Positions 1 through 64,000 of a stretch of 64,000 nucleotides of DNA are shown here, in pieces. The position numbers and the translations under genes are program-made. This DNA is from Bacilli bacterium. GTDB lineage: Bacteria; Bacillota_I; Bacilli_A; RF39; UBA660. The stretch is from positions 750-64,749 of the forward strand of contig JBJEDW010000083.1 of the NCBI GenBank assembly GCA_051872415.1, given 5' to 3'. How positions within the stretch are numbered: position 1 is the first letter of the stretch; every line of letters starts with the position of its first letter. The notes under the pieces are model-generated. The model saw only the letters and a program-made list of their open reading frames with translations, did no database searches and was not told the DNA's origin.

Positions 1-32
1 TTGTGAACTAGTAGGAGAAGTTTATGTAAAGG

Positions 33-413
33 GTGATAAATCTGGGGAAGGATATTGTAAAGATCCAAATGAAACTGAAAAATAAAGGACAAGCTTTGGT
101 AGAATTTGTCATAATCTTACCAATTGTTTTAATGATAATTTTTGTCATTATAGATTTTTCTAATATTTTTTATCAAAAAAATCATTTAGAAGGTATTACT
201 AATGATATAGTTACTTTAAAAGAAAATGGTAAATCAAATAGTTATATTGAAAATATAGTTAATGATAAAGATGTTAAAGTGTCTTTTGCTAGTTCTTCAG
301 ATACTTTAAAAATTAAAACTAGTAAAAAAGTAAAATTAATTACTCCGTTTTCTTCACTTTTTTTTGATAATCCTTTTATTATAAAGACTGAAAGGACTAT
401 TTTATATGAATAA
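33..413 (+). CDS. TadE-like pseudopilin / pilus assembly protein
   Basis: N-terminus KNKGQALVEFVIILPIVLMIIF is a Flp/TadE-type leader: Gly, then Glu at +5, then a hydrophobic helix. First gene of the tad-like operon. The ORF track starts at GTG 33; ATG at 69 (MKLKNKGQ...) is equally plausible. Confidence 0.6.
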   Translation: MINLGKDIVKIQMKLKNKGQALVEFVIILPIVLMIIFVIIDFSNIFYQKNHLEGITNDIVTLKENGKSNSYIENIVNDKDVKVSFASSSDTLKIKTSKKVKLITPFSSLFFDNPFIIKTERTILYE

Positions 414-771
414 TAAAGGACAAACTTTGGTACTATTTGTAGTACTTATACCATTTATTTTAATGCTATTTGCTTTTGTTTTTGATTCAGCTTATATATC
501 AAGAAAGGATACAGAACTTGAAGGAATTGCTACTTCTTCTCTTAAGGCTTTAATTGAAAATAATAAAACTTCTTCGGATGTTGTTAAAGTAATTAAAGAA
601 AATGATGAAAATATAGAAATTATTTCAATTGATAATAATAGTATTCATCTTATGAATAAAATAGATCCTATTTTTGGTAAAATTATAGGATATGATAAAT
701 ATAACTTAGAAGTTAATTTACAAGGTAAGATTATTAATGGTAAACTTATTATAGAAGAAAAGGGGAAATGA
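406..771 (+). CDS. Second TadE/TadG-like pilus assembly protein
   Basis: N-terminus NNKGQTLVLFVVLIPFILMLF parallels the upstream paralog, but Leu replaces Glu at +5. Overlaps the previous gene by 8 nt, suggesting translational coupling. Confidence 0.5.
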   Translation: MNNKGQTLVLFVVLIPFILMLFAFVFDSAYISRKDTELEGIATSSLKALIENNKTSSDVVKVIKENDENIEIISIDNNSIHLMNKIDPIFGKIIGYDKYNLEVNLQGKIINGKLIIEEKGK

Positions 772-772
772 T

Positions 773-1549
773 ATGAGAAATACAAAGGGTAAGATTATTA
801 CTATTACTTCTACTAAAGGAGGGGTTGGTAAAACTATTACTACTCTTAATTTAGCAGGAGTTTATGAAAAATTAGGGCTTAAAACACTTGTGATTGATTT
901 AGATCTATATGGTGGAGCTGTTGCTACTTATTTGAATTCTACAAATGATAGAACAATATTTAATTTAGTAGAAGATCTTACTAATAATAGATATGAAAAA
1001 ATAGAAGATTATTTATTTTCCTATAGTGAAAATATTGACATAATAGCAGCACCTAAAGATCCTAGGATGGCTAATAAAATAGATTCTAAATACATTCCCC
1101 TTATATTTAGAAATGTTGTTTATAAATATGATGTTATTTTAGTAGATACAAGCCATGTTCTTGATGAAATCAATGTAGTAGCGCTTGATAATAGTGATTC
1201 TATTTTATATATGTTTACTAACGATACATTTGATCTTAAAAATACCAAATCATTTATTTCGATTATGAAAGATGTTGGGTATCAAAATTATTATACTCTT
1301 TTAAATGAATCAGTTATGCCTGGAAAAAGTTATTATACTCTTTTTGATATAAGAAATATTATTAAAAACAATGTAGATTTTACTATTTCGAAGTCTATGT
1401 ATATTAAAAATATTGATAAATATATTTTGGAAGGAAAAATAGTTATTTTTAATAAGCATTTATCTTTTAGTGATAAAAAAGAATGGGAAAAGCTTAAAAA
1501 TATTGCTAATACTTTGATAAACTTTAAAGAAAAGGAGGCTAAAAAATGA
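773..1549 (+). CDS. cpaE: CpaE/TadZ-like ParA/MinD-family ATPase
   Basis: Deviant Walker A TSTKGGVGKTITTLNLA and a ParA/MinD-like layout. Sits directly upstream of the CpaF-type ATPase, as in Tad loci. Confidence 0.65.
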   Translation: MRNTKGKIITITSTKGGVGKTITTLNLAGVYEKLGLKTLVIDLDLYGGAVATYLNSTNDRTIFNLVEDLTNNRYEKIEDYLFSYSENIDIIAAPKDPRMANKIDSKYIPLIFRNVVYKYDVILVDTSHVLDEINVVALDNSDSILYMFTNDTFDLKNTKSFISIMKDVGYQNYYTLLNESVMPGKSYYTLFDIRNIIKNNVDFTISKSMYIKNIDKYILEGKIVIFNKHLSFSDKKEWEKLKNIANTLINFKEKEAKK

Positions 1550-2883
1550 GAAAAACACTTTCAGAAGCTTTTGAAATAGAAGAAAAAGTTGTGCCTTCTA
1601 AGGAGGTTATTTCTGATGATTATGATGTTTTTGAAGATAAGATTCTTCTGGATAATTTAAGAAATAAAGTTATTCAAAATATTATTGATAACGATGTTCC
1701 TGATAATGAACTTTTAACTGAATATATAAATAATGAAATTGATGATGCTTTAGAAGGATATGATCTTTCAAATTTAGAAAGAAATCATATATTTAATTTA
1801 ATAGAAAATGAAATTCATGGTTATGGACCAATTACAGAGCTTTTAGATGATAAAAATATTACTGAAATAATGGTTAATGGTCCAGATAAGATTTATATTG
1901 AAATAGATGGGAAAGTTATTAAAGATGATTCAGTTTCTTTTATAAATGATGAACACATTATAAGAACAATTCAAAGAATGATACAACCACTTGGAAGAAC
2001 AATTGATGTTGCAAATCCTATGGTTGATTCAAGACTTAAGGATGGTTCTAGAATAAATGCAGTCATACCACCGCTTTCTTTAAATGGACCAGTTCTTACT
2101 ATAAGAAAATTTAAAAAGAACTTAAATACTATGGAAGATTTATTAAGAATGGGGACTCTTACAAGTTATATGGCTAGGTTTTTAGATGCTGCAGTTAAAG
2201 GAAAATTAAATATTTTAATATGTGGAGGAACTGGTTCTGGTAAAACTACTGTTTTGAATGTTTTATCATCGCTTATTAGCAATGATGAGCGTATTATAAC
2301 AATTGAAGATGCTGCAGAGCTTAAACTCAAACAAGATCATGTAATTACTCTTGAAACTAGAAATATGAATTATGAAAAAGAAGGAGAAGTAACTATACGT
2401 GATTTAGTTATAAATTCACTTCGTATGAGACCTGATAGAATAATAGTAGGAGAAGTTCGTGGGAAAGAAGCTTTTGATATGCTTCAAGCGATGAATACAG
2501 GACACGAAGGAAGTTTGTCTACACTTCATGCTAATGGACCAAAAGATGCTCTTAATAGACTAGAAACAATGGTTCTTATGAGTGGAATACAAATTCCTGT
2601 TACCGCTATTCGTGAATATATAGAAAAAGCTATTGATTTAGTGGTTTATATTGAAAGACTTCAAGATGGTAAAAGAAAAATTGTTTCTATTTCTGAAGTA
2701 TATAATCTAAAAGATGGTGAAATTAATCTTAGAGAAATATTCGGATTTAAACAAAAAGGTCTTACTAAAAGTGGTGAAGTTAATGGATCATATATTATGT
2801 ATAAATATGTTCCTAAAGTTTATAACAAAATAAAATCTAAAGGAATAGATGATATAGATGATATTTTTGAAAATATAAAATAA
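1546..2883 (+). CDS. cpaF: CpaF/TadA type II/IV secretion-family ATPase
   Basis: Walker A GGTGSGKTT, Asp box IITIEDAAEL, Walker B/His box RPDRIIVGEVRG...GHEGSLSTLHAN. These are typical VirB11/CpaF hexameric ATPase motifs. Confidence 0.9.
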   Translation: MRKTLSEAFEIEEKVVPSKEVISDDYDVFEDKILLDNLRNKVIQNIIDNDVPDNELLTEYINNEIDDALEGYDLSNLERNHIFNLIENEIHGYGPITELLDDKNITEIMVNGPDKIYIEIDGKVIKDDSVSFINDEHIIRTIQRMIQPLGRTIDVANPMVDSRLKDGSRINAVIPPLSLNGPVLTIRKFKKNLNTMEDLLRMGTLTSYMARFLDAAVKGKLNILICGGTGSGKTTVLNVLSSLISNDERIITIEDAAELKLKQDHVITLETRNMNYEKEGEVTIRDLVINSLRMRPDRIIVGEVRGKEAFDMLQAMNTGHEGSLSTLHANGPKDALNRLETMVLMSGIQIPVTAIREYIEKAIDLVVYIERLQDGKRKIVSISEVYNLKDGEINLREIFGFKQKGLTKSGEVNGSYIMYKYVPKVYNKIKSKGIDDIDDIFENIK

Positions 2884-2905
2884 AGAATAGAAAGGGATAG
2901 ATAAT

Positions 2906-3910
2906 ATGGGAAATTCAATACTATTTATAACAGTACAATTTTTACTTATATTTGGACTTTTATTTATAGTCATTCTTCTTTTGAAATTTAAAAACGTTCT
3001 AGAACTTGAAAGAAGAATAACTAGGTTTTCTACATTTTCTATCACCGATAAACCTTTATCATTTTTTGATTATTTAAGATTAAAATATAGCAAAATAATA
3101 ACTAGAATTTCTAAAAGTTTATCTAAATCTAAAGTTTTATTAAATTATAGCAAAAGATACGATAAATACCTTGATAGAACTAAAATAATTAGAGATAAAG
3201 CAATGGATATACTTTCAAATAAAGTTTTAATTAGTTTAATTGCTCTTGTTATTACAATAATTTCTGATGTTTTAAGAGGACAATCACTTAGTGTTTTTCA
3301 AGTTATTATATCTCTTTTGGTAGGGTTCTTTATTCCAGATGTATTTTTAATTCTTGATGATAAAAGAAAACAAAAACAAATAGAAAATGATTTATTTAAA
3401 GCTGTTCTTATTATGAGTAATGCTTTTAAATCCGGGAGAAGTATCATGCAAGCTGTTGAAATTGTGTCTGAAGAATTAGATGGACCAATTAGTGAAGAAT
3501 TTAAAAAAATGTATATTGATTTAACTTATGGACTTGATCTTGATGTTGTTTTTGATAGACTTTCCTCAAGGATAAAATTAGAAGAAACTAAATATATGGC
3601 TTCATCTTTAGTTATACTTAATAAGACCGGTGGAAATATAGTTAAAGTGTTTTCATCAATTGAAAAAAGTTTCTTTGAACGTAAAAAGTTAAATGATGAA
3701 CTTAAATCTGTTACAGCGCTATCAAATTTTGTTTTTAAAATTTTAGTAGCTATTCCATTTATTATATTCATCATGATTTATATACTTAATCCAAGTTATT
3801 TCGCTCCTTTTGTAACTACTTTGATTGGTAAAATATTACTCATAGTTATTCTAACTATATATGTACTTTATATTATAATTGTTAGAAAGCTTATAAAAAT
3901 AAAGGAGTGA
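2906..3910 (+). CDS. tadB: TadB-like type II secretion system F-family membrane protein
   Basis: Polytopic membrane protein with a T2SS-F-like cytoplasmic domain (SNAFKSGRSIMQAVEIV...GLDLDVVFDRL). Position follows cpaF. Confidence 0.75.
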   Translation: MGNSILFITVQFLLIFGLLFIVILLLKFKNVLELERRITRFSTFSITDKPLSFFDYLRLKYSKIITRISKSLSKSKVLLNYSKRYDKYLDRTKIIRDKAMDILSNKVLISLIALVITIISDVLRGQSLSVFQVIISLLVGFFIPDVFLILDDKRKQKQIENDLFKAVLIMSNAFKSGRSIMQAVEIVSEELDGPISEEFKKMYIDLTYGLDLDVVFDRLSSRIKLEETKYMASSLVILNKTGGNIVKVFSSIEKSFFERKKLNDELKSVTALSNFVFKILVAIPFIIFIMIYILNPSYFAPFVTTLIGKILLIVILTIYVLYIIIVRKLIKIKE

Positions 3911-3917
3911 TAAACTT

Positions 3918-4616
3918 ATGAAAAATAAAAAAAGTTTAAGTTATAGAATTTATAGTAAAAAGAACTTAAAAATGGCTGAAGATAAAACTAATCTTTTAGG
4001 AGTAAACAATAAATTAGATGCAGTTGATTTACTTAATATAAGATTGTTTATTTCAATTATTGTATTTATAGCAATACTTTATTTTATAGATTTTGGTTAT
4101 TTTATTGCACCTTTAGTTACTTTTTTAGTATATCAATTATTCTTTCCAATTTTAATAGATACTAAAATAGAAAAAAGAAGAAAAGTATTAGAAAAGGATT
4201 CATTATATTTTTTTGAAATATTAGTACTTTCGTTAGAAGCAGGTAGAAATATAAAAACTGCAATTGAAGTTACTACACTTAATATTGATTCAGAACTTTC
4301 TGATGAATTTAAAAAAGTTGTAAAAGATGTAAACTATGGAAAAGATTTAGACGAAGCTTTAGAAGAACTTAAATATAGAATTCCATCAGATACTGTAAAT
4401 AATATAATTCTTAATATTAGACAATCTAATATGTTTGGTAATAATATTATTGAAACAGTTTATTCTCAAATAGCATATATAAGAGAAAAAAGATTACTTG
4501 AAACTAAAGCTTTTATCAGTAAAATACCAATTAAAATAAGTGTTGTCAGTGTTATTTTCTTTATACCACTGTTATTACTTTTGTTACTAGGACCACTTAT
4601 TATTGAATTGCTTTAA
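3918..4616 (+). CDS. tadC: TadC-like type II secretion system F-family membrane protein
   Basis: Paralogous T2SS-F-like domain (SLEAGRNIKTAIEVT...YGKDLDEALEEL) with flanking TM segments. Last gene of the tad operon. Confidence 0.7.
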   Translation: MKNKKSLSYRIYSKKNLKMAEDKTNLLGVNNKLDAVDLLNIRLFISIIVFIAILYFIDFGYFIAPLVTFLVYQLFFPILIDTKIEKRRKVLEKDSLYFFEILVLSLEAGRNIKTAIEVTTLNIDSELSDEFKKVVKDVNYGKDLDEALEELKYRIPSDTVNNIILNIRQSNMFGNNIIETVYSQIAYIREKRLLETKAFISKIPIKISVVSVIFFIPLLLLLLLGPLIIELL

Positions 4617-4809
4617 AAAAAGTGTAAAAAGATATATAAAAAATAAAATGTATAATTATAAGTAGGTAGAAGAATTTATTTTTCTACAAAAAAGGAGTTA
4701 AATACTATGAAAAAATTATTTAAAAGTACAAACAAATGTTCTTCTGTGGGGGTAGAATTGAATAAAAGCTCTATAAAAAAAGGGAGTAACAAAAGAAAAA
4801 GATGCAGAA

Positions 4810-4971
4810 ATGATATACAATAGTCTTATTGAAGAAGGTTATGATAAGGGAATTGATTCAAGAAATATTGAAATAGCAAGGAATTTACTTGATAATAATG
4901 TTTCGATTGATATAATTATGAAAAGTACTGGTCTTTCTAAGAAACAAGTAGAAGAACTTTCTAATAAATAG
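4810..4971 (+). pseudogene. 53-codon remnant resembling the C-terminal tail of Rpn/YhgA-like PD-(D/E)XK putative transposases
   Basis: My own translation: MIYNSLIEEGYDKGIDSRNIEIARNLLDNNVSIDIIMKSTGLSKKQVEELSNK. The pattern ...IAKNLL..G.SIE.I...TGLS.EEIE.L is the stereotyped tail of that family (from memory). No nuclease domain upstream and a weak RBS. Confidence 0.3.
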
Positions 4972-5168
4972 AGAGTTTTTTTAATTTCTTAAAATTTTTT
5001 AAAAAGTATGAAACGTAAAATTTGATTATGGTAAACAAGATGAAATTATAATTTTGTATAAAGACAATATTTATGTTTTATCTTTTTGTTTTGTCTTAAA
5101 TGTTATAATTGTCCATTTTACATTTGTGCTACTATAGTTTATAGTGTTTCTCTGAAAGGAGAAATGTT

Positions 5169-7232
5169 ATGAAAAAATTTAATAAAGTATTTATGTTTGT
5201 TTTTATCTTATTTCTAATTATTATTGGTGGTAGTGTTGATGCAGAAACTTATAATGGCAAGTTATACGATGTATATCATCCTGATTCTGGATTTACTGTT
5301 TTTGCAGAGGAATCAAATAGATGGATGGATTATAATAGCTGGATTATAAAGTCTTCAATTGATAGTAGAATCTATTATTGCATTGATCCTGCTTTAGCTT
5401 TAGGAGAAGCTCCATCTGGTTCATTTACCTATATAACAGGAAAAAATAATATTATTGGTAAATCTAATTTGACGAAGGAAAAATATAATAAAGTAAGACT
5501 TCTTGCGTACTATGGATATGGTTATAAAAATGGAAATATTGATCATAGCTTGAAAAAATGGTATGGAATAACTCAAGTAATGATATGGAGGGTAATGAGA
5601 CCTGATCTTACTTGGACTTTTAAAGAAAATAGAAATAGTACTCCAAATAAAAATCTTTATAAAGATGAAGTCTTAGAGATGAATAATTTAATCAATAATC
5701 ATGGAAAAGTTCCTAGTTTTGCGGGTACTGATAAAAAAATATTAATAGGTGATTCTATTACTTTAACAGATAATAATAATGTTTTCGAAAATTTTTCTAG
5801 AGTTAACGCACTTAAATATGTTTCAGTTAAACAAAGTGGAGAAAAGATTGTAATTACTGCAGAAAAACAAGGAAGTGAAGTAATCAATTATTCTTTTAGA
5901 AATGGCATTGTAAACCCAATAGCACTTCTTACAAGTTCTAATTATCAAGATATAATAACTAGAGGAATTCTTACTGATTTACCTTATTTTCAAATTAAAA
6001 TAGAAATAACTGGAGGAGTAGTTAATCTTCAAAAGATAGATGATGATACTGATGAAAATACTCCTCAAGGAGATGCTAGTTTAAAAGATGCTGTGTATGA
6101 AATATATGATTCTAATGATAAACTAGTAGAAAAAATCACTACAGATAGTAAAGGACAAGGAAAAGTTATTTTAGATTATGGCAAATATAAAATAAAAGAA
6201 GTTATAGCGCCAGAGGGATATGAATTAAGTGATAAAGTCTATGATTTTGAACTAAATAAAGATAATACTGAAATAAATTTAGAAGTTAAAGATAAAGTTG
6301 TTTCAGGTAAATTAGTATTAACTAAGAATAAAGGTGGATCTGGAGAAAGTATGTCTTTAGAAGAAGGTGCTAGCTTTGAAGTGATTAATTCATCTAAAGT
6401 AGTAGTAGATACTATAACTACTAATAAAAATGGAGTTGCAGAAATAAATCTTCCTTATGGAAAATATACTATTCATCAAATTAAAGGAACTTCAGGATAT
6501 GTACATTCAGAAGATATAGAAATTGATATAAATAAAAGCAAGATATATGAAATAAATATTAGTAATTTAAAATTAAGTAAACTAGAGCTTATTAAAACAG
6601 ATAAAGATACTAATAAAAGACTTGCTAATGCAATAATCGAAATATATAAAGAAGATGATACTTTACTTTATACTGGTAAAACTGATAAAAATGGAGTTTT
6701 AGAAGTACCAAATCTAGAAATTGGAAAATATTATTTGAAAGAAAAGAAAGCTCCTAAATACTATAGATTAAATAGTGAAAAGATATATTTTGAAGTAACT
6801 AAAAATGGTATGCTTATAAAAATAAATATGGAAAATGAAAGGAATAAAGGAACTTTAGAAGTTTATAAAATAGATTCTGAAACTGGAAAAAAACTTTCTG
6901 GAGTTTTAATAAAAATAGTATCTTCTGAAAGCAATAAAGTAATTTTTTATGGTAAAACAGATAAAGATGGAAAAATAGTAATAAATAATCTTAGTGCTGG
7001 AAAGTATTATATATATGAAGAAAAAGAGCTTAGAGGATATTTGAGAAGTACTAAACCTATTTATTTTGAACTTGTAAATGATAATGAATTAGTAAGAGTA
7101 AGTATGACTAATGAAAAACTTATAGAAGTTCCAAATACTTTGAAAAATGGCATTAATTTAGTAGTTATTGGAGGATCTTTATTACTTTTATTAGGCATGA
7201 GTTTTGTAATATATGGTAAAAGAAAAAATTAG
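5169..7232 (+). CDS. Surface adhesin: signal peptide, putative Cys-Gln thioester domain, four Cna-B/SpaA-type repeats, C-terminal sorting signal
   Basis: Signal peptide MKKFNKVFMFVFILFLIIIGGSVDA. YYC(71)ID and GITQ(136)VMIW resemble the thioester-domain Cys and TQxA(I/V)W motifs. Four ~80-aa repeats carry G(K/R)Y.(I/L).E...P.GY. The C-terminus is VPNTL + hydrophobic stretch + GKRKN. Confidence 0.8.
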   Translation: MKKFNKVFMFVFILFLIIIGGSVDAETYNGKLYDVYHPDSGFTVFAEESNRWMDYNSWIIKSSIDSRIYYCIDPALALGEAPSGSFTYITGKNNIIGKSNLTKEKYNKVRLLAYYGYGYKNGNIDHSLKKWYGITQVMIWRVMRPDLTWTFKENRNSTPNKNLYKDEVLEMNNLINNHGKVPSFAGTDKKILIGDSITLTDNNNVFENFSRVNALKYVSVKQSGEKIVITAEKQGSEVINYSFRNGIVNPIALLTSSNYQDIITRGILTDLPYFQIKIEITGGVVNLQKIDDDTDENTPQGDASLKDAVYEIYDSNDKLVEKITTDSKGQGKVILDYGKYKIKEVIAPEGYELSDKVYDFELNKDNTEINLEVKDKVVSGKLVLTKNKGGSGESMSLEEGASFEVINSSKVVVDTITTNKNGVAEINLPYGKYTIHQIKGTSGYVHSEDIEIDINKSKIYEINISNLKLSKLELIKTDKDTNKRLANAIIEIYKEDDTLLYTGKTDKNGVLEVPNLEIGKYYLKEKKAPKYYRLNSEKIYFEVTKNGMLIKINMENERNKGTLEVYKIDSETGKKLSGVLIKIVSSESNKVIFYGKTDKDGKIVINNLSAGKYYIYEEKELRGYLRSTKPIYFELVNDNELVRVSMTNEKLIEVPNTLKNGINLVVIGGSLLLLLGMSFVIYGKRKN

Positions 7233-7791
7233 TTTAAAAATTGGTAAGAGCCTCATTATTTTAGGATTAATATTGTTTTTTGGATATTTAGTATTTAGTT
7301 TAAGTATTAGTTCGAAAGATAAGGAAAGTATAGAAAGTTTTATTTCTAATATAGATAATAATTTTTATGTTTTTAGTAAGAAAAGTACTAATTCAAATTA
7401 TATAGCAGTGCTTGAAATACCTAAAATTAATTTAAAAAGAGGTCTTTATAGTTACAACAGTATTTATAATGATATTGATAAAAATATTACTATATTAGAA
7501 TCCTCAAAAATGCCAAACAAAGAAAATAGTACTCTTGTTTTAGCTTCTCATAGTGGTAATTCTAGAGTTTCTTATTTTAAAGACCTTAATAAACTTCAAA
7601 ATGATGATTTAGTTATAGTTTATTATAATGATGTTAAATATTTTTATAAAATAATAGATTTTTATACTGAAAAGAAAAATGGTTTTATAACTAAACCCGA
7701 TTTTAAAAGTGGTAAATATATTATTTTAACTACATGCTGGGATTCTTTAAATCAATTAATTTATATTGGAAAACTTGTTAAAGAAGTATAA
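7213..7791 (+). CDS. Sortase (small; class D-like judged from its substrate motif)
   Basis: N-terminal TM anchor, catalytic His in LASHSG, TLxTC-type motif IILTTCW. Overlaps the adhesin 3' end by 20 nt. Confidence 0.8.
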   Translation: MVKEKISLKIGKSLIILGLILFFGYLVFSLSISSKDKESIESFISNIDNNFYVFSKKSTNSNYIAVLEIPKINLKRGLYSYNSIYNDIDKNITILESSKMPNKENSTLVLASHSGNSRVSYFKDLNKLQNDDLVIVYYNDVKYFYKIIDFYTEKKNGFITKPDFKSGKYIILTTCWDSLNQLIYIGKLVKEV

Positions 7792-7881
7792 AACCTTTTT
7801 TATTTCTAAGGCTTTTAGAGAAAAAAGTTTTCTTTTTGACTAGTTTGTAGTATAATTATTATTGATTTAAGGAGTGATATT

Positions 7882-8607
7882 ATGAGTGGACATTCTAAAT
7901 GGTCTACAATTAAAAGAAAAAAAGGTTTAATTGATGCTGAAAGAGGAAAAATATTTCAAAAACTTGCGAAAGAAATCTATGTTGCTGCGAAGAATGGTGA
8001 TCCTAGTGTAGATAGTAATCCATCTCTTAGAATGATAGTGGATAAAGCTAAAGCTGCGAATATGCCAAAAGATCGCATTCAATCTGCAATTGATAAAGCT
8101 AGTAAAAGTGCAGGTGGAGAGGATTATGAATTTATTAGATACGAAGGATATGGACCAAATGGAGTAGCTATTATGGTTGATTGTCTTACTGATAATAGAA
8201 ATAGAACTGCTTCTATGGTAAGAAGTACTTTTACAAAACGTGGAGGTAATTTAGGGACAGATGGTTCAGTAAGCTATATGTTTGAAAGAAAAGGAATAAT
8301 AGTAATTCCTAATTCTTATGATGAAGATAAAATAATGACTATTGCCCTTGAAAATGATGCTCTTGACTTTGTAACACTTGATGATTCTTATGAAATATAT
8401 ACTACTTTTGAAGATTTTATTAAGATGAACAAAGCTTTAGAAGAAGCTTCAGTTACTGATTTTATTATGAATGAAGCAAGATATATACCTTCTAATTATA
8501 TTTCTTTAGATGAAGAAAAAACTGCTAAAATTTTAGGTTTAATCGAAGCTCTTGAAGATTTAGATGATGTTCAAGATGTTTATCATAATTTAGAAATAGA
8601 CGAATAG
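7882..8607 (+). CDS. yebC: YebC/PmpR-family transcriptional regulator
   Basis: Hallmark N-terminus MSGHSKWSTIKRKKG, and the length fits the family. RBS AAGGAG lies 8 nt upstream. Confidence 0.9.
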   Translation: MSGHSKWSTIKRKKGLIDAERGKIFQKLAKEIYVAAKNGDPSVDSNPSLRMIVDKAKAANMPKDRIQSAIDKASKSAGGEDYEFIRYEGYGPNGVAIMVDCLTDNRNRTASMVRSTFTKRGGNLGTDGSVSYMFERKGIIVIPNSYDEDKIMTIALENDALDFVTLDDSYEIYTTFEDFIKMNKALEEASVTDFIMNEARYIPSNYISLDEEKTAKILGLIEALEDLDDVQDVYHNLEIDE

Positions 8608-8614
8608 TCTATTT

Positions 8615-9313
8615 TTGCTTATGTTAGATAGATTAGAGTTATTGGTAGGAAAAGAGGGAATATCTAAACTTAAAAATAGTAAAATCGTTGTAATAGGACT
8701 TGGTGGAGTAGGGGGTTATGTAGTTGAATCTTTAATTAGATCAGGTATTGAAAATATCACAATAGTAGATTATGATACAATTGATGAAAGTAATCTTAAT
8801 AGACAAATTATTGCAATAAAAGAAAATATTGGAAAATTAAAAGTAGATGAGTTTGAAAAAAGGATACTTAGTATTAATGATAAAACAAATGTTGTTAAGT
8901 TACCAATGTTTATAGATGAAAACAATATAGAAGAGATATTTTCAGATGAAATAACATATTTAATTGATGCTTGTGATACAATAAATGCTAAAAAGCTTAT
9001 AATAAATAAGTGTTTAGAGAAAAAAATAAATTTTATAACTTGTTTAGGCACAGGTAAGAGAATGGATCCATCTAAATTAAAAATTTGTGATATTAGAAAG
9101 ACTAGTTATGATCCAATTGCTAGAATACTTAGAAAATATATTAAAGATATGAATATTAAAGATAAAATAATATGCTGCTATTCAGAAGAAGAACCAATTA
9201 AATATGATAGTGATGTAATTGGCTCTAATAGCTTTGTACCGGCATCAGCAGGACTTTTAATATCAAGTTATATAGTAAGAGATATTTGCAAAATAAAAGA
9301 AACTAAACTTTAG
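8615..9313 (+). CDS. tcdA: ThiF-family tRNA threonylcarbamoyladenosine dehydratase
   Basis: Rossmann GLGGVGGYVVESLIRSGI...IVDYDTIDESNLNRQ. Size and motifs match TcdA/YrvM-type E1-like enzymes. Start is TTG 8615 or ATG 8621. Confidence 0.75.
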   Translation: MLMLDRLELLVGKEGISKLKNSKIVVIGLGGVGGYVVESLIRSGIENITIVDYDTIDESNLNRQIIAIKENIGKLKVDEFEKRILSINDKTNVVKLPMFIDENNIEEIFSDEITYLIDACDTINAKKLIINKCLEKKINFITCLGTGKRMDPSKLKICDIRKTSYDPIARILRKYIKDMNIKDKIICCYSEEEPIKYDSDVIGSNSFVPASAGLLISSYIVRDICKIKETKL

Positions 9314-9318
9314 TCTCT

Positions 9319-11232
9319 TTATTTTTTTAAACTTTTATAATAATTAGTTTCTAAAATCATACTTGATATATTAGTTTTATTAAAAGTTTCTATTCTTTTT
9401 TCTCTAATGTATCCATCTGGTATCTTAGTTTTAGTAGTACTAAATTCTTTTGTTTTTTCGTTATAAAATCCTTGATTTGTAAGAAAACTTCTGTCATTAA
9501 ATATTACTATTCCATCACTACTACTCATTATATCTTTACCGATTATAACTCTTGAATCGTATGTTATTCCAAACATATTTAAAATAGTTGGTAAAATATC
9601 AATATTAGAGCAGTATTTATCTATTTTTTCTCCTTTAGTATCACTATTATAAATAATTAAACCAGATTTATATTTGTCATAAGCAGTAGTTAAAGGTTTT
9701 AATTCATTTAATTCTTCATCTGATAACCCATAAGGATAATGGTCAGGTACTAGTACTATAACTGTATCATCAAGCTTTCCTTCTTTCTTTAAGTTTTTTA
9801 ACAAATTTTCTAATGCATTATCTAACTCAATAGTGGCACTTATATATGCTTTAACAGAAGAAGAGTAATTTAAATCTTTTACTTCATCTTTGTGTTTTTT
9901 AGCCATATCATTATCTTTAAAATTATATGATAAATGACTACTTATAGTCATGTAGTAAGTCATGAAGTTTTTACTATTTTTATAATCATCAAAAGTTTTA
10001 GTAAACATTTCATCATCACTTTGAGGCCAAAGATCACAATTAATTTTCTTTTCTAAGCCATTCCCACATCCGGTATATTTATTATATCCAAAATTAGGCA
10101 TTACCTTGTTACGATCATAAAAGTTATAAATTCCATTGTGATATGAATAAGTATCATAACCTTTATCTTTTAATACTTCAGCATATGTATAAGGAAATTC
10201 ATTATTTTTTGAAGCTATATAACTCCATGTTCCTTCTTTAGGTAATAATCCTGTTAAGTTAGTATATTCTCCATCAGAAGTTGAAGCATAATAAATTGGA
10301 GTATAGAAATTACTAAAAGTTATTCCTTCTTTCATCATTTTATAAAGAGTAGGAGTTAAGTCTTCATCTATGACATTAAAACTAAATGATTCTGCTGTTA
10401 TAAAGATTAAATTTTTTCCTTTAAAAATACCAGTATATTCATTTTTATTAGTAGGTTCTTCATTTTTGAAAAATTTATGGATTTTCTTAATATCTTTATT
10501 TTTTTCATTTTTTATAAGTTCATCAAAATCAATTTCTTCTGTATTATATTTTATCTTTTTATCGTCTTTAAAGACTTCTTTTGCATTTTCAGAGGTAATT
10601 ATATCTTCTTTGTAAGATGTTATATATCTATTAAAATCTATTATCATCGCAGTAATAAGTCCAAAACTTTCAGTATTTTTTGTTTCACTATTTGTTTTTT
10701 CTAAAAGATTTTTTCTAGAATAAATATTATTACTATCTGGAATATATATAAAACTTATCGTTATTATTAGATTTAATATTAAAAGTCCTGCCATAATAAG
10801 TGGTTTTTTGTTTTGATGTGAGCTATCATTTTTAAAAATAAGAATAATAGTCAAAATAAGTAAGAGTATTAGAATAATAATTCCAAAGATATTATCAATT
10901 ATTTCTTTAATTATAGCATTTAAAAACCCAAATACTTGTCCTCCATTTATTAGTGAGTAGATAGAAAAAAAACAATCGTAAAAATTATAATGAACAAACT
11001 GTGCTATATAAAATATTGTTGTTATAGAAAGTAGGGCAGAAGATATTACTTTATTTGTTTTTTCTTTAAAAGGACATGAAATTAAACTAATAATTAAACC
11101 AAATGTTATGCTTTCAAGTAAATAGAATAAAGTATTACTTAGTGAAAGTTTTTTAAATATTAAAACAGCAAAGACAATTGAAATTATAAAAAGGTATGTT
11201 ATTGTTATTATTAAATTTTTGTATTTCTTCAT
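9319..11232 (-). CDS. LtaS-family sulfatase-fold phosphoglycerol transferase
   Basis: About 5 N-terminal TM helices followed by an extracellular sulfatase domain (NLIFITAESFS...; PDHYPYG). Confidence 0.75.
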   Translation of the reverse strand: MKKYKNLIITITYLFIISIVFAVLIFKKLSLSNTLFYLLESITFGLIISLISCPFKEKTNKVISSALLSITTIFYIAQFVHYNFYDCFFSIYSLINGGQVFGFLNAIIKEIIDNIFGIIILILLLILTIILIFKNDSSHQNKKPLIMAGLLILNLIITISFIYIPDSNNIYSRKNLLEKTNSETKNTESFGLITAMIIDFNRYITSYKEDIITSENAKEVFKDDKKIKYNTEEIDFDELIKNEKNKDIKKIHKFFKNEEPTNKNEYTGIFKGKNLIFITAESFSFNVIDEDLTPTLYKMMKEGITFSNFYTPIYYASTSDGEYTNLTGLLPKEGTWSYIASKNNEFPYTYAEVLKDKGYDTYSYHNGIYNFYDRNKVMPNFGYNKYTGCGNGLEKKINCDLWPQSDDEMFTKTFDDYKNSKNFMTYYMTISSHLSYNFKDNDMAKKHKDEVKDLNYSSSVKAYISATIELDNALENLLKNLKKEGKLDDTVIVLVPDHYPYGLSDEELNELKPLTTAYDKYKSGLIIYNSDTKGEKIDKYCSNIDILPTILNMFGITYDSRVIIGKDIMSSSDGIVIFNDRSFLTNQGFYNEKTKEFSTTKTKIPDGYIREKRIETFNKTNISSMILETNYYKSLKK

Positions 11233-11234
11233 GT

Positions 11235-12449
11235 TTACTCCTTAATTTTATCTAATTTTTCTTTTATATTTTTTAAAGTTATTTCATACTTTGATGATTC
11301 TTTCGGAATATAATATTTTTCATCTTTTATATTATCAGGTAAGTATTGTTGTTTTACAACAGAGCCTTTATAATTATGTGGGTATTTATATCCAATATAA
11401 GGACTTTTTAAGTGACTCGGAATATCTCCAATATTTTTTGTTTCTAAGTCATTAATAGCTTTATTTATAGCAAGATAGGCAGTATTACTTTTAGGGGACA
11501 AAGCCATTTCTATCACGATATTAGAAAGAATTATTCTGGCTTCGGGAAGTCCAACTCTTTCTGAAGCATTGATAGCAGAATCAAGTTTAGGTCCAATGCT
11601 AGGGTTAGCTAACCCAATATCCTCATAACAGATAACAGAAAGTCTCCTGTAAATACTATCTAAATCTTCTGCAAGTAAAAGTCTTGCTAAATAGTGAAGA
11701 GCAGCATCTACATCAGATCCTCTGATAGATTTTTGAAGTCCACTTAAAACATCATAATGCCCTGATTCATTTTTATCATGAAAGAAGTTTGGTTTATTAC
11801 AAATATTTTTTATAACTTCAATATTTACAATATGATCCTTATTAAAATAATATGATACTTCAAGAAGATTAAGAGCAAATCTTAAATCTCCTCCAGAAAT
11901 TGAACTTATGTATTCTATTGTTTTATTATCTATTTTTATATCTTTTAATTCTTTAGTTTTTAGAGCTTTTTCAAGTCCTTTTTTTATATCTTTATCATTC
12001 AAAGGTTCTAATTTAAAGATTTGACATCTACTTCTAATTGCAGGATTTATTTTATGATAAGGATTAGAGGTAGTCATACCTATCAAAGTAATAAGACCAC
12101 TTTCCAAGCAAGGTAATAAAAGATCTTGTTTATCTTTATTCATTCTGTGAATTTCATCCATTATTAAAACTAATCCATCTAACATTTTAGCTTCTTCTAT
12201 TACTATAGATAAATCTTGTTTGTTATTTAAAGTTGCATTTAAAAAACGATAATCACAATTTAAATCATTTACAATAGCACTTGCAATAGAAGTTTTTCCA
12301 GTGCCAGGATTACCATATATTATCATAGAAAATAATTTTTTATTTTTAACCATATTAGTAAGTATTTTTCCTTCTCCAATTAAATGAGTCTGTCCAACAA
12401 CATCATTTAATGATTTAGGTTTAAGTACGAGTGCCAAAGGTTTTTCCAT
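11235..12449 (-). CDS. rarA: Replication-associated recombination protein A (AAA+ ATPase)
   Basis: Walker A GNPGTGKTS, Walker B LIMDEIHR, and the MgsA C-terminal domain (HYDVLSGLQKSIRGSDVDAALHYLARLL). Confidence 0.9.
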   Translation of the reverse strand: MEKPLALVLKPKSLNDVVGQTHLIGEGKILTNMVKNKKLFSMIIYGNPGTGKTSIASAIVNDLNCDYRFLNATLNNKQDLSIVIEEAKMLDGLVLIMDEIHRMNKDKQDLLLPCLESGLITLIGMTTSNPYHKINPAIRSRCQIFKLEPLNDKDIKKGLEKALKTKELKDIKIDNKTIEYISSISGGDLRFALNLLEVSYYFNKDHIVNIEVIKNICNKPNFFHDKNESGHYDVLSGLQKSIRGSDVDAALHYLARLLLAEDLDSIYRRLSVICYEDIGLANPSIGPKLDSAINASERVGLPEARIILSNIVIEMALSPKSNTAYLAINKAINDLETKNIGDIPSHLKSPYIGYKYPHNYKGSVVKQQYLPDNIKDEKYYIPKESSKYEITLKNIKEKLDKIKE

Positions 12450-12551
12450 GTTAATCTCTCCTTAATTCTATTTTATCAAAAAATGAAGTATTTTTAAAGA
12501 AATTGTTTATATTTCAAAAGATTTTTGCTATAATTAAGATGAGGTAGAATT

Positions 12552-13433
12552 ATGGAACTAGAAGATTATATTGATTATATAAAATATGAAAGAAAATTAT
12601 CTTTTGAAACTGTAAAAAATTATAAATATGATCTTAATAAATTTATTCTATTTTTAAAAGAAAATGGAATAAAAAGTTTTAATGAAGTTTCACAAAAAGA
12701 TATCGAAAAGTATTTAGCTTTTATTAGTTCTATGAACTCTAGAACAATTTCTAGAAATATTACTTCAATTAATAATTTATTTATTTTTCTTTTAAGAGAG
12801 AAAAAAATAAAGAGTAATCCATGTGAATTTATCGATAGACCTAAATTAAAGAAAAGTCTGCCAGATACATTAAGTATTGAAGAAGTAACTTCTCTTCTTG
12901 ATATTCCTTTAAATAATAAGTTTGATTATAGAAATAAAGCAATGCTTGAACTTCTTTATGGTTGTGGTCTTAGAATTAGTGAACTTATTTCTTTAACACT
13001 TAGAGATGTTGATATGGAAAATGATATAATTAGATGTATTGGAAAAGGTTCTAAAGAAAGAATAGTACCAATAAATGATTATGCTACTCATTATTTAAAA
13101 CTTTATTTAGAAAAAAGAGATTTATTTTTAATTAATGGAAAAAATGATTATTTGTTTTTAAATAATCATGGGAAACAGATTACAAGACAAGGTTTTTTTA
13201 AAAATCTTAAAAAAATTCTTATGGAAAAAGGGATTGATAAAGATGTTACTCCTCATACACTTAGGCATTCTTTTGCAACGCATATGTTAAGTGGTGGGGC
13301 TGATCTTAGGAGTATTCAAATGCTTTTAGGACATAGTGATATTAGCACTACTAAAATATATACCCATATTAGTAATGAAAAAGTAAAACAAGATTACAAG
13401 GATTTTCATCCGCGTAGTAAAAAGGAGATGTGA
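12552..13433 (+). CDS. xerD: Tyrosine recombinase XerD
   Basis: Phage-integrase catalytic motifs (GLRISEL; HTLRHSFATHML; LLGHSDISTTKIYTH). Conserved xerD-deoB adjacency. Confidence 0.85.
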   Translation: MELEDYIDYIKYERKLSFETVKNYKYDLNKFILFLKENGIKSFNEVSQKDIEKYLAFISSMNSRTISRNITSINNLFIFLLREKKIKSNPCEFIDRPKLKKSLPDTLSIEEVTSLLDIPLNNKFDYRNKAMLELLYGCGLRISELISLTLRDVDMENDIIRCIGKGSKERIVPINDYATHYLKLYLEKRDLFLINGKNDYLFLNNHGKQITRQGFFKNLKKILMEKGIDKDVTPHTLRHSFATHMLSGGADLRSIQMLLGHSDISTTKIYTHISNEKVKQDYKDFHPRSKKEM

Positions 13434-14608
13434 TTAAAATGAAATTTAAAAGAGTTTTTTTAGTAGTACTTGATTCTTTAGGAGTGGGGGAAGCAATAGA
13501 TGCTTCTAACTATAATGATGAAGGTGCCAATACTCTTAAACATATTAATGAAACAAATGAATTATTTATTCCAAATTTAAAAAAATTAGGTTTTTTAAAT
13601 ACTGTTAATATGAGTGCTAATGATGAAGCTGAAGGCTATTATACTATAGCAAGACCTACTAACAAGGGTAAAGATACTTTATCTGGACATTATGAAATAG
13701 CAGGAGTTAGGTGTAGTTATGCTTTTCCAACTTTTCCAGATGGTTTTCCTTCTTCTTTAATTGAAGAAATAGAAAGACTTACTGGTAGAAAAGTTATTGG
13801 AAATGTGAGTGCAAGTGGTACAGAAATAATTAAAGAACTTGGAGAACGTCATATAAAAACTGGTGAATTAATTGTTTATACTTCAGCAGATTCTGTGCTA
13901 CAAATAGCAGCAAATGAAAGTGTTATTCCTCTTCAAGAATTATATAAAATTTGTGAAATAGTTCGAAAGCTAACTGATTCTAGAGATGAATGGAGAGTAG
14001 GTAGAGTAATTGCAAGACCTTTTAAAGGTAAGACACGCGATGATTTTGTTAGAACTACTAACAGAAGGGATTTTGCTTTAGATCCTCCTTCTAAATCTAT
14101 TTTAGAAAAATTAATTGAAAATAAACTAAGTGTTATTTCAATCGGCAAGATATATGATATATTTAATGGTAAAGGAATTACTAAAAAGATTAGTTCTGGT
14201 AATAATAAAGAAGGAGTAGATAAATTATTAGATATAATGGATAAAAGATTTACAGGACTTTGTTTTACTAATTTAAATGATTTTGATACATTATATGGTC
14301 ATAGAAGAAATCCAGAAGGTTATGCTAGAGCTATTGAAGAATTTGATGTAGAAATTCCAATGATTTTAAATAAGCTTAATAATGATGATTTATTAATAAT
14401 TACTGCTGATCATGGTAATGATCCAACTTTTAAAGGTACTGATCATACAAGAGAAAATACTCCAGTACTTATATATAGTCGTATTTTTAAAGAACCTAAA
14501 ATGTTACCTATTATGAATACTTTTGCAGATATAGGCGCTACTATCGCAGATAATTTTAACATAGATAAGCCAATGATTGGTACTAGTTACTTAGAAAAAT
14601 TAAAATAA
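13430..14608 (+). CDS. deoB: Phosphopentomutase
   Basis: VVLDSLGVGE metal-binding N-terminus and ITADHGNDPT...DHTRE motifs. An ATG at 13439 is an alternative start. Confidence 0.9.
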   Translation: MIKMKFKRVFLVVLDSLGVGEAIDASNYNDEGANTLKHINETNELFIPNLKKLGFLNTVNMSANDEAEGYYTIARPTNKGKDTLSGHYEIAGVRCSYAFPTFPDGFPSSLIEEIERLTGRKVIGNVSASGTEIIKELGERHIKTGELIVYTSADSVLQIAANESVIPLQELYKICEIVRKLTDSRDEWRVGRVIARPFKGKTRDDFVRTTNRRDFALDPPSKSILEKLIENKLSVISIGKIYDIFNGKGITKKISSGNNKEGVDKLLDIMDKRFTGLCFTNLNDFDTLYGHRRNPEGYARAIEEFDVEIPMILNKLNNDDLLIITADHGNDPTFKGTDHTRENTPVLIYSRIFKEPKMLPIMNTFADIGATIADNFNIDKPMIGTSYLEKLK

Positions 14609-14626
14609 AAAGAAAGAAGGAGTTAT

Positions 14627-15184
14627 ATGAATAAAAATAAGAATAAAAAACAAAAAAATAAAGATGAGAAAACTATTAAATTTGTAGTTGTAGCAGGAAT
14701 AATTTTAATTGTTATTGCCATTTTTGCTTTTGCTTTTAAAAACAATAATAGCCACATATTAAAAAGCGAATACTCTATTAATGAAGTAGGGTATATAGAT
14801 GATATTGAAGTTTCTTTGATTAATGCTGTTTATATTAATAACGATACAGGTATTGAGGTAACATTTAAAATAACAAATAAAAGAGATAATACTATTACTA
14901 TAACTCCAGATGATTATTTTGTTTTTTATGATATAAATAAAGTGCAAATTCCTAACAAATATACTAATGATAAGAATATAATCAAGAAAAATGAAACTAT
15001 TAATTATAAATTACAATATGATGTTACAAAAAAAGAACTTTATGAAATTTATTTTTATTCACAAGTCGTAGAAAATAATATCAAATTTACTTTTAAATCA
15101 AGTGATATAAATAGTGATATTATAACTGAAGAAAATTTAAAGAACGAAGAAGAACAAATAATTGAAGTAGAGTTAATAAAATAA
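14627..15184 (+). CDS. Membrane-anchored hypothetical protein (possibly a DUF4352-like beta-sandwich)
   Basis: Lys-rich N-terminus plus a single TM (FVVVAGIILIVIAIFAFAF), then a ~140-aa extracytoplasmic domain. No catalytic motifs recognised. Confidence 0.4.
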   Translation: MNKNKNKKQKNKDEKTIKFVVVAGIILIVIAIFAFAFKNNNSHILKSEYSINEVGYIDDIEVSLINAVYINNDTGIEVTFKITNKRDNTITITPDDYFVFYDINKVQIPNKYTNDKNIIKKNETINYKLQYDVTKKELYEIYFYSQVVENNIKFTFKSSDINSDIITEENLKNEEEQIIEVELIK

Positions 15185-15817
15185 GTAATTTATTTATCAT
15201 AAATTCAGGACTCTATTTAGAAGTTAACATAATATCAATTATGAGAAGTTGTGTAAATTAAATTAAAAAATGTATAATTATAAATCTTTTAAAATAAAGA
15301 TAATATATTTATATTACTAATGTTTAAATGATTTTGTACTATTTTATACATTTTTTTTATTTTGTAATTTTATATACTTATATAATATTTTATTTAATTA
15401 AAAGTTAAATTCTATTATAATCTATAATCTAGGTTTTTATTTTATTAATATATAATCATATTGTTTAAAGATAACTATAAAAATAATCCATTATAAATAA
15501 ATATATAGTTATCAATTAATTTTTGATAAATAGATTATATATAAATGAATTATTAAAAAACATTAATCCCCTACTAATTATAAAATTATTAAAATAAAAT
15601 AGGGGAAGTGTTTAATTTTTTTTGTAATATTTTTTAAAGTCTATTATTATACATAATATATATAATAAAAAATATCTGTTATAAATAAATTCATTATTAA
15701 TGGATAAACAGGAATTAAAAAGAAAAAACACATTATCAAAATGCATTTTTCTAAAATTTAAAAATAATATTTTTTAATGTTTAATTTTTAGAAATTATAT
15801 AACTCCCCTACTTTTTA

Positions 15818-16585
15818 TTATATTTTTCTAGACATAATTTCTGCTATTTTTTCAAATACTTCTTTAGCGTTACCTTCATTAACACAATTATATCCTAATT
15901 CTTTTAATGCTTGTTGTTTGAAATGTGTTAATTCTTGTGTACGACTTAATTTATCTTCTTTTTTTTGTTCTATTCTCTTTTCCCATTTTTTATGAGATTC
16001 AGCTACTTTGTTACGAGAAGCATTTCCATTAGAAAATAATGTTTCAGCAGAATAAAATATTCCTTCAAAAATGTATTGCTTATCTTCATCATATATATAT
16101 TCAAATACAGGAATTTGAGCTGTAGATTTAGCCATATATGCTAAAATATATTTTAATTCATCCATTTGTTCCATATTTTGAATGTACATTTGTAAATATC
16201 TTAAAGTATTATATTCAATTTCATCATGATCATTTAATAATCTGTCTTTTAAAAGTGTAAAAATATCAGTTAAAATAGTTTGTTCTTTCTTATTTAAACC
16301 TTTTAAATCAGAAATAGATTCTTTATTAAATGTGTCAAGTATTCCTTCGTTAATACGAGCTTCTAATAAAGAAATATAATTATCATCTACCTTTATTTTA
16401 GAAAGTTCTTCCTCTTTTTCTACTCCGAATAACATAAATAATTTAGTTTGTTTATCTTTTGGTAAATCATCCATTTTTTCAAGGGCAAGATAATTATATA
16501 ACATTTGACGTGATACCCCTAAAAATTTAGCTATACTTACTTTAGAAATGTTAGCTTCGTTTATAATTCTACTAGCTTCCTTCAT
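15818..16585 (-). CDS. Helix-turn-helix DNA-binding protein, otherwise unknown
   Basis: N-terminal HTH (ISKVSIAKFLGVSRQMLYNYL). The remaining ~200 aa are helical and unrecognised. Monocistronic, flanked by long AT-rich spacers. Confidence 0.5.
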   Translation of the reverse strand: MKEASRIINEANISKVSIAKFLGVSRQMLYNYLALEKMDDLPKDKQTKLFMLFGVEKEEELSKIKVDDNYISLLEARINEGILDTFNKESISDLKGLNKKEQTILTDIFTLLKDRLLNDHDEIEYNTLRYLQMYIQNMEQMDELKYILAYMAKSTAQIPVFEYIYDEDKQYIFEGIFYSAETLFSNGNASRNKVAESHKKWEKRIEQKKEDKLSRTQELTHFKQQALKELGYNCVNEGNAKEVFEKIAEIMSRKI

Positions 16586-16692
16586 TGTAAACCACCTCTA
16601 TAATAATTGTATCACAAGTGTCAATAATGTCAAGTGTAAATTTATGTAAAGCAACAATGATTTGTTCCTATTTTCCAGATTTTGAATTTTAT

Positions 16693-17811
16693 TTATAATA
16701 AATACCATAGTTTTTTTTCATTTTTTCTAACTTCTTTAATTATTCCGCTTCCGATACATCTATCATCGATATACAAAGCACATAATTGACCTGGAGTTAC
16801 ACTCTTTACTTTGTCATATTTAACTAAAATTTCATTGTTATTTAAGTATTCTAACTCTACAGGGACATCTTTACTTCTGTATCTAAATTTAGCATTACAA
16901 CTAGTTATTTTATCCTCTATATTTAAGACTAGTGTATCGATAATACAACTATCAGAGTATAAATATTCATTATTTTCTCCTTCTGCTACATAAAGAATAT
17001 TTTCTTCTAGATTTTTACCTACTACAAAAAGTTTTTCTTTTGTTCCTCCGATATTTAAACCTTTTCTTTGCCCTATTGTATAGTGCATTAATCCTATATG
17101 ACTTCCTATTTCTTCTTTTGTATCAATATTTATTATTTTACCTGGCTTATTTGGTAAATAATTTGAAAGAAAGTTTCTGAAATTTCTTTCTCCAATAAAA
17201 CATATTCCTGTTGAATCTTTTTTATCTTTTGTTACCAGATCATATTCTTTAGCAATTTCTCTTACTTTATCTTTTGTTAACTCTCCTACTGGAAAAAGGA
17301 CATTTTCAAGTTGTTTATTAGTTAATTGCGATAAGAAATATGTTTGATCTTTATTTTGATCAATTCCTTTGTATAAATTACCATTTATCATTCTAGCATA
17401 GTGTCCTGTTGCTATGTAATCAGCATTATATTTTTTAGCTTCTTTAATGAATAAATCAAATTTTATATATTTATTGCACATTACATCTGGATTAGGGGTC
17501 CTTCCCTTTTTAAGTTCTTCTAAAAAGTAAGTAAAAACATAATCCCAATATTCTTTAACAAAATCTACTCTGTGTAGTTTTATTCCTAACTTATCACATA
17601 CTGCTTTAGCATCGTTATAATCTTGTTCTTGAGTACATATATCATTTTCTAAAGTAGGATTTCCTTTAATATCATTATTAATCAAACTATCCCAGTTTCT
17701 CATAAATAATCCTTCTACTTCATAACCTTCATTTTTTAAAAGAATTAAAGATACAGAAGAATCTACTCCACCAGAAACTCCGACTATTACTTTTTTCTTC
17801 ATTTCTATCAC
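16693..17811 (-). CDS. mnmA: tRNA 2-thiouridine(34) synthase
   Basis: PP-loop VGVSGGVDSSV, catalytic Cys motifs (PNPDVMCN; STGICF), and full-length collinearity with the MnmA pattern. Confidence 0.9.
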   Translation of the reverse strand: MIEMKKKVIVGVSGGVDSSVSLILLKNEGYEVEGLFMRNWDSLINNDIKGNPTLENDICTQEQDYNDAKAVCDKLGIKLHRVDFVKEYWDYVFTYFLEELKKGRTPNPDVMCNKYIKFDLFIKEAKKYNADYIATGHYARMINGNLYKGIDQNKDQTYFLSQLTNKQLENVLFPVGELTKDKVREIAKEYDLVTKDKKDSTGICFIGERNFRNFLSNYLPNKPGKIINIDTKEEIGSHIGLMHYTIGQRKGLNIGGTKEKLFVVGKNLEENILYVAEGENNEYLYSDSCIIDTLVLNIEDKITSCNAKFRYRSKDVPVELEYLNNNEILVKYDKVKSVTPGQLCALYIDDRCIGSGIIKEVRKNEKKLWYLL

Positions 17812-17966
17812 CGGGCTTATTGTATCAAATTTCTAATGAAAAGTCATTAGTTTAGTAAAAAATCTTGTAAATAAAAACATTAACGTCAAAATATTAAATT
17901 ATTACAAACATAACCAAATTCTATAAGATTTTACTAAATAAGTTTATGTTTTAAAAAATATATCTT

Positions 17967-18605
17967 TTATAAAGAAGTAAATAGTTTTATTAAAAGCGGA
18001 TCTACAAAAACTGTTAACATACTTATAGCAATCATTGCAATAAAAGAAAATAATAAAACTTTAAAGTATTTAGATATCTCTAATTTTATATTTATTTCTT
18101 CTTTAGTGAAACAAAGTTTTATTAGTTTATAAGATATTTTTATAGAAAAAAATGTCAAAAGAAATAATACTATTATATAACATATTTTGGTAGGAATTAA
18201 GTAACAAACAGCCCCCAGTATTCCTTTAAAATTATAAGTATTCATAATACTAGCGATTGTAAAGCCAATGCTAAAAAGTTCGCAAAAGTAGATAAAAATA
18301 CTTGCTATTACTCCGATTACACTTATACCTAATACCCATATTAAAAATGTATCATATGTATTATCTAAGATATTATCTTTTAATAAGTTTATATAATTAT
18401 AATTATCTTTTATACTGAAATAACTACTTATTGAGCTATTTACTGTTTCTTTATCTTGACTTGATAGTAAAAAATAAAAAATTATTCCTATAATAATTGT
18501 AATTATTGAAAAAGAAATGAGAAAGATAAACAAATTCTTTGCGGTCAGTTTTACTTTTTTAATTTTAATTTTTTTAAGACTTTTATTTTTTAGATTCATT
18601 CTCAT
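17967..18605 (-). CDS. spoIIM: Stage II sporulation protein M-like membrane protein
   Basis: ~210 aa and 5 TM. The LIWVLGISVIGV segment matches the SpoIIM core as I recall it (MWVLGISVIGMP in B. subtilis). Confidence 0.6.
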   Translation of the reverse strand: MRMNLKNKSLKKIKIKKVKLTAKNLFIFLISFSIITIIIGIIFYFLLSSQDKETVNSSISSYFSIKDNYNYINLLKDNILDNTYDTFLIWVLGISVIGVIASIFIYFCELFSIGFTIASIMNTYNFKGILGAVCYLIPTKICYIIVLFLLTFFSIKISYKLIKLCFTKEEINIKLEISKYFKVLLFSFIAMIAISMLTVFVDPLLIKLFTSL

Positions 18606-18823
18606 ATTAATTACACGTTCCTTTCACTTTGTTAAAAATAGACAGTTATGAAATATATAATTATTCTCAGACTATCACCAGTAAATAATATGGTTTTGTT
18701 TTATTAATTATTATAGTTTTAAAAAGACAAATTTTGCTGTTAAGTTATAGAATATTTTTCTAAGTAATTGACTAGATACTTTTATATTTGATATAATTAA
18801 CTTTAGCTGGAGGTGCATTAAAA

Positions 18824-18919
18824 TTGAATAAAAAATTTCAAAAGGTTGTTATTTTTGTTATGCTTTTTGGACTTCTTGGTTCATCAGTAGCAGTTTGTTT
18901 GTTGTATTTACTTGGGTAA
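18824..18919 (+). CDS. 31-aa single-TM small protein (DUF4044-like)
   Basis: Not in the ORF track. GGAGG lies 9 nt upstream of TTG. Translation: MNKKFQKVVIFVMLFGLLGSSVAVCLLYLLG. Confidence 0.35.
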   Translation: MNKKFQKVVIFVMLFGLLGSSVAVCLLYLLG

Positions 18920-18943
18920 AATAATTAATTTTTTTGTTTAATT

Positions 18944-19492
18944 ATGTTCATACTAATATTGGTGATATGTATGAACATTTTATTTTTATGTATTAAGATT
19001 TTTTTTACTAGAATAGTAGATGTCACTTTAGGTACTTTAAGAACTATTATTACTGTTAAAGATAAGATTTTTTTAGCAAGTGTAATTGGCTTTTTTGAAG
19101 TTTTAGTATGGTTTTTAATCGCTAAAGAAGCTCTTGATACGGCCTCGAGTAGTGTTTTGATTGGTGTGTTTTATGCTCTTGGATTTGCATGTGGTACTTA
19201 TATTGGAGGAAAACTTTCCAGAAGATTTATCAAAGGTAATTTAACTGTTCAAGTAATTACTTCAAAAGCCTCTGATAAGTGGCTTAGTTCTTTAAGAGAA
19301 TCTGGGTTTGCTGTTTCAGTAATGGATATTAGACAAAAAGATGATGATCCTGATAAATATATGTTTTTTATGGAGATAAATAAAAATGATTTTGATAAAT
19401 TACATAAACTTATAAAAAAATTTGATAAAGATGCTTTTATTGTTGTTAATGAGAGTAAAGTTGTTATAAATGGTTATTTTTCTCAAAAATAA
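18944..19492 (+). CDS. UPF0316-family membrane protein (DUF2179 C-terminal domain)
   Basis: Three TM segments plus a C-terminal alpha/beta domain. RIVDVTLGTLRTI and ESGFAVSVMD match the YebE-like pattern. Confidence 0.7.
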   Translation: MFILILVICMNILFLCIKIFFTRIVDVTLGTLRTIITVKDKIFLASVIGFFEVLVWFLIAKEALDTASSSVLIGVFYALGFACGTYIGGKLSRRFIKGNLTVQVITSKASDKWLSSLRESGFAVSVMDIRQKDDDPDKYMFFMEINKNDFDKLHKLIKKFDKDAFIVVNESKVVINGYFSQK

Positions 19493-19508
19493 AATACTAA
19501 GATAATAT

Positions 19509-20924
19509 TTATTTCTTAGTATTTTTATTTGAACTATTTTCTTTTATTTTGCATTTAAAGTAAAAACAAGAACCTTTATTTAATTTTGAATTTATACCAT
19601 ATTCGAATTTATGTTCTTCTAGAATTTCTTTTACTATAGAAAGTCCTAATCCAGTTCCTACAGAAGTTCTTCTGTGACGTTTGTTAATTCTGAAATATTT
19701 ATTCCATACTAGTTTTTTATCTTCTTCTTCAATGCCTTTTCCTGTATCGATTACATTAATTGTTAAGATGTCTTTGTTTTTTTCAAATGTTATTTTTACT
19801 TTTTTGTCTTTTCCAGTGTAGTTAATAGCATTATTTACAAGATTATAAATTACTCTTTCAATACCTTTTTTATCTGCGGTAATGATATAATCTTCTGTTT
19901 CATTAAATTCAAATATATAACCATCATTTTTATAAATTGCAAATCTTTCTAGAATAGTTTCTATTTCTTTTTTTATGTTTATATCTTCTAAATTTAACTT
20001 AGTTGTTTTACTTTCCATTTTTGAAAGAAGTAATATATCATTTACTAGCATATTTAGTCTTTCTGCCTCATCTATAATTATATTTAAATCACGTTCTCGT
20101 TTCTTTTTATTGTTATAATTTAGGTCTCTTGCAGATGCAGCATAGGCTTCAATCATAGTAAGTGGTGTTTTTAAATCATGACTTACATTTGCTAAAAATT
20201 CTCTTCGTAATTCTTCTGTTTTGTTTAACTCTTTAGCGGTGTTATTAAGAGTTTCAGAAAGCTCTTTAAGTTCAAATACTTCTGTTTCACAAGTAAACTT
20301 TACTTCGCTATTTTTATCCGCGAGTTTTTTTGCAGATTGATTAATTTTTAAAATTGGATCTGCTATTCTTCTAGAAAAATAATATGATATTATAAATGAT
20401 AATAATAAAACTGTTAAAGCTACATATAAAAATTGACCTTTTAAAAGATTAATACTTTTATCCATTGGCTCAAGAGAAGAATTCGCAAAAACATAAGTAT
20501 CATTTTTTAATTTTTTACCATAAACTAGTGATTTATTATTGTATCGATCATTAACAAAATCTACTTTTAAATATTTTTTATCACTATCCATAAAACTACT
20601 TGTAATGACTCCGAGAACATTATCATCTTTTCCAGCACAATGTTTATAATAATCAGAATAATAAATAAGTTCTCCATCTTTAACTATTTGAATACATACT
20701 TCGTTATTTAAAGAAAGTTCATTAAATATAAGTTCTGCATTTTCTTTATTGATATTTTTTTCAATAGAATTTACTGTTTGTTCTAATGTATTAGTTTGAT
20801 TTATTTTATAATAAGTATTAAAGAATATAATTTGGAAAAAGTATAAGAAACCAAGAATAACTGCGGAAAAGATTAAGAAATAAATTAAAAGATTCGCTCT
20901 TAAACTTCTAGTTTTGAACTTCAA
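19509..20924 (-). CDS. Sensor histidine kinase (two TM segments, HAMP, HisKA, HATPase_c)
   Basis: H-box FLANVSHDLKTPLT, N-box NLVNNAINYT, G-boxes DTGKGI and GTGLGLSIV. Confidence 0.85.
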   Translation of the reverse strand: MKFKTRSLRANLLIYFLIFSAVILGFLYFFQIIFFNTYYKINQTNTLEQTVNSIEKNINKENAELIFNELSLNNEVCIQIVKDGELIYYSDYYKHCAGKDDNVLGVITSSFMDSDKKYLKVDFVNDRYNNKSLVYGKKLKNDTYVFANSSLEPMDKSINLLKGQFLYVALTVLLLSFIISYYFSRRIADPILKINQSAKKLADKNSEVKFTCETEVFELKELSETLNNTAKELNKTEELRREFLANVSHDLKTPLTMIEAYAASARDLNYNNKKKRERDLNIIIDEAERLNMLVNDILLLSKMESKTTKLNLEDINIKKEIETILERFAIYKNDGYIFEFNETEDYIITADKKGIERVIYNLVNNAINYTGKDKKVKITFEKNKDILTINVIDTGKGIEEEDKKLVWNKYFRINKRHRRTSVGTGLGLSIVKEILEEHKFEYGINSKLNKGSCFYFKCKIKENSSNKNTKK

Positions 20925-21588
20925 ATTTATACCCTACTGCTCTGACGGTCTTTATTAAGTTTCTGTATTCACCAAGGTTATTTCTAAGCATTTTTATGTG
21001 TGTATCTATTGTCCTGTCATCTCCATAGAAATCATATCCCCATACTTTACTTAATAATTGTTCTCTTGATAAAGCAACATTTTTGTTTTCTATAAAATAA
21101 ACTAAAAGATTATATTCTTTAGGAGTTAATAACACTTCTTTTCCTTTGATTGTTACACTATGTCCTACTTTATCTACTTTTAAATTTTCATATTCAAAAA
21201 TATTATTATCTTCTTTATTATTTCTTTTTAAAATAGCTTTTATTCTAGCCATTAATTCTTTTGGAGAAAATGGTTTAGTCACATAATCATCTACTCCAAG
21301 ATCAAATCCAAGCAGTTTGTCTGCTTCTTCACTTCTAGCAGACAAGACAATAGTAGGAATATTTTTTATATCTTTTATTTGTCTATAGGATGAATATCCA
21401 TCTAATTTTGGCATCATTAAATCAAGAATAATAATGTCATAATCATTTTCTCTTACCTTTTCGATTGCTTCAAGACCGTTTTCTGCTTCATCTGTTAAAT
21501 AACCTTCATTATGACAGTAATCTCTGATAATATTTCTAATTAATTTTTCATCATCTACAATTAATACTTTCATATACTTCTCCTCCAA
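20908..21588 (-). CDS. OmpR-family response regulator
   Basis: Receiver domain (VLIVDDE...DIIILDLMMP...K) plus a winged-helix output (LTPKEYNLLVYF...RTIDTHIKMLR...VRAVGYKF). Overlaps the HK gene by 17 nt. Confidence 0.9.
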   Translation of the reverse strand: MEEKYMKVLIVDDEKLIRNIIRDYCHNEGYLTDEAENGLEAIEKVRENDYDIIILDLMMPKLDGYSSYRQIKDIKNIPTIVLSARSEEADKLLGFDLGVDDYVTKPFSPKELMARIKAILKRNNKEDNNIFEYENLKVDKVGHSVTIKGKEVLLTPKEYNLLVYFIENKNVALSREQLLSKVWGYDFYGDDRTIDTHIKMLRNNLGEYRNLIKTVRAVGYKFEVQN

Positions 21589-21608
21589 CTAAATTATAAC
21601 ATATATTG

Positions 21609-21885
21609 AAAAAAAGACCTAAGTCTTTTAGTTTTTTTTAAATGAAAGAGGTAAAGTAAATATATTTGATATGGATTTGGTTTATTTTTGGTTAAGGTTT
21701 GTAATAAACTAACAATTTATAAGACATAAACATAATTAATGTATAAAATTATGTCTCCATTACCTTACGATAATGGTTTCCTGCTTCATACTTTCTTTAA
21801 TTTTATTAGGCAGGCATAACTTCCGATAATCTTTATCGGACTGTATAAAAATAAAAGTGAAAACTAATTTTATAACCTCTTTCAT
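21609..21885 (-). ncRNA. Candidate structured small RNA of unknown class
   Basis: A perfect 11-bp long-range inverted repeat (21642-21652 / 21875-21885) encloses four perfect local hairpins: 21822-21840, 21780-21814, 21757-21776 and 21722-21756. It is followed on the minus strand by a hairpin plus T-run (21612-21629). There is no ORF with an RBS, and the RR gene downstream has its own extended -10 (TGTTATAAT). Confidence 0.3.
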
Positions 21886-22074
21886 CAAATATTTTAGTAA
21901 AATGATGTGGTAATAATAAGTAAAAAAAATGAAAATTTTGTGAAATTATTATTTAAATTTATTTTATTTTTAAACCACCAATTTTATTTAAAATTAAATT
22001 TTTGTATATTCTTTTCCATTTTAATATAATTTCAACAAATACGATGGTAACTATCATTGCATTAAAAAAATGTT

Positions 22075-22096
22075 AAAAAGAGCGAAAATCGCTCTA
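22075..22096 (-). terminator. Intrinsic terminator of spoIVB
   Basis: AGAGCG-aaaat-CGCTCT hairpin overlapping the TAG stop. It is flanked by an A-run and a T-run, so it could act in both directions. Confidence 0.6.
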
Positions 22097-23071
22097 TTTT
22101 TCTGATTCTTTTAGCATATTTGTAATCATAATACCATAACCTTTATGTGGATTATCTACTACTACGTGAGTTACTGCTCCAACTAGTTTATTATCTTGAA
22201 TGATTGGAGAACCACTCATACCTTGGACAATACCGTTTCCTTTACTTAATAATGTTTCATCTGTTACTTCAAATAAAATATTTTTTGTTTTGTGATTTTT
22301 ATCTACATTTAAGATGGTTATTTCAAACTCTTGTTTCTTTTGTCCCAATATTACTGTTTTTATAATTGCCTTACCAGGTTTTATATCGCTTGAAATTTTT
22401 ATTAAATCATTTTTGTCATAACTTTTCGAATAATTACCGTAGATGCCTGTTATATCATTTTTATCAATATTACCATATACTTCGTCTTCATTATATATAG
22501 CATTTTTTTCTCCAACTGAGCCACGATCTGCCTTTTCTATACCAGTAACATTAGATTCAAAAATTGTTCCATCCTTGATTTCAAATTTTGTTCCTGTAGT
22601 TTGTTCAAGTATTTCATGTCCAAGTGCTCCGAATCTTTTTGTAGATGGGTCGATAAAGGTAAGTGTACCGATTCCTACAATACTATCTTTTACATAAAGT
22701 CCTGTTTTGTAAGTTTCATTTTCTTTTACTAAGTTTAAAGTCGTATTTTTAGTAACATTTCCGTGTTTATAAGTAATTTTTAAAGTTTTACTATCATTAA
22801 AATGTTTTGATAGATCAGTTATCCCTTGAATAACAGTGTCATCTACCTTTAATATAGTATCCCCTATTTTTAAACCTGCTTCTCTACCAGGTGAAGTTCC
22901 TTTAACATCATAAAATCCTACAATCAAAACACCGTTTGAACTAACTTCAATTCCGACATTTTCTCCACCTAAAATAACTTCTTCTGAATAAGCATTAGCA
23001 GAAATTGGTATAATAATAGTAGCTAAAGAAAGAATCAGTAATAGTTTGTTTTTAAAATTTTTAAAAATCAT
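22094..23071 (-). CDS. spoIVB: SpoIVB peptidase (S55 signalling serine protease)
   Basis: Signal/anchor sequence, PDZ domain (GLKIGDTILKVDD), and protease core (GTLTFIDP...FGALGH; GMSGSPI). Confidence 0.85.
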   Translation of the reverse strand: MIFKNFKNKLLLILSLATIIIPISANAYSEEVILGGENVGIEVSSNGVLIVGFYDVKGTSPGREAGLKIGDTILKVDDTVIQGITDLSKHFNDSKTLKITYKHGNVTKNTTLNLVKENETYKTGLYVKDSIVGIGTLTFIDPSTKRFGALGHEILEQTTGTKFEIKDGTIFESNVTGIEKADRGSVGEKNAIYNEDEVYGNIDKNDITGIYGNYSKSYDKNDLIKISSDIKPGKAIIKTVILGQKKQEFEITILNVDKNHKTKNILFEVTDETLLSKGNGIVQGMSGSPIIQDNKLVGAVTHVVVDNPHKGYGIMITNMLKESEK

Positions 23072-23477
23072 TTAATCAACTCCTTAAACAAACTACATTA
23101 TTATTATTAGCAAGATAATTTATTTTATATTATATAAAAATTGGTAAAAGTACATTTTGATTTTTTTGGTTAGTTAGATAATTTTTTTTAAAACTTAAAA
23201 TTAAAATTAGAACAAAAATAAACAATAAATTTAAATGAATTGACATCAATATATATTATATGTGTATTTTATTAGTAAATTTTTATATTAATAGTTGAGT
23301 TTGTTGTTAATTAATTATTTTAAAAAAGAATCATTTTTTTAGTTTTTATGAATTTGGTAAATGTTTCTTAGCATAAAACTTTAAAACATGTGAAAAGGAG
23401 CCATAAAGCTACGACTCCTTACTAGCTAATTTATCATATGAAAGTTTATTTATCTCAATTACTTGATAAAAGTCTTT

Positions 23478-25070
23478 TTAATCAAATAAAGGTTTTAAAT
23501 TACCTAAAGTTGGTCCATATATAATACTTGTTCCCTTAATACTTTTTCGATTTGAAGCACTATAGAAAATATAATAATTACCATTTTTATAAAACATACT
23601 ACTTCTATAAATACCTCTACTATCCCAAGCATCGTTATCTTTTGATGGTCCTAAAACTTTGGCAGCATCTGACCATTCTTTATTGTCTATGCTTTTAGAA
23701 TAATATAAAGACATAACTGTTTCGTTTCTTAATTTTTGAAGTTTTGGTACCGCTATAAAGAGCATTTCATATTTTCCATTATTTTTAATTACATCTAAAT
23801 GCCATGGATATAATTTGCTAGATGATGTTTTCATATGAAATACCTTTCTATCAGTCGCTTGGTTAAAAGGCAGTGACTCGTATTCCTCATATATAATTTC
23901 CCAACTATTGTAGTTATTAGCATACCACATTTTGTATTTTTCATCTTCAAATATTATTGTAGGACTTAATAATTTGTTAGGATTATTGCCAGTTCTAGAA
24001 ACTTTATATATTTCTTGTGCCATGCTCCATTTGTGACCATCAGTGGTGTATTTCATATAAAGTGTTTCTCCATTTTCATCCCATCTACGCCAAAAGCACT
24101 CTATTCTATTCAATTTATTATTGTAAACCAATTCTGCATCTGAATTATATAAAGTTTTTCCTAATCCTTTGCCTCTAGCAACGTCAAGGGGATTTGGTGT
24201 ACCTGATGGAGTAATCCAATTTTTCATATCATTGCTTACCTTTATGTGAGGATTTTCTTTTGCTGAATTATTTTTAGGATATGGCGTGAATACTAACCAA
24301 TATTTATACCCCATCCAACCATTTTGGAAAAATAATATATCTGGATGATATGCCTCTATATCACCATATACACTTTTTAAATTTAATCTATATTTTGCGT
24401 TGCTTTCGCCAGTTGTTTCCCAATTTATTTTTGAATAATTACTATAAATTTTTTTGTTGTTTTTTAAAACTTTAACAGCTCTTACTTTATAATAAAACGT
24501 GTGATACTTTTTAAGATTATTGTCGATGTATTTGGTATTTTTTGTGATAGCTATTCTCTTATATTTTCCTTTCTTAGTAGATGCTCTGTAAATTTCATAG
24601 TAAGTTGCATAGGGTATTTTTTTATATTTTATGGTCAAACCTTGTTTACCATATATTGCTATTTTTGTAATTGGTTTCAAAAGGTTAACTTTTACTTTTT
24701 TTACAGAACTATACTTTGAATAAATTGTTCTTTTTCCTGACTTTTTATAGGCACGTACTTTGTAATAATATGTATGATTAAGCTTTACATTAATATTAAC
24801 GACACAATTATTTTTTGTCGTGCCTATTTTTTTATATTTTCCTTTTGTTTGATTTGAAAAGTAAACAATGTATCCTTTTGCATTTTTTACATTTTTCCAA
24901 CAAATCTTATTTTTGTCATAATCACTTTGATAAACTTTTAAGTTTTCTACTTTTTCTTCTAGAAAAACTTTATTTACTGCTTTATGTTCATTTAATATTA
25001 GTGCATCTATTCCAGCTATATTTCCAAAAAATAAGCCTATTATTAATATTGAAATTATACTTTTTTTGAT
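23478..25070 (-). CDS. Secreted protein: signal/anchor, two Fn3-like repeats, beta-propeller glycoside-hydrolase-like domain
   Basis: The reading frame is open from 25088 down to 23478. I extend the track ORF (TTG 24680) upstream to ATC 25070, which lies 8 nt after AGGAGG. The extension adds the hydrophobic N-terminus IKKSIISILIIGLFFGNIAG and a repeat (HTYYYKVRAYKKSGKRTIYSKYS) paralogous to HTFYYKVRAVKVLKNNKKIYSNYS. The C-terminal YHPDILFF..GY.YWLVFTPYP...ENPHI pattern resembles the GH43/32 superfamily (by eye). Confidence 0.55.
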   Translation of the reverse strand: MKKSIISILIIGLFFGNIAGIDALILNEHKAVNKVFLEEKVENLKVYQSDYDKNKICWKNVKNAKGYIVYFSNQTKGKYKKIGTTKNNCVVNINVKLNHTYYYKVRAYKKSGKRTIYSKYSSVKKVKVNLLKPITKIAIYGKQGLTIKYKKIPYATYYEIYRASTKKGKYKRIAITKNTKYIDNNLKKYHTFYYKVRAVKVLKNNKKIYSNYSKINWETTGESNAKYRLNLKSVYGDIEAYHPDILFFQNGWMGYKYWLVFTPYPKNNSAKENPHIKVSNDMKNWITPSGTPNPLDVARGKGLGKTLYNSDAELVYNNKLNRIECFWRRWDENGETLYMKYTTDGHKWSMAQEIYKVSRTGNNPNKLLSPTIIFEDEKYKMWYANNYNSWEIIYEEYESLPFNQATDRKVFHMKTSSSKLYPWHLDVIKNNGKYEMLFIAVPKLQKLRNETVMSLYYSKSIDNKEWSDAAKVLGPSKDNDAWDSRGIYRSSMFYKNGNYYIFYSASNRKSIKGTSIIYGPTLGNLKPLFD

Positions 25071-25088
25071 GTGAAAAACCTCCTGTTT

Positions 25089-28000
25089 TTATTCTATAGT
25101 GCTGGAAAGGTCTTTTATAACTTTAAAGAATTCTTCGGAAATAAGTGCCGCAATTTTGTAAAATTCGTTGTAATTATCATCTAAAATTATTCTAATTAAA
25201 CTTTTCTTTGCTGGCTGATAAATAATTCTTTCATAAATATACTGTTTGTTATCAATAAGTTGTTTACGTATCAAATTATATATTTCTTTCTTTTTATCTT
25301 CAGAATACCTATTAAAATTATTTATCAAAACATACATATGATGATTGATAAATATTTTCATGTACTGAATTTTCATATTTTCATTAGAAATATTAATAAT
25401 CTTGTTAACTTTATCTATTCTTTCATAAATATTTTCCATCGTAATTGTAGTAGTAATCGAAGTATCTTTACCGTAAATATTCCAAGTATAAGTTACATTA
25501 GGAATATAACCTATGTTAGGAAAATATTTATATATCTCAGCCATAAAAAGTACATCTTCATAAAAACCTGGAGCAAATCTTATATTTGATTTTTTTAGTT
25601 CACGTAAATTATACAATTTAGAGGTACTTATAGAATCATCTAACACTTTTTCTCTATTAGGAAACTCATTAATTTTTCGTTTTCTATATAGCAACGGATA
25701 CCAATATGATGTGTGTTTGCTTTCAACATAAACTCTTCTACATAATCCGCATACAACATCCAGTTTTTCTTTGAGAGCAAAATCTACCATAATGTTTAAG
25801 GAACTTTTACAAATTTCATCATCAGAATCAAGAAAAAACACATATTCACCTTTTGCATGATCTATACCAAAATTTCGAGTTAAACCTGGGCCTTCATTTT
25901 TTTTGTAAAAGTATTTTACTTTTTTGTACTTATTACATATTTCTTGTGGATTTTCTTCGGAACCATCATTAATTACTAATACCTCATAATTTTTATAACC
26001 ACATTTTTTTATGGATTTTAACGCTTTATCAATAGTTGCGTTATTATTATAAAATGGCATTATTATTGATACAAGAGGTTCTTTTTTTCTTGAAAATAAT
26101 TTTTTTATTCTAAATTTTAGTGTAGATATTTCTATATAAAGATTACTCACTTTAAGGGAGTTACTATTTAAAAGCCTTCTCTTAAATTTTACTTTCTTTT
26201 TCTTTAATTTTTTGTGTACTTTTTTTGGTGTTACTAGAGTTAATGATTTTTCAGGTTGAGTCTTTTTTTGTAGTTCTAACAATTTTTGTTCTTCTTCATC
26301 TAACTCAGAAAATAGGTTTATCCATTTTTTTAAAATATTATCATTTGAAAATTTTTCAATAAATTCATCAAAATCACTATTTTTGATATCAAAATTTTCA
26401 TTTAAAACCTTTACGTATTCATCAATATCTCCAGTTTTTATTTTTCTTCCAATTTTATCGTTTAATAAGTCAGAAACTGCTGTAAATGAATCATAAGAAT
26501 AAACTGGGATACCATATTTATACGCCTCTAATATAATGTATGGGAAGCCTTCAGTTAAACTTGTCATAACGAGTCCTTGTTTATCCTTATACATTTCTTC
26601 TTTATTGTCGCAGTAACCATGTAAGATTACTTTATCCTCTACTTTTAATTCTTTTATTTTATTTTCAAAATCTTTCTTTAGACCACCATCACCATATACA
26701 TGAATTTTATAATTTTTATTTAAATTTTTATTTGAAAATATTTTTATTAAATCTTCTGGATTTTTATCATTATCAAGTCTTGTAACTGCTACAAATTCCC
26801 CGTTTTTTTTATAAAAATTCTTTCTCTCAGTGAAATCAAAACCGTTTTCAATATATGTTAATTTTTTCTTAATATCAGAGTTAACATGTTCAGATAAAAT
26901 TTCTTTATTTTTTTTTGTTAATAAAGCAAGTTTCATATAATTGGTTACTAAATAATTATTTAGAGTATCTAAATGTGTTTTATAATAATTTCTTTTAACT
27001 ACATCTTCAGTATCACCATGAAACATTAATAAAGTTTTTTTATTTTTCAAATATTGTTGCATAGCCATGAATGCCCCAAATTGACACCCAATAACATAAC
27101 CATCAGTATTTTCTAAAATTTGTTTTGTTTGTTTAGGATTTAATTCCTTACTTAGTTTTATATCTATAATATTTTCTTCATCAAAAAAATGGACTTCATC
27201 ATTTTTTTTAATAAACTCTTTTTTACCTATAACAATAATTTTTGAATTATATTTTTCTTTAAATCCTTTAGCTAAATTAAGTACAAAATTATGAATTCCT
27301 CCAATTTGATTGAGTTCATTAACTAAAAATATTATTTCCTTTGTTTCTCTAGGAGTTGAATCCAAATTAAGTTTACCTACCAATTCTTCCGTACTATTCT
27401 TTTTTTGATGTGGATAAAATTCTTTTCTGATCTTTTCTAAATTACTCTTTATTTTATCTATTTTTTCAACCAGATTATATAATTCATCCTCATTTTGAAC
27501 AATGTATTTTTCATCTACATAATCAGTAAGTTCAAACATAAAACCCCTGTCTTCTTCATATTGTTCTTTGTCATATTGATAAAAAATTGTAGGTTTTTTT
27601 AAAATTGAATAATCAAAAAATAAACTTGAATAATCAGTTATTAATGCATCAGAAATAGCAAGCAAATTGTTTACTGTTGAATAATTTGTTGCATCTATAA
27701 CGTTATTTGAATTTTCTAAAGTATTTAAATAATGCAATTTTGTAACTATTACCCAGTCATCACTAGGAAGCTTTTTAATCAATTCAGAAGCATTAAAAGG
27801 TAATTCAAAAACTCCTTCTTCACGAAATGTTGGTGCATACAATAATATTTTTTTATCTTTTGGTATCCCTATTTCTTCTTTAATTTTATTTGTTTGTTCT
27901 TTCGCTAGGAATAATGAGTCTGTCCTGGATACAGCAGTTTCTAATACATCACCTCTGTATAACATTGAATCTCTCAAAAAGTTTTTTGTATAGAATTCAG

Positions 28001-28391
28001 AAGGCGAAATCATTAAATCTATACCGTAGTCATATTCTAACGCTTGTTTGTAATATTTACTATCGAGCTTTACAAACATATTCTTATAAGGAATACCATG
28101 CCAAACACTTATCCTTTTTTGAGAATTAGAAAATTTCGTAAAACCATTTATTGAACCAGCATCTATAATGTAATCAGCTGTGATTTTTAAATATTGAGCA
28201 TAAGAACACTTATTATTGACATATGTAACTTTATTTTTCTCTTTTAAATCATCTTCGTATTTGTCACAAATAATATATACTTTAAACTTATCTATATAAT
28301 AATTTATAAAATTTTCTATGTCACCCATCGCTTTATGGTTATATGCCGATGGAATTAAAACTAATTGTTTTTTATTATTTATTATTTTCAT
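25089..28391 (-). CDS. Trifunctional fusion: TagB/F-type CDP-glycerol glycerophosphotransferase + GT4 glycosyltransferase + GT2 glycosyltransferase
   Basis: Residues 1-345 fit the TagF family (WHGIPYK...LLYAPTFR...ITDYSSLFFDY). Residues ~350-700 are GT4-like (GGIHNF...; EGFPYIILEAYKYGIPV). A Lys-rich linker follows. Residues ~770-1000 are GT2 (VSIIMPFYNN...VLVINDGS...LDSDD). Confidence 0.8.
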   Translation of the reverse strand: MKIINNKKQLVLIPSAYNHKAMGDIENFINYYIDKFKVYIICDKYEDDLKEKNKVTYVNNKCSYAQYLKITADYIIDAGSINGFTKFSNSQKRISVWHGIPYKNMFVKLDSKYYKQALEYDYGIDLMISPSEFYTKNFLRDSMLYRGDVLETAVSRTDSLFLAKEQTNKIKEEIGIPKDKKILLYAPTFREEGVFELPFNASELIKKLPSDDWVIVTKLHYLNTLENSNNVIDATNYSTVNNLLAISDALITDYSSLFFDYSILKKPTIFYQYDKEQYEEDRGFMFELTDYVDEKYIVQNEDELYNLVEKIDKIKSNLEKIRKEFYPHQKKNSTEELVGKLNLDSTPRETKEIIFLVNELNQIGGIHNFVLNLAKGFKEKYNSKIIVIGKKEFIKKNDEVHFFDEENIIDIKLSKELNPKQTKQILENTDGYVIGCQFGAFMAMQQYLKNKKTLLMFHGDTEDVVKRNYYKTHLDTLNNYLVTNYMKLALLTKKNKEILSEHVNSDIKKKLTYIENGFDFTERKNFYKKNGEFVAVTRLDNDKNPEDLIKIFSNKNLNKNYKIHVYGDGGLKKDFENKIKELKVEDKVILHGYCDNKEEMYKDKQGLVMTSLTEGFPYIILEAYKYGIPVYSYDSFTAVSDLLNDKIGRKIKTGDIDEYVKVLNENFDIKNSDFDEFIEKFSNDNILKKWINLFSELDEEEQKLLELQKKTQPEKSLTLVTPKKVHKKLKKKKVKFKRRLLNSNSLKVSNLYIEISTLKFRIKKLFSRKKEPLVSIIMPFYNNNATIDKALKSIKKCGYKNYEVLVINDGSEENPQEICNKYKKVKYFYKKNEGPGLTRNFGIDHAKGEYVFFLDSDDEICKSSLNIMVDFALKEKLDVVCGLCRRVYVESKHTSYWYPLLYRKRKINEFPNREKVLDDSISTSKLYNLRELKKSNIRFAPGFYEDVLFMAEIYKYFPNIGYIPNVTYTWNIYGKDTSITTTITMENIYERIDKVNKIINISNENMKIQYMKIFINHHMYVLINNFNRYSEDKKKEIYNLIRKQLIDNKQYIYERIIYQPAKKSLIRIILDDNYNEFYKIAALISEEFFKVIKDLSSTIE

Positions 28392-29388
28392 GTTTCACCT
28401 CATTATGTTTAACATATCTCCAAGCATCTCGGCACATATCTTCTATAGTTAATTCAGATTCCCAGTTCAATTCTGTTTTTGCTTTATCAACATTCGCATA
28501 ACATTCAGCAATATCACCTTCACGTCTTGGTGCAAACTCATAATTAACCTTTACATTGTTTACCTTTTCAAAGGTTTTTATCATTTCAAGAACACTATAT
28601 CCATTACCTGTTCCAAGGTTGTAGATATTTACCCCTGGCTTTATATGATTAAGTGCCGAAATATGTCCTTTAGATAAATCACAAACATGTATATAATCTC
28701 TAACTCCTGTGCCATCTTTAGTATTATAATCATTACCAAAGATACTAACTTTTTCCCTCTTTTTAGTTGCTACATCCATTATAATTGGCATCAAGTTGTT
28801 TGGAATTCCATTTGGATCTTCGCCAATTATACCACTTTTGTGCGCTCCAACAGGGTTAAAATAACGTAATATTACTATTTCCATATTTTTGTTAGCTTTA
28901 CTATAATCTAATAACATATTTTCAATCATTAATTTTGTCCTTCCATATGGATTTAATACCCCTGTTTCTGATTTTTCATATAAAGGCATTTTTTTAGCAT
29001 TTCCATAAACCGTTGCGGAACTACTAAATATCAATTTATTAACAGAGAATTTTTTCATTATTTCTAATAAATAAATAGTGCTTATTAAATTGTTATCAAA
29101 ATATTCCAACGGATTATCCACTGACTCGCCTACAGCCTTCAAACCAGCAAAATGTATTACAGCATCAATCTTTTCTTTTTTAAATATATATTCTATTTTA
29201 TCTCTGTCTCGTAAATCATTTTCATAAAACCTAACTTTTTTTGAAGTTATTTTTTCTATTTTTTTTACTACATCAATCTTTGAATTTGATAAATTATCTA
29301 CAATAACTACTTCATGCCCCTCATTCATTAAATCAACACAAGTATGGCTTCCAATAAATCCAGTCCCTCCTGTTACTAAAATTGTCAT
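28375..29388 (-). CDS. galE: UDP-glucose 4-epimerase
   Basis: ILVTGGTGFIGSH Rossmann motif, SSSATVYG, and the YGRTK catalytic motif. ~337 aa. Confidence 0.9.
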   Translation of the reverse strand: MTILVTGGTGFIGSHTCVDLMNEGHEVVIVDNLSNSKIDVVKKIEKITSKKVRFYENDLRDRDKIEYIFKKEKIDAVIHFAGLKAVGESVDNPLEYFDNNLISTIYLLEIMKKFSVNKLIFSSSATVYGNAKKMPLYEKSETGVLNPYGRTKLMIENMLLDYSKANKNMEIVILRYFNPVGAHKSGIIGEDPNGIPNNLMPIIMDVATKKREKVSIFGNDYNTKDGTGVRDYIHVCDLSKGHISALNHIKPGVNIYNLGTGNGYSVLEMIKTFEKVNNVKVNYEFAPRREGDIAECYANVDKAKTELNWESELTIEDMCRDAWRYVKHNEVKHENNK

Positions 29389-29433
29389 ATAAAATCCTCA
29401 CTTTCTAATTTTTAAATATGTATATTTATAGTA

Positions 29434-29825
29434 TTATTTTTTTAAATCTTTTTTCAGTTTTGTTGTAGAAATTCCTTCAGTTCTATCTAAGTAAACCACT
29501 TTACAGAATTCTTTTAAATATTCAAATTTTTCACTACCTGCCCAATCGCTTCCCATAACTATTGTATCAACATTGTATTTTTTTACATCTGATAACTTTT
29601 GTTCCCAATTTTCCTCTGGTATGACTAAATCTACATATCTTATTGCTTCTAACATATATTTCCTAGTCTCGTAATCATAATATGTTGTTTTCCTTTCAAT
29701 TGATTGAATTCATTTGTGGAAAGTGCAACAATTAAGTAATCACCCATTTCTTTAGCTCTCTTTAACAATCTTATATGCCCATAATGAAGTAAATCATATG
29801 TACCGTAAGTTAGAATTGTCTTCAT
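29434..29825 (-). pseudogene. tagD: Glycerol-3-phosphate cytidylyltransferase interrupted by a 1-nt frameshift
   Basis: The N-terminal ORF (29825->29649) reads MKTILTYGTYDLLHYGHIRLL... and carries the HxGH motif. The C-terminal ORF (29655->29434) reads MLEAIRYVDLVIPEENW...RTEGISTT. Adding one A to the A4 run (plus-strand TTTT 29688-29691) gives a continuous product collinear with B. subtilis TagD as I recall it. Confidence 0.8.
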
Positions 29826-29948
29826 TTGTGTACCTCCTTAAACAAAATTTAAAATTTCTATAAAAGCAAATATGGTATTTAACTTTTTAAATCTTGATAT
29901 AAATATTTAGACATATTAAAACATATTTCTACCATTGCTTACATTTTT

Positions 29949-29976
29949 ATTATACCATTTTATATAAAAATGTAAA
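29949..29976 (-). promoter_or_regulatory. Putative sigma-A promoter for the tagD-galE-fusion-gene unit
   Basis: On the minus strand: TTTACA, 16-nt spacer, TGgTATAAT (extended -10). About 120 nt upstream of the tagD ATG. Confidence 0.4.
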
Positions 29977-30162
29977 TGTTTAGTTGACGTTTAAAATGAA
30001 AAAGCATATTTCATAGTAAAAAACATATTTTTAAACAAGATTATTTTACTGTTTTTATGTATTTTTATTTCAAGAATTTCTATATAATTTTTTATATTTT
30101 AAAAAGTGAATATTTATAATTAAAAATGAGAGTACTATTATTTTTGACGAGAAGCAATTAGT

Positions 30163-31179
30163 TTAAGAAACAAAAAATCTTTGGATAAATTTAAATATTT
30201 TTATTCTAAAAAAGTCAATTATAACACAAACTATAAAAACTGAAATAACTGAAATAATTAGATTAACAATGAATAACTTGTCTGTATAATAAGAGGAACA
30301 ATTGAATATTCCCTGCCATATATATTTTGATATAAAAGAATTCATGTGAATAATATATATAGAAAAAACAGATACAGAAAGTTTATTAATAACTTTATTA
30401 ACAATACTACTCTTTATGTTAAGTTTAGAAAAAAACAAGAAAAAACATACTGCTCCAATAATATTAAATAACGAATTATAGCCTAGAGTATTAAAAAACC
30501 TTTCATTTAAAAAATTAGAAAATGTTATAAACTGAGAAAACATAAATATAAGAAAATATAAACCAGCAGGTCTAGTATTAACCTTGTATTTGCAAATATA
30601 AGCACCAATAAAATATAAAACAATAAACATAGTTATACCATATCCATTATCCTTAACAGTACCAATTTGAAAAAATGTAGGAAGAATAGAAAAGAAAAAG
30701 AGCGTAATAATAATTAATGTTCTAAATTCTTTTCTGTTAATCTTTTCGATAAATCTATTTAAGTATGGAATAAGCAAGTACAAAATAACATATGTAATTA
30801 TAAACCAAGCACCACTATTTTTCATAAATAAAGCATCTGTAAATATCGAAATATCAAAAAGCTTAGGTTTAAACAGAACAACCCCTATTGTGATTGAAAA
30901 TAAATAAAAAAAGTAAATTAAAACAAGTTCTAAAATTCTTTTGCATTTTATTTTTTGTTTTTTGCACATAAAATAACCTGTTATAATAACAAAGCAATCT
31001 ACTGCTATTATAGAAAAGCTTTCAATAAACCTAGCTAAATAATAATTAAAATAACCTTCAGGAATATTTTTAACATCAAGTGCTCCTCCTAAAGAAACAC
31101 CTAAATAATGTAAACTAAGTACCATAATAATAAGTACAATTCTCAATAATTCAAAATTAGATTGACGCTCTTTTGTCAT
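30163..31179 (-). CDS. Acyltransferase family 3 membrane protein (putative polymer O-acetyltransferase)
   Basis: About 10 TM segments. The N-terminus RQSNFELLRIVLIIMVLSLHY is typical of acyltransferase-3 proteins. Confidence 0.75.
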   Translation of the reverse strand: MTKERQSNFELLRIVLIIMVLSLHYLGVSLGGALDVKNIPEGYFNYYLARFIESFSIIAVDCFVIITGYFMCKKQKIKCKRILELVLIYFFYLFSITIGVVLFKPKLFDISIFTDALFMKNSGAWFIITYVILYLLIPYLNRFIEKINRKEFRTLIIITLFFFSILPTFFQIGTVKDNGYGITMFIVLYFIGAYICKYKVNTRPAGLYFLIFMFSQFITFSNFLNERFFNTLGYNSLFNIIGAVCFFLFFSKLNIKSSIVNKVINKLSVSVFSIYIIHMNSFISKYIWQGIFNCSSYYTDKLFIVNLIISVISVFIVCVIIDFFRIKIFKFIQRFFVS

Positions 31180-31266
31180 AAATACACCCCACTGAAATCA
31201 ATACCCTATTCTATTCTTAAATTAATTATACAAAAAAAAAAGAACTTGTCAGCACTTTTTTATTTC

Positions 31267-32019
31267 TTAATCTAAATTTTTCATATATTCTTCATATTTG
31301 TCTACTATTTCTTCTGGATCACCATCACCTTTTAAAACACCATCATTTATCCAAATTACCCTATCGCAAAGACTTTTAAGAGTTCTAGAACTATGAGAAA
31401 CTATAATAACAGTTCTATTTTCATCAGAAATTAATTCCTTCATTTTATTATAACTTTTTTGTTGGAATCTAACATCTCCAACTGATAAAACTTCATCAAT
31501 AAGCATTATATCAGTTTCAAGAATTGCAGTTATTGCAAAAGCAAGTTTCGAATACATTCCAGATGAATAAGAGTTTACTGGCTTATAAATAAAATCGCCT
31601 AGCTCTGAAAATTCAATTATTTCATCTAACTTTTCATTTATTTGTTCTTCGCTATAACCAAGTAATAATCCTGAAAGAAATATATTCTCGTATCCTGATA
31701 ATCTTCTTTGAAAACCTACTCCTATTGAAAGAAGAGAAATGGTATTACCATGTAAATCAATTGTACCACTATCGGCTGAAAATATACCTGCGATGGCTCT
31801 TAGAAGCGTTGATTTACCACTACCATTTTTACCACAAATACCTAGAATTTGACCTTTAGGAATTTCAAAAGAAACATCTTTTACAGCATGAAATTCTTTA
31901 GCATTTAATAAATTTTTTATGCCTGACTTTACTAAAGAAAATTTTTTTATGTCTTTGTAATAGATATTTAAATTCTTTACAGTAACTGCTATTTCAGTTT
32001 TTTTCTTAGTTTTTTCCAT
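31267..32019 (-). CDS. tagH: Teichoic-acid/polysaccharide export ABC transporter ATP-binding protein
   Basis: Walker A GKNGSGKST, signature YSSGMYSKLAFA, Walker B MLIDEVLSVGD. Abuts the ABC-2 permease gene. Confidence 0.85.
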   Translation of the reverse strand: MEKTKKKTEIAVTVKNLNIYYKDIKKFSLVKSGIKNLLNAKEFHAVKDVSFEIPKGQILGICGKNGSGKSTLLRAIAGIFSADSGTIDLHGNTISLLSIGVGFQRRLSGYENIFLSGLLLGYSEEQINEKLDEIIEFSELGDFIYKPVNSYSSGMYSKLAFAITAILETDIMLIDEVLSVGDVRFQQKSYNKMKELISDENRTVIIVSHSSRTLKSLCDRVIWINDGVLKGDGDPEEIVDKYEEYMKNLD

Positions 32020-32819
32020 TATCGCATCACCTTTACATAAGTGTTTTCATATTTATAAATAGTCTTTATTCCAATATAAGATAGTACTAATCCTAAAATT
32101 ATCCAAATACTTAATAATAACAAATTAGGTGTTGTTTGATATATTAAAGCATCCCTAAAGAAAGATATTAAAGCTGCTAAGGGATTGTAATCTAGTAAAA
32201 TTTTATTGTATGGTTCTGGAACTCTAGTTGCAAGTGGGAAGAACACTCCAGACATATAAAATAACATCCTTAAAACAATTGGAACTATATTTTTTAAATC
32301 TTCAACAAAAACTCCGAAGTGCATAAGAATAGTAGCTATTCCAAAAGTAATAAGATACAAAGACATGTAGATTGGAATAAAGAAAAGAACATTCCAAGAA
32401 AGTGGTATTTGATATATAATCATACATATTACTACTAAACTAAATGAAATTAAAAACTTAACTGTATTAACAGACATTTTTGTAATTAATAAAATAAACT
32501 TTGGAACATATACTTTAATAACAGTATCACGATTAGCTCTTACTAAACTCACTGCTGAAGTAACTGTTCCTTGAAAGAAATTCCATGTTGTTAACCCAAT
32601 AAAGACAAAAACAGGAAAGTATTCAATTTTTGAATCAAAAACAACAAGCGCAATAAATGTGTAAATAAGCATGAAACAGATAGGATTTAAAAACAACCAA
32701 ATCCAGCTCAAATAGGATCCAGTAACTTCTGCTTTTAACTGAGACTTAGTAGAATAAGCAATGTATTTGGAATATTTTTTCAAATCATTTATAAATCTTT
32801 TTACCATTTTTATCATCAT
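32019..32819 (-). CDS. tagG: ABC-2-type polymer export permease
   Basis: Six TM segments, ~266 aa, and a TagG/Wzm-like layout. Its stop overlaps the tagH start. Confidence 0.8.
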   Translation of the reverse strand: MMIKMVKRFINDLKKYSKYIAYSTKSQLKAEVTGSYLSWIWLFLNPICFMLIYTFIALVVFDSKIEYFPVFVFIGLTTWNFFQGTVTSAVSLVRANRDTVIKVYVPKFILLITKMSVNTVKFLISFSLVVICMIIYQIPLSWNVLFFIPIYMSLYLITFGIATILMHFGVFVEDLKNIVPIVLRMLFYMSGVFFPLATRVPEPYNKILLDYNPLAALISFFRDALIYQTTPNLLLLSIWIILGLVLSYIGIKTIYKYENTYVKVMR

Positions 32820-33420
32820 CCTTTTTTATTTTGCTATTTTCATATTCTTTTGGAGTATTAAAATCTATTGTATTTTCGTCTACTATAACAAATTTTTTAC
32901 CAATCTGTTTCTTATCAAATTCTAATCCTGTAAATGATTGATATACTTGCCAACCTTTGCAATTTTTTATTTTACCTTCAAGAAACAAATTTCTCACTTT
33001 AGAAACATGTTCTTTAAATAATTTCCCATCTTTAATTTTTATAGCTACTATTGATTTTTTATTTCCAAAAAATAATATATCAAGAGCTTTTTTATTTATA
33101 ATTATATCAATAGTTTCATCTGGATAATATGTATCTCCATATAAGAAACAAATATTATCATCTATAAGTTCTTCTGTAAAACGATCTATTTCTAAAACGT
33201 TGTTAAGGGGTTCATATCTAGTAGCACCTTTTATTTCATATCTTTTATCATGAGATGTAATTATAATTTCACAATCTTTTTCTCTTTCATTTAATTGTCT
33301 TACGGTCCTTTTTATTAAAGGCTCGCCATTAATTGTAATAAAGTGTTTTGGAATATTGTTATAATTTTTCCAGCGTGTACCCTTACCATCACACATTATT
33401 ATATATTTCATATACATCAC
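32785..33420 (-). CDS. Putative nucleotidyltransferase (GT-A/NTP-transferase fold)
   Basis: N-terminus IIMCDGKGTRW resembles the G-x-G-T-R nucleotide-binding loop of sugar/alcohol-phosphate cytidylyl- and nucleotidyl-transferases. The rest is unrecognised. Confidence 0.45.
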   Translation of the reverse strand: MMYMKYIIMCDGKGTRWKNYNNIPKHFITINGEPLIKRTVRQLNEREKDCEIIITSHDKRYEIKGATRYEPLNNVLEIDRFTEELIDDNICFLYGDTYYPDETIDIIINKKALDILFFGNKKSIVAIKIKDGKLFKEHVSKVRNLFLEGKIKNCKGWQVYQSFTGLEFDKKQIGKKFVIVDENTIDFNTPKEYENSKIKKDDDKNGKKIYK

Positions 33421-34545
33421 CTAATTACTTATATTTTTCATTATATAGTCTACTATCAATTTTGTAGAATTACCTAAATTCTTTGGTAAATATTTCTTTC
33501 TAAACTTTTGATAAGATATATTATCGTAAGCATCATTTTTAATTATTTTAAATAAATCTTTGATATCTTTTGATGTACAAGTTGGAAGAACTTTTGTAGC
33601 ATCTAAATTTATACCATTCTCGCTCATATACTTATCATAATCATAAACATAAAAAAGAACTTTTTTGTTTAAAATTGCAGCTTCTAAACAAATTGATGAA
33701 TAATCCGTTATTACATAATCTGCTACTGTTAATAATTCAATATTTTTAAATTCTGGGCAATCATATATAACATCATGATTAAATTCAAGTGGTTGATTGG
33801 GATGCCCTCTTACAATAAGTATAAAATCATCTTTGTTATATTCTTTAAACATTTTAGTAGGTCCATCTACATTATATTTTCTAAAAGTTGGAACATAATA
33901 TACAATTTTTTTGTTTTTAAATTCTGGATATTTGTTTAATACTTCTTCTTTAAATTTATTCTCATTATTTAAAAGATAATCTATCCTAGGAAGTCCATAA
34001 TGTAACAAAACATCTTTTCTTACATTAAATCCAGCTTCATAAAATTCATCAAAAGCTGAACCTCCTGCTATTATATTGGTATAATTTTTATGCATACACA
34101 TAAGCTTTGCTATTTTACTATTTCTTCCAGAAACAGCATCCAAAGTCTGATAACCAGACTTTTTTATTTTACCAATAGAATGCCATATTTGCAAGACTAT
34201 TAAACTTTTTTTATGATTAAGAATGCAAACTGGTATACAATATGAATCAATAATTGCCATTTTAGATGTTGCTAAATACTTCATTTGTTTAATTATAATA
34301 AAAAAGTATTTTATATAACTTAATAATCCCTTATCTATTCTCTGACAAATAAATTTCATTTTTATACTAGAATCTCTTTTTTGTATTTCATCTCTTATCA
34401 TAGCAAAATCAATACTTATTTCATTAGTTTGTCTACTTATAAATACTATTTGCTTTTTATCTATTGGAAGTAACTTTAAAAAAAAGTATATAATTTTTAA
34501 AAAATATTTAAATGCCAAAATTAAAACAAATTTCATATAAATCAC
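33421..34545 (-). CDS. TagB/TagF-family CDP-glycerol glycerophosphotransferase
   Basis: WHSIGKIKK...YYVPTFR...ITDYSSICLEAAILNKKVLFYVYD matches family motifs and the N-terminal domain of the 1100-aa fusion. Confidence 0.75.
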   Translation of the reverse strand: MIYMKFVLILAFKYFLKIIYFFLKLLPIDKKQIVFISRQTNEISIDFAMIRDEIQKRDSSIKMKFICQRIDKGLLSYIKYFFIIIKQMKYLATSKMAIIDSYCIPVCILNHKKSLIVLQIWHSIGKIKKSGYQTLDAVSGRNSKIAKLMCMHKNYTNIIAGGSAFDEFYEAGFNVRKDVLLHYGLPRIDYLLNNENKFKEEVLNKYPEFKNKKIVYYVPTFRKYNVDGPTKMFKEYNKDDFILIVRGHPNQPLEFNHDVIYDCPEFKNIELLTVADYVITDYSSICLEAAILNKKVLFYVYDYDKYMSENGINLDATKVLPTCTSKDIKDLFKIIKNDAYDNISYQKFRKKYLPKNLGNSTKLIVDYIMKNISN

Positions 34546-34643
34546 CTTTTACTTTTTCTTTAACTTTTTCTGTCTTAGTAGTTGATTTCTTTTATTTTAA
34601 TCATTTTAACACTAAGCTTTCTTAAGATATTTACTTTTATTAA

Positions 34644-34672
34644 ATTATACCATAAATACTATAACCGAGCAA
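34644..34672 (-). promoter_or_regulatory. Putative internal sigma-A promoter
   Basis: On the minus strand: TTGCTC, 17-nt spacer, TGgTATAAT (extended -10). It lies in the 150-nt gap between the GT2 and TagB/F-like genes. The ATGGTATAAT core is the same as at 29949-29957. Confidence 0.35.
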
Positions 34673-34696
34673 ATTGATAAAAAATTTATATTATAT

Positions 34697-36202
34697 TTAG
34701 TCTTTTTTTGTTATTATTTCTTTATTTTTATTGTAAATTTTTCTTTTTAATACTTTGAAAAAGTTATACTTTCTGATTATTAAAACTTTGTTTTTAGAAA
34801 TAGTAATCATCTTATTTTTTAAACGAATATATCTTTTTGTTAAATTAATTCTTTTATTATCAATAATAACACTTGGTTTATAAATAAGTTTGCTTTCATT
34901 AATAATTGAGTAAAATCCAAGCTTTGTTTCTTTTTTATCTAACTCTATCGAAGTGGAAAAACTTTTTACATTATTCATGTCATCTCCACAAAAAGATTTT
35001 CTATTTTTATCATTAAGAGGAGAAAGATTAACAGAATAAGTTTTGCCAATTGTATCAATATATAAATGATCTATAGGAAAGTAAATAGATGTTTTTATTG
35101 TTCCTTTTAAAGTTAGTTTATTTTTATTAAAGGACGTGCTTTCTATATTTAAATTATTTTTCCCATTTATTTCTCCGATTTCTTTGTCTTTGAAATAAAT
35201 TATGTTATTGACAAGTTTTAAATCTTTGTTTATTTCATTTTCATATTTTAACTTTAAAAGATATAATTTAGTATCTACTACTACTTTATTGGTATTTACT
35301 ATAACTTCATCATCTAATTGTTTAATTATCTTAATTAGGTTATTTTTATAATCTTTTTGGACATCAATTGGGATGTTAGAAGGAACTTCTTGCCCTACTC
35401 TATATTTTATAGCATTAATTAAGGCATACTCTATATAAGGAATTATCTTTTTATATTTTTTCTTTGAATAATCTATTAAAAATTCGTAATAATACTTAAC
35501 TGTATCAGTATAAGCTTCGATTGCTAAAGTCTTATTTTGAGTACTCGAAGAAGAATCAAATCTTTTTCTTATATGATAAACACAATCTTTAAATATTCCA
35601 TATTTTTCTTTTTCTAAAATAATTTGTGTTATATATTTAGCGTCTTCTGCATACTTCAATCTTTTATCAAATTGAAATTTTTTAGCAACATCACTCTTTA
35701 TAAAAGTTGAAGCAACACTCATTTGAATAAAATCTGGATTCTCATTAATAGAAATAACTCTATTACCATCATCGTATTTAAAATCTAATGAATGGACATT
35801 TTTTTTGTTTTCAAAATATTTTTGCCTACAACTAACCACATCTATTTCATTTTTATTTTTCTCAAAAAAAGCAAATACTTTTTCAAATGTATCTAAATCC
35901 CAAATATCATCACCATCAAAAAAGTTTATATATTTGCCATTTGCTAGACTTAATCCAACATTTCTAGCAGTAGATACTCCTTTATTTTCTTGTCTTTTAT
36001 AGATTACATTATCAGGATATAGTTTAAGATATTTTTCACAGATTTTTTCTGAATTATCACTACTTCCATCATTAATTAGAATTAGTTCAATATTTTCTTT
36101 AAATCCTATTGATTGATTTACAATTGAACTAAGAGCTTCGTCTAGAAATAATTCTAGATTATAAATTGGTACAATTACCGAAAAATTATATTTATATTTC
36201 AT
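34697..36202 (-). CDS. GT2-family glycosyltransferase with an extended C-terminal domain
   Basis: FSVIVPIYNLELFLDEALSSIVNQS...LINDGSSD...FFDGDD are canonical GT-A/GT2 motifs. Confidence 0.8.
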   Translation of the reverse strand: MKYKYNFSVIVPIYNLELFLDEALSSIVNQSIGFKENIELILINDGSSDNSEKICEKYLKLYPDNVIYKRQENKGVSTARNVGLSLANGKYINFFDGDDIWDLDTFEKVFAFFEKNKNEIDVVSCRQKYFENKKNVHSLDFKYDDGNRVISINENPDFIQMSVASTFIKSDVAKKFQFDKRLKYAEDAKYITQIILEKEKYGIFKDCVYHIRKRFDSSSSTQNKTLAIEAYTDTVKYYYEFLIDYSKKKYKKIIPYIEYALINAIKYRVGQEVPSNIPIDVQKDYKNNLIKIIKQLDDEVIVNTNKVVVDTKLYLLKLKYENEINKDLKLVNNIIYFKDKEIGEINGKNNLNIESTSFNKNKLTLKGTIKTSIYFPIDHLYIDTIGKTYSVNLSPLNDKNRKSFCGDDMNNVKSFSTSIELDKKETKLGFYSIINESKLIYKPSVIIDNKRINLTKRYIRLKNKMITISKNKVLIIRKYNFFKVLKRKIYNKNKEIITKKD

Positions 36203-36214
36203 CCTAACACCTCT

Positions 36215-37345
36215 TTAATTATTTACTGGAAGTTCCCATTTTTCATTTGTTTTATTTTCTTTTTTCAACTTTTTGTAATTAATTAGTTTTTCTAAGTCTT
36301 TTCTTTTTCCACCTTCATCAGTTATTTGTTGTCCTAAAAACTGAGTTTTTCCATTTCCTTCAACTATCAGAGGATTACCATCTTTATCAATAGCAACATC
36401 CCATCCAATATACCTAGTTTTATCAAAAGCAAGTGCAGCATCTTTTGCCAAAGAAACTGCTTTTTCCCAAGATGGAATTTTAAAACCTTTTATTTTAATA
36501 TTTGTATCAGGATGATACTCGTAAACAGTATTATTTTCATCTTTGCCATCTGTTATTAATTCTCCTGTTTCAGGATTTATTCTAGCAAACATTCCTCCTG
36601 CTCCACCATTATCTACAAATGAAGAACCACGACCAATTTTTATAAATGGAAGATGAATAAAAACTTGATCATTTTCATCTCGATAAGTAACAATTCTTAA
36701 AGTATTTAAAGATTCTGGGTGTAGAGAAGCCATTTTTTCATGCTGAATAATTCTTTCTTCTAAAATGACATCTCCATCTTCTAGTAAATAAGAGAACAAA
36801 GTTTTTGGGTTTTTAAAGTCTTTGCTATCAATTAATTCAATTCCCTTTCCAAAAGAAGAGTCAATAGGTTTTTTAACGAAAACTGGATATTTTTTTATAA
36901 ACTTTTGAAATTCAGTATAATTATTCTCACCAATTTTTATTAATTCTCTTTTATAAAATTTCTTTAATATTTCATAAGATTTATATTTATCGTTTAAAAT
37001 TTCTTGTCCTTCTTTTTCTCCAAGTAAATATAAATAATTTTGTCTGTTCATATTAGCAATAAAATTTTTTCTTTTAAAATGGCACTTATTCTTAAAACCA
37101 AATAGAAAATATTCTTTAAAAGATAAATTATAAAAGACACGGCAATAGATCATATCTTTTTTTAAGCGTTTTTTATCTTTTTTAGAAAGATTAAAAGATT
37201 TTGTATATTTTTCTATTGTTTCTTCCACTATTTCTTTTCTTTTTTTTGTAGATAATCTATACAAACTATCAAAAACTATTGGTTTAAATAGTATTGATTT
37301 TTGTGCTAATTTAGTGAGAAATTCTCGTTTTTCTTTTCTTGTCAT
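36215..37345 (-). CDS. ATP-grasp enzyme (sugar-transfer-associated clade)
   Basis: Motifs KKPIDSSFGKGIELI; LEERIIQHEKMASLHPESLNTLRIVTY; GRGSSFVDNGGAGGMFARINPETGEL; HPDTNIKIKGFKIPSW; IVEGNG. All are shared with two paralogs in this window. Confidence 0.75.
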   Translation of the reverse strand: MTRKEKREFLTKLAQKSILFKPIVFDSLYRLSTKKRKEIVEETIEKYTKSFNLSKKDKKRLKKDMIYCRVFYNLSFKEYFLFGFKNKCHFKRKNFIANMNRQNYLYLLGEKEGQEILNDKYKSYEILKKFYKRELIKIGENNYTEFQKFIKKYPVFVKKPIDSSFGKGIELIDSKDFKNPKTLFSYLLEDGDVILEERIIQHEKMASLHPESLNTLRIVTYRDENDQVFIHLPFIKIGRGSSFVDNGGAGGMFARINPETGELITDGKDENNTVYEYHPDTNIKIKGFKIPSWEKAVSLAKDAALAFDKTRYIGWDVAIDKDGNPLIVEGNGKTQFLGQQITDEGGKRKDLEKLINYKKLKKENKTNEKWELPVNN

Positions 37346-37359
37346 ACTTCAAACTCTCC

Positions 37360-39363
37360 TTACTTAATTTCATTGAAAGATATATTATTTTCTTTGGCAA
37401 AAAAGGCGGCATAAGATTCTTTTTTACCATAAATAACAACGTTTTTACTATTTTTAAAGGCATGTTTGTCGATTGTTTGTACTGTCTCAGGTATAACTAC
37501 TTTATTTAAATTTTTGCATTCTGCAAAAGCAAACTGTTCTATGTATATTAATGAATTAGGCAAAATAACTTCTTTTAGATTATCACAATTATAAAATGAT
37601 TTTTCTCTTATTCCTTTTAGTTTACTATTAAATGTCACTTTTTCTAAAGAACTACTATCAAAAGTTCTAGGCTTTATAACTGATAAGTTTTTAGGCAGTA
37701 TTATTTCTTTTATATTTTTATCATTTAAAAACAGTTCTCGTTTTAATTTAGTTACATTTTTTCCTTCTAATACACTAGGAACTACTATTTTTTTATCTTT
37801 TTTCAGGCATTTAGTCACTGTGATTTGACATGGGAAATTATAAAACTCATAATCTTTTTCTGTTACTATTTTATAATCAGCTTCTCCAATATTAACTGCA
37901 TCACTCATATCTGTACCAAAAAGCATATCAATACTATCAGTTAAATGCATTCCATGTGAACCTTTAAATAAAATAAGATCTCCAGGCTTTATTATTTTTT
38001 CAATATAATCGTGCATCTTTTCTCTGTTTTCAAAATATTTAACATTCTTTTTTATATTTTTATATTTCTCATAGGAATATTTTGTTTCATTTCCAAAAAA
38101 TATCATTTCTTGAATATCATGACCTGCTAAATTCTTTCCAATTTTACGATGAATTTCTTCAGAAATCTCTCCCATTTCTTTTACATCTGCAATTACTGCA
38201 ATTTTTTTAGAATTTTTGTCCAGTTTTATAATATCAAGAGTTTTAGCAGCTGTTTCTATTGAATCAAGCGAAGCATTATAACAATCTGCAAAAATTTTAT
38301 ATTCCCCAACTTGAAATAAGTTATCTCTCATACCTGTTGTATGATAATTTATTAAACCTTTTTTTATTTTTGAAGAATCAATTTTTAAATATTTAGCAAG
38401 GGCATATGCAGCTAAGGCATTATATATATGATGTTCCCCTATTACCTTTAGTTTTATCTCTTCTTCATTTTTTTCTAAATTATCAACTACCGTAAAAGTT
38501 GTACCTTCGGCAGTTAACTTTATATTTTTTGCATAATACATTGCATTCTGATCTTTTATCGAATAAGATATAACTTCTTGTTCAAATTCTAAGTTTCTAA
38601 GTACTGAATCATCATAATTTATGATAGCAAGTCCGTCTTTTTTTCCATATTTTGAAAGCAATGTCTTGTATTTAGCGATATTTTCACGAGTCTTATAGTG
38701 TTCTATATGAGAATCTAAGATATTAGTATAAATAGCTATATTAGCCTCAAGCATAAGAGCACATTCTTTTATTAAAAATTTAGATGCTCCAATTCCTACT
38801 TCTTGAAGATAAACTTTATTAAAATAATTAAGTTTTTTTATATTCATAGCAATCTTAAAATGAGAATTACTATTTCCTTGAGATACAACTAAAGCATTCT
38901 TTTTATACTCTTCTCTTAATACAGAGGCAATAATATCTTTAGTTGAAGTTTTTCCGATTGATCCGGTTACTGTTATTACATAAGGATTTGAAACTTTTCT
39001 AATATAAATCATAACTTTTGAAAACTGATGTAAGTTTTTAGTAATCACAATATTATTACAGTTTTCTATTGGTTCTTCTGAAAATATACATAATGCATTT
39101 TCTTTAATTTTCTTTCTTGTTGGTTCATCAAAGCCATTTAAGGTTCGACAGAACATAACAAAATTAGGTTCTATTTCTAACCTACTTCTTGTTATATTAG
39201 TTACTCTTTTATTTTGCAATTTTTTTAAATTACTGGGAACTTCTACATCGATAATATTACATATTTTCTTTAAAGTTAACTTTTTCTTATTATCAAATGC
39301 TCTCTTTTTTAAATTTATAATAAACTTTTTAATAGGTTGTGGAACATACTTTTTTAAACTCAT
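37360..39363 (-). CDS. MurF-like Mur-ligase-family protein fused to a C-terminal BspA-type leucine-rich-repeat domain
   Basis: P-loop VTGSIGKTSTKD, MurF-like FADCYNAS, and a C-terminal ligase domain (DVKEMG...). Residues ~520-667 are LRR units (EIILPKNLSVIKPRTF / EVILPNSLIYIEQFAFAECKNL / VVIPETVQTIDKHAF). No signal peptide. Confidence 0.75.
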   Translation of the reverse strand: MSLKKYVPQPIKKFIINLKKRAFDNKKKLTLKKICNIIDVEVPSNLKKLQNKRVTNITRSRLEIEPNFVMFCRTLNGFDEPTRKKIKENALCIFSEEPIENCNNIVITKNLHQFSKVMIYIRKVSNPYVITVTGSIGKTSTKDIIASVLREEYKKNALVVSQGNSNSHFKIAMNIKKLNYFNKVYLQEVGIGASKFLIKECALMLEANIAIYTNILDSHIEHYKTRENIAKYKTLLSKYGKKDGLAIINYDDSVLRNLEFEQEVISYSIKDQNAMYYAKNIKLTAEGTTFTVVDNLEKNEEEIKLKVIGEHHIYNALAAYALAKYLKIDSSKIKKGLINYHTTGMRDNLFQVGEYKIFADCYNASLDSIETAAKTLDIIKLDKNSKKIAVIADVKEMGEISEEIHRKIGKNLAGHDIQEMIFFGNETKYSYEKYKNIKKNVKYFENREKMHDYIEKIIKPGDLILFKGSHGMHLTDSIDMLFGTDMSDAVNIGEADYKIVTEKDYEFYNFPCQITVTKCLKKDKKIVVPSVLEGKNVTKLKRELFLNDKNIKEIILPKNLSVIKPRTFDSSSLEKVTFNSKLKGIREKSFYNCDNLKEVILPNSLIYIEQFAFAECKNLNKVVIPETVQTIDKHAFKNSKNVVIYGKKESYAAFFAKENNISFNEIK

Positions 39364-39379
39364 TTTCTTTTCTCCTTTA

Positions 39380-40444
39380 CTATTTTATCAAATTATGATA
39401 TCTATAAAAATCTCCAAGAGGTTTATTCTTTTGTCCGCCCCAAAGCTGAAGTATATTAACACCAGAAGAGGCATTTGCTTCAATAATACAGATTCCTTTG
39501 TCAGTTAAAAGCACATCCCAAGCTACAAAGTTTAAATATGGGAATTTATTGGCTAAGTCTACAATTTCTTTTTTTATTTTATCCCAGTTAGGAACTTTAA
39601 CTCCTTCGATAGGATTTTTGCTATCAGGATGAATTTTGTATTCATTAGTATTATGTAAACATTTAGCACTGCTAAGCTTACCAGTTTCTAAATCAACCTT
39701 AGCAACTAAACCACCCATACTACCATTATCTACAGGTATAGTTTTCTTTGTTCCTATTCTTTGAACTGCAAAATAAAGTATAAATTTTTCAGTTTTTGGA
39801 TCTTTAAAAGTAACAAGTCTTAAAGTATTTGAAGTTTTGTCATATAACTTATTCAAATACTCATTTTGCTCTATACTTTCACATATGAAATAGTTTTTTT
39901 CACGTTCAAAGTAATTAATTATTTCATCTTTGGTAGTTTCTTTTTCATTTAAATAATATTTTTTATCTTTGTAAGCAAAAGTTGCTATTCCATTTCCTTT
40001 ACCACTATCGATTGGTTTTGAAAATAATTTTTTTTGTTTTTCTAAAAGTTTTACTATATCTTCAGGAGTACTTATATCATAATCAAAACTAGAAATAGCC
40101 TTATTTTGCTTTAAACAATATATAGTAGGAACATATACATATTGCTTTAATAGTTCAGTAGTCACAATTTTATTATTTAAAATAAACTTATAGTTTCCAT
40201 TTATATATCTTGATTTATACCAATCAAATTCAGATAAATATTCCTTCTTTCTCTTGCTATTCAAGTCATACAAAACAACTTGATCTGCAATGTAACCACC
40301 ATTTATATTCCAATATAGTCTTTTAAAGAAAGGAACTTTCATATGAGATTTAGCAAATAAAATACGAACTATCCATAAAAGAGCAAGTCTTGCTTTTCTT
40401 CCTAAATAATCATTAATTCTGCGTAAAGTTTTCATTATTATCAC
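39380..40444 (-). CDS. ATP-grasp enzyme (paralog 2)
   Basis: Motifs SKPIDSGKGNGIATF; ICESIEQNEYLNKLYDKTSNTLRLVTF; GTKKTIPVDNGSMGGLVAKVDLETGKL; HPDSKNPIEGVKVPNW; IIEANA. Confidence 0.75.
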   Translation of the reverse strand: MIIMKTLRRINDYLGRKARLALLWIVRILFAKSHMKVPFFKRLYWNINGGYIADQVVLYDLNSKRKKEYLSEFDWYKSRYINGNYKFILNNKIVTTELLKQYVYVPTIYCLKQNKAISSFDYDISTPEDIVKLLEKQKKLFSKPIDSGKGNGIATFAYKDKKYYLNEKETTKDEIINYFEREKNYFICESIEQNEYLNKLYDKTSNTLRLVTFKDPKTEKFILYFAVQRIGTKKTIPVDNGSMGGLVAKVDLETGKLSSAKCLHNTNEYKIHPDSKNPIEGVKVPNWDKIKKEIVDLANKFPYLNFVAWDVLLTDKGICIIEANASSGVNILQLWGGQKNKPLGDFYRYHNLIK

Positions 40445-42826
40445 CTATTTCTCCCTACGATCTATAAATTTAAATAATTTATGTGGCATACGTTTATCGT
40501 AACCATATTTTTTCTTTTTTTCTTCTACTTTTCCTAATAAGTATTCTATTGAATGAGGTTTTAATCTTCCTATTTTCATATAATCTGGATAACGATTTAT
40601 TTCTGGAAATTTCATTCCATCTTCAGTTATAGCTATATCAAAACCAAAGTATTCAATTTGTTTTAGAGACTCTGCTATTTCTAAGATATCTTTTACAACT
40701 TTATCCCAATTTGGTATGTAACCTTCTATTGGCAAATGTGTATCCGGGTGCTCTTTGCAAGGAACTATTTTTAAATCATCTGTTATTATCAAAGCATCAT
40801 GAAAGAATCCTGTTTCTTCATCTAAACTTACAAATATTCCACCAGCTCCTATATTATCAACAGTACCAGTCTTTTTTGAACCAAAACGCATATAAGCATT
40901 ACCGATAATCGGAGTTTTACCATCTTTTTTAAACACAATTATTCTGATAGTATTAACTGAACCATCATAAATTTTATTTAATACATCATGTTGTTTGATA
41001 TATTCAGTTACTAAATACTCGTTAGTTTTATCAGATAAAATATCAATTACATCTTCTCGAGTTGCTTCTTTAAGATTAAGATATAATTTGTTATCTTTAT
41101 ATGAAAGTCTATAAAATCCTTCCCCATGAGAACCCTTATCACGTTTTAAAGCTATGTCCTTTTCTTTTTTTACAAGATTTATAATATCATCATAAGTATT
41201 ACCATAACCCCTAGGACAATCCATCATAGGAATTATTTGATTTTCTCCTTGTTTTAAACTAATATAATAATAATACTTAGGAAAGAATTTATTGTAATCA
41301 CTTGCAATATATTTAATAGTTATCTTATCCTCAAACCAAATTTTATAATAATTGTTTATGTGTCTTAACCATTTATACTCAAAATCTGAAATAAAGTTTT
41401 TATAATTATCTTTTGTTATATTATATTGTGCTAATCTATATGAAAGAAAGCCGTGTCTATAAGCCCAAAGTTTAGTTCTAATAGGAATATTCTTATTTTC
41501 TATAAAATCATCTTTCATATCCCTTAACCATCTAAAACTTATATAAGGTACTAATCCTTTTGGATAACAAGTCTTAGCAAATAATTTACATAACTTTAAC
41601 CAAACCTTTTTTTTGAAGATTTTTAATTTAAATTTAGTATTTTTATAAAGATCTCGTTTATGATTATATTTATAAATTAAAAAATTATTAAAATCTTTAT
41701 CAAAAGGCACCGCTGTACAATACTCAGGATTATTAAATATATTTATTATCTTTATTTCCTTATCGGTTATTGTAAGTTCTACTCCTGCCATTTCTATTTG
41801 AGGAATAGTTTTAAATATTGACTTAATTAATTCATTAATCTTATCAAAGTTTTTTTCTACCAAAGCAATCAATTTATCATTATTTGGCATTTTTTCTGAT
41901 TTTGTTATTTTTTTACCATTTTTTGTGGTGCAAATCTTAAATTTACCATCACTGGCATTGAAATAAATACGCGATTTTTTATTTTTATCTAAGTTAATGC
42001 TTTTGTGATTTTGGTCATCGTCATTTTCCAAAACTTGTTCATCATTTGTAGCTTCAACATTAAATTCATTATCAATTATATATTTACCATTGACTTCGGC
42101 ATATATTTCTCCAATAAGTGGCTCTAGACCATTTTTATTATATACTTTTAAAAATAGTTTAGCTTCTTTTCCATTTAATAATAATGATTTATTAGGTTTA
42201 ACTTTTTCTCGTAACACTAAACTTGTTACATTCTTTGCATTTCTTTTTATATAATTATCAATTTTTTCAATAGAAGACTCTTTTCCATTCATAAAAAACT
42301 TGTTATTTTTATATTCTAGTAAATCTTTGCTAGTATAATCTGAAGACATTAATATAACACTTTTTTTACTTTTTATTAGCTCGTAAAAACTTTCTTTATC
42401 ATCTTTTAAATTTTCTCTTAAAGATACAATCTTTACTTTACCATCACGTAAATATAATTGATAATAAACCTCTACTAAGTTTTTTCTATAATTTTTTAAT
42501 ATTTTATCAGTAGTAACAATATCTGCTAACCATTTATTATATTTTCCGTTAACACCATAAAGATAAAGATATTGTTTATAGGAAATATTTTCTTTTCTAT
42601 TATATTTAGTTATGTTTAGAGTTTTTACCTGATTAGGCAAATAACCATAGTAATAGGATTTTAGCTTAAATAGAATTGATGAACCATTATTTTTAAAAAA
42701 ATCTTCTATTACTTCTGATTTCCATTTTATAGCTGCTCTTACAACATAACCATTATATATCATACGAGAAGAAATCAAAGCTAAGAGTCGCCTTTTTATT
42801 TTACTGTTATCTTTCATTAATATCAC
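40445..42826 (-). CDS. Double-module ATP-grasp protein (degenerate N-terminal module, intact C-terminal module)
   Basis: The C-terminal half carries RDKGSHGEGFYRL; VTEYIKQHDVLNKIYDGSVNTIRIIVF; GSKKTGTVDNIGAGGIFVSLDEETGFF; HPDTHLPIEGYIPNW. The N-terminal half has similar length and spacing but lacks the VDN..GG and G-x-G loops. GTG 42826 abuts the xseB stop; ATG 42817 with AGGTGA upstream is an alternative start. Confidence 0.7.
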   Translation of the reverse strand: MILMKDNSKIKRRLLALISSRMIYNGYVVRAAIKWKSEVIEDFFKNNGSSILFKLKSYYYGYLPNQVKTLNITKYNRKENISYKQYLYLYGVNGKYNKWLADIVTTDKILKNYRKNLVEVYYQLYLRDGKVKIVSLRENLKDDKESFYELIKSKKSVILMSSDYTSKDLLEYKNNKFFMNGKESSIEKIDNYIKRNAKNVTSLVLREKVKPNKSLLLNGKEAKLFLKVYNKNGLEPLIGEIYAEVNGKYIIDNEFNVEATNDEQVLENDDDQNHKSINLDKNKKSRIYFNASDGKFKICTTKNGKKITKSEKMPNNDKLIALVEKNFDKINELIKSIFKTIPQIEMAGVELTITDKEIKIINIFNNPEYCTAVPFDKDFNNFLIYKYNHKRDLYKNTKFKLKIFKKKVWLKLCKLFAKTCYPKGLVPYISFRWLRDMKDDFIENKNIPIRTKLWAYRHGFLSYRLAQYNITKDNYKNFISDFEYKWLRHINNYYKIWFEDKITIKYIASDYNKFFPKYYYYISLKQGENQIIPMMDCPRGYGNTYDDIINLVKKEKDIALKRDKGSHGEGFYRLSYKDNKLYLNLKEATREDVIDILSDKTNEYLVTEYIKQHDVLNKIYDGSVNTIRIIVFKKDGKTPIIGNAYMRFGSKKTGTVDNIGAGGIFVSLDEETGFFHDALIITDDLKIVPCKEHPDTHLPIEGYIPNWDKVVKDILEIAESLKQIEYFGFDIAITEDGMKFPEINRYPDYMKIGRLKPHSIEYLLGKVEEKKKKYGYDKRMPHKLFKFIDRREK

Positions 42827-43048
42827 CTATTCTTTTATATTAAAGTCTTCTAATTGTCCTTCTTTATTTAGTGCTTTGGTAATTGTTTCATTAGCATTTT
42901 CTAAAATTTCATTACAACTATTTGCAAGTTTCATACCTTCGCTCCATTTATTAATTGCATCATCAAGTGCAACATCACCATTTTCTAAATCTTTTACTAT
43001 TTTTTCTAATTTTTCTAACTGTTTTTCAAATGTATTTTTATTTTCCAT
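42827..43048 (-). CDS. xseB: Exodeoxyribonuclease VII small subunit
   Basis: 73 aa with FEKQLEKLEKIVKDLENGDVALDDAI, the typical XseB helical hairpin. Overlaps the xseA stop. Confidence 0.85.
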   Translation of the reverse strand: MENKNTFEKQLEKLEKIVKDLENGDVALDDAINKWSEGMKLANSCNEILENANETITKALNKEGQLEDFNIKE

Positions 43049-44237
43049 CTTTTACCTCCATTACTTTAGATATAACTTCTCCTTCTGAAAATTCAGTTGT
43101 TATAATCATACTTTCTTTTATATCTTTAAGATTTACTACTTTATTATTTGCTCTAGTTATAGAATAACCTCTTTTTAAAGTTTTTATTGGATTTAATGCT
43201 TCCATTTTATCAAGAAGTGAAACATACTTTGTTTCTTTGTTTTCAAGAATTCCTTCCATATAAATATTTAATTTATCGATTAAATTATCTAATTTTTGCA
43301 TTTTTATTTCATATAATCCTTTTGGATTTTTTAAGATGTATGAATTTAAAAGAGCATTTAATTTATTTTTATTAAGTTCTAATTTGTTTAAAATACTTTT
43401 ACTAAGTCTTGTCTTTATTTGATTTATATTATTAATTAAATCAATAGTATTAGGTACTGCAAGTTCTGCTGCAGCGGTAGGAGTTGGGGCTCTTAAATCT
43501 GATACGAAATCACTTATTGTAAAATCTATTTCATGACCAACAGCACTTATAATTGGTATATCCATGTTAAATATAGCATCCGCTACTATTTCTTCGTTAA
43601 AAGCCCAAAGATCTTCAATTGAGCCTCCTCCGCGTCCTAAAATTATTACATCTAAATCTAAGTCTTTAGCTTTATCTAAACTAGATACGATATCTTCTCC
43701 TGCTCTTTCTCCTTGTACTAAAGTAGGAATTAAAATAATCTCTGCCAAACGATAACGTCTATTAATAGTAGTAATAATATCTCTAATAGCTGCACCAGTT
43801 GAAGCAGTAATTACTCCAATTCTTTTTGGAAATTTAGGAATAGGTTTTTTATATTTTTCATCAAAATAACCACGTTCACCAAGTTTTTTCTTTAACTTTT
43901 CAAATTCTACATATAGATTGCCTACTCCATCTTCAAGCATCTCTTCAACATATATTTGATAATTTCCATTTGCCTCGTAACAACTAATTCTACCTGTTAC
44001 TAAAACATTCATTCCATCTGCAGGGGTAAAATTAACTTTAGAAGCTGCACTTCTAAACATAACTGCAAGTATACGAGAATTTTCATCTTTTAAAGTAAAA
44101 TAAAAGTGTCCAGAAGTATGATTCTTAAAATTACTTATTTCTCCTTTTAAATAAACTTTTTGTAAGTTTTGATCGTTATCTAGTTTATATTTTATATAGT
44201 GATTTATTCTAGAAACTGTTAAATATTTATCATCCAT
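43038..44237 (-). CDS. xseA: Exodeoxyribonuclease VII large subunit
   Basis: N-terminal OB fold (YLKGEISNFKNHTSGHFYFTLKD), catalytic core (GVITASTGAAIRD...RGGGSIEDLWAFN), and a coiled-coil tail. Confidence 0.9.
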   Translation of the reverse strand: MDDKYLTVSRINHYIKYKLDNDQNLQKVYLKGEISNFKNHTSGHFYFTLKDENSRILAVMFRSAASKVNFTPADGMNVLVTGRISCYEANGNYQIYVEEMLEDGVGNLYVEFEKLKKKLGERGYFDEKYKKPIPKFPKRIGVITASTGAAIRDIITTINRRYRLAEIILIPTLVQGERAGEDIVSSLDKAKDLDLDVIILGRGGGSIEDLWAFNEEIVADAIFNMDIPIISAVGHEIDFTISDFVSDLRAPTPTAAAELAVPNTIDLINNINQIKTRLSKSILNKLELNKNKLNALLNSYILKNPKGLYEIKMQKLDNLIDKLNIYMEGILENKETKYVSLLDKMEALNPIKTLKRGYSITRANNKVVNLKDIKESMIITTEFSEGEVISKVMEVKDGK

Positions 44238-44634
44238 TATTTACCTCTTTATGCATAATGCTATCAAGTACTCCATTTATTAACTTTACTACTTTTTCAT
44301 CACTATATTTTTTAGATAATTCTATAGCTTCATTAATTGCAACAACCTCTGGAGTTTCTGTATACAAAAGTTCATAGATTGCAAGAGAAAGAATAGCTTT
44401 ATCTACTTTACTAATTCTATCAATATTCCAATCTTTCATATGTTTATTAGCTAAAGAACTTATTTGTTCTTGATTTTTTATAATACCATTTAATGTGTCT
44501 TTTACGAATTCTTTTTCTTGCTTGATTTGTTCTTTTATTATAGTATTTAGATCAAAAGATAAATTCTTATCTTGATAAATATATACTTGATATAATACTT
44601 TAATTATTATTTCTCTTAGTTCACTTCTACTCAT
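44230..44634 (-). CDS. nusB: Transcription antitermination factor NusB
   Basis: 134 aa with SRSELREIIIKVLYQ...DRISKVDKAILSLAIYELLY...INEAIELSKKY. Conserved nusB-xseA order. Confidence 0.9.
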   Translation of the reverse strand: MSRSELREIIIKVLYQVYIYQDKNLSFDLNTIIKEQIKQEKEFVKDTLNGIIKNQEQISSLANKHMKDWNIDRISKVDKAILSLAIYELLYTETPEVVAINEAIELSKKYSDEKVVKLINGVLDSIMHKEVNNG

Positions 44635-44791
44635 AATTTATTCCTCCATATTAATTATAAAAGAAATAGCTCTTTTTGTAAATAAAAATTACACTTCGAT
44701 TTTTTTATCTATTGTATTTAAAATAAACTTAAATCAAAAAACATTTCTAAAAATTTTGATCAAACTTGTCTTTCTAAAATTACAACATAGC

Positions 44792-44818
44792 AAAAGAGCC
44801 TCTAACTTAGGCTCTTTA
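44792..44818 (-). terminator. Putative intrinsic terminator after the deacetylase gene
   Basis: 8-bp stem AAAGAGCC/GGCTCTTT with a 9-nt loop, 33 nt downstream of the stop. The T-run on the minus strand is short. Confidence 0.45.
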
Positions 44819-44850
44819 CAGGATAAATTATAATTTTATAATCAAAACAT

Positions 44851-46692
44851 TTAATAGAAAAGATATTTTTTCATGGTATCAACATTAGAAAAACCATTTA
44901 TTTTTATTCTAGGAATTGCATATTGAGAGCTTTTTCTTGTAGCATAAGTAGATGGACTAAATCTGAATCCTAATAAAATTCCACTTTCTTTTGCTACATC
45001 TTGTAAATCTTTAGTATAAGCTCCATATGGATAAGCCATATATTTAAAGCCATATTTTTTATTTAACTCAAAATCTTCTCTTATTTGATCTTTAGTCATA
45101 TTTTTCACATGTTGTTTACCATTATTGTCATAAAAATGAAAATTATAACTATGACTTTGAAAATCATGATTTGGATACTCTGTTTTAGCCTTATCAATTA
45201 CATCTTGTGATAAAAATGCTCTTTCCGATTCATTATAAGGACCACTTTCTTGCTCTTGGGTTCTAGAACCCACTACAAAAGTAGTTCCTTTAAATCCATA
45301 CTTATGTAGCAAGGGCATAACTAAATAATAGTCATCTAAATTACCATCATCAAAAGTTAAAACAACTGTTTTCTTAGGGAAATTGCACTTTCCTTTATAC
45401 CAACAATAAAATTGATCTAAATTAATAGTTTTGTAACCATTATCATATAAATATTCGATTTGACTGGTAAAGACATCATAAGAATGAGTCCATTCATCAT
45501 TTAAAAATTTTGTTTGTTTTAATTCATCTGAAACTATTCTATGAAAAGTTAAAACAGGAATTTTAGTAGCATATTCATTTTGCATTTTAGTATAGGTACT
45601 ACAAATATAGCCAGTTCTTTGATTTATATTAACTTTATAATAACCGTCTTTACAATTATAACCTTCATATTTATTCAAATTTGCAACAACTATTTTTTGG
45701 TCATTTTCTAACGATGTAATTCTATATTTAGCATTAGTTGAAGTATAAATATTAGTGGTTTTGTTTGTGTAAGTAGTTATAGATGAACTAGAAACAAGAT
45801 TACTACAGATATAACCATATTTTTTATATAATTTTATTTTATAAAATCCTGCATTACAACCAATGCCTCTGTATTTGCTTGAACCAACAATTGATATAGC
45901 AGAACCATATTTAATGGTAAAAAGTTTTTTTGATTTAGTTGAAGCACTACTCCTAATATTAGCACCACTTTTGTTTGTAACTACAAAATTGTATTTAGTA
46001 TTTAAAGCATTTGCCTTTTCAATATATTCTTTTTTTCCTTTATAATAAATTGCATAATATTGTTTATTTTTATAGGTATAAATTTTATTACTATATAATG
46101 TAAATGGTTGATTATACTTTGCAATTCCAATTATATTCTTTTTAGTAATGCTAGAATAAATATTGGCAGTATTACTAGTAACTATTACATTACTATTTGT
46201 AGTATAATATGAAACATTACTACTACAAACATATTTAGTATAACCATCATAATTAACCTTATAAAGACCGCTTTTACAAAAGTTCGACTTATACTTTGTA
46301 CTATCAATAACAGTGAATGCTGTTTTTGAAACATCAATTTTATTTAAATTACTACTAGTGCTAGCATACAAAGTAGTTTTTTTATTAGTAGTATGAACTG
46401 TTGGATTAGAAAAACTAATTCCAGTACTACAAACATACCTAATATAGCCTTTATAATTAATTTGATACCACCCAGATAAACACCCACTTCTAGAAGCAAT
46501 AACAGATGTATTCGTAACAGTAACATTATCGTTATAATTCAAACTATCGGATAGTTTATAATTAGTACCAGGTCCTGTTCTTACGTTTAAGCCTGCTCCA
46601 TTAATAACTCTTGCTACTTCAAGTGCTTGACAATCGGAAATAAACAAAAAACTAAGCAAGCAAAAAAATAAACAAACCAAAAACTTTTTCAT
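44851..46692 (-). CDS. Secreted cell-wall-binding polysaccharide deacetylase (about five SH3b-like repeats + NodB domain)
   Basis: Signal peptide. Repeated ~70-aa units end C..G.Y(K/Q)(V/I)N..G..(Y/R)(V/I)CS. The C-terminal NodB homology domain has VLTFDDG...; H.Y.H; YPYG. Confidence 0.8.
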   Translation of the reverse strand: MKKFLVCLFFCLLSFLFISDCQALEVARVINGAGLNVRTGPGTNYKLSDSLNYNDNVTVTNTSVIASRSGCLSGWYQINYKGYIRYVCSTGISFSNPTVHTTNKKTTLYASTSSNLNKIDVSKTAFTVIDSTKYKSNFCKSGLYKVNYDGYTKYVCSSNVSYYTTNSNVIVTSNTANIYSSITKKNIIGIAKYNQPFTLYSNKIYTYKNKQYYAIYYKGKKEYIEKANALNTKYNFVVTNKSGANIRSSASTKSKKLFTIKYGSAISIVGSSKYRGIGCNAGFYKIKLYKKYGYICSNLVSSSSITTYTNKTTNIYTSTNAKYRITSLENDQKIVVANLNKYEGYNCKDGYYKVNINQRTGYICSTYTKMQNEYATKIPVLTFHRIVSDELKQTKFLNDEWTHSYDVFTSQIEYLYDNGYKTINLDQFYCWYKGKCNFPKKTVVLTFDDGNLDDYYLVMPLLHKYGFKGTTFVVGSRTQEQESGPYNESERAFLSQDVIDKAKTEYPNHDFQSHSYNFHFYDNNGKQHVKNMTKDQIREDFELNKKYGFKYMAYPYGAYTKDLQDVAKESGILLGFRFSPSTYATRKSSQYAIPRIKINGFSNVDTMKKYLFY

Positions 46693-46750
46693 ACTTACAC
46701 CACCAAATATATTCTTCTTACTATATTATATAACTATTAAATTTTTTTAT

Positions 46751-46925
46751 AAATAAAAAAGCCAGAGAATATATAACGAAAACCTGTTTATGTACAGGTG
46801 GTAAATCACATAATGTCTTTAGGATTCTTAAAACTAAATTTAAGCATTCACACCGAACATTAATTAGATTCCCTTATCGTTGCTTGTACGGTTTAACAAT
46901 AATATCCTCTGACAATTATATTGTA
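46751..46925 (-). promoter_or_regulatory. Candidate structured 5' leader (riboswitch/attenuator-like) of the deacetylase gene, with promoter
   Basis: Extended -10 TGtTACAAT at 46920-46928. A 12-bp long-range helix (46902-46913 with 46761-46772) pairs fully only on the minus strand: its two G-U pairs would be A-C mismatches on the plus strand. A T6 run follows it immediately. Inside are the hairpins ACCTGT-n6-ACAGGT (46782-46799) and CTTAAA-n6-TTTAAG. Confidence 0.35.
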
Positions 46926-46970
46926 ACAAATATTTGATAGTAAGACAAGAGGTAGACAATCTACTTTACA

Positions 46971-47780
46971 CTAATATTTTTCTAAAAATGAATGATTTTC
47001 ATCTTTTGTTTTATATCCAAGTACAGCATCTAAGTTTATATTTTCACTACTTTTTAAAATATGTATATCTATGTTTTTATCTATTTTTCTTAAAGAAGAT
47101 ATCAATTCTTTTATTTCTTTTCTTTTACCAAGCTTTTTTTGAGTAATAGTGCAAGCACAATCTAAGAATTCTAACTCACAATAATTCTTCCATGAGATTA
47201 TATCAGTTTCTTTTACAAAGTATAATGGTCTAATAAGTTCCATATCAGAAAAATTAGTACTTTTTAATTTAGGCATCATTGTTTTATATTCTCCAGCATA
47301 AATAATATTTAAAAGAATTGTTTCTATTACATCATCAAAGTGATGCCCAAGTGCTATTTTATTGCATCCTAACTCTTTTGCTTTTGCATATAAAGAACCC
47401 CTTCTTTTTCTAGCACACATATAACAAATGGAATCAGTATCTTTTATTTTTTCAAAAATATTACTTTTATAGATAACTCCAGGAATGGCTAATTTTTTTA
47501 AATTTTCTTTTATCTTTTCTAAATTTTCTTTTGTATAACCTGGGTCCATTACAATAAATTTCAATTCAAATTGGTATTTACTATGTTTTTTCATCTCTTG
47601 CATACATTTAGCGAGCAAAAATGAATCTTTACCACCAGAGATACATACTGCTATTTGATCTCCATTTTTAACCATTTCATATTCTTTTATACCTTTTAAA
47701 AATCTACCATAGATTTTTCTTTTATAAGTTTTTATTATACTTCTTTCCATATCTTTTAATTCCATATTATCACCGCACAA
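46971..47780 (-). CDS. ttcA: PP-loop ATPase, TtcA-like tRNA thiolation enzyme
   Basis: PP-loop VCISGGKDS, Cys motifs (CYMCARKRRG; LDCAC), and GHHFDD. Confidence 0.75.
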   Translation of the reverse strand: MCGDNMELKDMERSIIKTYKRKIYGRFLKGIKEYEMVKNGDQIAVCISGGKDSFLLAKCMQEMKKHSKYQFELKFIVMDPGYTKENLEKIKENLKKLAIPGVIYKSNIFEKIKDTDSICYMCARKRRGSLYAKAKELGCNKIALGHHFDDVIETILLNIIYAGEYKTMMPKLKSTNFSDMELIRPLYFVKETDIISWKNYCELEFLDCACTITQKKLGKRKEIKELISSLRKIDKNIDIHILKSSENINLDAVLGYKTKDENHSFLEKY

Positions 47781-47826
47781 CTATTATAATATAAAATTAT
47801 TAAAAAAAATAGTATAGAATTCCATA

Positions 47827-49134
47827 CTATTTTAAAATATTTATCATTTCATCAATAGTTACTTTATTTTGCTCTCCTGTTTCCATATTTTTTAAAGTAA
47901 CTTTTTCTTCTTTTTCTTCGTCCTCACCAATTATACAAACATATGGTATACCAAGTCTATTAGCATATTTTAATTTTTGTTTTAAACCTTTTTCTTCATA
48001 ATATACATCACAAATTATATTTTTATCTCTTAAAGATGTACTTACTTTTAAAGCATAATTCATGTTTTCTTTAGCAAATGGTACCACAAGGACTTTTGAT
48101 AAAGTTTTTTTATTACTTTTGATTATTCCAGCTTCTTTTAGTTGATAAAATAATCTAGTAAGCCCAATGGAAATTCCTACTCCTTTTAGGCTTTTTTCTG
48201 TGTAATAACAAGTTAAGTTATCATATCTTCCACCAGAACAAACACTACCTAAAGATGGATAATCATCTAATATTGTTTCATATACAGTACCTGTATAATA
48301 ATCAAGTCCTCTGGCAATGGTAAGATCAATTATGTAAAACGATTCATCTAAACCAAATGAAATTACTTTTTCAATGACACTTTTTAGTTCTTCTAGACCT
48401 GTATTAAATAATTCATTTTCTAGTTTTAAGTTTTCTAATGCTGTTAATTTTTCATTATTTGTTCCTTTAATACTTAAAAAATCTACTATTTTCTTAATTT
48501 GATCTTCGTTAACTGAAAGTTCTTTTAATTCTTTAATCACTTCTTCTATTCCTATTTTTTCTAACTTATCTATTATTCTTAAAACATCACTTGCTTTTGT
48601 TTGAAGATTTAAGCTTTCAAAGAAACCATTTAATAGTTTTCTGTTATTTATACGGATGGTAAATTTTCCAAAATCTAATTTTTTAAATATATTATAAATA
48701 ATAGTAGGAATTTCTGCATCATAAACAATATCAAGATTTTCTCCAATTACATCAATATCACATTGATAAAACTCTCTAAATCTTCCTTTTTGAGGCCTTT
48801 CACCACGATAAACTTTTCCAATTTGATATCTTTTAAATGGAAAAACTAAGTCATTATATCTTTGTGAAGCATATCTTGCAAGAGGAACAGTTAAATCAAA
48901 TCTTAATGAGATATCATTTTCACCTTTCTTAAAACGATAAATTTGCTTTTCGGTTTCTCCTCCGGCTTTTGCTAGTAAAACATCTGAATATTCTAGTACT
49001 GGAGTATCAAGTGGTAAAAAACCAAAACTTTCATAAGTATTTCTTATTGTATCAACCATTTCATTAAAAAGAATTTGGTCTTCTGGTAAAAGTTCCATAA
49101 AACCAGGCATTATTTTTGGGGTTACTTTTTTCAT
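47827..49134 (-). CDS. hisS: Histidine--tRNA ligase
   Basis: Class II motifs (RFDLTVPLARY; FKRYQIGKVYRGERPQKGRFREFYQCDID; GGRYD...GISIG) and a C-terminal anticodon-binding domain. Confidence 0.85.
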   Translation of the reverse strand: MKKVTPKIMPGFMELLPEDQILFNEMVDTIRNTYESFGFLPLDTPVLEYSDVLLAKAGGETEKQIYRFKKGENDISLRFDLTVPLARYASQRYNDLVFPFKRYQIGKVYRGERPQKGRFREFYQCDIDVIGENLDIVYDAEIPTIIYNIFKKLDFGKFTIRINNRKLLNGFFESLNLQTKASDVLRIIDKLEKIGIEEVIKELKELSVNEDQIKKIVDFLSIKGTNNEKLTALENLKLENELFNTGLEELKSVIEKVISFGLDESFYIIDLTIARGLDYYTGTVYETILDDYPSLGSVCSGGRYDNLTCYYTEKSLKGVGISIGLTRLFYQLKEAGIIKSNKKTLSKVLVVPFAKENMNYALKVSTSLRDKNIICDVYYEEKGLKQKLKYANRLGIPYVCIIGEDEEKEEKVTLKNMETGEQNKVTIDEMINILK

Positions 49135-49173
49135 ATTATCATCCTTTCTATATAAAAGTAAAAGCAGGTTTAA

Positions 49174-49734
49174 TTACACTGCTTCTTTTTTTAATACTCT
49201 TTGAATTCCTTTTGTTTGTTCTTTTATTTCTATAGAGTCCTCTAAATAATTATCTATTGATGTAACATTATCTAAAGTTCTAGTATCTTCTGGAGTTACT
49301 AATCTATAATCTTCTTCATACGAAATTTCAGTTCCTGTATAAAATCTATTTTTTATATCGTTATAATTTTCAACAGCTTCGATCAATTTTGATTTATTTA
49401 TATTACTAAGTGCTGGATTTTTTGCATCACTTGAATCTTTCACTTGCATATATACATCATATAATTGACTATAAGTTTTATCTATATCTTCACTACTTCC
49501 TAGAAAAATACTTAAATTCAAAAGAGCTTGTTTAGTGAAATCTTCTATTTTTTGCTTTTCATCTAAACTGTGTATTTCAACAAATCTTTCAGGTTTATAA
49601 TAAATAGGTTTTTCATCTTTGCTATAATATAAATTGTAATAAGGTCCTGTAAAAAAACTATAATTACCCTCGACAAAAAAGTATTTTTTTTCATCTCTAT
49701 TTAATATAAATGTACTTGGTCTTTCTTGTTTCAT
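49174..49734 (-). CDS. Hypothetical cytoplasmic protein
   Basis: I place the start at ATG 49734 (MKQERPSTF...), which has GGGGGA 7 nt upstream, rather than the track start at 49761. No recognisable domain. Lies 39 nt upstream of hisS. Confidence 0.5.
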   Translation of the reverse strand: MKQERPSTFILNRDEKKYFFVEGNYSFFTGPYYNLYYSKDEKPIYYKPERFVEIHSLDEKQKIEDFTKQALLNLSIFLGSSEDIDKTYSQLYDVYMQVKDSSDAKNPALSNINKSKLIEAVENYNDIKNRFYTGTEISYEEDYRLVTPEDTRTLDNVTSIDNYLEDSIEIKEQTKGIQRVLKKEAV

Positions 49735-49846
49735 ATTAATTCCCCCAGTCATGAATGTCACGTTTTTTATTGCTCTTATATTCTAACACTAAAAGGAGAA
49801 ATTGTCAATATTTGACACTACTTTTTAGGGATTTTCTATAATTTTT

Positions 49847-51520
49847 TTAACGACCTCCGCCTCCTCCGAAGCCTCCGCCACCGAAAGAACCGAAACCTCC
49901 GCCACCGGATGAGAATCCTCCACCACCGGAATCATAAGATTCTGCACGCGATTTTGCATTTCCAGCACTATTCATACCAGTATAAGATACAAAATATATA
50001 AAATCTAAATCTTCCATATAATTATCTGGTATCATATCTGGATAAATATCTTTAAAGTCTTTAGCAACTTTGTCTGCTATTCCAAAGATTTGAGCAAAGA
50101 TTAAATATTCTTGCCACATATGTACTTCGATAGGATTCTTTTCATAAATTCGTGAAAAGTCTTCTAAAAATTTCTTTAACCCTTTTAACTGTATTGCTTC
50201 TTGAAACAATAAATCAGTAGTTTGATATTTATTAGTTGATAATTTTGTTAACTTACCTTCCCCTTCAAGTTTTTCAGTTTCAAAATCTAAAATTTTACTA
50301 AACCAGTTATAGAGCTCAGTATAATGTGCTTCAGCCCAAATCTTAAATTCCTTAGCCTCAAGTATTCCATCTAAACTTGCTTCATAAAGCATACTATATA
50401 ATTCTTTTTCAAAATATAATTCAAACTCTAAATTTTGCTTTAAAATAATTGAAGATTTTTCTTTTTTAAATATACCTTCTTTTATCTCTTTTTTTATTTC
50501 TATTTTGCCTTCCTTTATCCATTTTAAAAGTACTGCTCCGAGAAGATTGGTATCTTTTTTAGTTAATTTATAAGTTTTACTTATCCAGTATGCTTTATAT
50601 AGATCTTTATCACATGGTATATCTCTAAAATAATTAACTTCTTTTGGAAGCTTTCTGCTAGTTTTACCAAATTTTATTTTTTTAGATCCAGTCATATTTA
50701 TAGCAAATTTTTTAATACCTCCGATAAAAAATACTACAAAAATTATAACGCATGGTATAAAAAAGTCTAGAAATGATGATGATGACTCTTCATAACTTGT
50801 TGCACCTTTATTAGCCATATCTAAATAATAATCAAAGTCTTCATCTAATGTATTGTTATTAGTAAAAGTATCTTTCGGAAATTTTACTAAAATTGTCATA
50901 TATTCATCACTAGTAAGTGCTCCATCGTTAGACATTTCTATATATCCATCATAAACATAAGCATATCCTCCGTAGTTACCATATCCCCAGACAGGAAGAT
51001 CTGCGTCATATTTAAAATCACTATATATTTTAATATAAACTTTTTCTGGAGAATCGTTTAGTTTTTCTGGTATTAAAGTCCAATAAACCATATCAGCATC
51101 TGATACTTTTGCTACAAAGTTAGTGATATCATAAGTTATTTTATAATTATTTGTTTTTCCTTTTTCACTTATTCCCCAGCAAAGTTCTATACCATCATCT
51201 ATATAATTAAAACCATTTTTATATTTTTTATAATTAAAATCTTCATCTATGTCCCAATTATCGACATAAGTATAATTATTATTATTTAAACTAACTTTAA
51301 AGTTTTTAAATTCTGAATTTCCATAATTATAATATGGCTTATATACTTCAGTTAAATCTTCATCTTTATCAAAATATATTTTCCAGTTTTCTGTAACATG
51401 AGCAGTGCCATCTTGAGATAATTTTATATCCATATTGATTTCTTTTATATCTTGAGCATTAACATTTCCTATAAGAAATATTGATATTAGTAATATTACA
51501 ATATATTTAATTTTCTTCAT
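49847..51520 (-). CDS. DUF2207-family membrane protein with a Gly-rich C-terminal tail
   Basis: Signal peptide, ~230-aa extracytoplasmic domain, TM segment, cytoplasmic helical domain, and tail SGGGGFSSGGGGFGSFGGGGFGGGGGR. Paired with lemA, as is usual for this family. Confidence 0.7.
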   Translation of the reverse strand: MKKIKYIVILLISIFLIGNVNAQDIKEINMDIKLSQDGTAHVTENWKIYFDKDEDLTEVYKPYYNYGNSEFKNFKVSLNNNNYTYVDNWDIDEDFNYKKYKNGFNYIDDGIELCWGISEKGKTNNYKITYDITNFVAKVSDADMVYWTLIPEKLNDSPEKVYIKIYSDFKYDADLPVWGYGNYGGYAYVYDGYIEMSNDGALTSDEYMTILVKFPKDTFTNNNTLDEDFDYYLDMANKGATSYEESSSSFLDFFIPCVIIFVVFFIGGIKKFAINMTGSKKIKFGKTSRKLPKEVNYFRDIPCDKDLYKAYWISKTYKLTKKDTNLLGAVLLKWIKEGKIEIKKEIKEGIFKKEKSSIILKQNLEFELYFEKELYSMLYEASLDGILEAKEFKIWAEAHYTELYNWFSKILDFETEKLEGEGKLTKLSTNKYQTTDLLFQEAIQLKGLKKFLEDFSRIYEKNPIEVHMWQEYLIFAQIFGIADKVAKDFKDIYPDMIPDNYMEDLDFIYFVSYTGMNSAGNAKSRAESYDSGGGGFSSGGGGFGSFGGGGFGGGGGR

Positions 51521-51587
51521 AAAAAGTCCTCCATTTATAATATTATATTATAACATAAAAAGAACTTACACAAGGTAAGTCCAATTA

Positions 51588-52139
51588 TTAAAAGCTAACT
51601 TTTGGAGCTTCCTTATCTTTTTCATCTGCTTCAAAAAAGCTTGCCTTTTTAAATCCGGTCATGTTTGCTACAATATTAGAAGGAACCATTTCTACTTTAT
51701 TATTATATGTAAGTACTGAATCATTATAAAATTGTCTAGCATAAGAAATTTTATCTTCTGTATCTTTCAAATCATTTTGAAGTGATAAGAAATTTTGATT
51801 TGCTTTTAACTCAGGATAATTTTCTGAAAGTGCAAATAATTTTGAAAGTGCTTCAGTAACTGCTCCACTTGCTTTCATTTCTTCTTCTGGAGTTTTAGCA
51901 CTCACATATGTATTACGTGCTTTTATTACTTCTTCAAAGGTTCCCTTTTCATGTTTTGCATATCCTTTTACAGTTTCAACAACATTTGGAATTAGATCCG
52001 CCCTTCTTTTTAATTGTACTTCTATTTGTGACCATTGATCATCTTTTTTGTTTCTTAAAGTAATTAATTTGTTATAAGTTGCGAAAAACCATATAACTAA
52101 AATTAATACAATTGCTCCAATTATGATACCTACTATCAT
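51588..52139 (-). CDS. lemA: LemA-family protein
   Basis: N-terminal TM segment followed by YNKLITLRNKKDDQWSQIEVQLKRRADLIPN...YPELKANQNF..LQ..L..TE..I..AR..YN. Confidence 0.85.
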   Translation of the reverse strand: MIVGIIIGAIVLILVIWFFATYNKLITLRNKKDDQWSQIEVQLKRRADLIPNVVETVKGYAKHEKGTFEEVIKARNTYVSAKTPEEEMKASGAVTEALSKLFALSENYPELKANQNFLSLQNDLKDTEDKISYARQFYNDSVLTYNNKVEMVPSNIVANMTGFKKASFFEADEKDKEAPKVSF

Positions 52140-52240
52140 TTAATCATCTCCTTTTATTAAAGTATACTAAAGTAAATCTTTTTTTTCAACATTTTTAGTA
52201 TATTTTTTGATCTTATTTACATAATAGTAATGGTGATAGA

Positions 52241-52450
52241 ATGGATTTAGATATTAGGAAAAATGTTATTTCTAAAATTAAAGACGATGATGAAAAAAGT
52301 ATTATTGCTATGATCAATGAATCAGTAATTACAAGTGATGAGCTTATTTTACCAGGACTTGGGGTTTTGATGGAACTTTTTTGGAATGATTTGGGTGATA
52401 ATGAAAAAATGAATATTGCTAATATTATCAAAAATAATATTAATAAATAA
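52241..52450 (+). CDS. sspI: Small acid-soluble spore protein I
   Basis: 69 aa. MDLDIRKNVI...LPGLGVLMELFW...EK matches B. subtilis SspI as I recall it (MDLNLRHAVI...LPGLGVLFEVIW...EK). Confidence 0.65.
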   Translation: MDLDIRKNVISKIKDDDEKSIIAMINESVITSDELILPGLGVLMELFWNDLGDNEKMNIANIIKNNINK

Positions 52451-52500
52451 AAGACCTTTGATGTTAACCTTGGGTAGATTCATCATTAAGGTCTTTTATT
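52449..52500. terminator. Bidirectional intrinsic terminator between sspI and smr
   Basis: 10-bp stem AAAAGACCTT/AAGGTCTTTT (52449-52458 / 52488-52497) with an inner TGATG/CATCA helix. T-runs are present on both strands. Confidence 0.55.
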
Positions 52501-52529
52501 ATGCTTTTACATATTTTAAATATAAGTAT

Positions 52530-52790
52530 TTAAAACAATTCAACAATAGTTGTTCCAGGATTAAAAATATCTGTTTTATATGATTTAACCCCTTTTTTTG
52601 TTTTTAAAAACTTATGAATATTTTCTTTTAAAATACCTTCTCCTATTCCATGGATTATAACAATTAGTTTATTACCGAGTTTTAAGTTATTATTTATAAA
52701 CTCTTCTGTTAAAACTATTGCACTATATCTATTTTCTCCATGTAAGTCAAGAGTTGGTAAATTTTTATATAAAATATAATTATCTATCAT
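52530..52790 (-). CDS. Stand-alone Smr-domain protein
   Basis: 86 aa. LDLHG...IIHGIGEGILK is the Smr core. Overlaps the nrdG stop by 4 nt. Confidence 0.7.
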   Translation of the reverse strand: MIDNYILYKNLPTLDLHGENRYSAIVLTEEFINNNLKLGNKLIVIIHGIGEGILKENIHKFLKTKKGVKSYKTDIFNPGTTIVELF

Positions 52791-53326
52791 ACGAATAAAG
52801 TCTTTCTTTTTTTTGTTTCTTTTTTATCATATTTTTTTATTATTCTAGTTTTTCCATCTTTTAAAGATTTTGGAACATTAATAAGTCTTTGATTAGTGGA
52901 ACCTCGGAATTTAATATTTAAACTTTTGTTTTCTAATTCAAATTTTCCATCTACTAAGACATCTATATAATTTAAAAGTTCTTTTGCATCACTTGACTTT
53001 AATAAGTCTTCAAAAAGAAAACCAGTATAAGCCCAGACATTAAGTCCTTGTTCTTTGGCGAATTTGGCTATTTCTGCAGAAGCTTTAGCTTGAAAAAATG
53101 GATCTCCACCGGACAAGGTTATACCATCTTGTAGTCTTAATTTTTTGATTTCTTCTTTTATTTTGCTTATTTCTACTTCTATTCCCTTATTAAAATCATG
53201 TGTTTCTGGATTGTGACATCCCTTACAGTTGTGAGAACATCCTTGAGTCCAAATAACTGCTCTTAAACCTTCGCCATCTACTATGCTGTCTGTTAGAATA
53301 TTGTCATCTGCAAGTCTTATTTTCAT
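52787..53326 (-). CDS. nrdG: Anaerobic ribonucleotide reductase activating protein (radical SAM)
   Basis: CSHNCKGCHN cluster motif and GITLSGGDPF. Confidence 0.9.
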   Translation of the reverse strand: MKIRLADDNILTDSIVDGEGLRAVIWTQGCSHNCKGCHNPETHDFNKGIEVEISKIKEEIKKLRLQDGITLSGGDPFFQAKASAEIAKFAKEQGLNVWAYTGFLFEDLLKSSDAKELLNYIDVLVDGKFELENKSLNIKFRGSTNQRLINVPKSLKDGKTRIIKKYDKKETKKRKTLFV

Positions 53327-55698
53327 TATTTAGATGATTTACTTTCTTCACGAACTTTATTGTGTTTTATACGATCTCTTTCTTCTGCTCTTTTACTATT
53401 GTTAAATCTATCAACTGTTCCAACTAGATATCCTGTAATACGTCTTATTCTTTCAAATTTTACACCATCTTTTTCTGTTCTTCCACAACCTGGACAAACG
53501 TCATTAATTACTCCGGTAAATCCACAGACAGGGTCTCTGTCTACTGGATGATTAATTGCTCCGTATCCAATACCTGATTCTTTCATTTGTTTTACTATTT
53601 TTTCGAATGCATTAACATTTGAAGTAGGATCTCCATCAAGTTCTACATAAGTTATGTGACCAGCATTGGTAAGAGCATGAAATGGTGCTTCTGTTTTGAT
53701 TTTTTTATCAATTGTTATTTTATAATGTACTGGAACATGGAAAGAGTTAGTATAATACTCTCTATCTGTTACACCTTTTATTTTTCCATAAATTGATCTA
53801 TCAATTGCAGTAAAACGTCCGGAAAGACCTTCTGCTGGAGTTGCTAGAAGTGTAAAATTAAGTTTATATTCTTGGGCATAACTATCACATTTATCACGCA
53901 TAAACTTGATTATTTCATAACCTTTATCAAAAGCTTTTTTGCTTTCTCCGTGATGTTCTCCAATTAAGGCTTTAAGACATTCCGCAAGTCCAATAAATCC
54001 AATACTTAGAGTGCCTTGTTTTAGAACTCTTTTAATTCTATCTTCATTTTTTAATGATTTAGAGTCAATCCATACTCCTTGTCCAAGTAAGAATGGAAAA
54101 TTATATACTTTTCTTTTGCATTGAAGTTCAAATCTTTCTAATAATTGATCCTTTACTAAATCCATCATTGAAGAAAGCTCTTCATAAAATCCATCAAAGT
54201 CTGGTTTATCATTATTTAAAATACCATGTTTTATTCCAATTCTTACAAGATTAATTGAAGTAAATGAAAGATTTCCTCTTCCTGGAGTTATAGCTTTATT
54301 TGAATCAACAACGTTTCCTAAAACTCTAGTTCTACATCCCATGTATCCTACTTCAGTTTTATAATCACCTTCTTTATAATATTCTTTATTGAAAGGCGCG
54401 TCTATAAATGAAAAGTTAGGGAACAATCTTTTAGCAGATACTTCACATGCTAAATGGAATAAATCATAATTAGGATCTTTTTTATTATAATTTACCCCTT
54501 CTTTTACTTTGAAAATAGATACAGGGAAAATTGGTGTTTCTCCTCTTCCAAGTCCTGCATCTGTTGCTAAAAGGAAATTTTTAATTACCATTCTTCCTTC
54601 ACTTGATGTGTCGGTTCCAAAATTAATTGAAGAAAAAGGCACTTGTGCTCCTGCTCTAGAATGCATTGTGTTTAGATTGTGAATAAAACTTTCCATTGCT
54701 TGATAAGTCATTCTATCAGTTTTTTCTAAAGCTTTTTTATTAGCAAGTCTAAAAATCTTTAAAACTCTTTCTTCTTCTTTAGCAAAACTATCTAGATTAC
54801 TAATATCATAATCAATAGTAGTTATTTTATCTATTTCTTTTTCTATTTTATTAAATTTTATGAAGTTTAAGAATCCTTCTAATTCTAAGTAATCATATAT
54901 TTCTTGTTTTAGTTCTTTTTTATAAGTTTTAACTACTCCAGGAGCCATGTAATAATCAAAGGCTGGAATTGATTGTCCACCATGTTGATCATTTTGATTA
55001 GATTGAATTGCTATTGCTGCAAGGGCTGAATAACTCATAATACTATTTGGGGTTCTTAAATGACCGTGTCCTGTTGAAAAGCCACCAGAAAATAGTTCAT
55101 TTAAGTCTATTTGACAACAAGTAGTAGTGCCCATTGGCATAAAATCCATATCATGAATATGAATAGCACCTTTATCATGAGCTTCTGCAAATTTAGGTTT
55201 CATTAAATAACTTTTAGCAAATTCTTTGGTTAAAGTACTTCCAAATTGAAGCATAGTTCCCATAGCAGTATCGCCATCTACATTAGCATTTTCTCTTTTA
55301 GCATCAACATTTTTAGCATCTTCCATGCCAAGTGCTTCAATTGATTTTAAAAATTTATGTTCTTTGGATTTAAATACTTCTCTTGATTTTGTTCTCATTG
55401 CTCTATAAGTAGAAAATCTATCATAGACATCCATATATTCATACTTTTTTAATTTTTCTTCAATTAAGTCTTGAATATCTTCAATTTTGATACTCTTCTT
55501 ATCTTGATAATTCTTTGTTATATCTTTGATGACAGCTTCATAAATTTTAGTTATATCTTTGTCAGTATAAGGGGAATTTTCTATACTGTCAAAGCCTTTC
55601 TTGATTGCTATAGCAATCTTTTCTTCTTCGAAACTTGTTTTTTTTCCATCTCTTTTAATGACTGTTAGCATTTTTGCATTTTCATCTAAAGTGATCAT
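53326..55698 (-). CDS. nrdD: Anaerobic ribonucleoside-triphosphate reductase
   Basis: ATP-cone (VIKRDGKKTSFEEEKI), Zn-ribbon CGF...CPGCG, and glycyl-radical motif RRITGYLVG. I prefer the start at ATG 55698 (MITLDEN), with GGGAGG 9 nt upstream, over the track start at 55767. Confidence 0.9.
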   Translation of the reverse strand: MITLDENAKMLTVIKRDGKKTSFEEEKIAIAIKKGFDSIENSPYTDKDITKIYEAVIKDITKNYQDKKSIKIEDIQDLIEEKLKKYEYMDVYDRFSTYRAMRTKSREVFKSKEHKFLKSIEALGMEDAKNVDAKRENANVDGDTAMGTMLQFGSTLTKEFAKSYLMKPKFAEAHDKGAIHIHDMDFMPMGTTTCCQIDLNELFSGGFSTGHGHLRTPNSIMSYSALAAIAIQSNQNDQHGGQSIPAFDYYMAPGVVKTYKKELKQEIYDYLELEGFLNFIKFNKIEKEIDKITTIDYDISNLDSFAKEEERVLKIFRLANKKALEKTDRMTYQAMESFIHNLNTMHSRAGAQVPFSSINFGTDTSSEGRMVIKNFLLATDAGLGRGETPIFPVSIFKVKEGVNYNKKDPNYDLFHLACEVSAKRLFPNFSFIDAPFNKEYYKEGDYKTEVGYMGCRTRVLGNVVDSNKAITPGRGNLSFTSINLVRIGIKHGILNNDKPDFDGFYEELSSMMDLVKDQLLERFELQCKRKVYNFPFLLGQGVWIDSKSLKNEDRIKRVLKQGTLSIGFIGLAECLKALIGEHHGESKKAFDKGYEIIKFMRDKCDSYAQEYKLNFTLLATPAEGLSGRFTAIDRSIYGKIKGVTDREYYTNSFHVPVHYKITIDKKIKTEAPFHALTNAGHITYVELDGDPTSNVNAFEKIVKQMKESGIGYGAINHPVDRDPVCGFTGVINDVCPGCGRTEKDGVKFERIRRITGYLVGTVDRFNNSKRAEERDRIKHNKVREESKSSK

Positions 55699-55738
55699 TA
55701 ATATTACCTCCCTTATTATCTTAATAGTTTCTAAATTG

Positions 55739-55767
55739 ATATTACTATTAAGAAACTTAAAAGTCAA
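55739..55767 (-). promoter_or_regulatory. Putative sigma-A promoter of nrdDG-smr
   Basis: On the minus strand: TTGACT (55767-55762), 17-nt spacer, TAATAT (55744-55739). Phased A-tract repeats lie upstream. Confidence 0.4.
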
Positions 55768-55801
55768 TATGATATTTTGACATTTTTTGATATTTTTTGA
55801 T

Positions 55802-55826
55802 AAAAAACAGTGTTTTATTTAACACT
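55802..55826 (-). terminator. Intrinsic terminator of the DUF368 gene
   Basis: AGTGTT-n6-AACACT hairpin overlapping the TAG stop, followed on the minus strand by GTTTTTT. Confidence 0.5.
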
Positions 55827-56643
55827 ATTCTTTTTCAATATTCTTAGCCAAAAGATATCCCCATAAAAATGCAAGGATTGATGTAAATATATTGACAAAA
55901 TCAATTGTAAAATGTTTTATTTCAAGAAGAGCTATTACAACACTTGAAGCCATAAGAGCAGATATTACTACAAAAAAGTATGATCTATATTTTCGCATAA
56001 AATAATAAATTAATTTAGATATTAATAAAAGCCCTATCAAAATAGATAATATGAATACTACTATAATCAAAAAATCTGAAAGATGAGAAAATGTTTTTAA
56101 AGAGGTTATAACATATTCATACTTATCTAATAATATATAAAAAGTGCTTGCAGAAAAAGCTGGTACTATTATAGCTATAGCAGTTATAATCCCTGAAAAA
56201 ATAGGCATTAAATATTCTGGCATATATAAAGTTTTGCTATTTTTGATAAAGACAATACCTAAAATAGATAAAATGAATACCATTAAAAAGATAACTATTA
56301 GTGATTTAGTAGGTTTTATTCTTTCTTTTCTTATGATTAGCATGTAACCTCCTGCTATCAGTCCAATAAATAGAAAAATAGTTTGAGTTTTATAGTTATC
56401 TAAGAAATAAGTTACTAAATGAGAACCTGCAAAAAGACCAATAATTATTCCTATTATTAAAGGTATTGTTATTAAAAATAAGGCTTTATTCTTTTTCTTG
56501 AATATATTTGCTAAAGACTTAATAAACTCTTCGTAAGAACTTAAAGATATAATAATAGATGCAGAACTTATGCCAGGAATTAAACTTCCTATTCCTGTTA
56601 TAAGGCCTTTAACAATTGATAAAAAGCCATCCTTATTTTTCAT
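55825..56643 (-). CDS. DUF368-family polytopic membrane protein
   Basis: GLITGIGSLIPGISSASIII motif and about 8 TM segments. Members of this family have been reported as undecaprenyl-phosphate recycling translocases (from memory). Confidence 0.7.
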   Translation of the reverse strand: MKNKDGFLSIVKGLITGIGSLIPGISSASIIISLSSYEEFIKSLANIFKKKNKALFLITIPLIIGIIIGLFAGSHLVTYFLDNYKTQTIFLFIGLIAGGYMLIIRKERIKPTKSLIVIFLMVFILSILGIVFIKNSKTLYMPEYLMPIFSGIITAIAIIVPAFSASTFYILLDKYEYVITSLKTFSHLSDFLIIVVFILSILIGLLLISKLIYYFMRKYRSYFFVVISALMASSVVIALLEIKHFTIDFVNIFTSILAFLWGYLLAKNIEKE

Positions 56644-56644
56644 G

Positions 56645-56923
56645 TTATTTTACATCATCCATAAACCAAAGTTTCATACTATAAGTAATGTTTTGAGCTG
56701 GTATTTTATATTCTACAATTTTATAAATAGTATAATCATGAACTGTGACTATTCCATCGTTTTTAGTATATTCTTTCTTTTCCCCTGCAAATAATGGTTC
56801 TTGATTTTTACTTATTTTAAAGAAATTTAAATATCCTAAAACAAAATATGCTACCACCAAAACAATAATAATATCAATAATTATAAAAATAGTATTTCGA
56901 ATTTTTTTATTTTTCTTTTTCAC
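56645..56923 (-). CDS. Small membrane-anchored hypothetical protein
   Basis: Basic N-terminus plus one TM segment (IFIIIDIIIVLVVAYFVLGYL) and a ~55-aa ectodomain. Its stop lies 1 nt from the DUF368 start. Confidence 0.4.
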   Translation of the reverse strand: MKKKNKKIRNTIFIIIDIIIVLVVAYFVLGYLNFFKISKNQEPLFAGEKKEYTKNDGIVTVHDYTIYKIVEYKIPAQNITYSMKLWFMDDVK

Positions 56924-57096
56924 TTTACATTCCTCCTATAATGCAATTATATAATAAGAGGAAAAATTTTTAAAGACTTTTTCTTTAATTTGCATTTTTT
57001 AATGCAAGTAAAAATTATAAGGATTGGTTTTAAATAAATAGTTATACCTAATGTCTTACAATGACTTTATTAAAAGTAAAGTAAAAAAAAGAAGGC

Positions 57097-57357
57097 TTAT
57101 TCAGCCTCTACTATAAGTTTGATTGCAGTTCTTTCTTCACCATCTATATTTATGTCAGAAAATGCAGGAATACAAACTAGATTTTTTCCGCTAGGGGCTA
57201 CAAAACCTCTTGAAATTGCTATTGCTTTTATTGCTTGGTTTAAAGCTCCTGCTCCTATTGCTTGTACTTCTACTATGCCTTTATCTCTAAAAACGTTAGT
57301 TAAAGCTCCTGCTACCTTATTTGGGTTAGATTTAGATGATACTTTTAATATATCCAT
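57097..57357 (-). CDS. spoVS: Stage V sporulation protein S
   Basis: 86 aa, nearly collinear with B. subtilis SpoVS as I recall it (ILKVS.KS.PN.VAGAL...QAIGAGALNQA.KA.AI.RGFVAPSG..L.CIPAF.DI.IDGEERTAIKLIVE). Confidence 0.9.
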   Translation of the reverse strand: MDILKVSSKSNPNKVAGALTNVFRDKGIVEVQAIGAGALNQAIKAIAISRGFVAPSGKNLVCIPAFSDINIDGEERTAIKLIVEAE

Positions 57358-57440
57358 TATTTTATCACTTTCCTTCCTATACTTAATTATATTTTTGTAT
57401 AAGAAAAAAAGAACTTTATCAAATTGTTTTTAACTATGCA

Positions 57441-57578
57441 TCATCTTATTTGTTTTGTATTTTCTTTGATAAGTTTAGTAAGATAAGTCCTAGGAATATT
57501 ATTATCAGTAACATCTTTAGTAGTCAAATAACCATTTTTAAATAAATTTAAAATTTTATTTTCATATTTCATATTCAT
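57441..57578 (-). pseudogene. 45-codon orphan fragment resembling the N-terminal domain of AbiEi-type antitoxins
   Basis: My own translation: MNMKYENKILNLFKNGYLTTKDVTDNNIPRTYLTKLIKENTKQIR. It follows the AbiEi N-terminal pattern (...G.iT.k.....gI.r.yL..Lvk.G.l.r). It is truncated and has no AbiEii partner. Confidence 0.3.
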
Positions 57579-57672
57579 TTTTTCCTTTTACACTTAAATT
57601 ATTACATATTTAAGTGTACTTGGAAATATATTTTTAAATAAATTTATCTTCATTATTAAAAAAAAACAGAAA

Positions 57673-58344
57673 CTATAAAATTTCTATTTCTTCTTCCTCT
57701 TCTTCAATTTTAGGTTGTTTTATACTATTAATTACAGGTTTTTCTGTTTTTATATCTTTTATTTTTGGATAAACTTCTATTTGTTTTTCTTCTTTCGGAC
57801 TTTCAAACTCTTGCTTGAAGACATCTACTTTCTCTTCCATTATCTCTTGTTTTGGAATTTCTTGTTGTTGGAACATTTCTATTTTTTTATCTTCTGCTTT
57901 TTCAAACTCTTGTTCGAAAGCATCCATTTTTTCTTCATTTTCTAATTTTTTTGGAATTTCAACTTTTGGTAATTCCTCTTTTAACGCAGAATTATCTGGA
58001 AAACTAAATATTTTTGTTTGTTCTAGATTAGTTTCAACATTATTATCTATGTTTTCTGGAGTTTTCTCTTCTGAAAAAGGATTATTTTCCATATTTTCAT
58101 TAGGTTTTTCTTCGGGTTTATTATTATTAATATTTTCGCTTGTACTACCATATATATTACTATTAAAACTTTCATTATTTTCATTTTCTATAGTTTTGTT
58201 ATAATCAATTTGATTTAAATTGCTAGATTCTGGTTTATCAGCAGTTTTATAGGCAATTATTACGATAATTATGGATAATAATAATAGCCCTACTCCAATA
58301 GTTATCAGTATTCCTGGAAATACTAGAAACATACTAAAATCCAT
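57673..58344 (-). CDS. Membrane-anchored, highly acidic Glu/Lys/Pro-rich low-complexity protein
   Basis: N-terminal TM segment (FLVFPGILITIGVGLLLLSIIIVIIAY), then a disordered acidic region with an internal ~27-aa duplication (EKMDAFEQEFEKAEDKKIEMF / EEKVDVFKQEFESPKEEKQIEVY). Confidence 0.5.
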   Translation of the reverse strand: MDFSMFLVFPGILITIGVGLLLLSIIIVIIAYKTADKPESSNLNQIDYNKTIENENNESFNSNIYGSTSENINNNKPEEKPNENMENNPFSEEKTPENIDNNVETNLEQTKIFSFPDNSALKEELPKVEIPKKLENEEKMDAFEQEFEKAEDKKIEMFQQQEIPKQEIMEEKVDVFKQEFESPKEEKQIEVYPKIKDIKTEKPVINSIKQPKIEEEEEEIEIL

Positions 58345-58436
58345 GTTAACCCACTCCTTATTCTATAAAAATAATAACAAAAATATTAATAATATGCAAG
58401 GATTTTGGTGTCAACTCTTGTTAAGTAAACAATATT

Positions 58437-59705
58437 TTAATTATTAGGAATAACTTTTACTATAGCTTTTGTATCAAAAGATAAACTTTTCTTAACTTCT
58501 TCTAAAATAGAATAATTTAGTTTTTTTATAATATTAATCTTATTTGGAATAACTTTATTATAATCAAGTAAATCATCAAGTACTTCATAAAGACTATTTA
58601 CTGGGCTATCAATAGTTCTTATTTCGTTAGCTATCCAAAGTTTTTTCTCTCTTTCAAAACTTTCTTCATCTATTTTTATGTCTTTGATATATTCTGTTAA
58701 ACTTTCTATTAGTTCATCTGCTTTATTAGTATTTGCGTATAACTCTATTATATAATGAGACTCTATTTCAAATATTCTGTACATACTACTTGAAAATAAA
58801 TTTTCTTCTAACCATTTTTCTCTTATTTTAGAAGTAGTTCCAAGTCCTATACTTAAAAGACTATGTAAATATATATCAAGTTCAAATGAAGTTATTTTAA
58901 TATGTTTAAAATTATCTTTTGGTATTTTATATGCTACTGCAACTTTAGGTATTTCAACATTCATTTTTATTTCTTCATATTCTTTTGCTACATCATTAGG
59001 CTCTTCTAAATATACCTTTTCTATCTTGTTTATATTTTTTGTTAAATTACTAGTTTCTTCTTTAATTATAGTAATTGCTTTTTCAGGATTGATACTGCCT
59101 GTTGCTATTAAATACATGTTGTCAGGAGTATAAAAGTTATTAAAACATAATTCTAACTCTTCTTTAGTAATACTTACAATATCTTCATCTGTTCCTATTA
59201 CTTTATTTTTGCTAGGATCATTTATAAAAATATTTTCTTTTATTTTATTATATAAAACCCTGTCTGGACTATCTTTATACATACTAGCTTCTTCTAATAT
59301 TATTCCTTGTTCTTTTTTTACTTGTTCTTCTGTTATTTCTAACTTTTGAAGCCAGTTTAAAATATATTTTAAGCTTTTTTCAAAACTTTTATTACCTACA
59401 AAGTAATAACCTGTGTAATCATTTGAAGTTGAAGCATTAACATCTGTTCCAAATTTTTGGAAAAATTTAAATGGATCATTTTCTCTTTCAAACATTTTAT
59501 GTTCTAAAAAATGAGCTATTCCCGTTGGGGTTGTTATAGAGTTTCCATTTATTTTAAAGTTAATATCTCTTCCTCCATATTTTACGGCATACATGCATGA
59601 AAAGTTTTGTTTATTTTTCATTGGCAAAAGAAAAACTTCTAAACCATTTTCTAATTTTTCGTAGTATAATTTTTCTTTAAAATTATTAATTTGATATTCT
59701 TTCAT
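58437..59705 (-). CDS. M16-family zinc peptidase (active-type subunit)
   Basis: Inverted zinc motif HFLEHKMFE (HxxEH) near the N-terminus. ~420 aa. Confidence 0.85.
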   Translation of the reverse strand: MKEYQINNFKEKLYYEKLENGLEVFLLPMKNKQNFSCMYAVKYGGRDINFKINGNSITTPTGIAHFLEHKMFERENDPFKFFQKFGTDVNASTSNDYTGYYFVGNKSFEKSLKYILNWLQKLEITEEQVKKEQGIILEEASMYKDSPDRVLYNKIKENIFINDPSKNKVIGTDEDIVSITKEELELCFNNFYTPDNMYLIATGSINPEKAITIIKEETSNLTKNINKIEKVYLEEPNDVAKEYEEIKMNVEIPKVAVAYKIPKDNFKHIKITSFELDIYLHSLLSIGLGTTSKIREKWLEENLFSSSMYRIFEIESHYIIELYANTNKADELIESLTEYIKDIKIDEESFEREKKLWIANEIRTIDSPVNSLYEVLDDLLDYNKVIPNKINIIKKLNYSILEEVKKSLSFDTKAIVKVIPNN

Positions 59706-60954
59706 TTTGACCTTCCTTTAAAAGAAATATTGTATCTATATTTATTTTATTAGCTACCCTAACAATATCTTCTTTAGTTACTTTTTTTATTTCTTCTTTT
59801 TGTTTTATTAGAGTTTCATTTCCAAGGTATAGAAAATTGAAATAATGGTCTAAAATAGCTCCAGGATATTCATCTACTTCTTTTATAACACTTAATACTA
59901 CTTCTTTAGCATCTTTTAGACTTTTTTCAGAAAATCTTCCTTCTTGCATCTGTTTAAATTGTTTGTAAATCTCTGTTTTTGCTTCTTGATAATTTTTAGA
60001 AGATATCCCTGCGCATACATAAAAAAGTCCGTCTAATCTATTTAAACTTGATGAAATACTATATGCAAAAGAGTTTTTTTCTCTAACATTTTGAAATAAT
60101 TTTGAATTAGGAGAATTTCCTAAAATTATGTTATATAACATGCCCTCATAAAATTTTTCGTGCTTAGTTAAATCACTTATACTTGCTCCAATCATCAATT
60201 TACTTTGGCTAAATTTTGATTGTTCACAAACTTCAGAAAATTCTTTTTCATAAGATATACAAATGTTGTTATAAGGAATATCTTTAGCTTTAGGATCGAA
60301 ATTATTAGTTATTAATTTTTCTATTTCTTTAAAATTAATATCTCCCACGATAAATATATCAATATGATTATTTTCAAAAAAACTTTGATAATATTTATAT
60401 AAAGACTCTGAAGTTATTTTTTCTAGTTCTTCTTCTGTACCTAAAATTGATGTAGGAAGAACATTATCTTTTCCTATTAATTCTTTAAATCTTTTATAGC
60501 CCCAGTACATAGGATCTTCTTTTTCTCTTTTGATAGCACTTTTTAATTTTTCATAATTTATTTTAAAAGCTGTTTCGTTAAATTTATCATTTTCTACGTT
60601 AGGATTATTTATTATATCAAATAAAAATTCTATTGAATTTTTAAGACTTTTTTCTTCAGAATAATTATCATCTATTACTGAGAGATTTATTTCAGTCATG
60701 ATTTGATTTCCACGTCTATAATTTCTACTAAATAATTCTGCGCTGAAAAGTTCTTCTTTTTTTATAGCCATTTTTCTTATTGTATTATATCTAGCAGAAG
60801 AAAAAAGAAGATTATTAACTAGCATATTTCTTAGGGTTAGATCTTCTTTTTGTAGTTTATTCCAAAAAACTATTTTTATTAAAACCGTTTTGAATCTTTT
60901 TGTTTTTATCAAGTGCAATTTATACCCATTTTTATTTATATCTTTTATTCGCAT
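59686..60954 (-). CDS. M16-family peptidase-like protein (non-catalytic-type subunit)
   Basis: Same size and fold pattern as the downstream paralog, but no HxxEH motif. Overlaps it by 20 nt. Confidence 0.75.
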   Translation of the reverse strand: MRIKDINKNGYKLHLIKTKRFKTVLIKIVFWNKLQKEDLTLRNMLVNNLLFSSARYNTIRKMAIKKEELFSAELFSRNYRRGNQIMTEINLSVIDDNYSEEKSLKNSIEFLFDIINNPNVENDKFNETAFKINYEKLKSAIKREKEDPMYWGYKRFKELIGKDNVLPTSILGTEEELEKITSESLYKYYQSFFENNHIDIFIVGDINFKEIEKLITNNFDPKAKDIPYNNICISYEKEFSEVCEQSKFSQSKLMIGASISDLTKHEKFYEGMLYNIILGNSPNSKLFQNVREKNSFAYSISSSLNRLDGLFYVCAGISSKNYQEAKTEIYKQFKQMQEGRFSEKSLKDAKEVVLSVIKEVDEYPGAILDHYFNFLYLGNETLIKQKEEIKKVTKEDIVRVANKINIDTIFLLKEGQNERISN

Positions 60955-60991
60955 AAGCCCTCCCTTTTTATTATAAACTTTTTTTTGATAT

Positions 60992-61684
60992 TTATAATGC
61001 TTCTAGGATAATTTTTATAGCACTTTCTAATGATTTTTCTCTTTCATCTGGTGTAAGCTTTTCATTAGTTTTTATTTTATCTGTAACTGTTAAGACAGAT
61101 GCTGCTTTTTTGTTTAGAAAGTTTGCTATATAGAAAAGTCCAAATGTTTCCATTTCTACTGCTAAATGACTTTCTTCTTCTATTTTTGAATCAGTATATT
61201 CTAGGTAGAATAAGTCACTAGTATTTATTGTACCTGTTAAAATATTAATGTCAAGCTTTTTTGAGGTTTCTATTAATTTTTCGTTTAAAGTGCTTGAAGG
61301 GTGCTCTTTGTTTTTATTTTCTCCTTTATGTTGGTAAGCAAAATTTGATAATGTATAAACTTCTGTTGGAATTATGATATCTCTTAGGTTAACATTATCT
61401 TGTAAAGCTCCGCATGTTCCTATTCTTATTATTTCTTCTACTTCGTAAAAGTTATATAGTTCATAAGAATATATTCCAATACTTGGCATACCCATTCCTG
61501 AAGCCATTACTGTTACCTTTTTACCATTATATTTTCCTGTAAAAGCTGGGATAGATCTTACATTGTTCACAAGTTTTACATCCTCTAAATAATTATCTGC
61601 AATAAATTTTGCTCTTTTAGGATCTCCCGGCATAATAACAGTTTTTGCTATTTCACCTTTTTTTGCTTTTATATGTGGTGTCAT
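60992..61684 (-). CDS. deoD: Purine nucleoside phosphorylase DeoD-type
   Basis: MTPHIKAKKGEIAKTVIMPGDPKRAKFIA...GMGMPS...RIGTCGA...VEMET. Confidence 0.9.
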   Translation of the reverse strand: MTPHIKAKKGEIAKTVIMPGDPKRAKFIADNYLEDVKLVNNVRSIPAFTGKYNGKKVTVMASGMGMPSIGIYSYELYNFYEVEEIIRIGTCGALQDNVNLRDIIIPTEVYTLSNFAYQHKGENKNKEHPSSTLNEKLIETSKKLDINILTGTINTSDLFYLEYTDSKIEEESHLAVEMETFGLFYIANFLNKKAASVLTVTDKIKTNEKLTPDEREKSLESAIKIILEAL

Positions 61685-61696
61685 ATTACTTCCTCC

Positions 61697-63934
61697 CTAT
61701 TCATCATTTTCTTCAAGTTTTACTAAAACTTCACGAGGCTTAGAGCCATTTTGTGGTCCAATTATTCCTCTTTCTTCTAAAAGATCTATTATTCTAGCAG
61801 CTCTATTATAACCAAGTTTAAATCTTCTTTGAAGAAGTGAAGCACTTGCTTTTTGATTTTCTATTACAAATTCTACTATATCATTATATAAAGGATCATC
61901 ATACTCTTCTTTATCATTTGAAACTGTATTTTCTTTTCTTTCACTATCAACGTGATCTAAATTAGTAAAGTTTGGATCAAATGAAGCTTTTTGTTGAGAT
62001 ACTGTGTAATCTACTACTTTTAAAATCTCTTGCTCACTTATAAATGCACCTTGTATTCTTTCTGGTTGGTTTTCTCCCATTGGAAGAAATAACATATCTC
62101 CTTTACCAAGTAGTTTTTCTGCTCCGACCATATCTAAAATAGTACGTGAATCAATACTTGATGAGACTGCAAAAGATATTCTTGATGGGATGTTGGCCTT
62201 GATAAGTCCGGTAATTACATCAGTTGATGGTCTTTGAGTTGCAATAATTAGATGAATACCAGCAGCACGAGCCATTTGAGTAATTCTCATAATTGAATCT
62301 TCTACTTCTTTACCTGCGACAAGCATAAGATCTGCAAGTTCATCTACAATTACAACAATATAAGGCATTCTTGGAAGTTTTTCTGAATCAGAAAGTTTTG
62401 CATTCTTATCATCAATCATTTTATTGTATCCAGCAATATTTTTTGTTTTAGATTCTTCAAATAAGTCATATCTTCTTTCCATTTCGGATACTGCTCTTTT
62501 AAGGGCAATTGAAGCTTTTTTAGGATCTGTTACAACTGGAGTAAGTAAATGAGGTATTCCATTGTAAATAGAAAGTTCCACCTTTTTAGGGTCCACTAAA
62601 ACTAGTTTTACTTCATCTGGTCTTGTTTTCATTAAAATTGAAACAATAATATCATTTATACAAACAGATTTACCTGATCCTGTTGCCCCAGCAACTAAAA
62701 GATGTGGTGTTCTATCTATTTCGCACCATTTAACCTTACCCATAATATCTTTTCCAAGTCCTACTGCTAAGACTGAGGAATTAGTTTGTTTAGGCATCGA
62801 CTCTAGAGTTTCTCTTAAACTTACCATTTGTGGTGCTTCATTAGGCATTTCAATTCCAACAGTACTTTTTCCTGGTATTGGCGCTTGAATTCTAACATCT
62901 TTCTTAGCAAGTGCAAGTGATATTTCTTTATTTATTGTTAAAAGCTTTGATACTCTAGTACCTGAGGATAAAGAAAGCTCATACTGAGTTACGGTAGGAC
63001 CAATATTTACTTCAACTACTTTTCCACTTATACCAAAATCTTTTAAAACTTGTTCTAAAATAGAAATATTTTTTTCAATTAAAGCATGATCAGTTCCTTT
63101 TTTATTTTTCTTTCCTATATCAAGTAAATCCATTGGAGGTAAAACATAACTTTTATTAACACTCGCAGTAGATGCTTTGATATCAGTTTCTTTTTTCTCT
63201 GGAACTTTAGTAAGTTCTTTGATGTCATGAACAACTAATTTTTCATCATCATTATGATCAACTATTTTAAATTTAGAATCTTTATCTTCTTTGGATTCTT
63301 TCAAAGGTTTTTCTGTTTCATGCTTTTTAGATTTTATGTTTTTAGCAGTTTCTTTTCCTTTATCTAAAATATCTTTAATAGATAATCCTGTGAAAATCAT
63401 AAAACCACAGACCATAAGAATAGGTACAACAATTTTTGTTCCTTGGGCTTCAAACATTGCATAGAATAGTGAGGCAAAAATAGCCCCAATTATTCCACCA
63501 CCAGTATTAGCAAGAGCAGTATTAAATACTCCAACTTGAACACTCTTATTCATTATTTTTTCTATACCGAGCATAATGTAATCAATAGTTTCTGTAAAAA
63601 TTTTATTGGTTTTCATATTATCTAAAACATAGTTTTGATGCATTAATACAACAAGTCCAATTGCAAATAGATAGACTCCTATCATTTTAGATGATAATAA
63701 ATTGATACTTTTTCTATTAATTATAATGTAAATGCCTATAATCAAGACTATAAGCAATAAAAAGAAATATAAATTTCCTACTAAAAATAAAGCAAACGAA
63801 GCAATGCCACGTCCAATTGGACCATATTTTCCTATTCCTAGAATTGCTATTAATATTAAGGCTATTCCATATAGTTCAGCCAAATATGTTGGTTTTTCTT
63901 TTTTACTTTTACTTCTACTTTTTTTCTTAGCCAT
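61697..63934 (-). CDS. ftsK: DNA translocase FtsK/SpoIIIE
   Basis: N-terminal TM domain, motor domain (Walker A GATGSGKSV, Walker B VVIVDELADL), and a C-terminal gamma winged helix (LLQRRFKLGYNRAARIIDLLEERGIIG). Confidence 0.9.
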   Translation of the reverse strand: MAKKKSRSKSKKEKPTYLAELYGIALILIAILGIGKYGPIGRGIASFALFLVGNLYFFLLLIVLIIGIYIIINRKSINLLSSKMIGVYLFAIGLVVLMHQNYVLDNMKTNKIFTETIDYIMLGIEKIMNKSVQVGVFNTALANTGGGIIGAIFASLFYAMFEAQGTKIVVPILMVCGFMIFTGLSIKDILDKGKETAKNIKSKKHETEKPLKESKEDKDSKFKIVDHNDDEKLVVHDIKELTKVPEKKETDIKASTASVNKSYVLPPMDLLDIGKKNKKGTDHALIEKNISILEQVLKDFGISGKVVEVNIGPTVTQYELSLSSGTRVSKLLTINKEISLALAKKDVRIQAPIPGKSTVGIEMPNEAPQMVSLRETLESMPKQTNSSVLAVGLGKDIMGKVKWCEIDRTPHLLVAGATGSGKSVCINDIIVSILMKTRPDEVKLVLVDPKKVELSIYNGIPHLLTPVVTDPKKASIALKRAVSEMERRYDLFEESKTKNIAGYNKMIDDKNAKLSDSEKLPRMPYIVVIVDELADLMLVAGKEVEDSIMRITQMARAAGIHLIIATQRPSTDVITGLIKANIPSRISFAVSSSIDSRTILDMVGAEKLLGKGDMLFLPMGENQPERIQGAFISEQEILKVVDYTVSQQKASFDPNFTNLDHVDSERKENTVSNDKEEYDDPLYNDIVEFVIENQKASASLLQRRFKLGYNRAARIIDLLEERGIIGPQNGSKPREVLVKLEENDE

Positions 63935-64000
63935 TTGCCTTCCTCCTACTCTATGTTCATTATATCACAGGTTAGAACAAAGTAAAATTTTTTTTAATTT

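Follow-up and report, generated by a model that had tools for sequence, protein, structure and literature searches.

A block of ATP-grasp and Mur ligase genes lying inside a gene string for a teichoic-acid-type polymer raises the question of what these ligases join, and to what. The block was found in a 64,000 nt stretch of DNA (the window; contig JBJEDW010000083.1) from an uncultured gut Bacilli bacterium. A single tight, co-directional string encodes four ligases with intact catalytic motifs, of which three belong to ATPgrasp_ST and the fourth is a MurF-like Mur ligase. In the string there are also CDP-alditol phosphotransferases, glycosyltransferases, a small nucleotidyltransferase and an exporter of the TagGH type. 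The best explanation, to which we give an even chance of being correct, is that the ligase block belongs to a pathway for a teichoic-acid-type wall polymer. These ligases would most likely join amino acids or a short peptide to the polymer before export. A literature search found no experimental work on ATPgrasp_ST members or on this ligase set, and amino-acid decoration of a wall polymer by such ligases is a chemistry predicted from sequence.

A ligase block within a TagF/TagGH gene string

An ORF check placed the four ligase genes on the minus strand, separated by gaps of 0-16 nt or overlapping. The features of the locus are as follows (compared loci are designated by L and a number).

25089..28391, minus: 1100-aa protein with TagF-type phosphotransferase, GT4 (Glycos_transf_1) and GT2 domains (Pfam)
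28375..29388, minus: GalE, UDP-glucose 4-epimerase (TIGR01179, 454.7 bits; cut-off 262.3)
29434..29825, minus: TagD-like glycerol-3-phosphate cytidylyltransferase, split into two ORFs (tblastn match in two frames)
30163..31179, minus: Acyl_transf_3 membrane O-acyltransferase (Pfam 1e-25)
31267..32019, minus: TagH-like ABC ATPase (top NCBIfam matches teichoic-acid export ATPases, 215 and 204 bits, under the equivalog cut-offs)
32019..32819, minus: TagG-like ABC-2 permease (tblastn to ABC2_membrane-annotated genes in L004 and L088; weak Wzm match)
32785..33420, minus: small GxGTR nucleotidyltransferase (IspD/TarI/LicC-like), core gene (weak IspD and NTP_transf_3 matches)
33421..34545, minus: TagB/TagF-type CDP-alditol phosphotransferase, core gene (Pfam Glyphos_transf 6e-51)
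34697..36202, minus: GT2 glycosyltransferase, insert gene (Pfam Glycos_transf_2 6e-33; syntenic in L090)
36215..37345, minus: 376-aa ATPgrasp_ST ligase, third intact module, insert gene travelling with the Mur ligase (Pfam 179.8 bits)
37360..39363, minus: MurF-like Mur ligase with C-terminal BspA-type LRR_5 fusion (MurF-LRR; Pfam, NCBIfam, AF2, Foldseek)
37360-37893, minus: its C-terminal BspA-type LRR_5 domain
37894-39363, minus: its complete three-domain MurF-like part
39380..40444, minus: 354-aa ATPgrasp_ST ligase, core gene (Pfam 150.4 bits)
40445..42826, minus: 793-aa tandem ATP-grasp protein (Pfam ATPgrasp_ST 134.0 bits, residues 487-749 only)
40445-41506, minus: its C half, an ATPgrasp_ST module with intact catalytic motifs (Pfam)
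about 41507-42826, minus: its N half, a degenerate ATP-grasp pseudo-module (motifs lost)

The string includes a four-gene core, conserved elsewhere (see below), with a three-gene insert made up of MurF-LRR, the third ATP-grasp and the GT2 gene. The core phosphotransferase matches Cps3D, TarL and TagF by sequence in the PDB and is 40-43% identical to its cassette partner. PDB matches of the nucleotidyltransferase are to TarI- and LicC-like proteins, and its closest solved relatives are alditol-phosphate and phosphocholine cytidylyltransferases. Direct reading of the sequence traced the break in the TagD-like gene to an A-run that carries a 1-base frameshift.

Neither dlt, NRPS, LCP, Ddl nor PGA_cap genes were found among window ORFs of at least 90 aa or by tblastn. 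Likewise, the window holds no TagO or TagA, and no PgsC or any exporter other than TagGH. The locus encodes no obvious pathway to a carboxylate-bearing acceptor (e.g. uronic acid) and no amino-acid supply genes (racemase, Ddl).

Three intact ATP-grasp ligases and a degenerate copy

The three ATP-grasp genes are paralogues: their pairwise BLASTP E-values of 2e-26, 8e-20 and 7e-42 lie far beyond chance. Their Pfam scores compare with a gathering cut-off of 31.4 bits for ATPgrasp_ST (PF14397). Catalytic motifs are intact in three modules and invariant over 41 homologues (K561, the G-loop, E608, T626/R628, D657-N658...G662-G663, H693-P694-D695, D730, E742 and N744). A sequence search of the PDB returned no relative of ATPgrasp_ST. 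RimK-like and Ddl-like enzymes, and also VanA, are the nearest solved folds by Foldseek, and the 793-aa protein matched CPSase, Ddl and RimK. The top NCBIfam match is the RimK-related glutamate ligase TIGR02291, at 38-58 bits against a cut-off of 314.

The two halves of the 793-aa protein match each other significantly (tblastn E = 5e-19), as the result of an internal duplication. Furthermore, its AF2 model (pLDDT 86.8) has a repeated topology, with the same order of secondary-structure elements in both halves. None of the motifs listed above was found in the N-terminal module (residues ~1-440), which is a true duplicate that has become catalytically degenerate. Because this fourth module is devoid of every nucleotide- and metal-binding motif, the block could perform four ligations at most, not five. 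The start of the gene is probably the ATG at 42817 rather than the GTG at 42826; NCBI models the protein with 790 aa.

A MurF-like ligase with an LRR tail

The gene between the ATP-grasp ligases matches Mur_ligase_M (1e-33), Mur_ligase_C (3e-14) and LRR_5 (2e-26) in Pfam, and its translation contains the motifs TGSIGKTSTKD and DCYNAS. Its top NCBIfam model is by far murF, although the score of 216.7 bits lies under the TIGR01143 cut-off of 288.6 bits, as do those of all LRR-bearing relatives (216-235 bits). No PgsB model was matched, and the 47.6 bits scored against the cyanophycin synthetase model reflect generic Mur-ligase similarity. The AF2 model (pLDDT 91.8) superimposes on Acinetobacter baumannii MurF (4qf5), N domain included, with a TM score of 0.85 and an rmsd of 3.3 Å over 470 columns. 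Mur catalytic residues are invariant in 20 family members (the P-loop, E188, H219, K233 and N249/D251), as are the GxHN motif (G309...N315), R346, D360-x-Y362-N363 and K467. In contrast, the canonical MurE/MurF N-domain motif (DSR ... GxRFDGH) was not found, whereas the same search recovered it in 16 of 17 canonical MurFs. The LRR-bearing ligases form one clade separate from canonical MurF in a neighbour-joining tree built without bootstrap.

These results bear out most of what an earlier note had read from the letters of this DNA. The three paralogous genes lie where it placed them, all the ATP-grasp motifs it quoted are present, and the 'sugar-transfer-associated ATP-grasp' clade that it named agrees with the Pfam matches. 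Profile HMMs and predicted structures support both its ATP-grasp and its MurF-like assignments. The neighbours that it named (GT2, TagF-type genes, GT4, TagG-like, TagH, Acyl_transf_3 and GalE) are there, tightly packed, and the searches of the window for dlt and NRPS genes likewise found none. Its four ATP-grasp modules hold as a count of duplicates, but not of active sites, and its upper figure of five successive ligations was too high. Its peptide on a nucleotide-sugar or poly(glycerol-phosphate) goes beyond what the genes support, since no carboxylate-bearing acceptor such as a uronic acid is encoded at the locus.

MurF-LRR and ATPgrasp_ST genes occur together within TagGH loci of relatives, syntenically in L090 and L091 and as a variant in L004; in all three an orthologue of the 376-aa ATP-grasp adjoins MurF-LRR. 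Elsewhere, MurF-LRR genes recur beside ATPgrasp_ST genes and in other peptide-building clusters with Ddl, Glu racemase, a DD-carboxypeptidase fusion or PGA_cap, and in the diderm Selenomonas the gene sits in an accessory cluster. Most of those in a metagenome scan stand by themselves, the 10 kb around them holding no ATP-grasp (L092-L113; also L001), and in L043 an ATPgrasp_ST gene stands alone among housekeeping genes. The pairing is therefore recurrent, not obligatory.

A four-gene core is conserved in distant genomes

The core comprises a TagF-like gene, a 350-aa ATP-grasp, the small nucleotidyltransferase and a 750-aa double ATP-grasp. It is strongly conserved in Lachnospiraceae, Anaerovoracaceae and Bacilli, and Anaerostipes sp. 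992a is one strain that carries it. All six distant contexts examined contained the core, whether or not TagGH and LCP accompanied it; TagG, TagH and an LCP ligase frequently come after it. The window's 354-aa ATP-grasp and the ~350-aa ATP-grasp in Clostridia cassettes share 53-55% identity. Across classes, identity is 63-66% for the nucleotidyltransferase (53% in L171, which has the nucleotidyltransferase and the double ATP-grasp as one fusion) and 53-62% for the active ATP-grasp modules, compared with 27-31% for the dead module. The values for the nucleotidyltransferase and active modules are unusually high.

The link of the ligases to a TagF/TagGH wall-polymer pathway is real: distant genomes, too, have these ATP-grasp genes together with TagF-like, TagG, TagH and LCP genes. 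The Mur ligase is not an essential part of the system, as the core does without it. The co-occurrence that the earlier note proposed to check was found for the ATP-grasps and, in L004 and L090, for MurF-LRR, but not as a fixed association with the Mur ligase. Nor is the glycopolymer link new as a prediction: a surface-polysaccharide role of the ATPgrasp_ST clade is implied by the Pfam family name and by the NCBI annotation of the window protein itself.

A model for polymer decoration and its alternatives

The best reading of the locus is a putative cytoplasmic, ATP-dependent ligation of amino acids or peptides onto or into a teichoic-type polymer. A glycosylated poly(alditol-phosphate) chain would be made on the cytoplasmic side by the glycosyltransferases and TagF-type enzymes, from UDP-hexoses (GalE) and CDP-activated units (TagD and/or the small nucleotidyltransferase). 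Each ATP-grasp would activate a carboxylate as an acyl-phosphate and attach amino acids either to the repeat unit or to the CDP-activated precursor of that unit; the bonds would be amides or possibly esters. In the window, with its expanded gene set, the third ATP-grasp and MurF-LRR may behave like Ddl and MurF, lengthening the substituent by one residue or a preformed dipeptide at its free carboxylate. The degenerate ATP-grasp copy and the LRR tail would be non-catalytic, perhaps a scaffold, pseudo-dimer partner or docking surface. We place all ligations in the cytoplasm, ahead of TagGH export, because they would be ATP-dependent and the ligase sequences carry no signal or transmembrane segments. 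TagGH would then flip the finished polymer, the Acyl_transf_3 protein would O-acylate it, and an LCP enzyme encoded outside this locus would attach it to the wall. In favor of the model are the domains and folds, the intact catalytic motifs, the conserved core, the fusion in L171 and the recurrence of MurF-LRR with ATPgrasp_ST in TagGH loci and in other peptide-building clusters. Against it count the frameshift in the TagD-like gene, the negative searches of the window for LCP, TagO and TagA, the want of an obvious acceptor or of amino-acid supply genes at the locus, and the solitary MurF-LRR and ATPgrasp_ST genes elsewhere.

The core would fit equally well if the ATP-grasps helped to make the monomer that is CDP-activated, because their adjacency to the nucleotidyltransferase is conserved and in one case has become a fusion (L171). 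The two core ATP-grasps would then build an amide-containing phospho-alcohol or phospho-acid, and the nucleotidyltransferase would convert it to a CDP derivative for polymerization or transfer by the TagF-like enzyme. The amide would lie inside the repeat unit rather than decorate a finished chain, and MurF-LRR and the third ATP-grasp would be optional extenders. Strict adjacency of the four genes in 6/6 distant loci favors this idea, as do the cytidylyltransferase relatives of the nucleotidyltransferase, its conservation, which suggests a specific small-molecule substrate, and its position as the only activating enzyme of minimal cassettes, which have no TagD. However, the window's frameshifted TagD-like gene and second TagF domain suit an ordinary glycerol-phosphate backbone, L006 has an ATP-grasp pair without a nearby TagF or nucleotidyltransferase gene, and no candidate substrate can be named. 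On the whole we consider this account possible but doubtful.

Two further accounts detach the ligases from the exported polymer. MurF-LRR might use UDP-MurNAc-peptide as its substrate, as a true MurF or an alternative to it, with the ATP-grasps making alternative dipeptides or cross-bridge residues, such that the block remodels the peptidoglycan stem or bridge and sits here only through clustering of cell-wall genes. The full MurF fold, the retained catalytic motifs and the top-scoring murF model speak for this, and relatives adjoin Ddl, Glu racemase and a DD-carboxypeptidase fusion, the classic peptidoglycan-precursor partners. Also, gut Clostridia hold a large solitary MurF-LRR clade, one member of which NCBI annotates as MurF. 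We nevertheless find it unlikely, given the sub-cut-off scores, the missing N-domain motif, the separate clade, the accessory cluster in Selenomonas and the position of the gene here and in L090, wedged between ATP-grasp genes and GT2 within a putative TagGH operon. Still less probable, to the point of being a marginal option, is a free or separately exported product (poly-gamma-glutamate-like, cyanophycin-like or a small peptide) that is not covalently attached to the TagGH-exported polymer. In L002, L004, L114 and L160-L164, PGA_cap (CapA-like) genes or fusions do keep company with genes of the MurF-like and ATPgrasp_ST kinds, TagGH is not nearby in L006 or the Selenomonas cluster, and the closest structural relatives are RimK-like and Ddl-like. 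Against this, the window has only TagGH for export, the TagF/TagGH string has ligase genes in its midst in the window as well as in L090 and L004, core ATP-grasps are tied to TagF-like genes at every distant locus examined, and the Mur ligase has no specific likeness to PgsB or cyanophycin synthetase.

Comparison with known ligase systems

Decoration of a teichoic-type polymer, the reading we prefer, would have an end result similar to that of DltABCD, amino acids on teichoic acid and an altered wall charge. Dlt forms esters through an adenylating enzyme, a carrier protein and extracytoplasmic transfer, whereas the window enzymes are predicted to be cytoplasmic acyl-phosphate ligases acting before export. 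RimK and LysX resemble the ATP-grasps in fold and in stepwise addition of amino acids to a carboxylate, but they act on proteins or carrier proteins, a kind of partner that the locus does not encode, and the TIGR02291 scores are far under cut-off. PgsBCA/CapBCA and cyanophycin synthetase also make ribosome-independent amide bonds with Mur-ligase-family (PgsB, CphA1 M domain) and/or ATP-grasp enzymes, and PGA_cap genes accompany relatives of the window module; unlike PgsBCA/CapBCA, the window has neither PGA_cap nor PgsC, and its Mur ligase is MurF-like.

Ddl and MurF offer another parallel: an ATP-grasp ligase paired with a three-domain MurF-type ligase, acyl-phosphate chemistry, and Ddl genes beside relatives of MurF-LRR. 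The window ATP-grasps belong to ATPgrasp_ST instead of the Ddl family, however, the Mur ligase differs from MurF in score, N-domain motif and LRR_5 tail, and the genes lie in a putative TagF/TagGH operon, not the dcw cluster. For TupA-like ATP-grasp enzymes of surface-polymer loci, a role in attaching amino acids to such polymers has been predicted (PMC12632600). One of them, the C-terminal domain of Campylobacter jejuni Cj1438, uses ATP to join serinol-P or ethanolamine-P in amide linkage to the C6 carboxylate of GlcA (PMC11800379), a cytoplasmic amide on a growing glycan. TupA-like proteins belong to PF14305, whereas the window proteins match only PF14397/PF14398. Moreover, the window locus has no uronic acid pathway, it encodes several ligases and a Mur ligase, and its product would be a Gram-positive, TagGH-exported phosphate polymer rather than a capsule.

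Three intact ATP-grasp modules and one degenerate copy

The ligase block lies on the minus strand and contains the following genes.

36215-37345 (-), ATPgrasp_ST gene (376 aa), Pfam PF14397, 179.8 bits
37360-39363 (-), MurF-like ligase (termed MurF-LRR), Mur_ligase_M, Mur_ligase_C and C-terminal LRR_5 (Pfam), best NCBIfam model murF
39380-40444 (-), ATPgrasp_ST gene (354 aa), Pfam PF14397, 150.4 bits
40445-42826 (-), ATPgrasp_ST gene (793 aa), Pfam PF14397, 134.0 bits, residues 487-749 only

All three ATPgrasp_ST genes (termed AG376, AG354 and AG793 by length) exceed the Pfam gathering cut-off of 31.4 bits for this sugar-transfer associated ATP-grasp family. An earlier note had called them paralogs that share one ordered series of motifs. 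The open reading frames, Pfam scores and BLASTP comparisons (pairwise E-values of 2e-26, 8e-20 and 7e-42) agree with this assignment, and every motif that it listed is present in the three proteins. AG793 and AG376 are 100% identical to NCBI entries. Motif inspection located the Lys and Gly-rich loop, the hinge Glu, the Arg and the D...E-x-N triad in AG376, in AG354 and in the C-terminal half of AG793. Furthermore, the nucleotide- and Mg-binding residues of ATPgrasp_ST are invariant across 41 homologues.

Structure prediction and structural searching, which had been proposed as a check, give AG793 an ATP-grasp fold. Specifically, its AlphaFold2 model (pLDDT 86.8, pTM 0.86) was matched by Foldseek to D-Ala:D-Lac ligase, RimK, Ddl and LysX, and carbamoyl-phosphate synthetase, a protein with two ATP-grasp modules, was aligned over both modules (probability 1.0 and E about 1e-5 in each case). 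A phmmer search of PDB sequences with AG354 returned no match, and none of the three proteins matched the TupA-like family (PF14305) at E <= 0.01.

The N-terminal ~440 residues of AG793 have no Pfam match of their own. The possibility that they form a different domain was ruled out by motifs, model topology, phmmer and tblastn, which identify a degenerate copy of the same module. The two halves match each other by tblastn (E = 5e-19), an identical order of strands and helices occurs twice in the model, and an exhaustive phmmer search with the N-terminal half retrieves active ATPgrasp_ST modules in other proteins. This half is missing the Lys/Gly phosphate loop, the E-x-I-x-Q hinge, N-T-x-R, VDNxGAGG, HPD and the Mg-binding E-x-N pair, and the motifs are likewise gone from its counterpart in L171, a distantly related locus. 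Thus, the fourth of the ‘four ATP-grasp modules’ counted in the earlier note is a real internal duplicate, but its catalytic motifs have been lost and only three modules are intact. Judged by these motifs, the locus appears to encode three competent ATP-grasp ligases and one pseudo-module. Identity to Clostridia orthologues is 27-31% for the N-terminal half versus 55-62% for the active half; the former evolves much faster.

A MurF-like ligase with an LRR tail

Assignment of 37360-39363 as a MurF-like Mur ligase with LRR_5 is likewise sustained by its Pfam domains, best NCBIfam model and fold. In Foldseek, the AlphaFold2 model (pLDDT 91.8) aligns with full-length Acinetobacter baumannii MurF (4qf5) over 470 columns, N-terminal domain included, with a TM of 0.85 and an rmsd of 3.3 A, and MurE and MurC are more distant. 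Across 20 family members there is no variation in the P-loop, the Mg/Lys/His residues, NxDD, GxHN, R346, D-x-Y-N and KGSH.

Four results argue against MurF-LRR as a MurF equivalog. Its score of 216.7 bits is below the curated MurF cut-off of 288.6 bits (TIGR01143); four other relatives, three of them LRR-bearing and one fused to Peptidase_S11, score 223-235 bits, the LRR-bearing ones 224-235 bits. The N-terminal Mur_ligase domain (PF01225) was undetected by Pfam in MurF-LRR and detected in canonical MurFs from the same search. The MurE/MurF N-domain motif DSR/DTR ... GxRFDGH, a mark of UDP-substrate binding, is replaced by ITRSR...RTLNGFDE; GxRFDGH is absent from all 16 aligned LRR-bearing members and kept in 16 of the 17 canonical MurFs of the alignment. 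Finally, the LRR-bearing ligases form one clade separate from canonical MurF in a neighbour-joining tree constructed without bootstrap. The gene also lacks the genomic context of murF (murE/mraY or ddl) and sits instead among ATP-grasp genes in a TagGH operon.

Proteins with the Mur-LRR_5 architecture fall into about one hundred clusters at 90% identity; most derive from uncultured Firmicutes, and Selenomonas sp. KH1T6 is also represented. MurF-LRR carries no signal peptide or transmembrane segment, and therefore its BspA-type LRR is predicted to be cytoplasmic, which would be an unusual location. A contig scan with the full Mur-LRR alignment was dominated by ordinary MurF genes because its patterns were generic P-loop and NYDD motifs. 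Only two useful loci (L007 and L043) were obtained, and these patterns missed the species of the window itself.

Wall-polymer genes around the ligases

Profile searches bear out the TagGH-type glycopolymer neighborhood that had been read from the sequence, with its GT2, TagF-type, GT4, TagG/TagH, acyltransferase-3 and GalE genes. The neighbors of the ligases are a GT2, a TagF-type transferase, a small nucleotidyltransferase, a TagG-like permease, TagH, Acyl_transf_3, GalE and an 1100-aa TagF+GT4+GT2 protein. The tight co-directional packing also described there corresponds to intergenic distances of 0-16 nt in the ligase block, and GC content is about 25% across the whole window. Two TagB/TagF-family Glyphos_transf domains (CDP-alditol phosphotransferase) were found by Pfam (6e-51 and 3e-58), and the TagF-type protein matched TarL, TagF and Cps3D among PDB sequences. 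The ABC ATPase was assigned as TagH since its best matches, which fall under equivalog cut-offs, are teichoic-acid export ATPases. The TagG-like permease is homologous to ABC2_membrane-annotated genes of two related loci (L004 and L088).

The rest of the window was searched for dlt, NRPS, LCP, Ddl, Glu racemase and PGA_cap genes and none was present, which confirms the reported lack of visible dlt and NRPS genes. The linkage-unit enzymes TagO and TagA and an LCP ligase were not found in the 64-kb window and may be encoded elsewhere in the same genome. A TagD-like glycerol-3-phosphate cytidylyltransferase gene at 29434-29825 (-) is interrupted: a frameshift of one base in an A-run at ~29,680-29,690 divides it into ORFs of 58 and 73 aa. 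This could be a homopolymer assembly error or a real or phase-variable pseudogene, and it bears on the supply of CDP-glycerol from this locus.

Upstream, a 73-aa ORF at 42827-43048 (-) follows xseA and is read as a putative xseB on the basis of its sequence and position; its stop codon abuts the first ATP-grasp gene. The more likely start of AG793 is the ATG at 42817 rather than the GTG at 42826, because of an AGGTGA Shine-Dalgarno sequence and agreement with a 790-aa NCBI model. There is no intergenic promoter gap before AG793, and therefore the ligase locus may be read through from nusB-xseA-xseB. A scan for promoters and terminators gave counts equal to those of shuffled controls in this 25% GC DNA and carries no information on operon boundaries.

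A four-gene core is conserved in distant genomes

Homologues of AG793 are abundant (40-45% identity over 97-100% of the length). We examined six distant contexts of the double ATP-grasp: three metagenome contigs with sporulation genes nearby (L087, L088 and L089), the cultured isolate Anaerostipes sp. 992a (L170), L171, and an Anaerovoracaceae MAG (L172). In all six, the double ATP-grasp is accompanied by a TagF-like protein (40-43% identity to that of the window), a ~350-aa ATPgrasp_ST protein (53-55%) and a ~195-aa nucleotidyltransferase. The last of these is 63-66% identical to the window protein (211 aa) in five loci and 53% identical in L171 (10001-12802), where it forms the N-terminal part of a 933-aa fusion with the double ATP-grasp; the middle module of this fusion protein is degenerate too. 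This conserved core is widespread in gut Firmicutes.

TagG and TagH directly follow the core in four of the six contexts. An LCP-family gene comes after TagGH in each of these four by tblastn, and three are marked by Pfam. The Anaerostipes cassette occupies about 308-313 kb of contig MJIG01000003.1 (GCA_001940245.1), and a Bac_transf initiating transferase lies ahead of its core. None of the six cassettes contains a Mur ligase. The window carries all four core genes, with MurF-LRR, AG376 and the GT2 inserted between AG354 and the TagF-like gene. This expanded order is repeated in one related locus (L090, 52-92% identity), and a shorter version is present in another (L091). By this comparison of gene contents, the Mur ligase is probably an optional add-on to the core.

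MurF-LRR and ATPgrasp_ST genes in other contexts

L004 runs from TagD and a TagF-like gene through a ~610-aa unannotated protein to MurF-LRR, and continues with PGA_cap, a 376-type ATP-grasp, a second PGA_cap, a 354-type ATP-grasp, TagG and TagH. SpoIVB (Peptidase_S55) lies just upstream of this locus (3813-4784) and, in the window, just downstream of the wall-polymer locus, past its 3′ end, within the stretch 22094-24680 (-). The shared neighbor and differing contents suggest a variable wall-polymer locus at one fixed chromosomal site. In the same stretch of the window, a 400-aa ORF at 23478-24680 (-) matches no Pfam family.

Other loci combine these genes differently. L006 holds a double ATP-grasp, a 354-type ATP-grasp, MurF-LRR and the ~610-aa protein, and TagGH is not nearby. 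The diderm Selenomonas sp. KH1T6 (L002; GCA_900108415.1) has an accessory peptide-building cluster with the following content.

629-15016, AMP-binding enzyme, 1309-aa multi-ATP-grasp ATPgrasp_ST protein, AAT-family protein, ATPgrasp_ST+PGA_cap fusion, hexapeptide acyltransferase
629-15016, also MurF-LRR, Ddl, second MurF-like ligase fused to a DD-carboxypeptidase (Peptidase_S11)

In L005 (6279-16802), an LCP gene is followed by Ddl, an aldo-keto reductase, a 912-aa MurF-LRR, Glu racemase and a 1017-aa MurF-LRR. The two MurF-LRR proteins are MurF-like paralogs whose N termini carry long extensions, and they stand beside genes for D-amino-acid supply. PGA_cap, MurF-LRR and Ddl occur together in L114, and in L160-L169 Mur ligases that are only about 26% identical stand beside ATPgrasp_ST, PGA_cap and the ~610-aa protein.

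Each family also occurs on its own. In a large human-gut clade (L001 and L092-L113), MurF-LRR stands alone with no ATP-grasp gene within 10 kb. A Bacilli MAG (L043) carries a lone ATPgrasp_ST gene (6196-7203) between tig (trigger factor) and lon, with an Amidoligase_2 gene upstream and a canonical, LRR-less MurF 2.5 kb downstream; therefore, an ATPgrasp_ST gene can also lie outside glycopolymer loci. The co-occurrence that the earlier note had proposed as a check is found in part: MurF-LRR recurs with ATPgrasp_ST and TagGH (L090 and L004), but the core cassettes do without a Mur ligase and one MurF-LRR clade is solitary. From these gene neighborhoods, the association is recurrent and not obligatory.

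The ~610-aa protein (L004 8145-9968; L006 12004-13848; also L162-L164) is 47% identical between L004 and L006 and adjoins MurF-LRR or other Mur-ligase and ATP-grasp genes. It matches no Pfam family, and its SCGIDS motif recalls PP-loop ATP pyrophosphatases. This protein may be a further ATP-using partner of the module, and it has no homologue in the window.

Possible products of the locus

ATP-grasp enzymes and Mur ligases turn a carboxylate into an acyl-phosphate and then join it to an amine or, in rare cases, to a hydroxyl or thiol. Both require cytoplasmic ATP, and therefore they have to act ahead of TagGH export. Our starting points are the enzyme families, their intact active sites, the co-directional packing and the conservation across classes of the core alongside TagF-like, TagGH and LCP genes. 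The reading that we favor, with belief and doubt roughly in balance, is that amino acids are ligated onto a teichoic-type polymer before export. The core enzymes would act on a glycosylated poly(alditol-phosphate) repeat unit or on its CDP-activated precursor. Where the insert is present, AG376 and the MurF-like enzyme would lengthen the substituent in the fashion of Ddl followed by MurF. Neither the degenerate half of AG793 nor the LRR tail would be catalytic; both would serve as scaffolds. Weak points of this reading are that no carboxylate-bearing acceptor is encoded, that TagO, TagA and LCP are not in the window, and that TagD is frameshifted.

The strict adjacency of the core genes, the fusion of nucleotidyltransferase to ATP-grasp in L171 and the minimal cassettes without TagD speak for core ATP-grasps that build a monomer, which the nucleotidyltransferase then activates; we consider this variant unlikely on the whole. 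A peptidoglycan role for the MurF-LRR/ATP-grasp block would draw on the perfect MurF fold and on relatives that neighbor Ddl and MurI. The results that set MurF-LRR apart from MurF equivalogs count against such a role, which we judge quite improbable. That the product is a free peptide or poly-amino acid seems to us very improbable indeed.

Returning to the favored ligation onto a teichoic-type polymer, one elaboration of it is a long shot: the MurF-like ligase might add D-Ala-D-Ala or another dipeptide to a teichoic-acid peptide built by the ATP-grasps. The resulting ‘peptido-teichoic acid’ would have an end like a peptidoglycan stem, which PBPs could cross-link into the wall or trim from it. 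It is hinted at because MurF-LRR relatives cluster with Ddl, Glu racemase and a Mur-ligase/DD-carboxypeptidase fusion, and because no LCP gene accompanies the window locus, in contrast to the minimal cassettes. If correct, it would constitute a second ribosome-independent peptide assembly line supplying the cell envelope.

Relation to known systems

To our knowledge, extracytoplasmic D-alanylation by Dlt is the only established route for placing amino acids onto teichoic acids; the window system differs from it in enzyme type and compartment of action. The bare idea is not new, as a link between ATP-grasp and wall polymers is already embedded in the Pfam family name. The ATPgrasp_ST definition and the general ATP-grasp/surface-polymer idea reportedly originate with Iyer et al. 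in 2009. Literature searches on ATPgrasp_ST, MurF-LRR and the four-gene core found no experimental work, and those on ATP-grasp with glycerophosphotransferase or teichoic acid, on Mur ligases with LRR and on MurF-like paralogs found nothing relevant.

We likened the window ligases to the Ddl/MurF pair, but MurF-LRR fails the MurF cut-off and is without the N-domain motif. Membership in the TupA-like, PgsB-like and cyanophycin-synthetase families was rejected on profile scores; the window Mur ligase matches the PgsB and cyanophycin-synthetase models only through generic Mur-ligase similarity. The window ligases were likened in mode of action to TupA-like polysaccharide amidoligases too, but their ATP-grasp family is another one. 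Cj1438 is a TupA-like protein whose C-terminal domain uses ATP to amidate GlcA with serinol-P or ethanolamine-P (PMC11800379), and TupA-like enzymes are generally predicted to put amino acids on surface polymers (PMC12632600). CA_C2195/DUF4910 (PMC4000134), considered as a possible link, is unrelated to the window locus.

A MurF paralog encoded within a teichoic-acid operon is a sign of wall chemistry yet to be explored. If the favored reading holds, a cytoplasmic ATP-grasp/Mur-ligase route would be a second way to aminoacylate teichoic acids, and amide-linked amino acids or peptides would occur on the wall polymers of Firmicutes that are common in the gut, among them Lachnospiraceae (for example Anaerostipes), Anaerovoracaceae and uncultured Bacilli. 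The charge of the cell surface, its recognition by phages and antibodies, and innate immune sensing would all change with these decorations, and two uncharacterised families, ATPgrasp_ST and MurF-LRR, would gain a function. The compact four-gene core is present in a cultured isolate, and therefore the hypothesis is directly testable.

Other surface genes in the window

Two different surface-fibre systems adjoin at 33-7791 (+). Tad-type pilus genes (TadE-like, ParA/TadZ-like ATPase, T2SSE and two T2SSF) come first; after them lie genes for a 687-aa protein with SpaA repeats and a thioester domain and for a sortase. A 637-aa LtaS-type sulfatase-family protein encoded at 9319-11232 (-) suggests that the organism produces lipoteichoic acid as well, independently of the locus studied here. 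Near that locus and upstream of nusB, 44851-46692 (-) encodes a 613-aa secreted, cell-wall-modifying protein that combines several SH3_3 repeats with a polysaccharide deacetylase domain.

Follow-up and report, generated by a model that had tools for sequence, protein, structure and literature searches.

A MurF-sister ligase fused to a BspA-type leucine-rich-repeat solenoid in a predicted teichoic-acid-type locus of a Bacilli bacterium

The ligase gene, its product and its neighbours

The gene under study lies on the reverse strand of the window, i.e. the whole 64,000-nt stretch of DNA analysed here, whose numbering is used for all coordinates (Table 1). It is preceded by a Shine-Dalgarno sequence (AAAGGAG) ~9 nt 5' of the start codon and encodes a protein that ends in ...NNISFNEIK, which corrects the C-terminal end quoted in the preliminary description. 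The gaps to the neighbouring genes are 16 nt and 14 nt, no terminator-like site was found on the coding strand of the gene block, and the gene is probably part of an operon. Its flanks are occupied by the only three ATPgrasp_ST genes of the genome, AG376 downstream and AG354 and AG793 upstream. Genome G007 encodes an ATPgrasp-GT2 fusion whose ATP-grasp half is orthologous to AG376 and whose GT2 half shares 40% identity with the GT2 glycosyltransferase adjoining AG376 in the window. The ATP-grasp domain fused to Mur-LRR in genome G003 falls in the AG376 subfamily. AG793 is a tandem ATP-grasp protein; a hidden LRR in this protein was considered and ruled out, its N-terminal half being a diverged ATP-grasp copy. 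The TagG/TagH exporter, a TagB/F-type glycerophosphotransferase and TagD are encoded together in one gene block, the locus also contains a GalE gene, and no PGA_cap gene was found in the window's cluster. Genus relatives carry the same gene core at the same site. Judged from this gene content, we are dealing with a predicted variable TagF/TagGH teichoic-acid-type locus. In this assembly a frameshift splits tagD, which has a homopolymer at 29650-29700; either the locus may be impaired in this genome or the split may be an assembly error. An intact tagD is present in the orthologous cluster of genome G011.

The genome is a metagenome assembly of 87 contigs that is ~87% complete. It holds a separate canonical murE-murF pair (contig C68) and, on other contigs, two PF00953 (TagO-like) and two PF03816 (LCP) genes. 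Its only other LRR_5 protein is prepilin-type and presumably extracellular.

Table 1. Coordinates of the ligase gene, its protein segments and the neighbouring genes
Feature	Residues	Position in window	Strand	Basis or remark
Whole ORF, MurF-clade ligase with LRR_5 solenoid	1-667	37360..39363	(-)	667 aa, ATG start
N-terminal basic helix	1-27	39283..39363	(-)	Model helix 9-27; net charge +29.6 per 100 aa
~40-residue motif, ...KKLTLKKICNIIDVEVPS...	21-59	39187..39303	(-)	Also at N-termini of long ATPgrasp_ST proteins
MurF-like domain 1	28-110	39034..39282	(-)	Foldseek alignment to MurF 4qf5
ATP-binding middle domain	111-345	38329..39033	(-)	PF08245
P-loop TGSIGKTS		38944-38967	(-)	Within middle domain
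Mur ligase C-terminal domain	346-482	37918..38328	(-)	PF02875; D360, N363, K467 invariant
Linker helix and N-terminal beta-hairpin cap	483-519	37807..37917	(-)	Model, pLDDT 79-95
~Six BspA-type LRR units	520-646	37426..37806	(-)	PF13306; strands per 22-23 residues
C-terminal cap, KKESYAAFFAKENNISFNEIK	647-667	37363..37425	(-)	Model helix 651-658, strand 662-665
AG376, ATPgrasp_ST, downstream partner		36215..37345	(-)	PF14397, E 8e-53
GT2 glycosyltransferase, split partner of AG376		34697..36202	(-)	PF00535
AG354 and AG793, two upstream ATPgrasp_ST genes		39380..42826	(-)	Profile matches
Teichoic-acid core		29434..34545	(-)	TarB/TagF-like transferase, nucleotidyltransferase, TagG, TagH, acyltransferase-3, split tagD

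The ligase part is recognised by Pfam through its middle and C-terminal domains (Mur_ligase_M, PF08245, residues 132-323, E 1.3e-33; Mur_ligase_C, PF02875, residues 353-470, E 2.6e-14), and the Foldseek comparison with MurF 4qf5 gave an E-value of 2e-31 and a TM-score, normalised to target, of 0.84-0.85. Both searches bear out the preliminary description, which had placed Mur-ligase motifs at residues ~100-500 and called the enzyme MurF-like. Domain 1 had no PF01225 match in the Pfam search of the 667-aa protein and is counted as MurF-like because the Foldseek alignment to 4qf5 covers ~470 columns. This domain, which binds the acceptor in MurF, diverges fastest within the ligase family, with identity down to 14-24% in distant members. 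Across 33 family sequences, the motifs TGSIGKTS, QE, N..H, GEHH..NA and DxYNA as well as R346 are invariant, and the invariant positions of the middle domain include G134, G137, K138, T139, E188, N214, H219 and N315. In the AlphaFold2 model of the 667-aa protein (mean pLDDT 91.9, pTM 0.84), the ligase part has a complete three-domain MurF-type fold, and its P-loop and catalytic motifs are intact. Its score against TIGR01143 (MurF), 216.7 bits, is under the curated cut-off of 288.6.

The peak Kyte-Doolittle hydropathy (1.09 over 19 residues) stays below the threshold of 1.6, and the protein therefore has no signal peptide or transmembrane segment, as had already been stated from its sequence. 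The N-terminal helix is strongly basic throughout the subclade of this protein and far less so in the P0032-P0041 clade. The motif that overlaps it resembles the ATPgrasp_ST N-termini in a profile comparison (hhalign probability 92.4%, E 5e-7), pairwise BLAST being marginal.

The C-terminal tail matches Pfam LRR_5 (PF13306) over residues 535-642 (E 1.8e-26, 93 bits versus a gathering cut-off of 27.7), and residues 498-665 are modelled as a regular beta-solenoid with pLDDT > 93. Its similarity to the TpLRR/BspA chains 4fs7, 4gt6 and 6mlx (E 2e-21 to 2e-17) is of the same kind. The BspA-type nature of the tail thus stands, but not the earlier count of three to four units: ~six strands are present, one near 525-540 and then at 553, 575, 598, 621 and 643 with a spacing of 22-23 residues, flanked by an N-terminal hairpin cap and a C-terminal helix cap. 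In the model, the linker and cap comprise a helix (486-493) and three strands (498-502, 505-509, 514-519), and the domain junction F482, G483, T484 (FGT) is almost invariant in the family. The repeat units carry a net charge of about +7.7 per 100 aa.

Spread of the Mur-LRR architecture and its natural fusions

PF08245 and PF13306 are both present in half of the best matches (60/120), and independent assemblies yielded the Mur-LRR fusion in at least 60 protein clusters, a count that was used in place of a read-level test. The same collinear architecture is kept in those clusters from 97% down to 28% identity; identical proteins were found on many contigs, one of them, from cluster P0047, 2.75 Mb long, and the gene is present in 5 of the 17 genomes of the genus, a patchy distribution. 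On the tree, the ligases with an LRR form a monophyletic group that includes a single, nested and secondary loss of the LRR, and the clade of the protein under study stands apart from, and beside, housekeeping MurF (support 95/89). On this phylogeny, the LRR is ancestral to the whole LRR-ligase clade. Neither this protein nor the 52 family members checked for it carry an export signal, except for P0047 with its hydrophobic N-terminal stretch. Our representative search surfaced P0270 and P0387 in a top list dominated by giant multi-repeat LRR proteins; as these swamp the list, that search cannot size the ligase family. A P-loop-seeded scan of named genomes returned almost exclusively housekeeping MurF and no further fused loci, and our literature search found no paper on a Mur ligase with a BspA LRR, nor on ATPgrasp_ST systems. 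The ligase family is real and conserved, no prior description of it was found, and databases hold its members under generic names. The domain combination, initially presented as unusual, deserves this term among characterised enzymes, but the term is overstated for a sizeable family already in public databases.

The repeat number of the LRR is constant in the family, its identity ranges from 27 to 76%, and there are no indels inside the 664-674-aa group. A K/E ladder on the LRR strands is conserved at the subclade level only, and over the LRRs of the whole ligase family no strongly conserved concave-face residues or ligand site were found. In the subclade of our protein, whose sampled members sit in TagGH clusters, the LRR is basic, as is the N-terminal helix. 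The LRR is acidic in the P0032-P0041 clade, including its sampled orphan member P0035, so that no single LRR charge holds for the whole family; polyanion binding as a property of all these LRRs is ruled out on the same ground. Of 12 family contexts, eight have an ATPgrasp_ST gene at a distance of up to 10 kb, and two show Ddl plus LCP together with a racemase or VanY. In two orphan members of the family, no polymer gene lies closer than 10 kb, and the LRR is kept in members that have no ATPgrasp_ST gene nearby.

Natural fusions join the same modules in several orders. Mur-LRR-ATPgrasp_ST proteins (L100, P0121, P0124), one such fusion being found at this very chromosomal locus in a relative from the genus, and an ATPgrasp_ST-GT2 protein (L097) were found, along with PGA_cap-Mur-LRR, Mur-LRR-VanY, LRR-PGA_cap-Mur-LRR and Mur-LRR-Mur-LRR. 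Mur-less forms are ATPgrasp-LRR, which carries the same C-terminal cap as the 667-aa ligase, and ATPgrasp-LRR-PGA_cap. Tandem fusions contain one LRR per catalytic module, and since the LRR is placed between ATP-dependent or other soluble enzyme domains, it is cytoplasmic and would be a per-enzyme adaptor module. In the fold of P0121 (pTM 0.61), the Mur-LRR half is confident, the ATP-grasp half has a pLDDT < 50, and the single chain gave no confident arrangement of LRR and ATP-grasp. The PGA_cap domain of proteins from these loci begins at residue 5-20, without the N-terminal anchor of CapA; it may resemble the peptide epimerase MslH (PMC8179263) rather than anchored CapA.

Relation to known ligase and repeat systems

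Like MurF (TIGR01143; 4qf5, 4cvm, 1gg4, 2am1), the protein combines a three-domain fold with a P-loop and catalytic Glu/His/Asn/Arg motifs, and acyl-phosphate chemistry is probably shared by both; the link of clade members to Ddl/VanY suggests a D-Ala-D-Ala-type donor. Unlike MurF, it belongs to a sister clade, has a divergent domain 1 and a sub-cut-off score, lies outside a murE-murF context and adds an LRR_5 solenoid and a basic N-terminal helix in a teichoic-acid-type locus. Mur-family ligases are likewise used beyond peptidoglycan synthesis in PgsB/CapB-CapA and cyanophycin synthetase CphA1, whose pairing with PGA_cap (CapA) or ATP-grasp recurs in the loci and fusions of the present family. 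The match to TIGR02068 is weak, the best sequence and fold match is to MurF and not to CapB/CphA, and the CapB-CapC-CapA set is incomplete here, with no PGA_cap in the window's cluster and no CapC-like gene seen. In the lipid II isoglutamine synthase MurT/GatD, the Mur-family enzyme has a membrane-bound lipid-linked intermediate as its substrate and needs a docked partner protein. MurT matches our sequence weakly, is devoid of an LRR, has a glutaminase partner and performs amidation instead of amino-acid addition.

The coupling of an amide ligase to a GT2 is reminiscent of Campylobacter jejuni Cj1438, a GT2 with a TupA-like ATP-grasp amidoligase of the HS:2 capsule, whose ATP-grasp domain amidates the sugar carboxylate on the growing polymer before export by an ABC transporter (PMC11800379). 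In our case, ATPgrasp_ST and GT2 are fused in genus relatives and split in the window, the ATP-grasp is PF14397 and not TupA-like, and Mur-type ligase and LRR modules are added. Moreover, no UDP-sugar dehydrogenase was found in this ~87% complete genome, so that uronic-acid supply is not detected and a uronic-acid acceptor modelled on Cj1438 is unsupported. The gene set of the ABC-transporter-dependent wall teichoic acid pathway is present here through the gene block of the locus and the candidate priming-transferase (TagO-like) and LCP genes elsewhere in the genome. Concerning the tail, BspA/TpLRR proteins with LRR_5 (PF13306; 4fs7, 4gt6, 6mlx) share its repeat sequence and predicted solenoid, but they are secreted or surface-located, whereas the present LRR comes without an export signal and is joined to ATP-dependent enzymes.

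A possible role in wall-polymer decoration

Taken as a whole, these data are best explained, with moderate confidence, by an extra MurF-sister ligase involved in the amino-acid or peptide decoration of a teichoic-acid-like polymer, with the LRR as adaptor. The protein is predicted to be a soluble, catalytically competent ATP-dependent amide ligase that supplements housekeeping MurF and would be co-transcribed with the three ATPgrasp_ST ligases and the GT2. The ATP-grasp enzymes would work together with the ligase at the cytoplasmic membrane face, making an amino-acid or short-peptide decoration on a lipid-linked wall polymer. The ligase would convert a carboxylate on the lipid-linked intermediate into an acyl phosphate, to which an amino acid or dipeptide would be joined, and this decoration would precede TagGH export and LCP attachment. 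We infer that the C-terminal six-repeat solenoid acts as an intracellular adaptor and not as a surface adhesin. The docking role first proposed for it is retained in this general form, in line with the clade-wide ancestry of the LRR and its place in soluble fusions; partner enzymes (AG376, GT2) and an anionic polymeric or membrane-bound acceptor are about equally plausible as what it contacts.

Stem-peptide remodelling, in which an alternative MurF would attach to UDP-MurNAc-tripeptide an unusual dipeptide supplied by the ATP-grasp enzymes, instead of decorating a secondary polymer, is an unlikely reading. MurF is the nearest family by sequence and fold over all three domains, some clade members have Ddl, VanY or an Asp/Glu racemase as neighbour or VanY as fusion partner, and an LRR-less paralogue in G003 adjoins a class A PBP. 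The protein nevertheless scores below the MurF cut-off (216.7 versus 288.6), its clade is distinct from housekeeping MurF, and the domain that binds the acceptor in MurF is the least conserved one and without PF01225 match. Embedding in TagF/TagGH loci and the patchy presence in the genus (5/17 genomes) argue in the same direction, and even the Ddl-type contexts hold an LCP transferase, which indicates a secondary polymer. We consider it quite unlikely, too, that the LRR is a passenger brought in by domain shuffling from the gene of a surface protein, and that it serves folding or solubility only, with no specific binding role. In favour of this reading, the LRR is of the ordinary BspA type and shares 30-42% identity with repeats found in giant extracellular proteins, its concave face shows no strongly conserved residues across the family, and one nested clade member has lost it. 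Against this, the LRR persists down to ~28% identity, its repeat number being fixed and, in close relatives, its sequence free of indels; it also occurs on enzymes of three further classes in this pathway, one per module in tandem fusions, its exposed strand residues are more conserved than its loops within the subclade, and its charge follows genomic context.

Much less probable still is an extracellular adhesin released by non-classical export or lysis, with an inactive or moonlighting Mur part. The usual occurrence of LRR_5 in surface proteins, the prepilin-type protein of this genome and the SH3_3 or PGA_cap domains, often extracytoplasmic, of some relatives would fit such a location. It is at odds with the missing signal peptide or transmembrane segment, the intact and invariant ATP-binding and catalytic residues, the fusions that put the LRR between two ATP-dependent domains, and the PGA_cap proteins of these loci that have no CapA-type N-terminal anchor. 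Finally, an assembly or frameshift artefact joining two genes, a possibility raised in the preliminary description that could draw on the fragmented assembly (87 contigs) and the frameshifted tagD nearby, is effectively refuted by the recurrence of the fusion in independent assemblies (at least 60 clusters), in five genomes of the genus and on a 2.75-Mb contig, and by a near-invariant junction modelled with high confidence.

Beyond the decoration role of the single ligase, a more tentative and rather doubtful extension is that LRR_5 serves as a per-enzyme adaptor organising Mur-type, ATP-grasp and CapA/MslH-like enzymes into an assembly line for wall-polymer peptides. Every LRR would bring its catalytic module to a common polymeric or lipid-linked acceptor or hub, and peptide side chains would be built on teichoic-acid-type polymers without ribosomes or NRPS enzymes. 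As fused, split and LRR-less forms all occur naturally, the adaptor idea is directly testable. If the decoration reading is right, some gut Gram-positives would put enzyme-built peptides on a secondary wall polymer via a relative of MurF, a new class of wall chemistry with relevance to phage receptors, immune recognition and antibiotic-target paralogy. In the same vein, BspA-type LRRs would gain an intracellular scaffolding role, which would call for caution with automatic "adhesin" labels for LRR_5 proteins.

Ligase core, repeat domain and phylogeny

The Mur-LRR ligase, whose start codon lies ~9 nt downstream of an AAAGGAG ribosome-binding site, carries the Pfam domains Mur_ligase_M (residues 132-323, E 1.3e-33), Mur_ligase_C (353-470, E 2.6e-14) and LRR_5 (535-642, E 1.8e-26; 93 bits versus a gathering score of 27.7). 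Its top NCBIfam model is murF (TIGR01143), at 216.7 bits, below the 288.6 cut-off. Since Kyte-Doolittle hydropathy never exceeds 1.09 over 19-residue windows, the protein has no signal peptide or transmembrane segment, and Pfam and hydropathy thus bear out these parts of the preliminary description. The LRR fold expected for the C-terminus is also predicted by an AlphaFold2 model computed from 33 family sequences (mean pLDDT 91.9, pTM 0.84), in which residues 498-665 form, from N to C, a beta-hairpin cap, ~6 solenoid strands spaced by 22-23 residues and a helix-strand C-cap, with pLDDT >93 throughout. The C-terminal repeat therefore stands as first described, but "three to four units" was an undercount.

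The best Foldseek match is MurF 4qf5 (E 2e-31, target-normalised TM-score 0.84-0.85 over ~470 aligned columns), with a span that takes in all three MurF domains, domain 1 included. The catalytic motifs line up with those of MurF and are invariant across the family (P-loop TGSIGKTS, QE metal site, N214 and H219 pair, GEHH..NA, R346, D360-x-Y-N363 and K467), so that the ligase looks catalytically competent by motif content. It is distinct from the housekeeping MurF; the home genome (G000; 1.18 Mb, ~87% complete) holds a canonical murE-murF pair, located on a different contig, and two further Mur ligases. Domain 1 of MurF binds the acceptor, and this domain is the fastest-diverging part of the ligase (14-24% identity in distant members), which argues for acceptors that would differ from UDP-MurNAc-tripeptide and vary by lineage.

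A maximum-likelihood tree built from just the ligase portion of 66 sequences unites all LRR-bearing ligases in one clade (46 rows, support 95/89), with the housekeeping MurFs, G000's own among them, outside it. A 492-residue paralogue lacking the LRR in the genus relative G003, encoded away from any ATP-grasp or TagGH genes, nests within this clade (support 92/91), so its LRR was lost secondarily. From the tree, the fusion is old, of single origin and mostly kept.

The suspicion that two genes had been joined by an assembly or frameshift artefact can be ruled out. Among the best 120 matches in a 5.8-billion-protein collection, at least 60 clusters have both PF08245 and PF13306, and their alignments are collinear and full-length from 97% down to ~28% identity. 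Numerous independent contigs, one of 2.75 Mb, carry identical proteins, full-length orthologues occur in 5 of 17 genomes of the genus, and F482, G483 and T484 at the junction hardly vary in the family. Beyond the genus, close relatives appear to be rare: no match at E ≤1e-55 was found in 249 other genomes sampled across the class, with only four candidates scored per genome. Public records name the family just "Mur ligase family protein" or "leucine-rich repeat protein", and our literature search found no paper on the Mur-LRR architecture or on ATPgrasp_ST systems. We rate the protein as a MurF-clade enzyme with a putative intracellular LRR adaptor, an architecture present in public records under generic names only.

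Features of the ligase locus, its relatives and the home genome
Feature	Location	Strand	Remarks
Mur-LRR ligase	37360-39363	-	667-aa ORF, ATG start
N-terminal motif	39187-39303	-	ligase residues 21-59 (...KKLTLKKICNIIDVEVPS...)
AG793	40445-42826	-	793 aa, tandem ATP-grasp protein
tagD (glycerol-3-phosphate cytidylyltransferase)	29434-29825	-	58-aa ORF with HxGH; 73-aa ORF in other frame
TagF-GT1-GT2 protein	25089-28391	-	1100 aa; TagF-like, GT1 (GT4-type) and GT2 domains in one chain
LRR-less paralogue, G003	L099:3620-5098 (contig C46)		492 aa, beside class A PBP
Mur-LRR_5-ATPgrasp_ST protein, G003	L100:7555-10641 (contig C8)		1028 aa, fills the ligase's locus position
Relatives' PGA_cap genes	L096:12667-13854; L097:8421-9608; L100:5148-6374		CapA-family domain starts at residue 5-20
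Other LRR_5 protein, G000	C22:4412-6616		734 aa, prepilin-type N-terminus (KGFAMAELL...)

A teichoic-acid-type locus and related natural fusions

Every gene from 42826 to ~25089 lies on the minus strand, the ligase is separated from its neighbours by 16 and 14 nt, and the coding strand shows no terminator-like site. The order is AG793, AG354 (ATPgrasp_ST), the ligase, AG376 (ATPgrasp_ST), a GT2 gene (GT2_501), a TarB/TagF-like transferase, a nucleotidyltransferase, TagG, TagH, an acyltransferase-3, tagD in two ORFs, GalE and the TagF-GT1-GT2 protein. AG793, AG354 and AG376 are the sole ATPgrasp_ST genes of G000, whose LCP and TagO-like genes are sited elsewhere. In AG793, the N-terminal 470 residues, which have no Pfam match, match the protein's ATPgrasp_ST half (E about 2e-13) as a diverged second copy, perhaps a degenerate module without catalytic function. 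The split in tagD is due either to an assembly error at a homopolymer or to a genuine inactivation of the locus's CDP-glycerol supply.

Genus relatives have variants of the same gene core in the same slot (nusB-xseA to spoIVB), often with an added PGA_cap gene, which is absent from the window's own cluster. Given where their domain starts, the relatives' PGA_cap proteins have no CapA membrane anchor and are likely to be soluble. Of the 12 family contexts surveyed, eight include an ATPgrasp_ST gene no more than 10 kb away, two combine Ddl and an LCP gene with either a racemase or VanY, and two are orphans amid housekeeping genes. These links of other clade members to Ddl, racemase and VanY hint at D-amino-acid donors.

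Fusion proteins connect the same enzymes. The ATP-grasp part joined to Mur-LRR in G003 belongs to the AG376 subfamily, and clusters P0121 and P0124 are further Mur-LRR-ATPgrasp_ST fusions. In the relatives G007 and G001, the gene just downstream encodes an ATPgrasp_ST-GT2 fusion, of which AG376 and GT2_501 are the split equivalents (44% and 40% identity). Other combinations are PGA_cap-Mur-LRR, SH3-PGA_cap-Mur-LRR and Mur-LRR-VanY and, without Mur, ATPgrasp-LRR, ATPgrasp-LRR-PGA_cap and PGA_cap-LRR-ATPgrasp; at one locus, a separate PGA_cap-LRR_5 gene directly follows the Mur-LRR gene. The clusters P0387 (1474 aa, tandem Mur-LRR-Mur-LRR) and P0270 (1393 aa, LRR-PGA_cap-Mur-LRR) have about one LRR per catalytic module. 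Hydropathy revealed no export signal in any of these proteins.

Role of the repeat domain and proposed pathway

Because ATP-dependent domains flank it on both sides in fusions, the LRR must, by domain order, be cytoplasmic. Its occurrence, one per catalytic module across several enzyme classes of one pathway, suggests that it behaves as an adaptor or targeting domain. It is under constraint; across the family, repeat number is constant, indels are hardly seen and identity is 27-76%, and in the subclade of the window's ligase a K/E ladder is conserved at exposed positions of the strands, with variable loops.

The preliminary description had the LRR probably docking the ligase to a partner enzyme or a polymeric substrate. 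Docking of partner enzymes is a candidate favoured by the fusion chain that joins Mur-LRR to ATP-grasp and ATP-grasp to GT2. Targeting of the acceptor or the membrane is the other, and is favoured by retention of the LRR where no ATPgrasp_ST gene is nearby and by the clearly basic LRR and N-terminal helix of the ligase's subclade (net charge per 100 aa of +7.7 and +29.6, respectively; genome background -0.3 ± 3.5). Sampled members of this basic-LRR subclade (the window's ligase and P0029) sit in TagGH clusters; the P0032-P0041 clade has acidic LRRs, and its sampled member P0035 is an orphan. After the very basic helix, the ligase has the ~40-residue KKLTLKKICNIIDVEVPS motif, which also occurs at the N-termini of long ATPgrasp_ST proteins whether or not these have an LRR (hhalign probability 92%, E 5e-7) and could serve the pathway enzymes as a shared element for docking or membrane association. 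Given its prepilin-type N-terminus and the adjoining gene for a GspE-type ATPase, the sole other LRR_5 protein of G000 is likely to be a pseudopilin with LRRs at its tip.

No PF00984 UDP-glucose/ManNAc dehydrogenase was detected in the ~87% complete G000 assembly, and a uronic acid from the usual biosynthetic route is thus unlikely as the carboxylate for the ligases. A precedent for the proposed GT2/ATP-grasp amide decoration is Cj1438, a fusion of GT2 and ATP-grasp domains in which the latter turns a sugar carboxylate of a growing, ABC-exported capsule into an amide (PMC11800379). We propose that the locus would encode a cytoplasmic decoration module at the membrane face, in which the GT2 and ATPgrasp_ST ligases would put on and lengthen an amino-acid or peptide substituent on a lipid-linked teichoic-type polymer. 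The MurF-like ligase would join an amino acid or dipeptide to a terminal carboxylate via an acyl phosphate, and the product would then be exported by TagGH and attached to the wall by an LCP enzyme.
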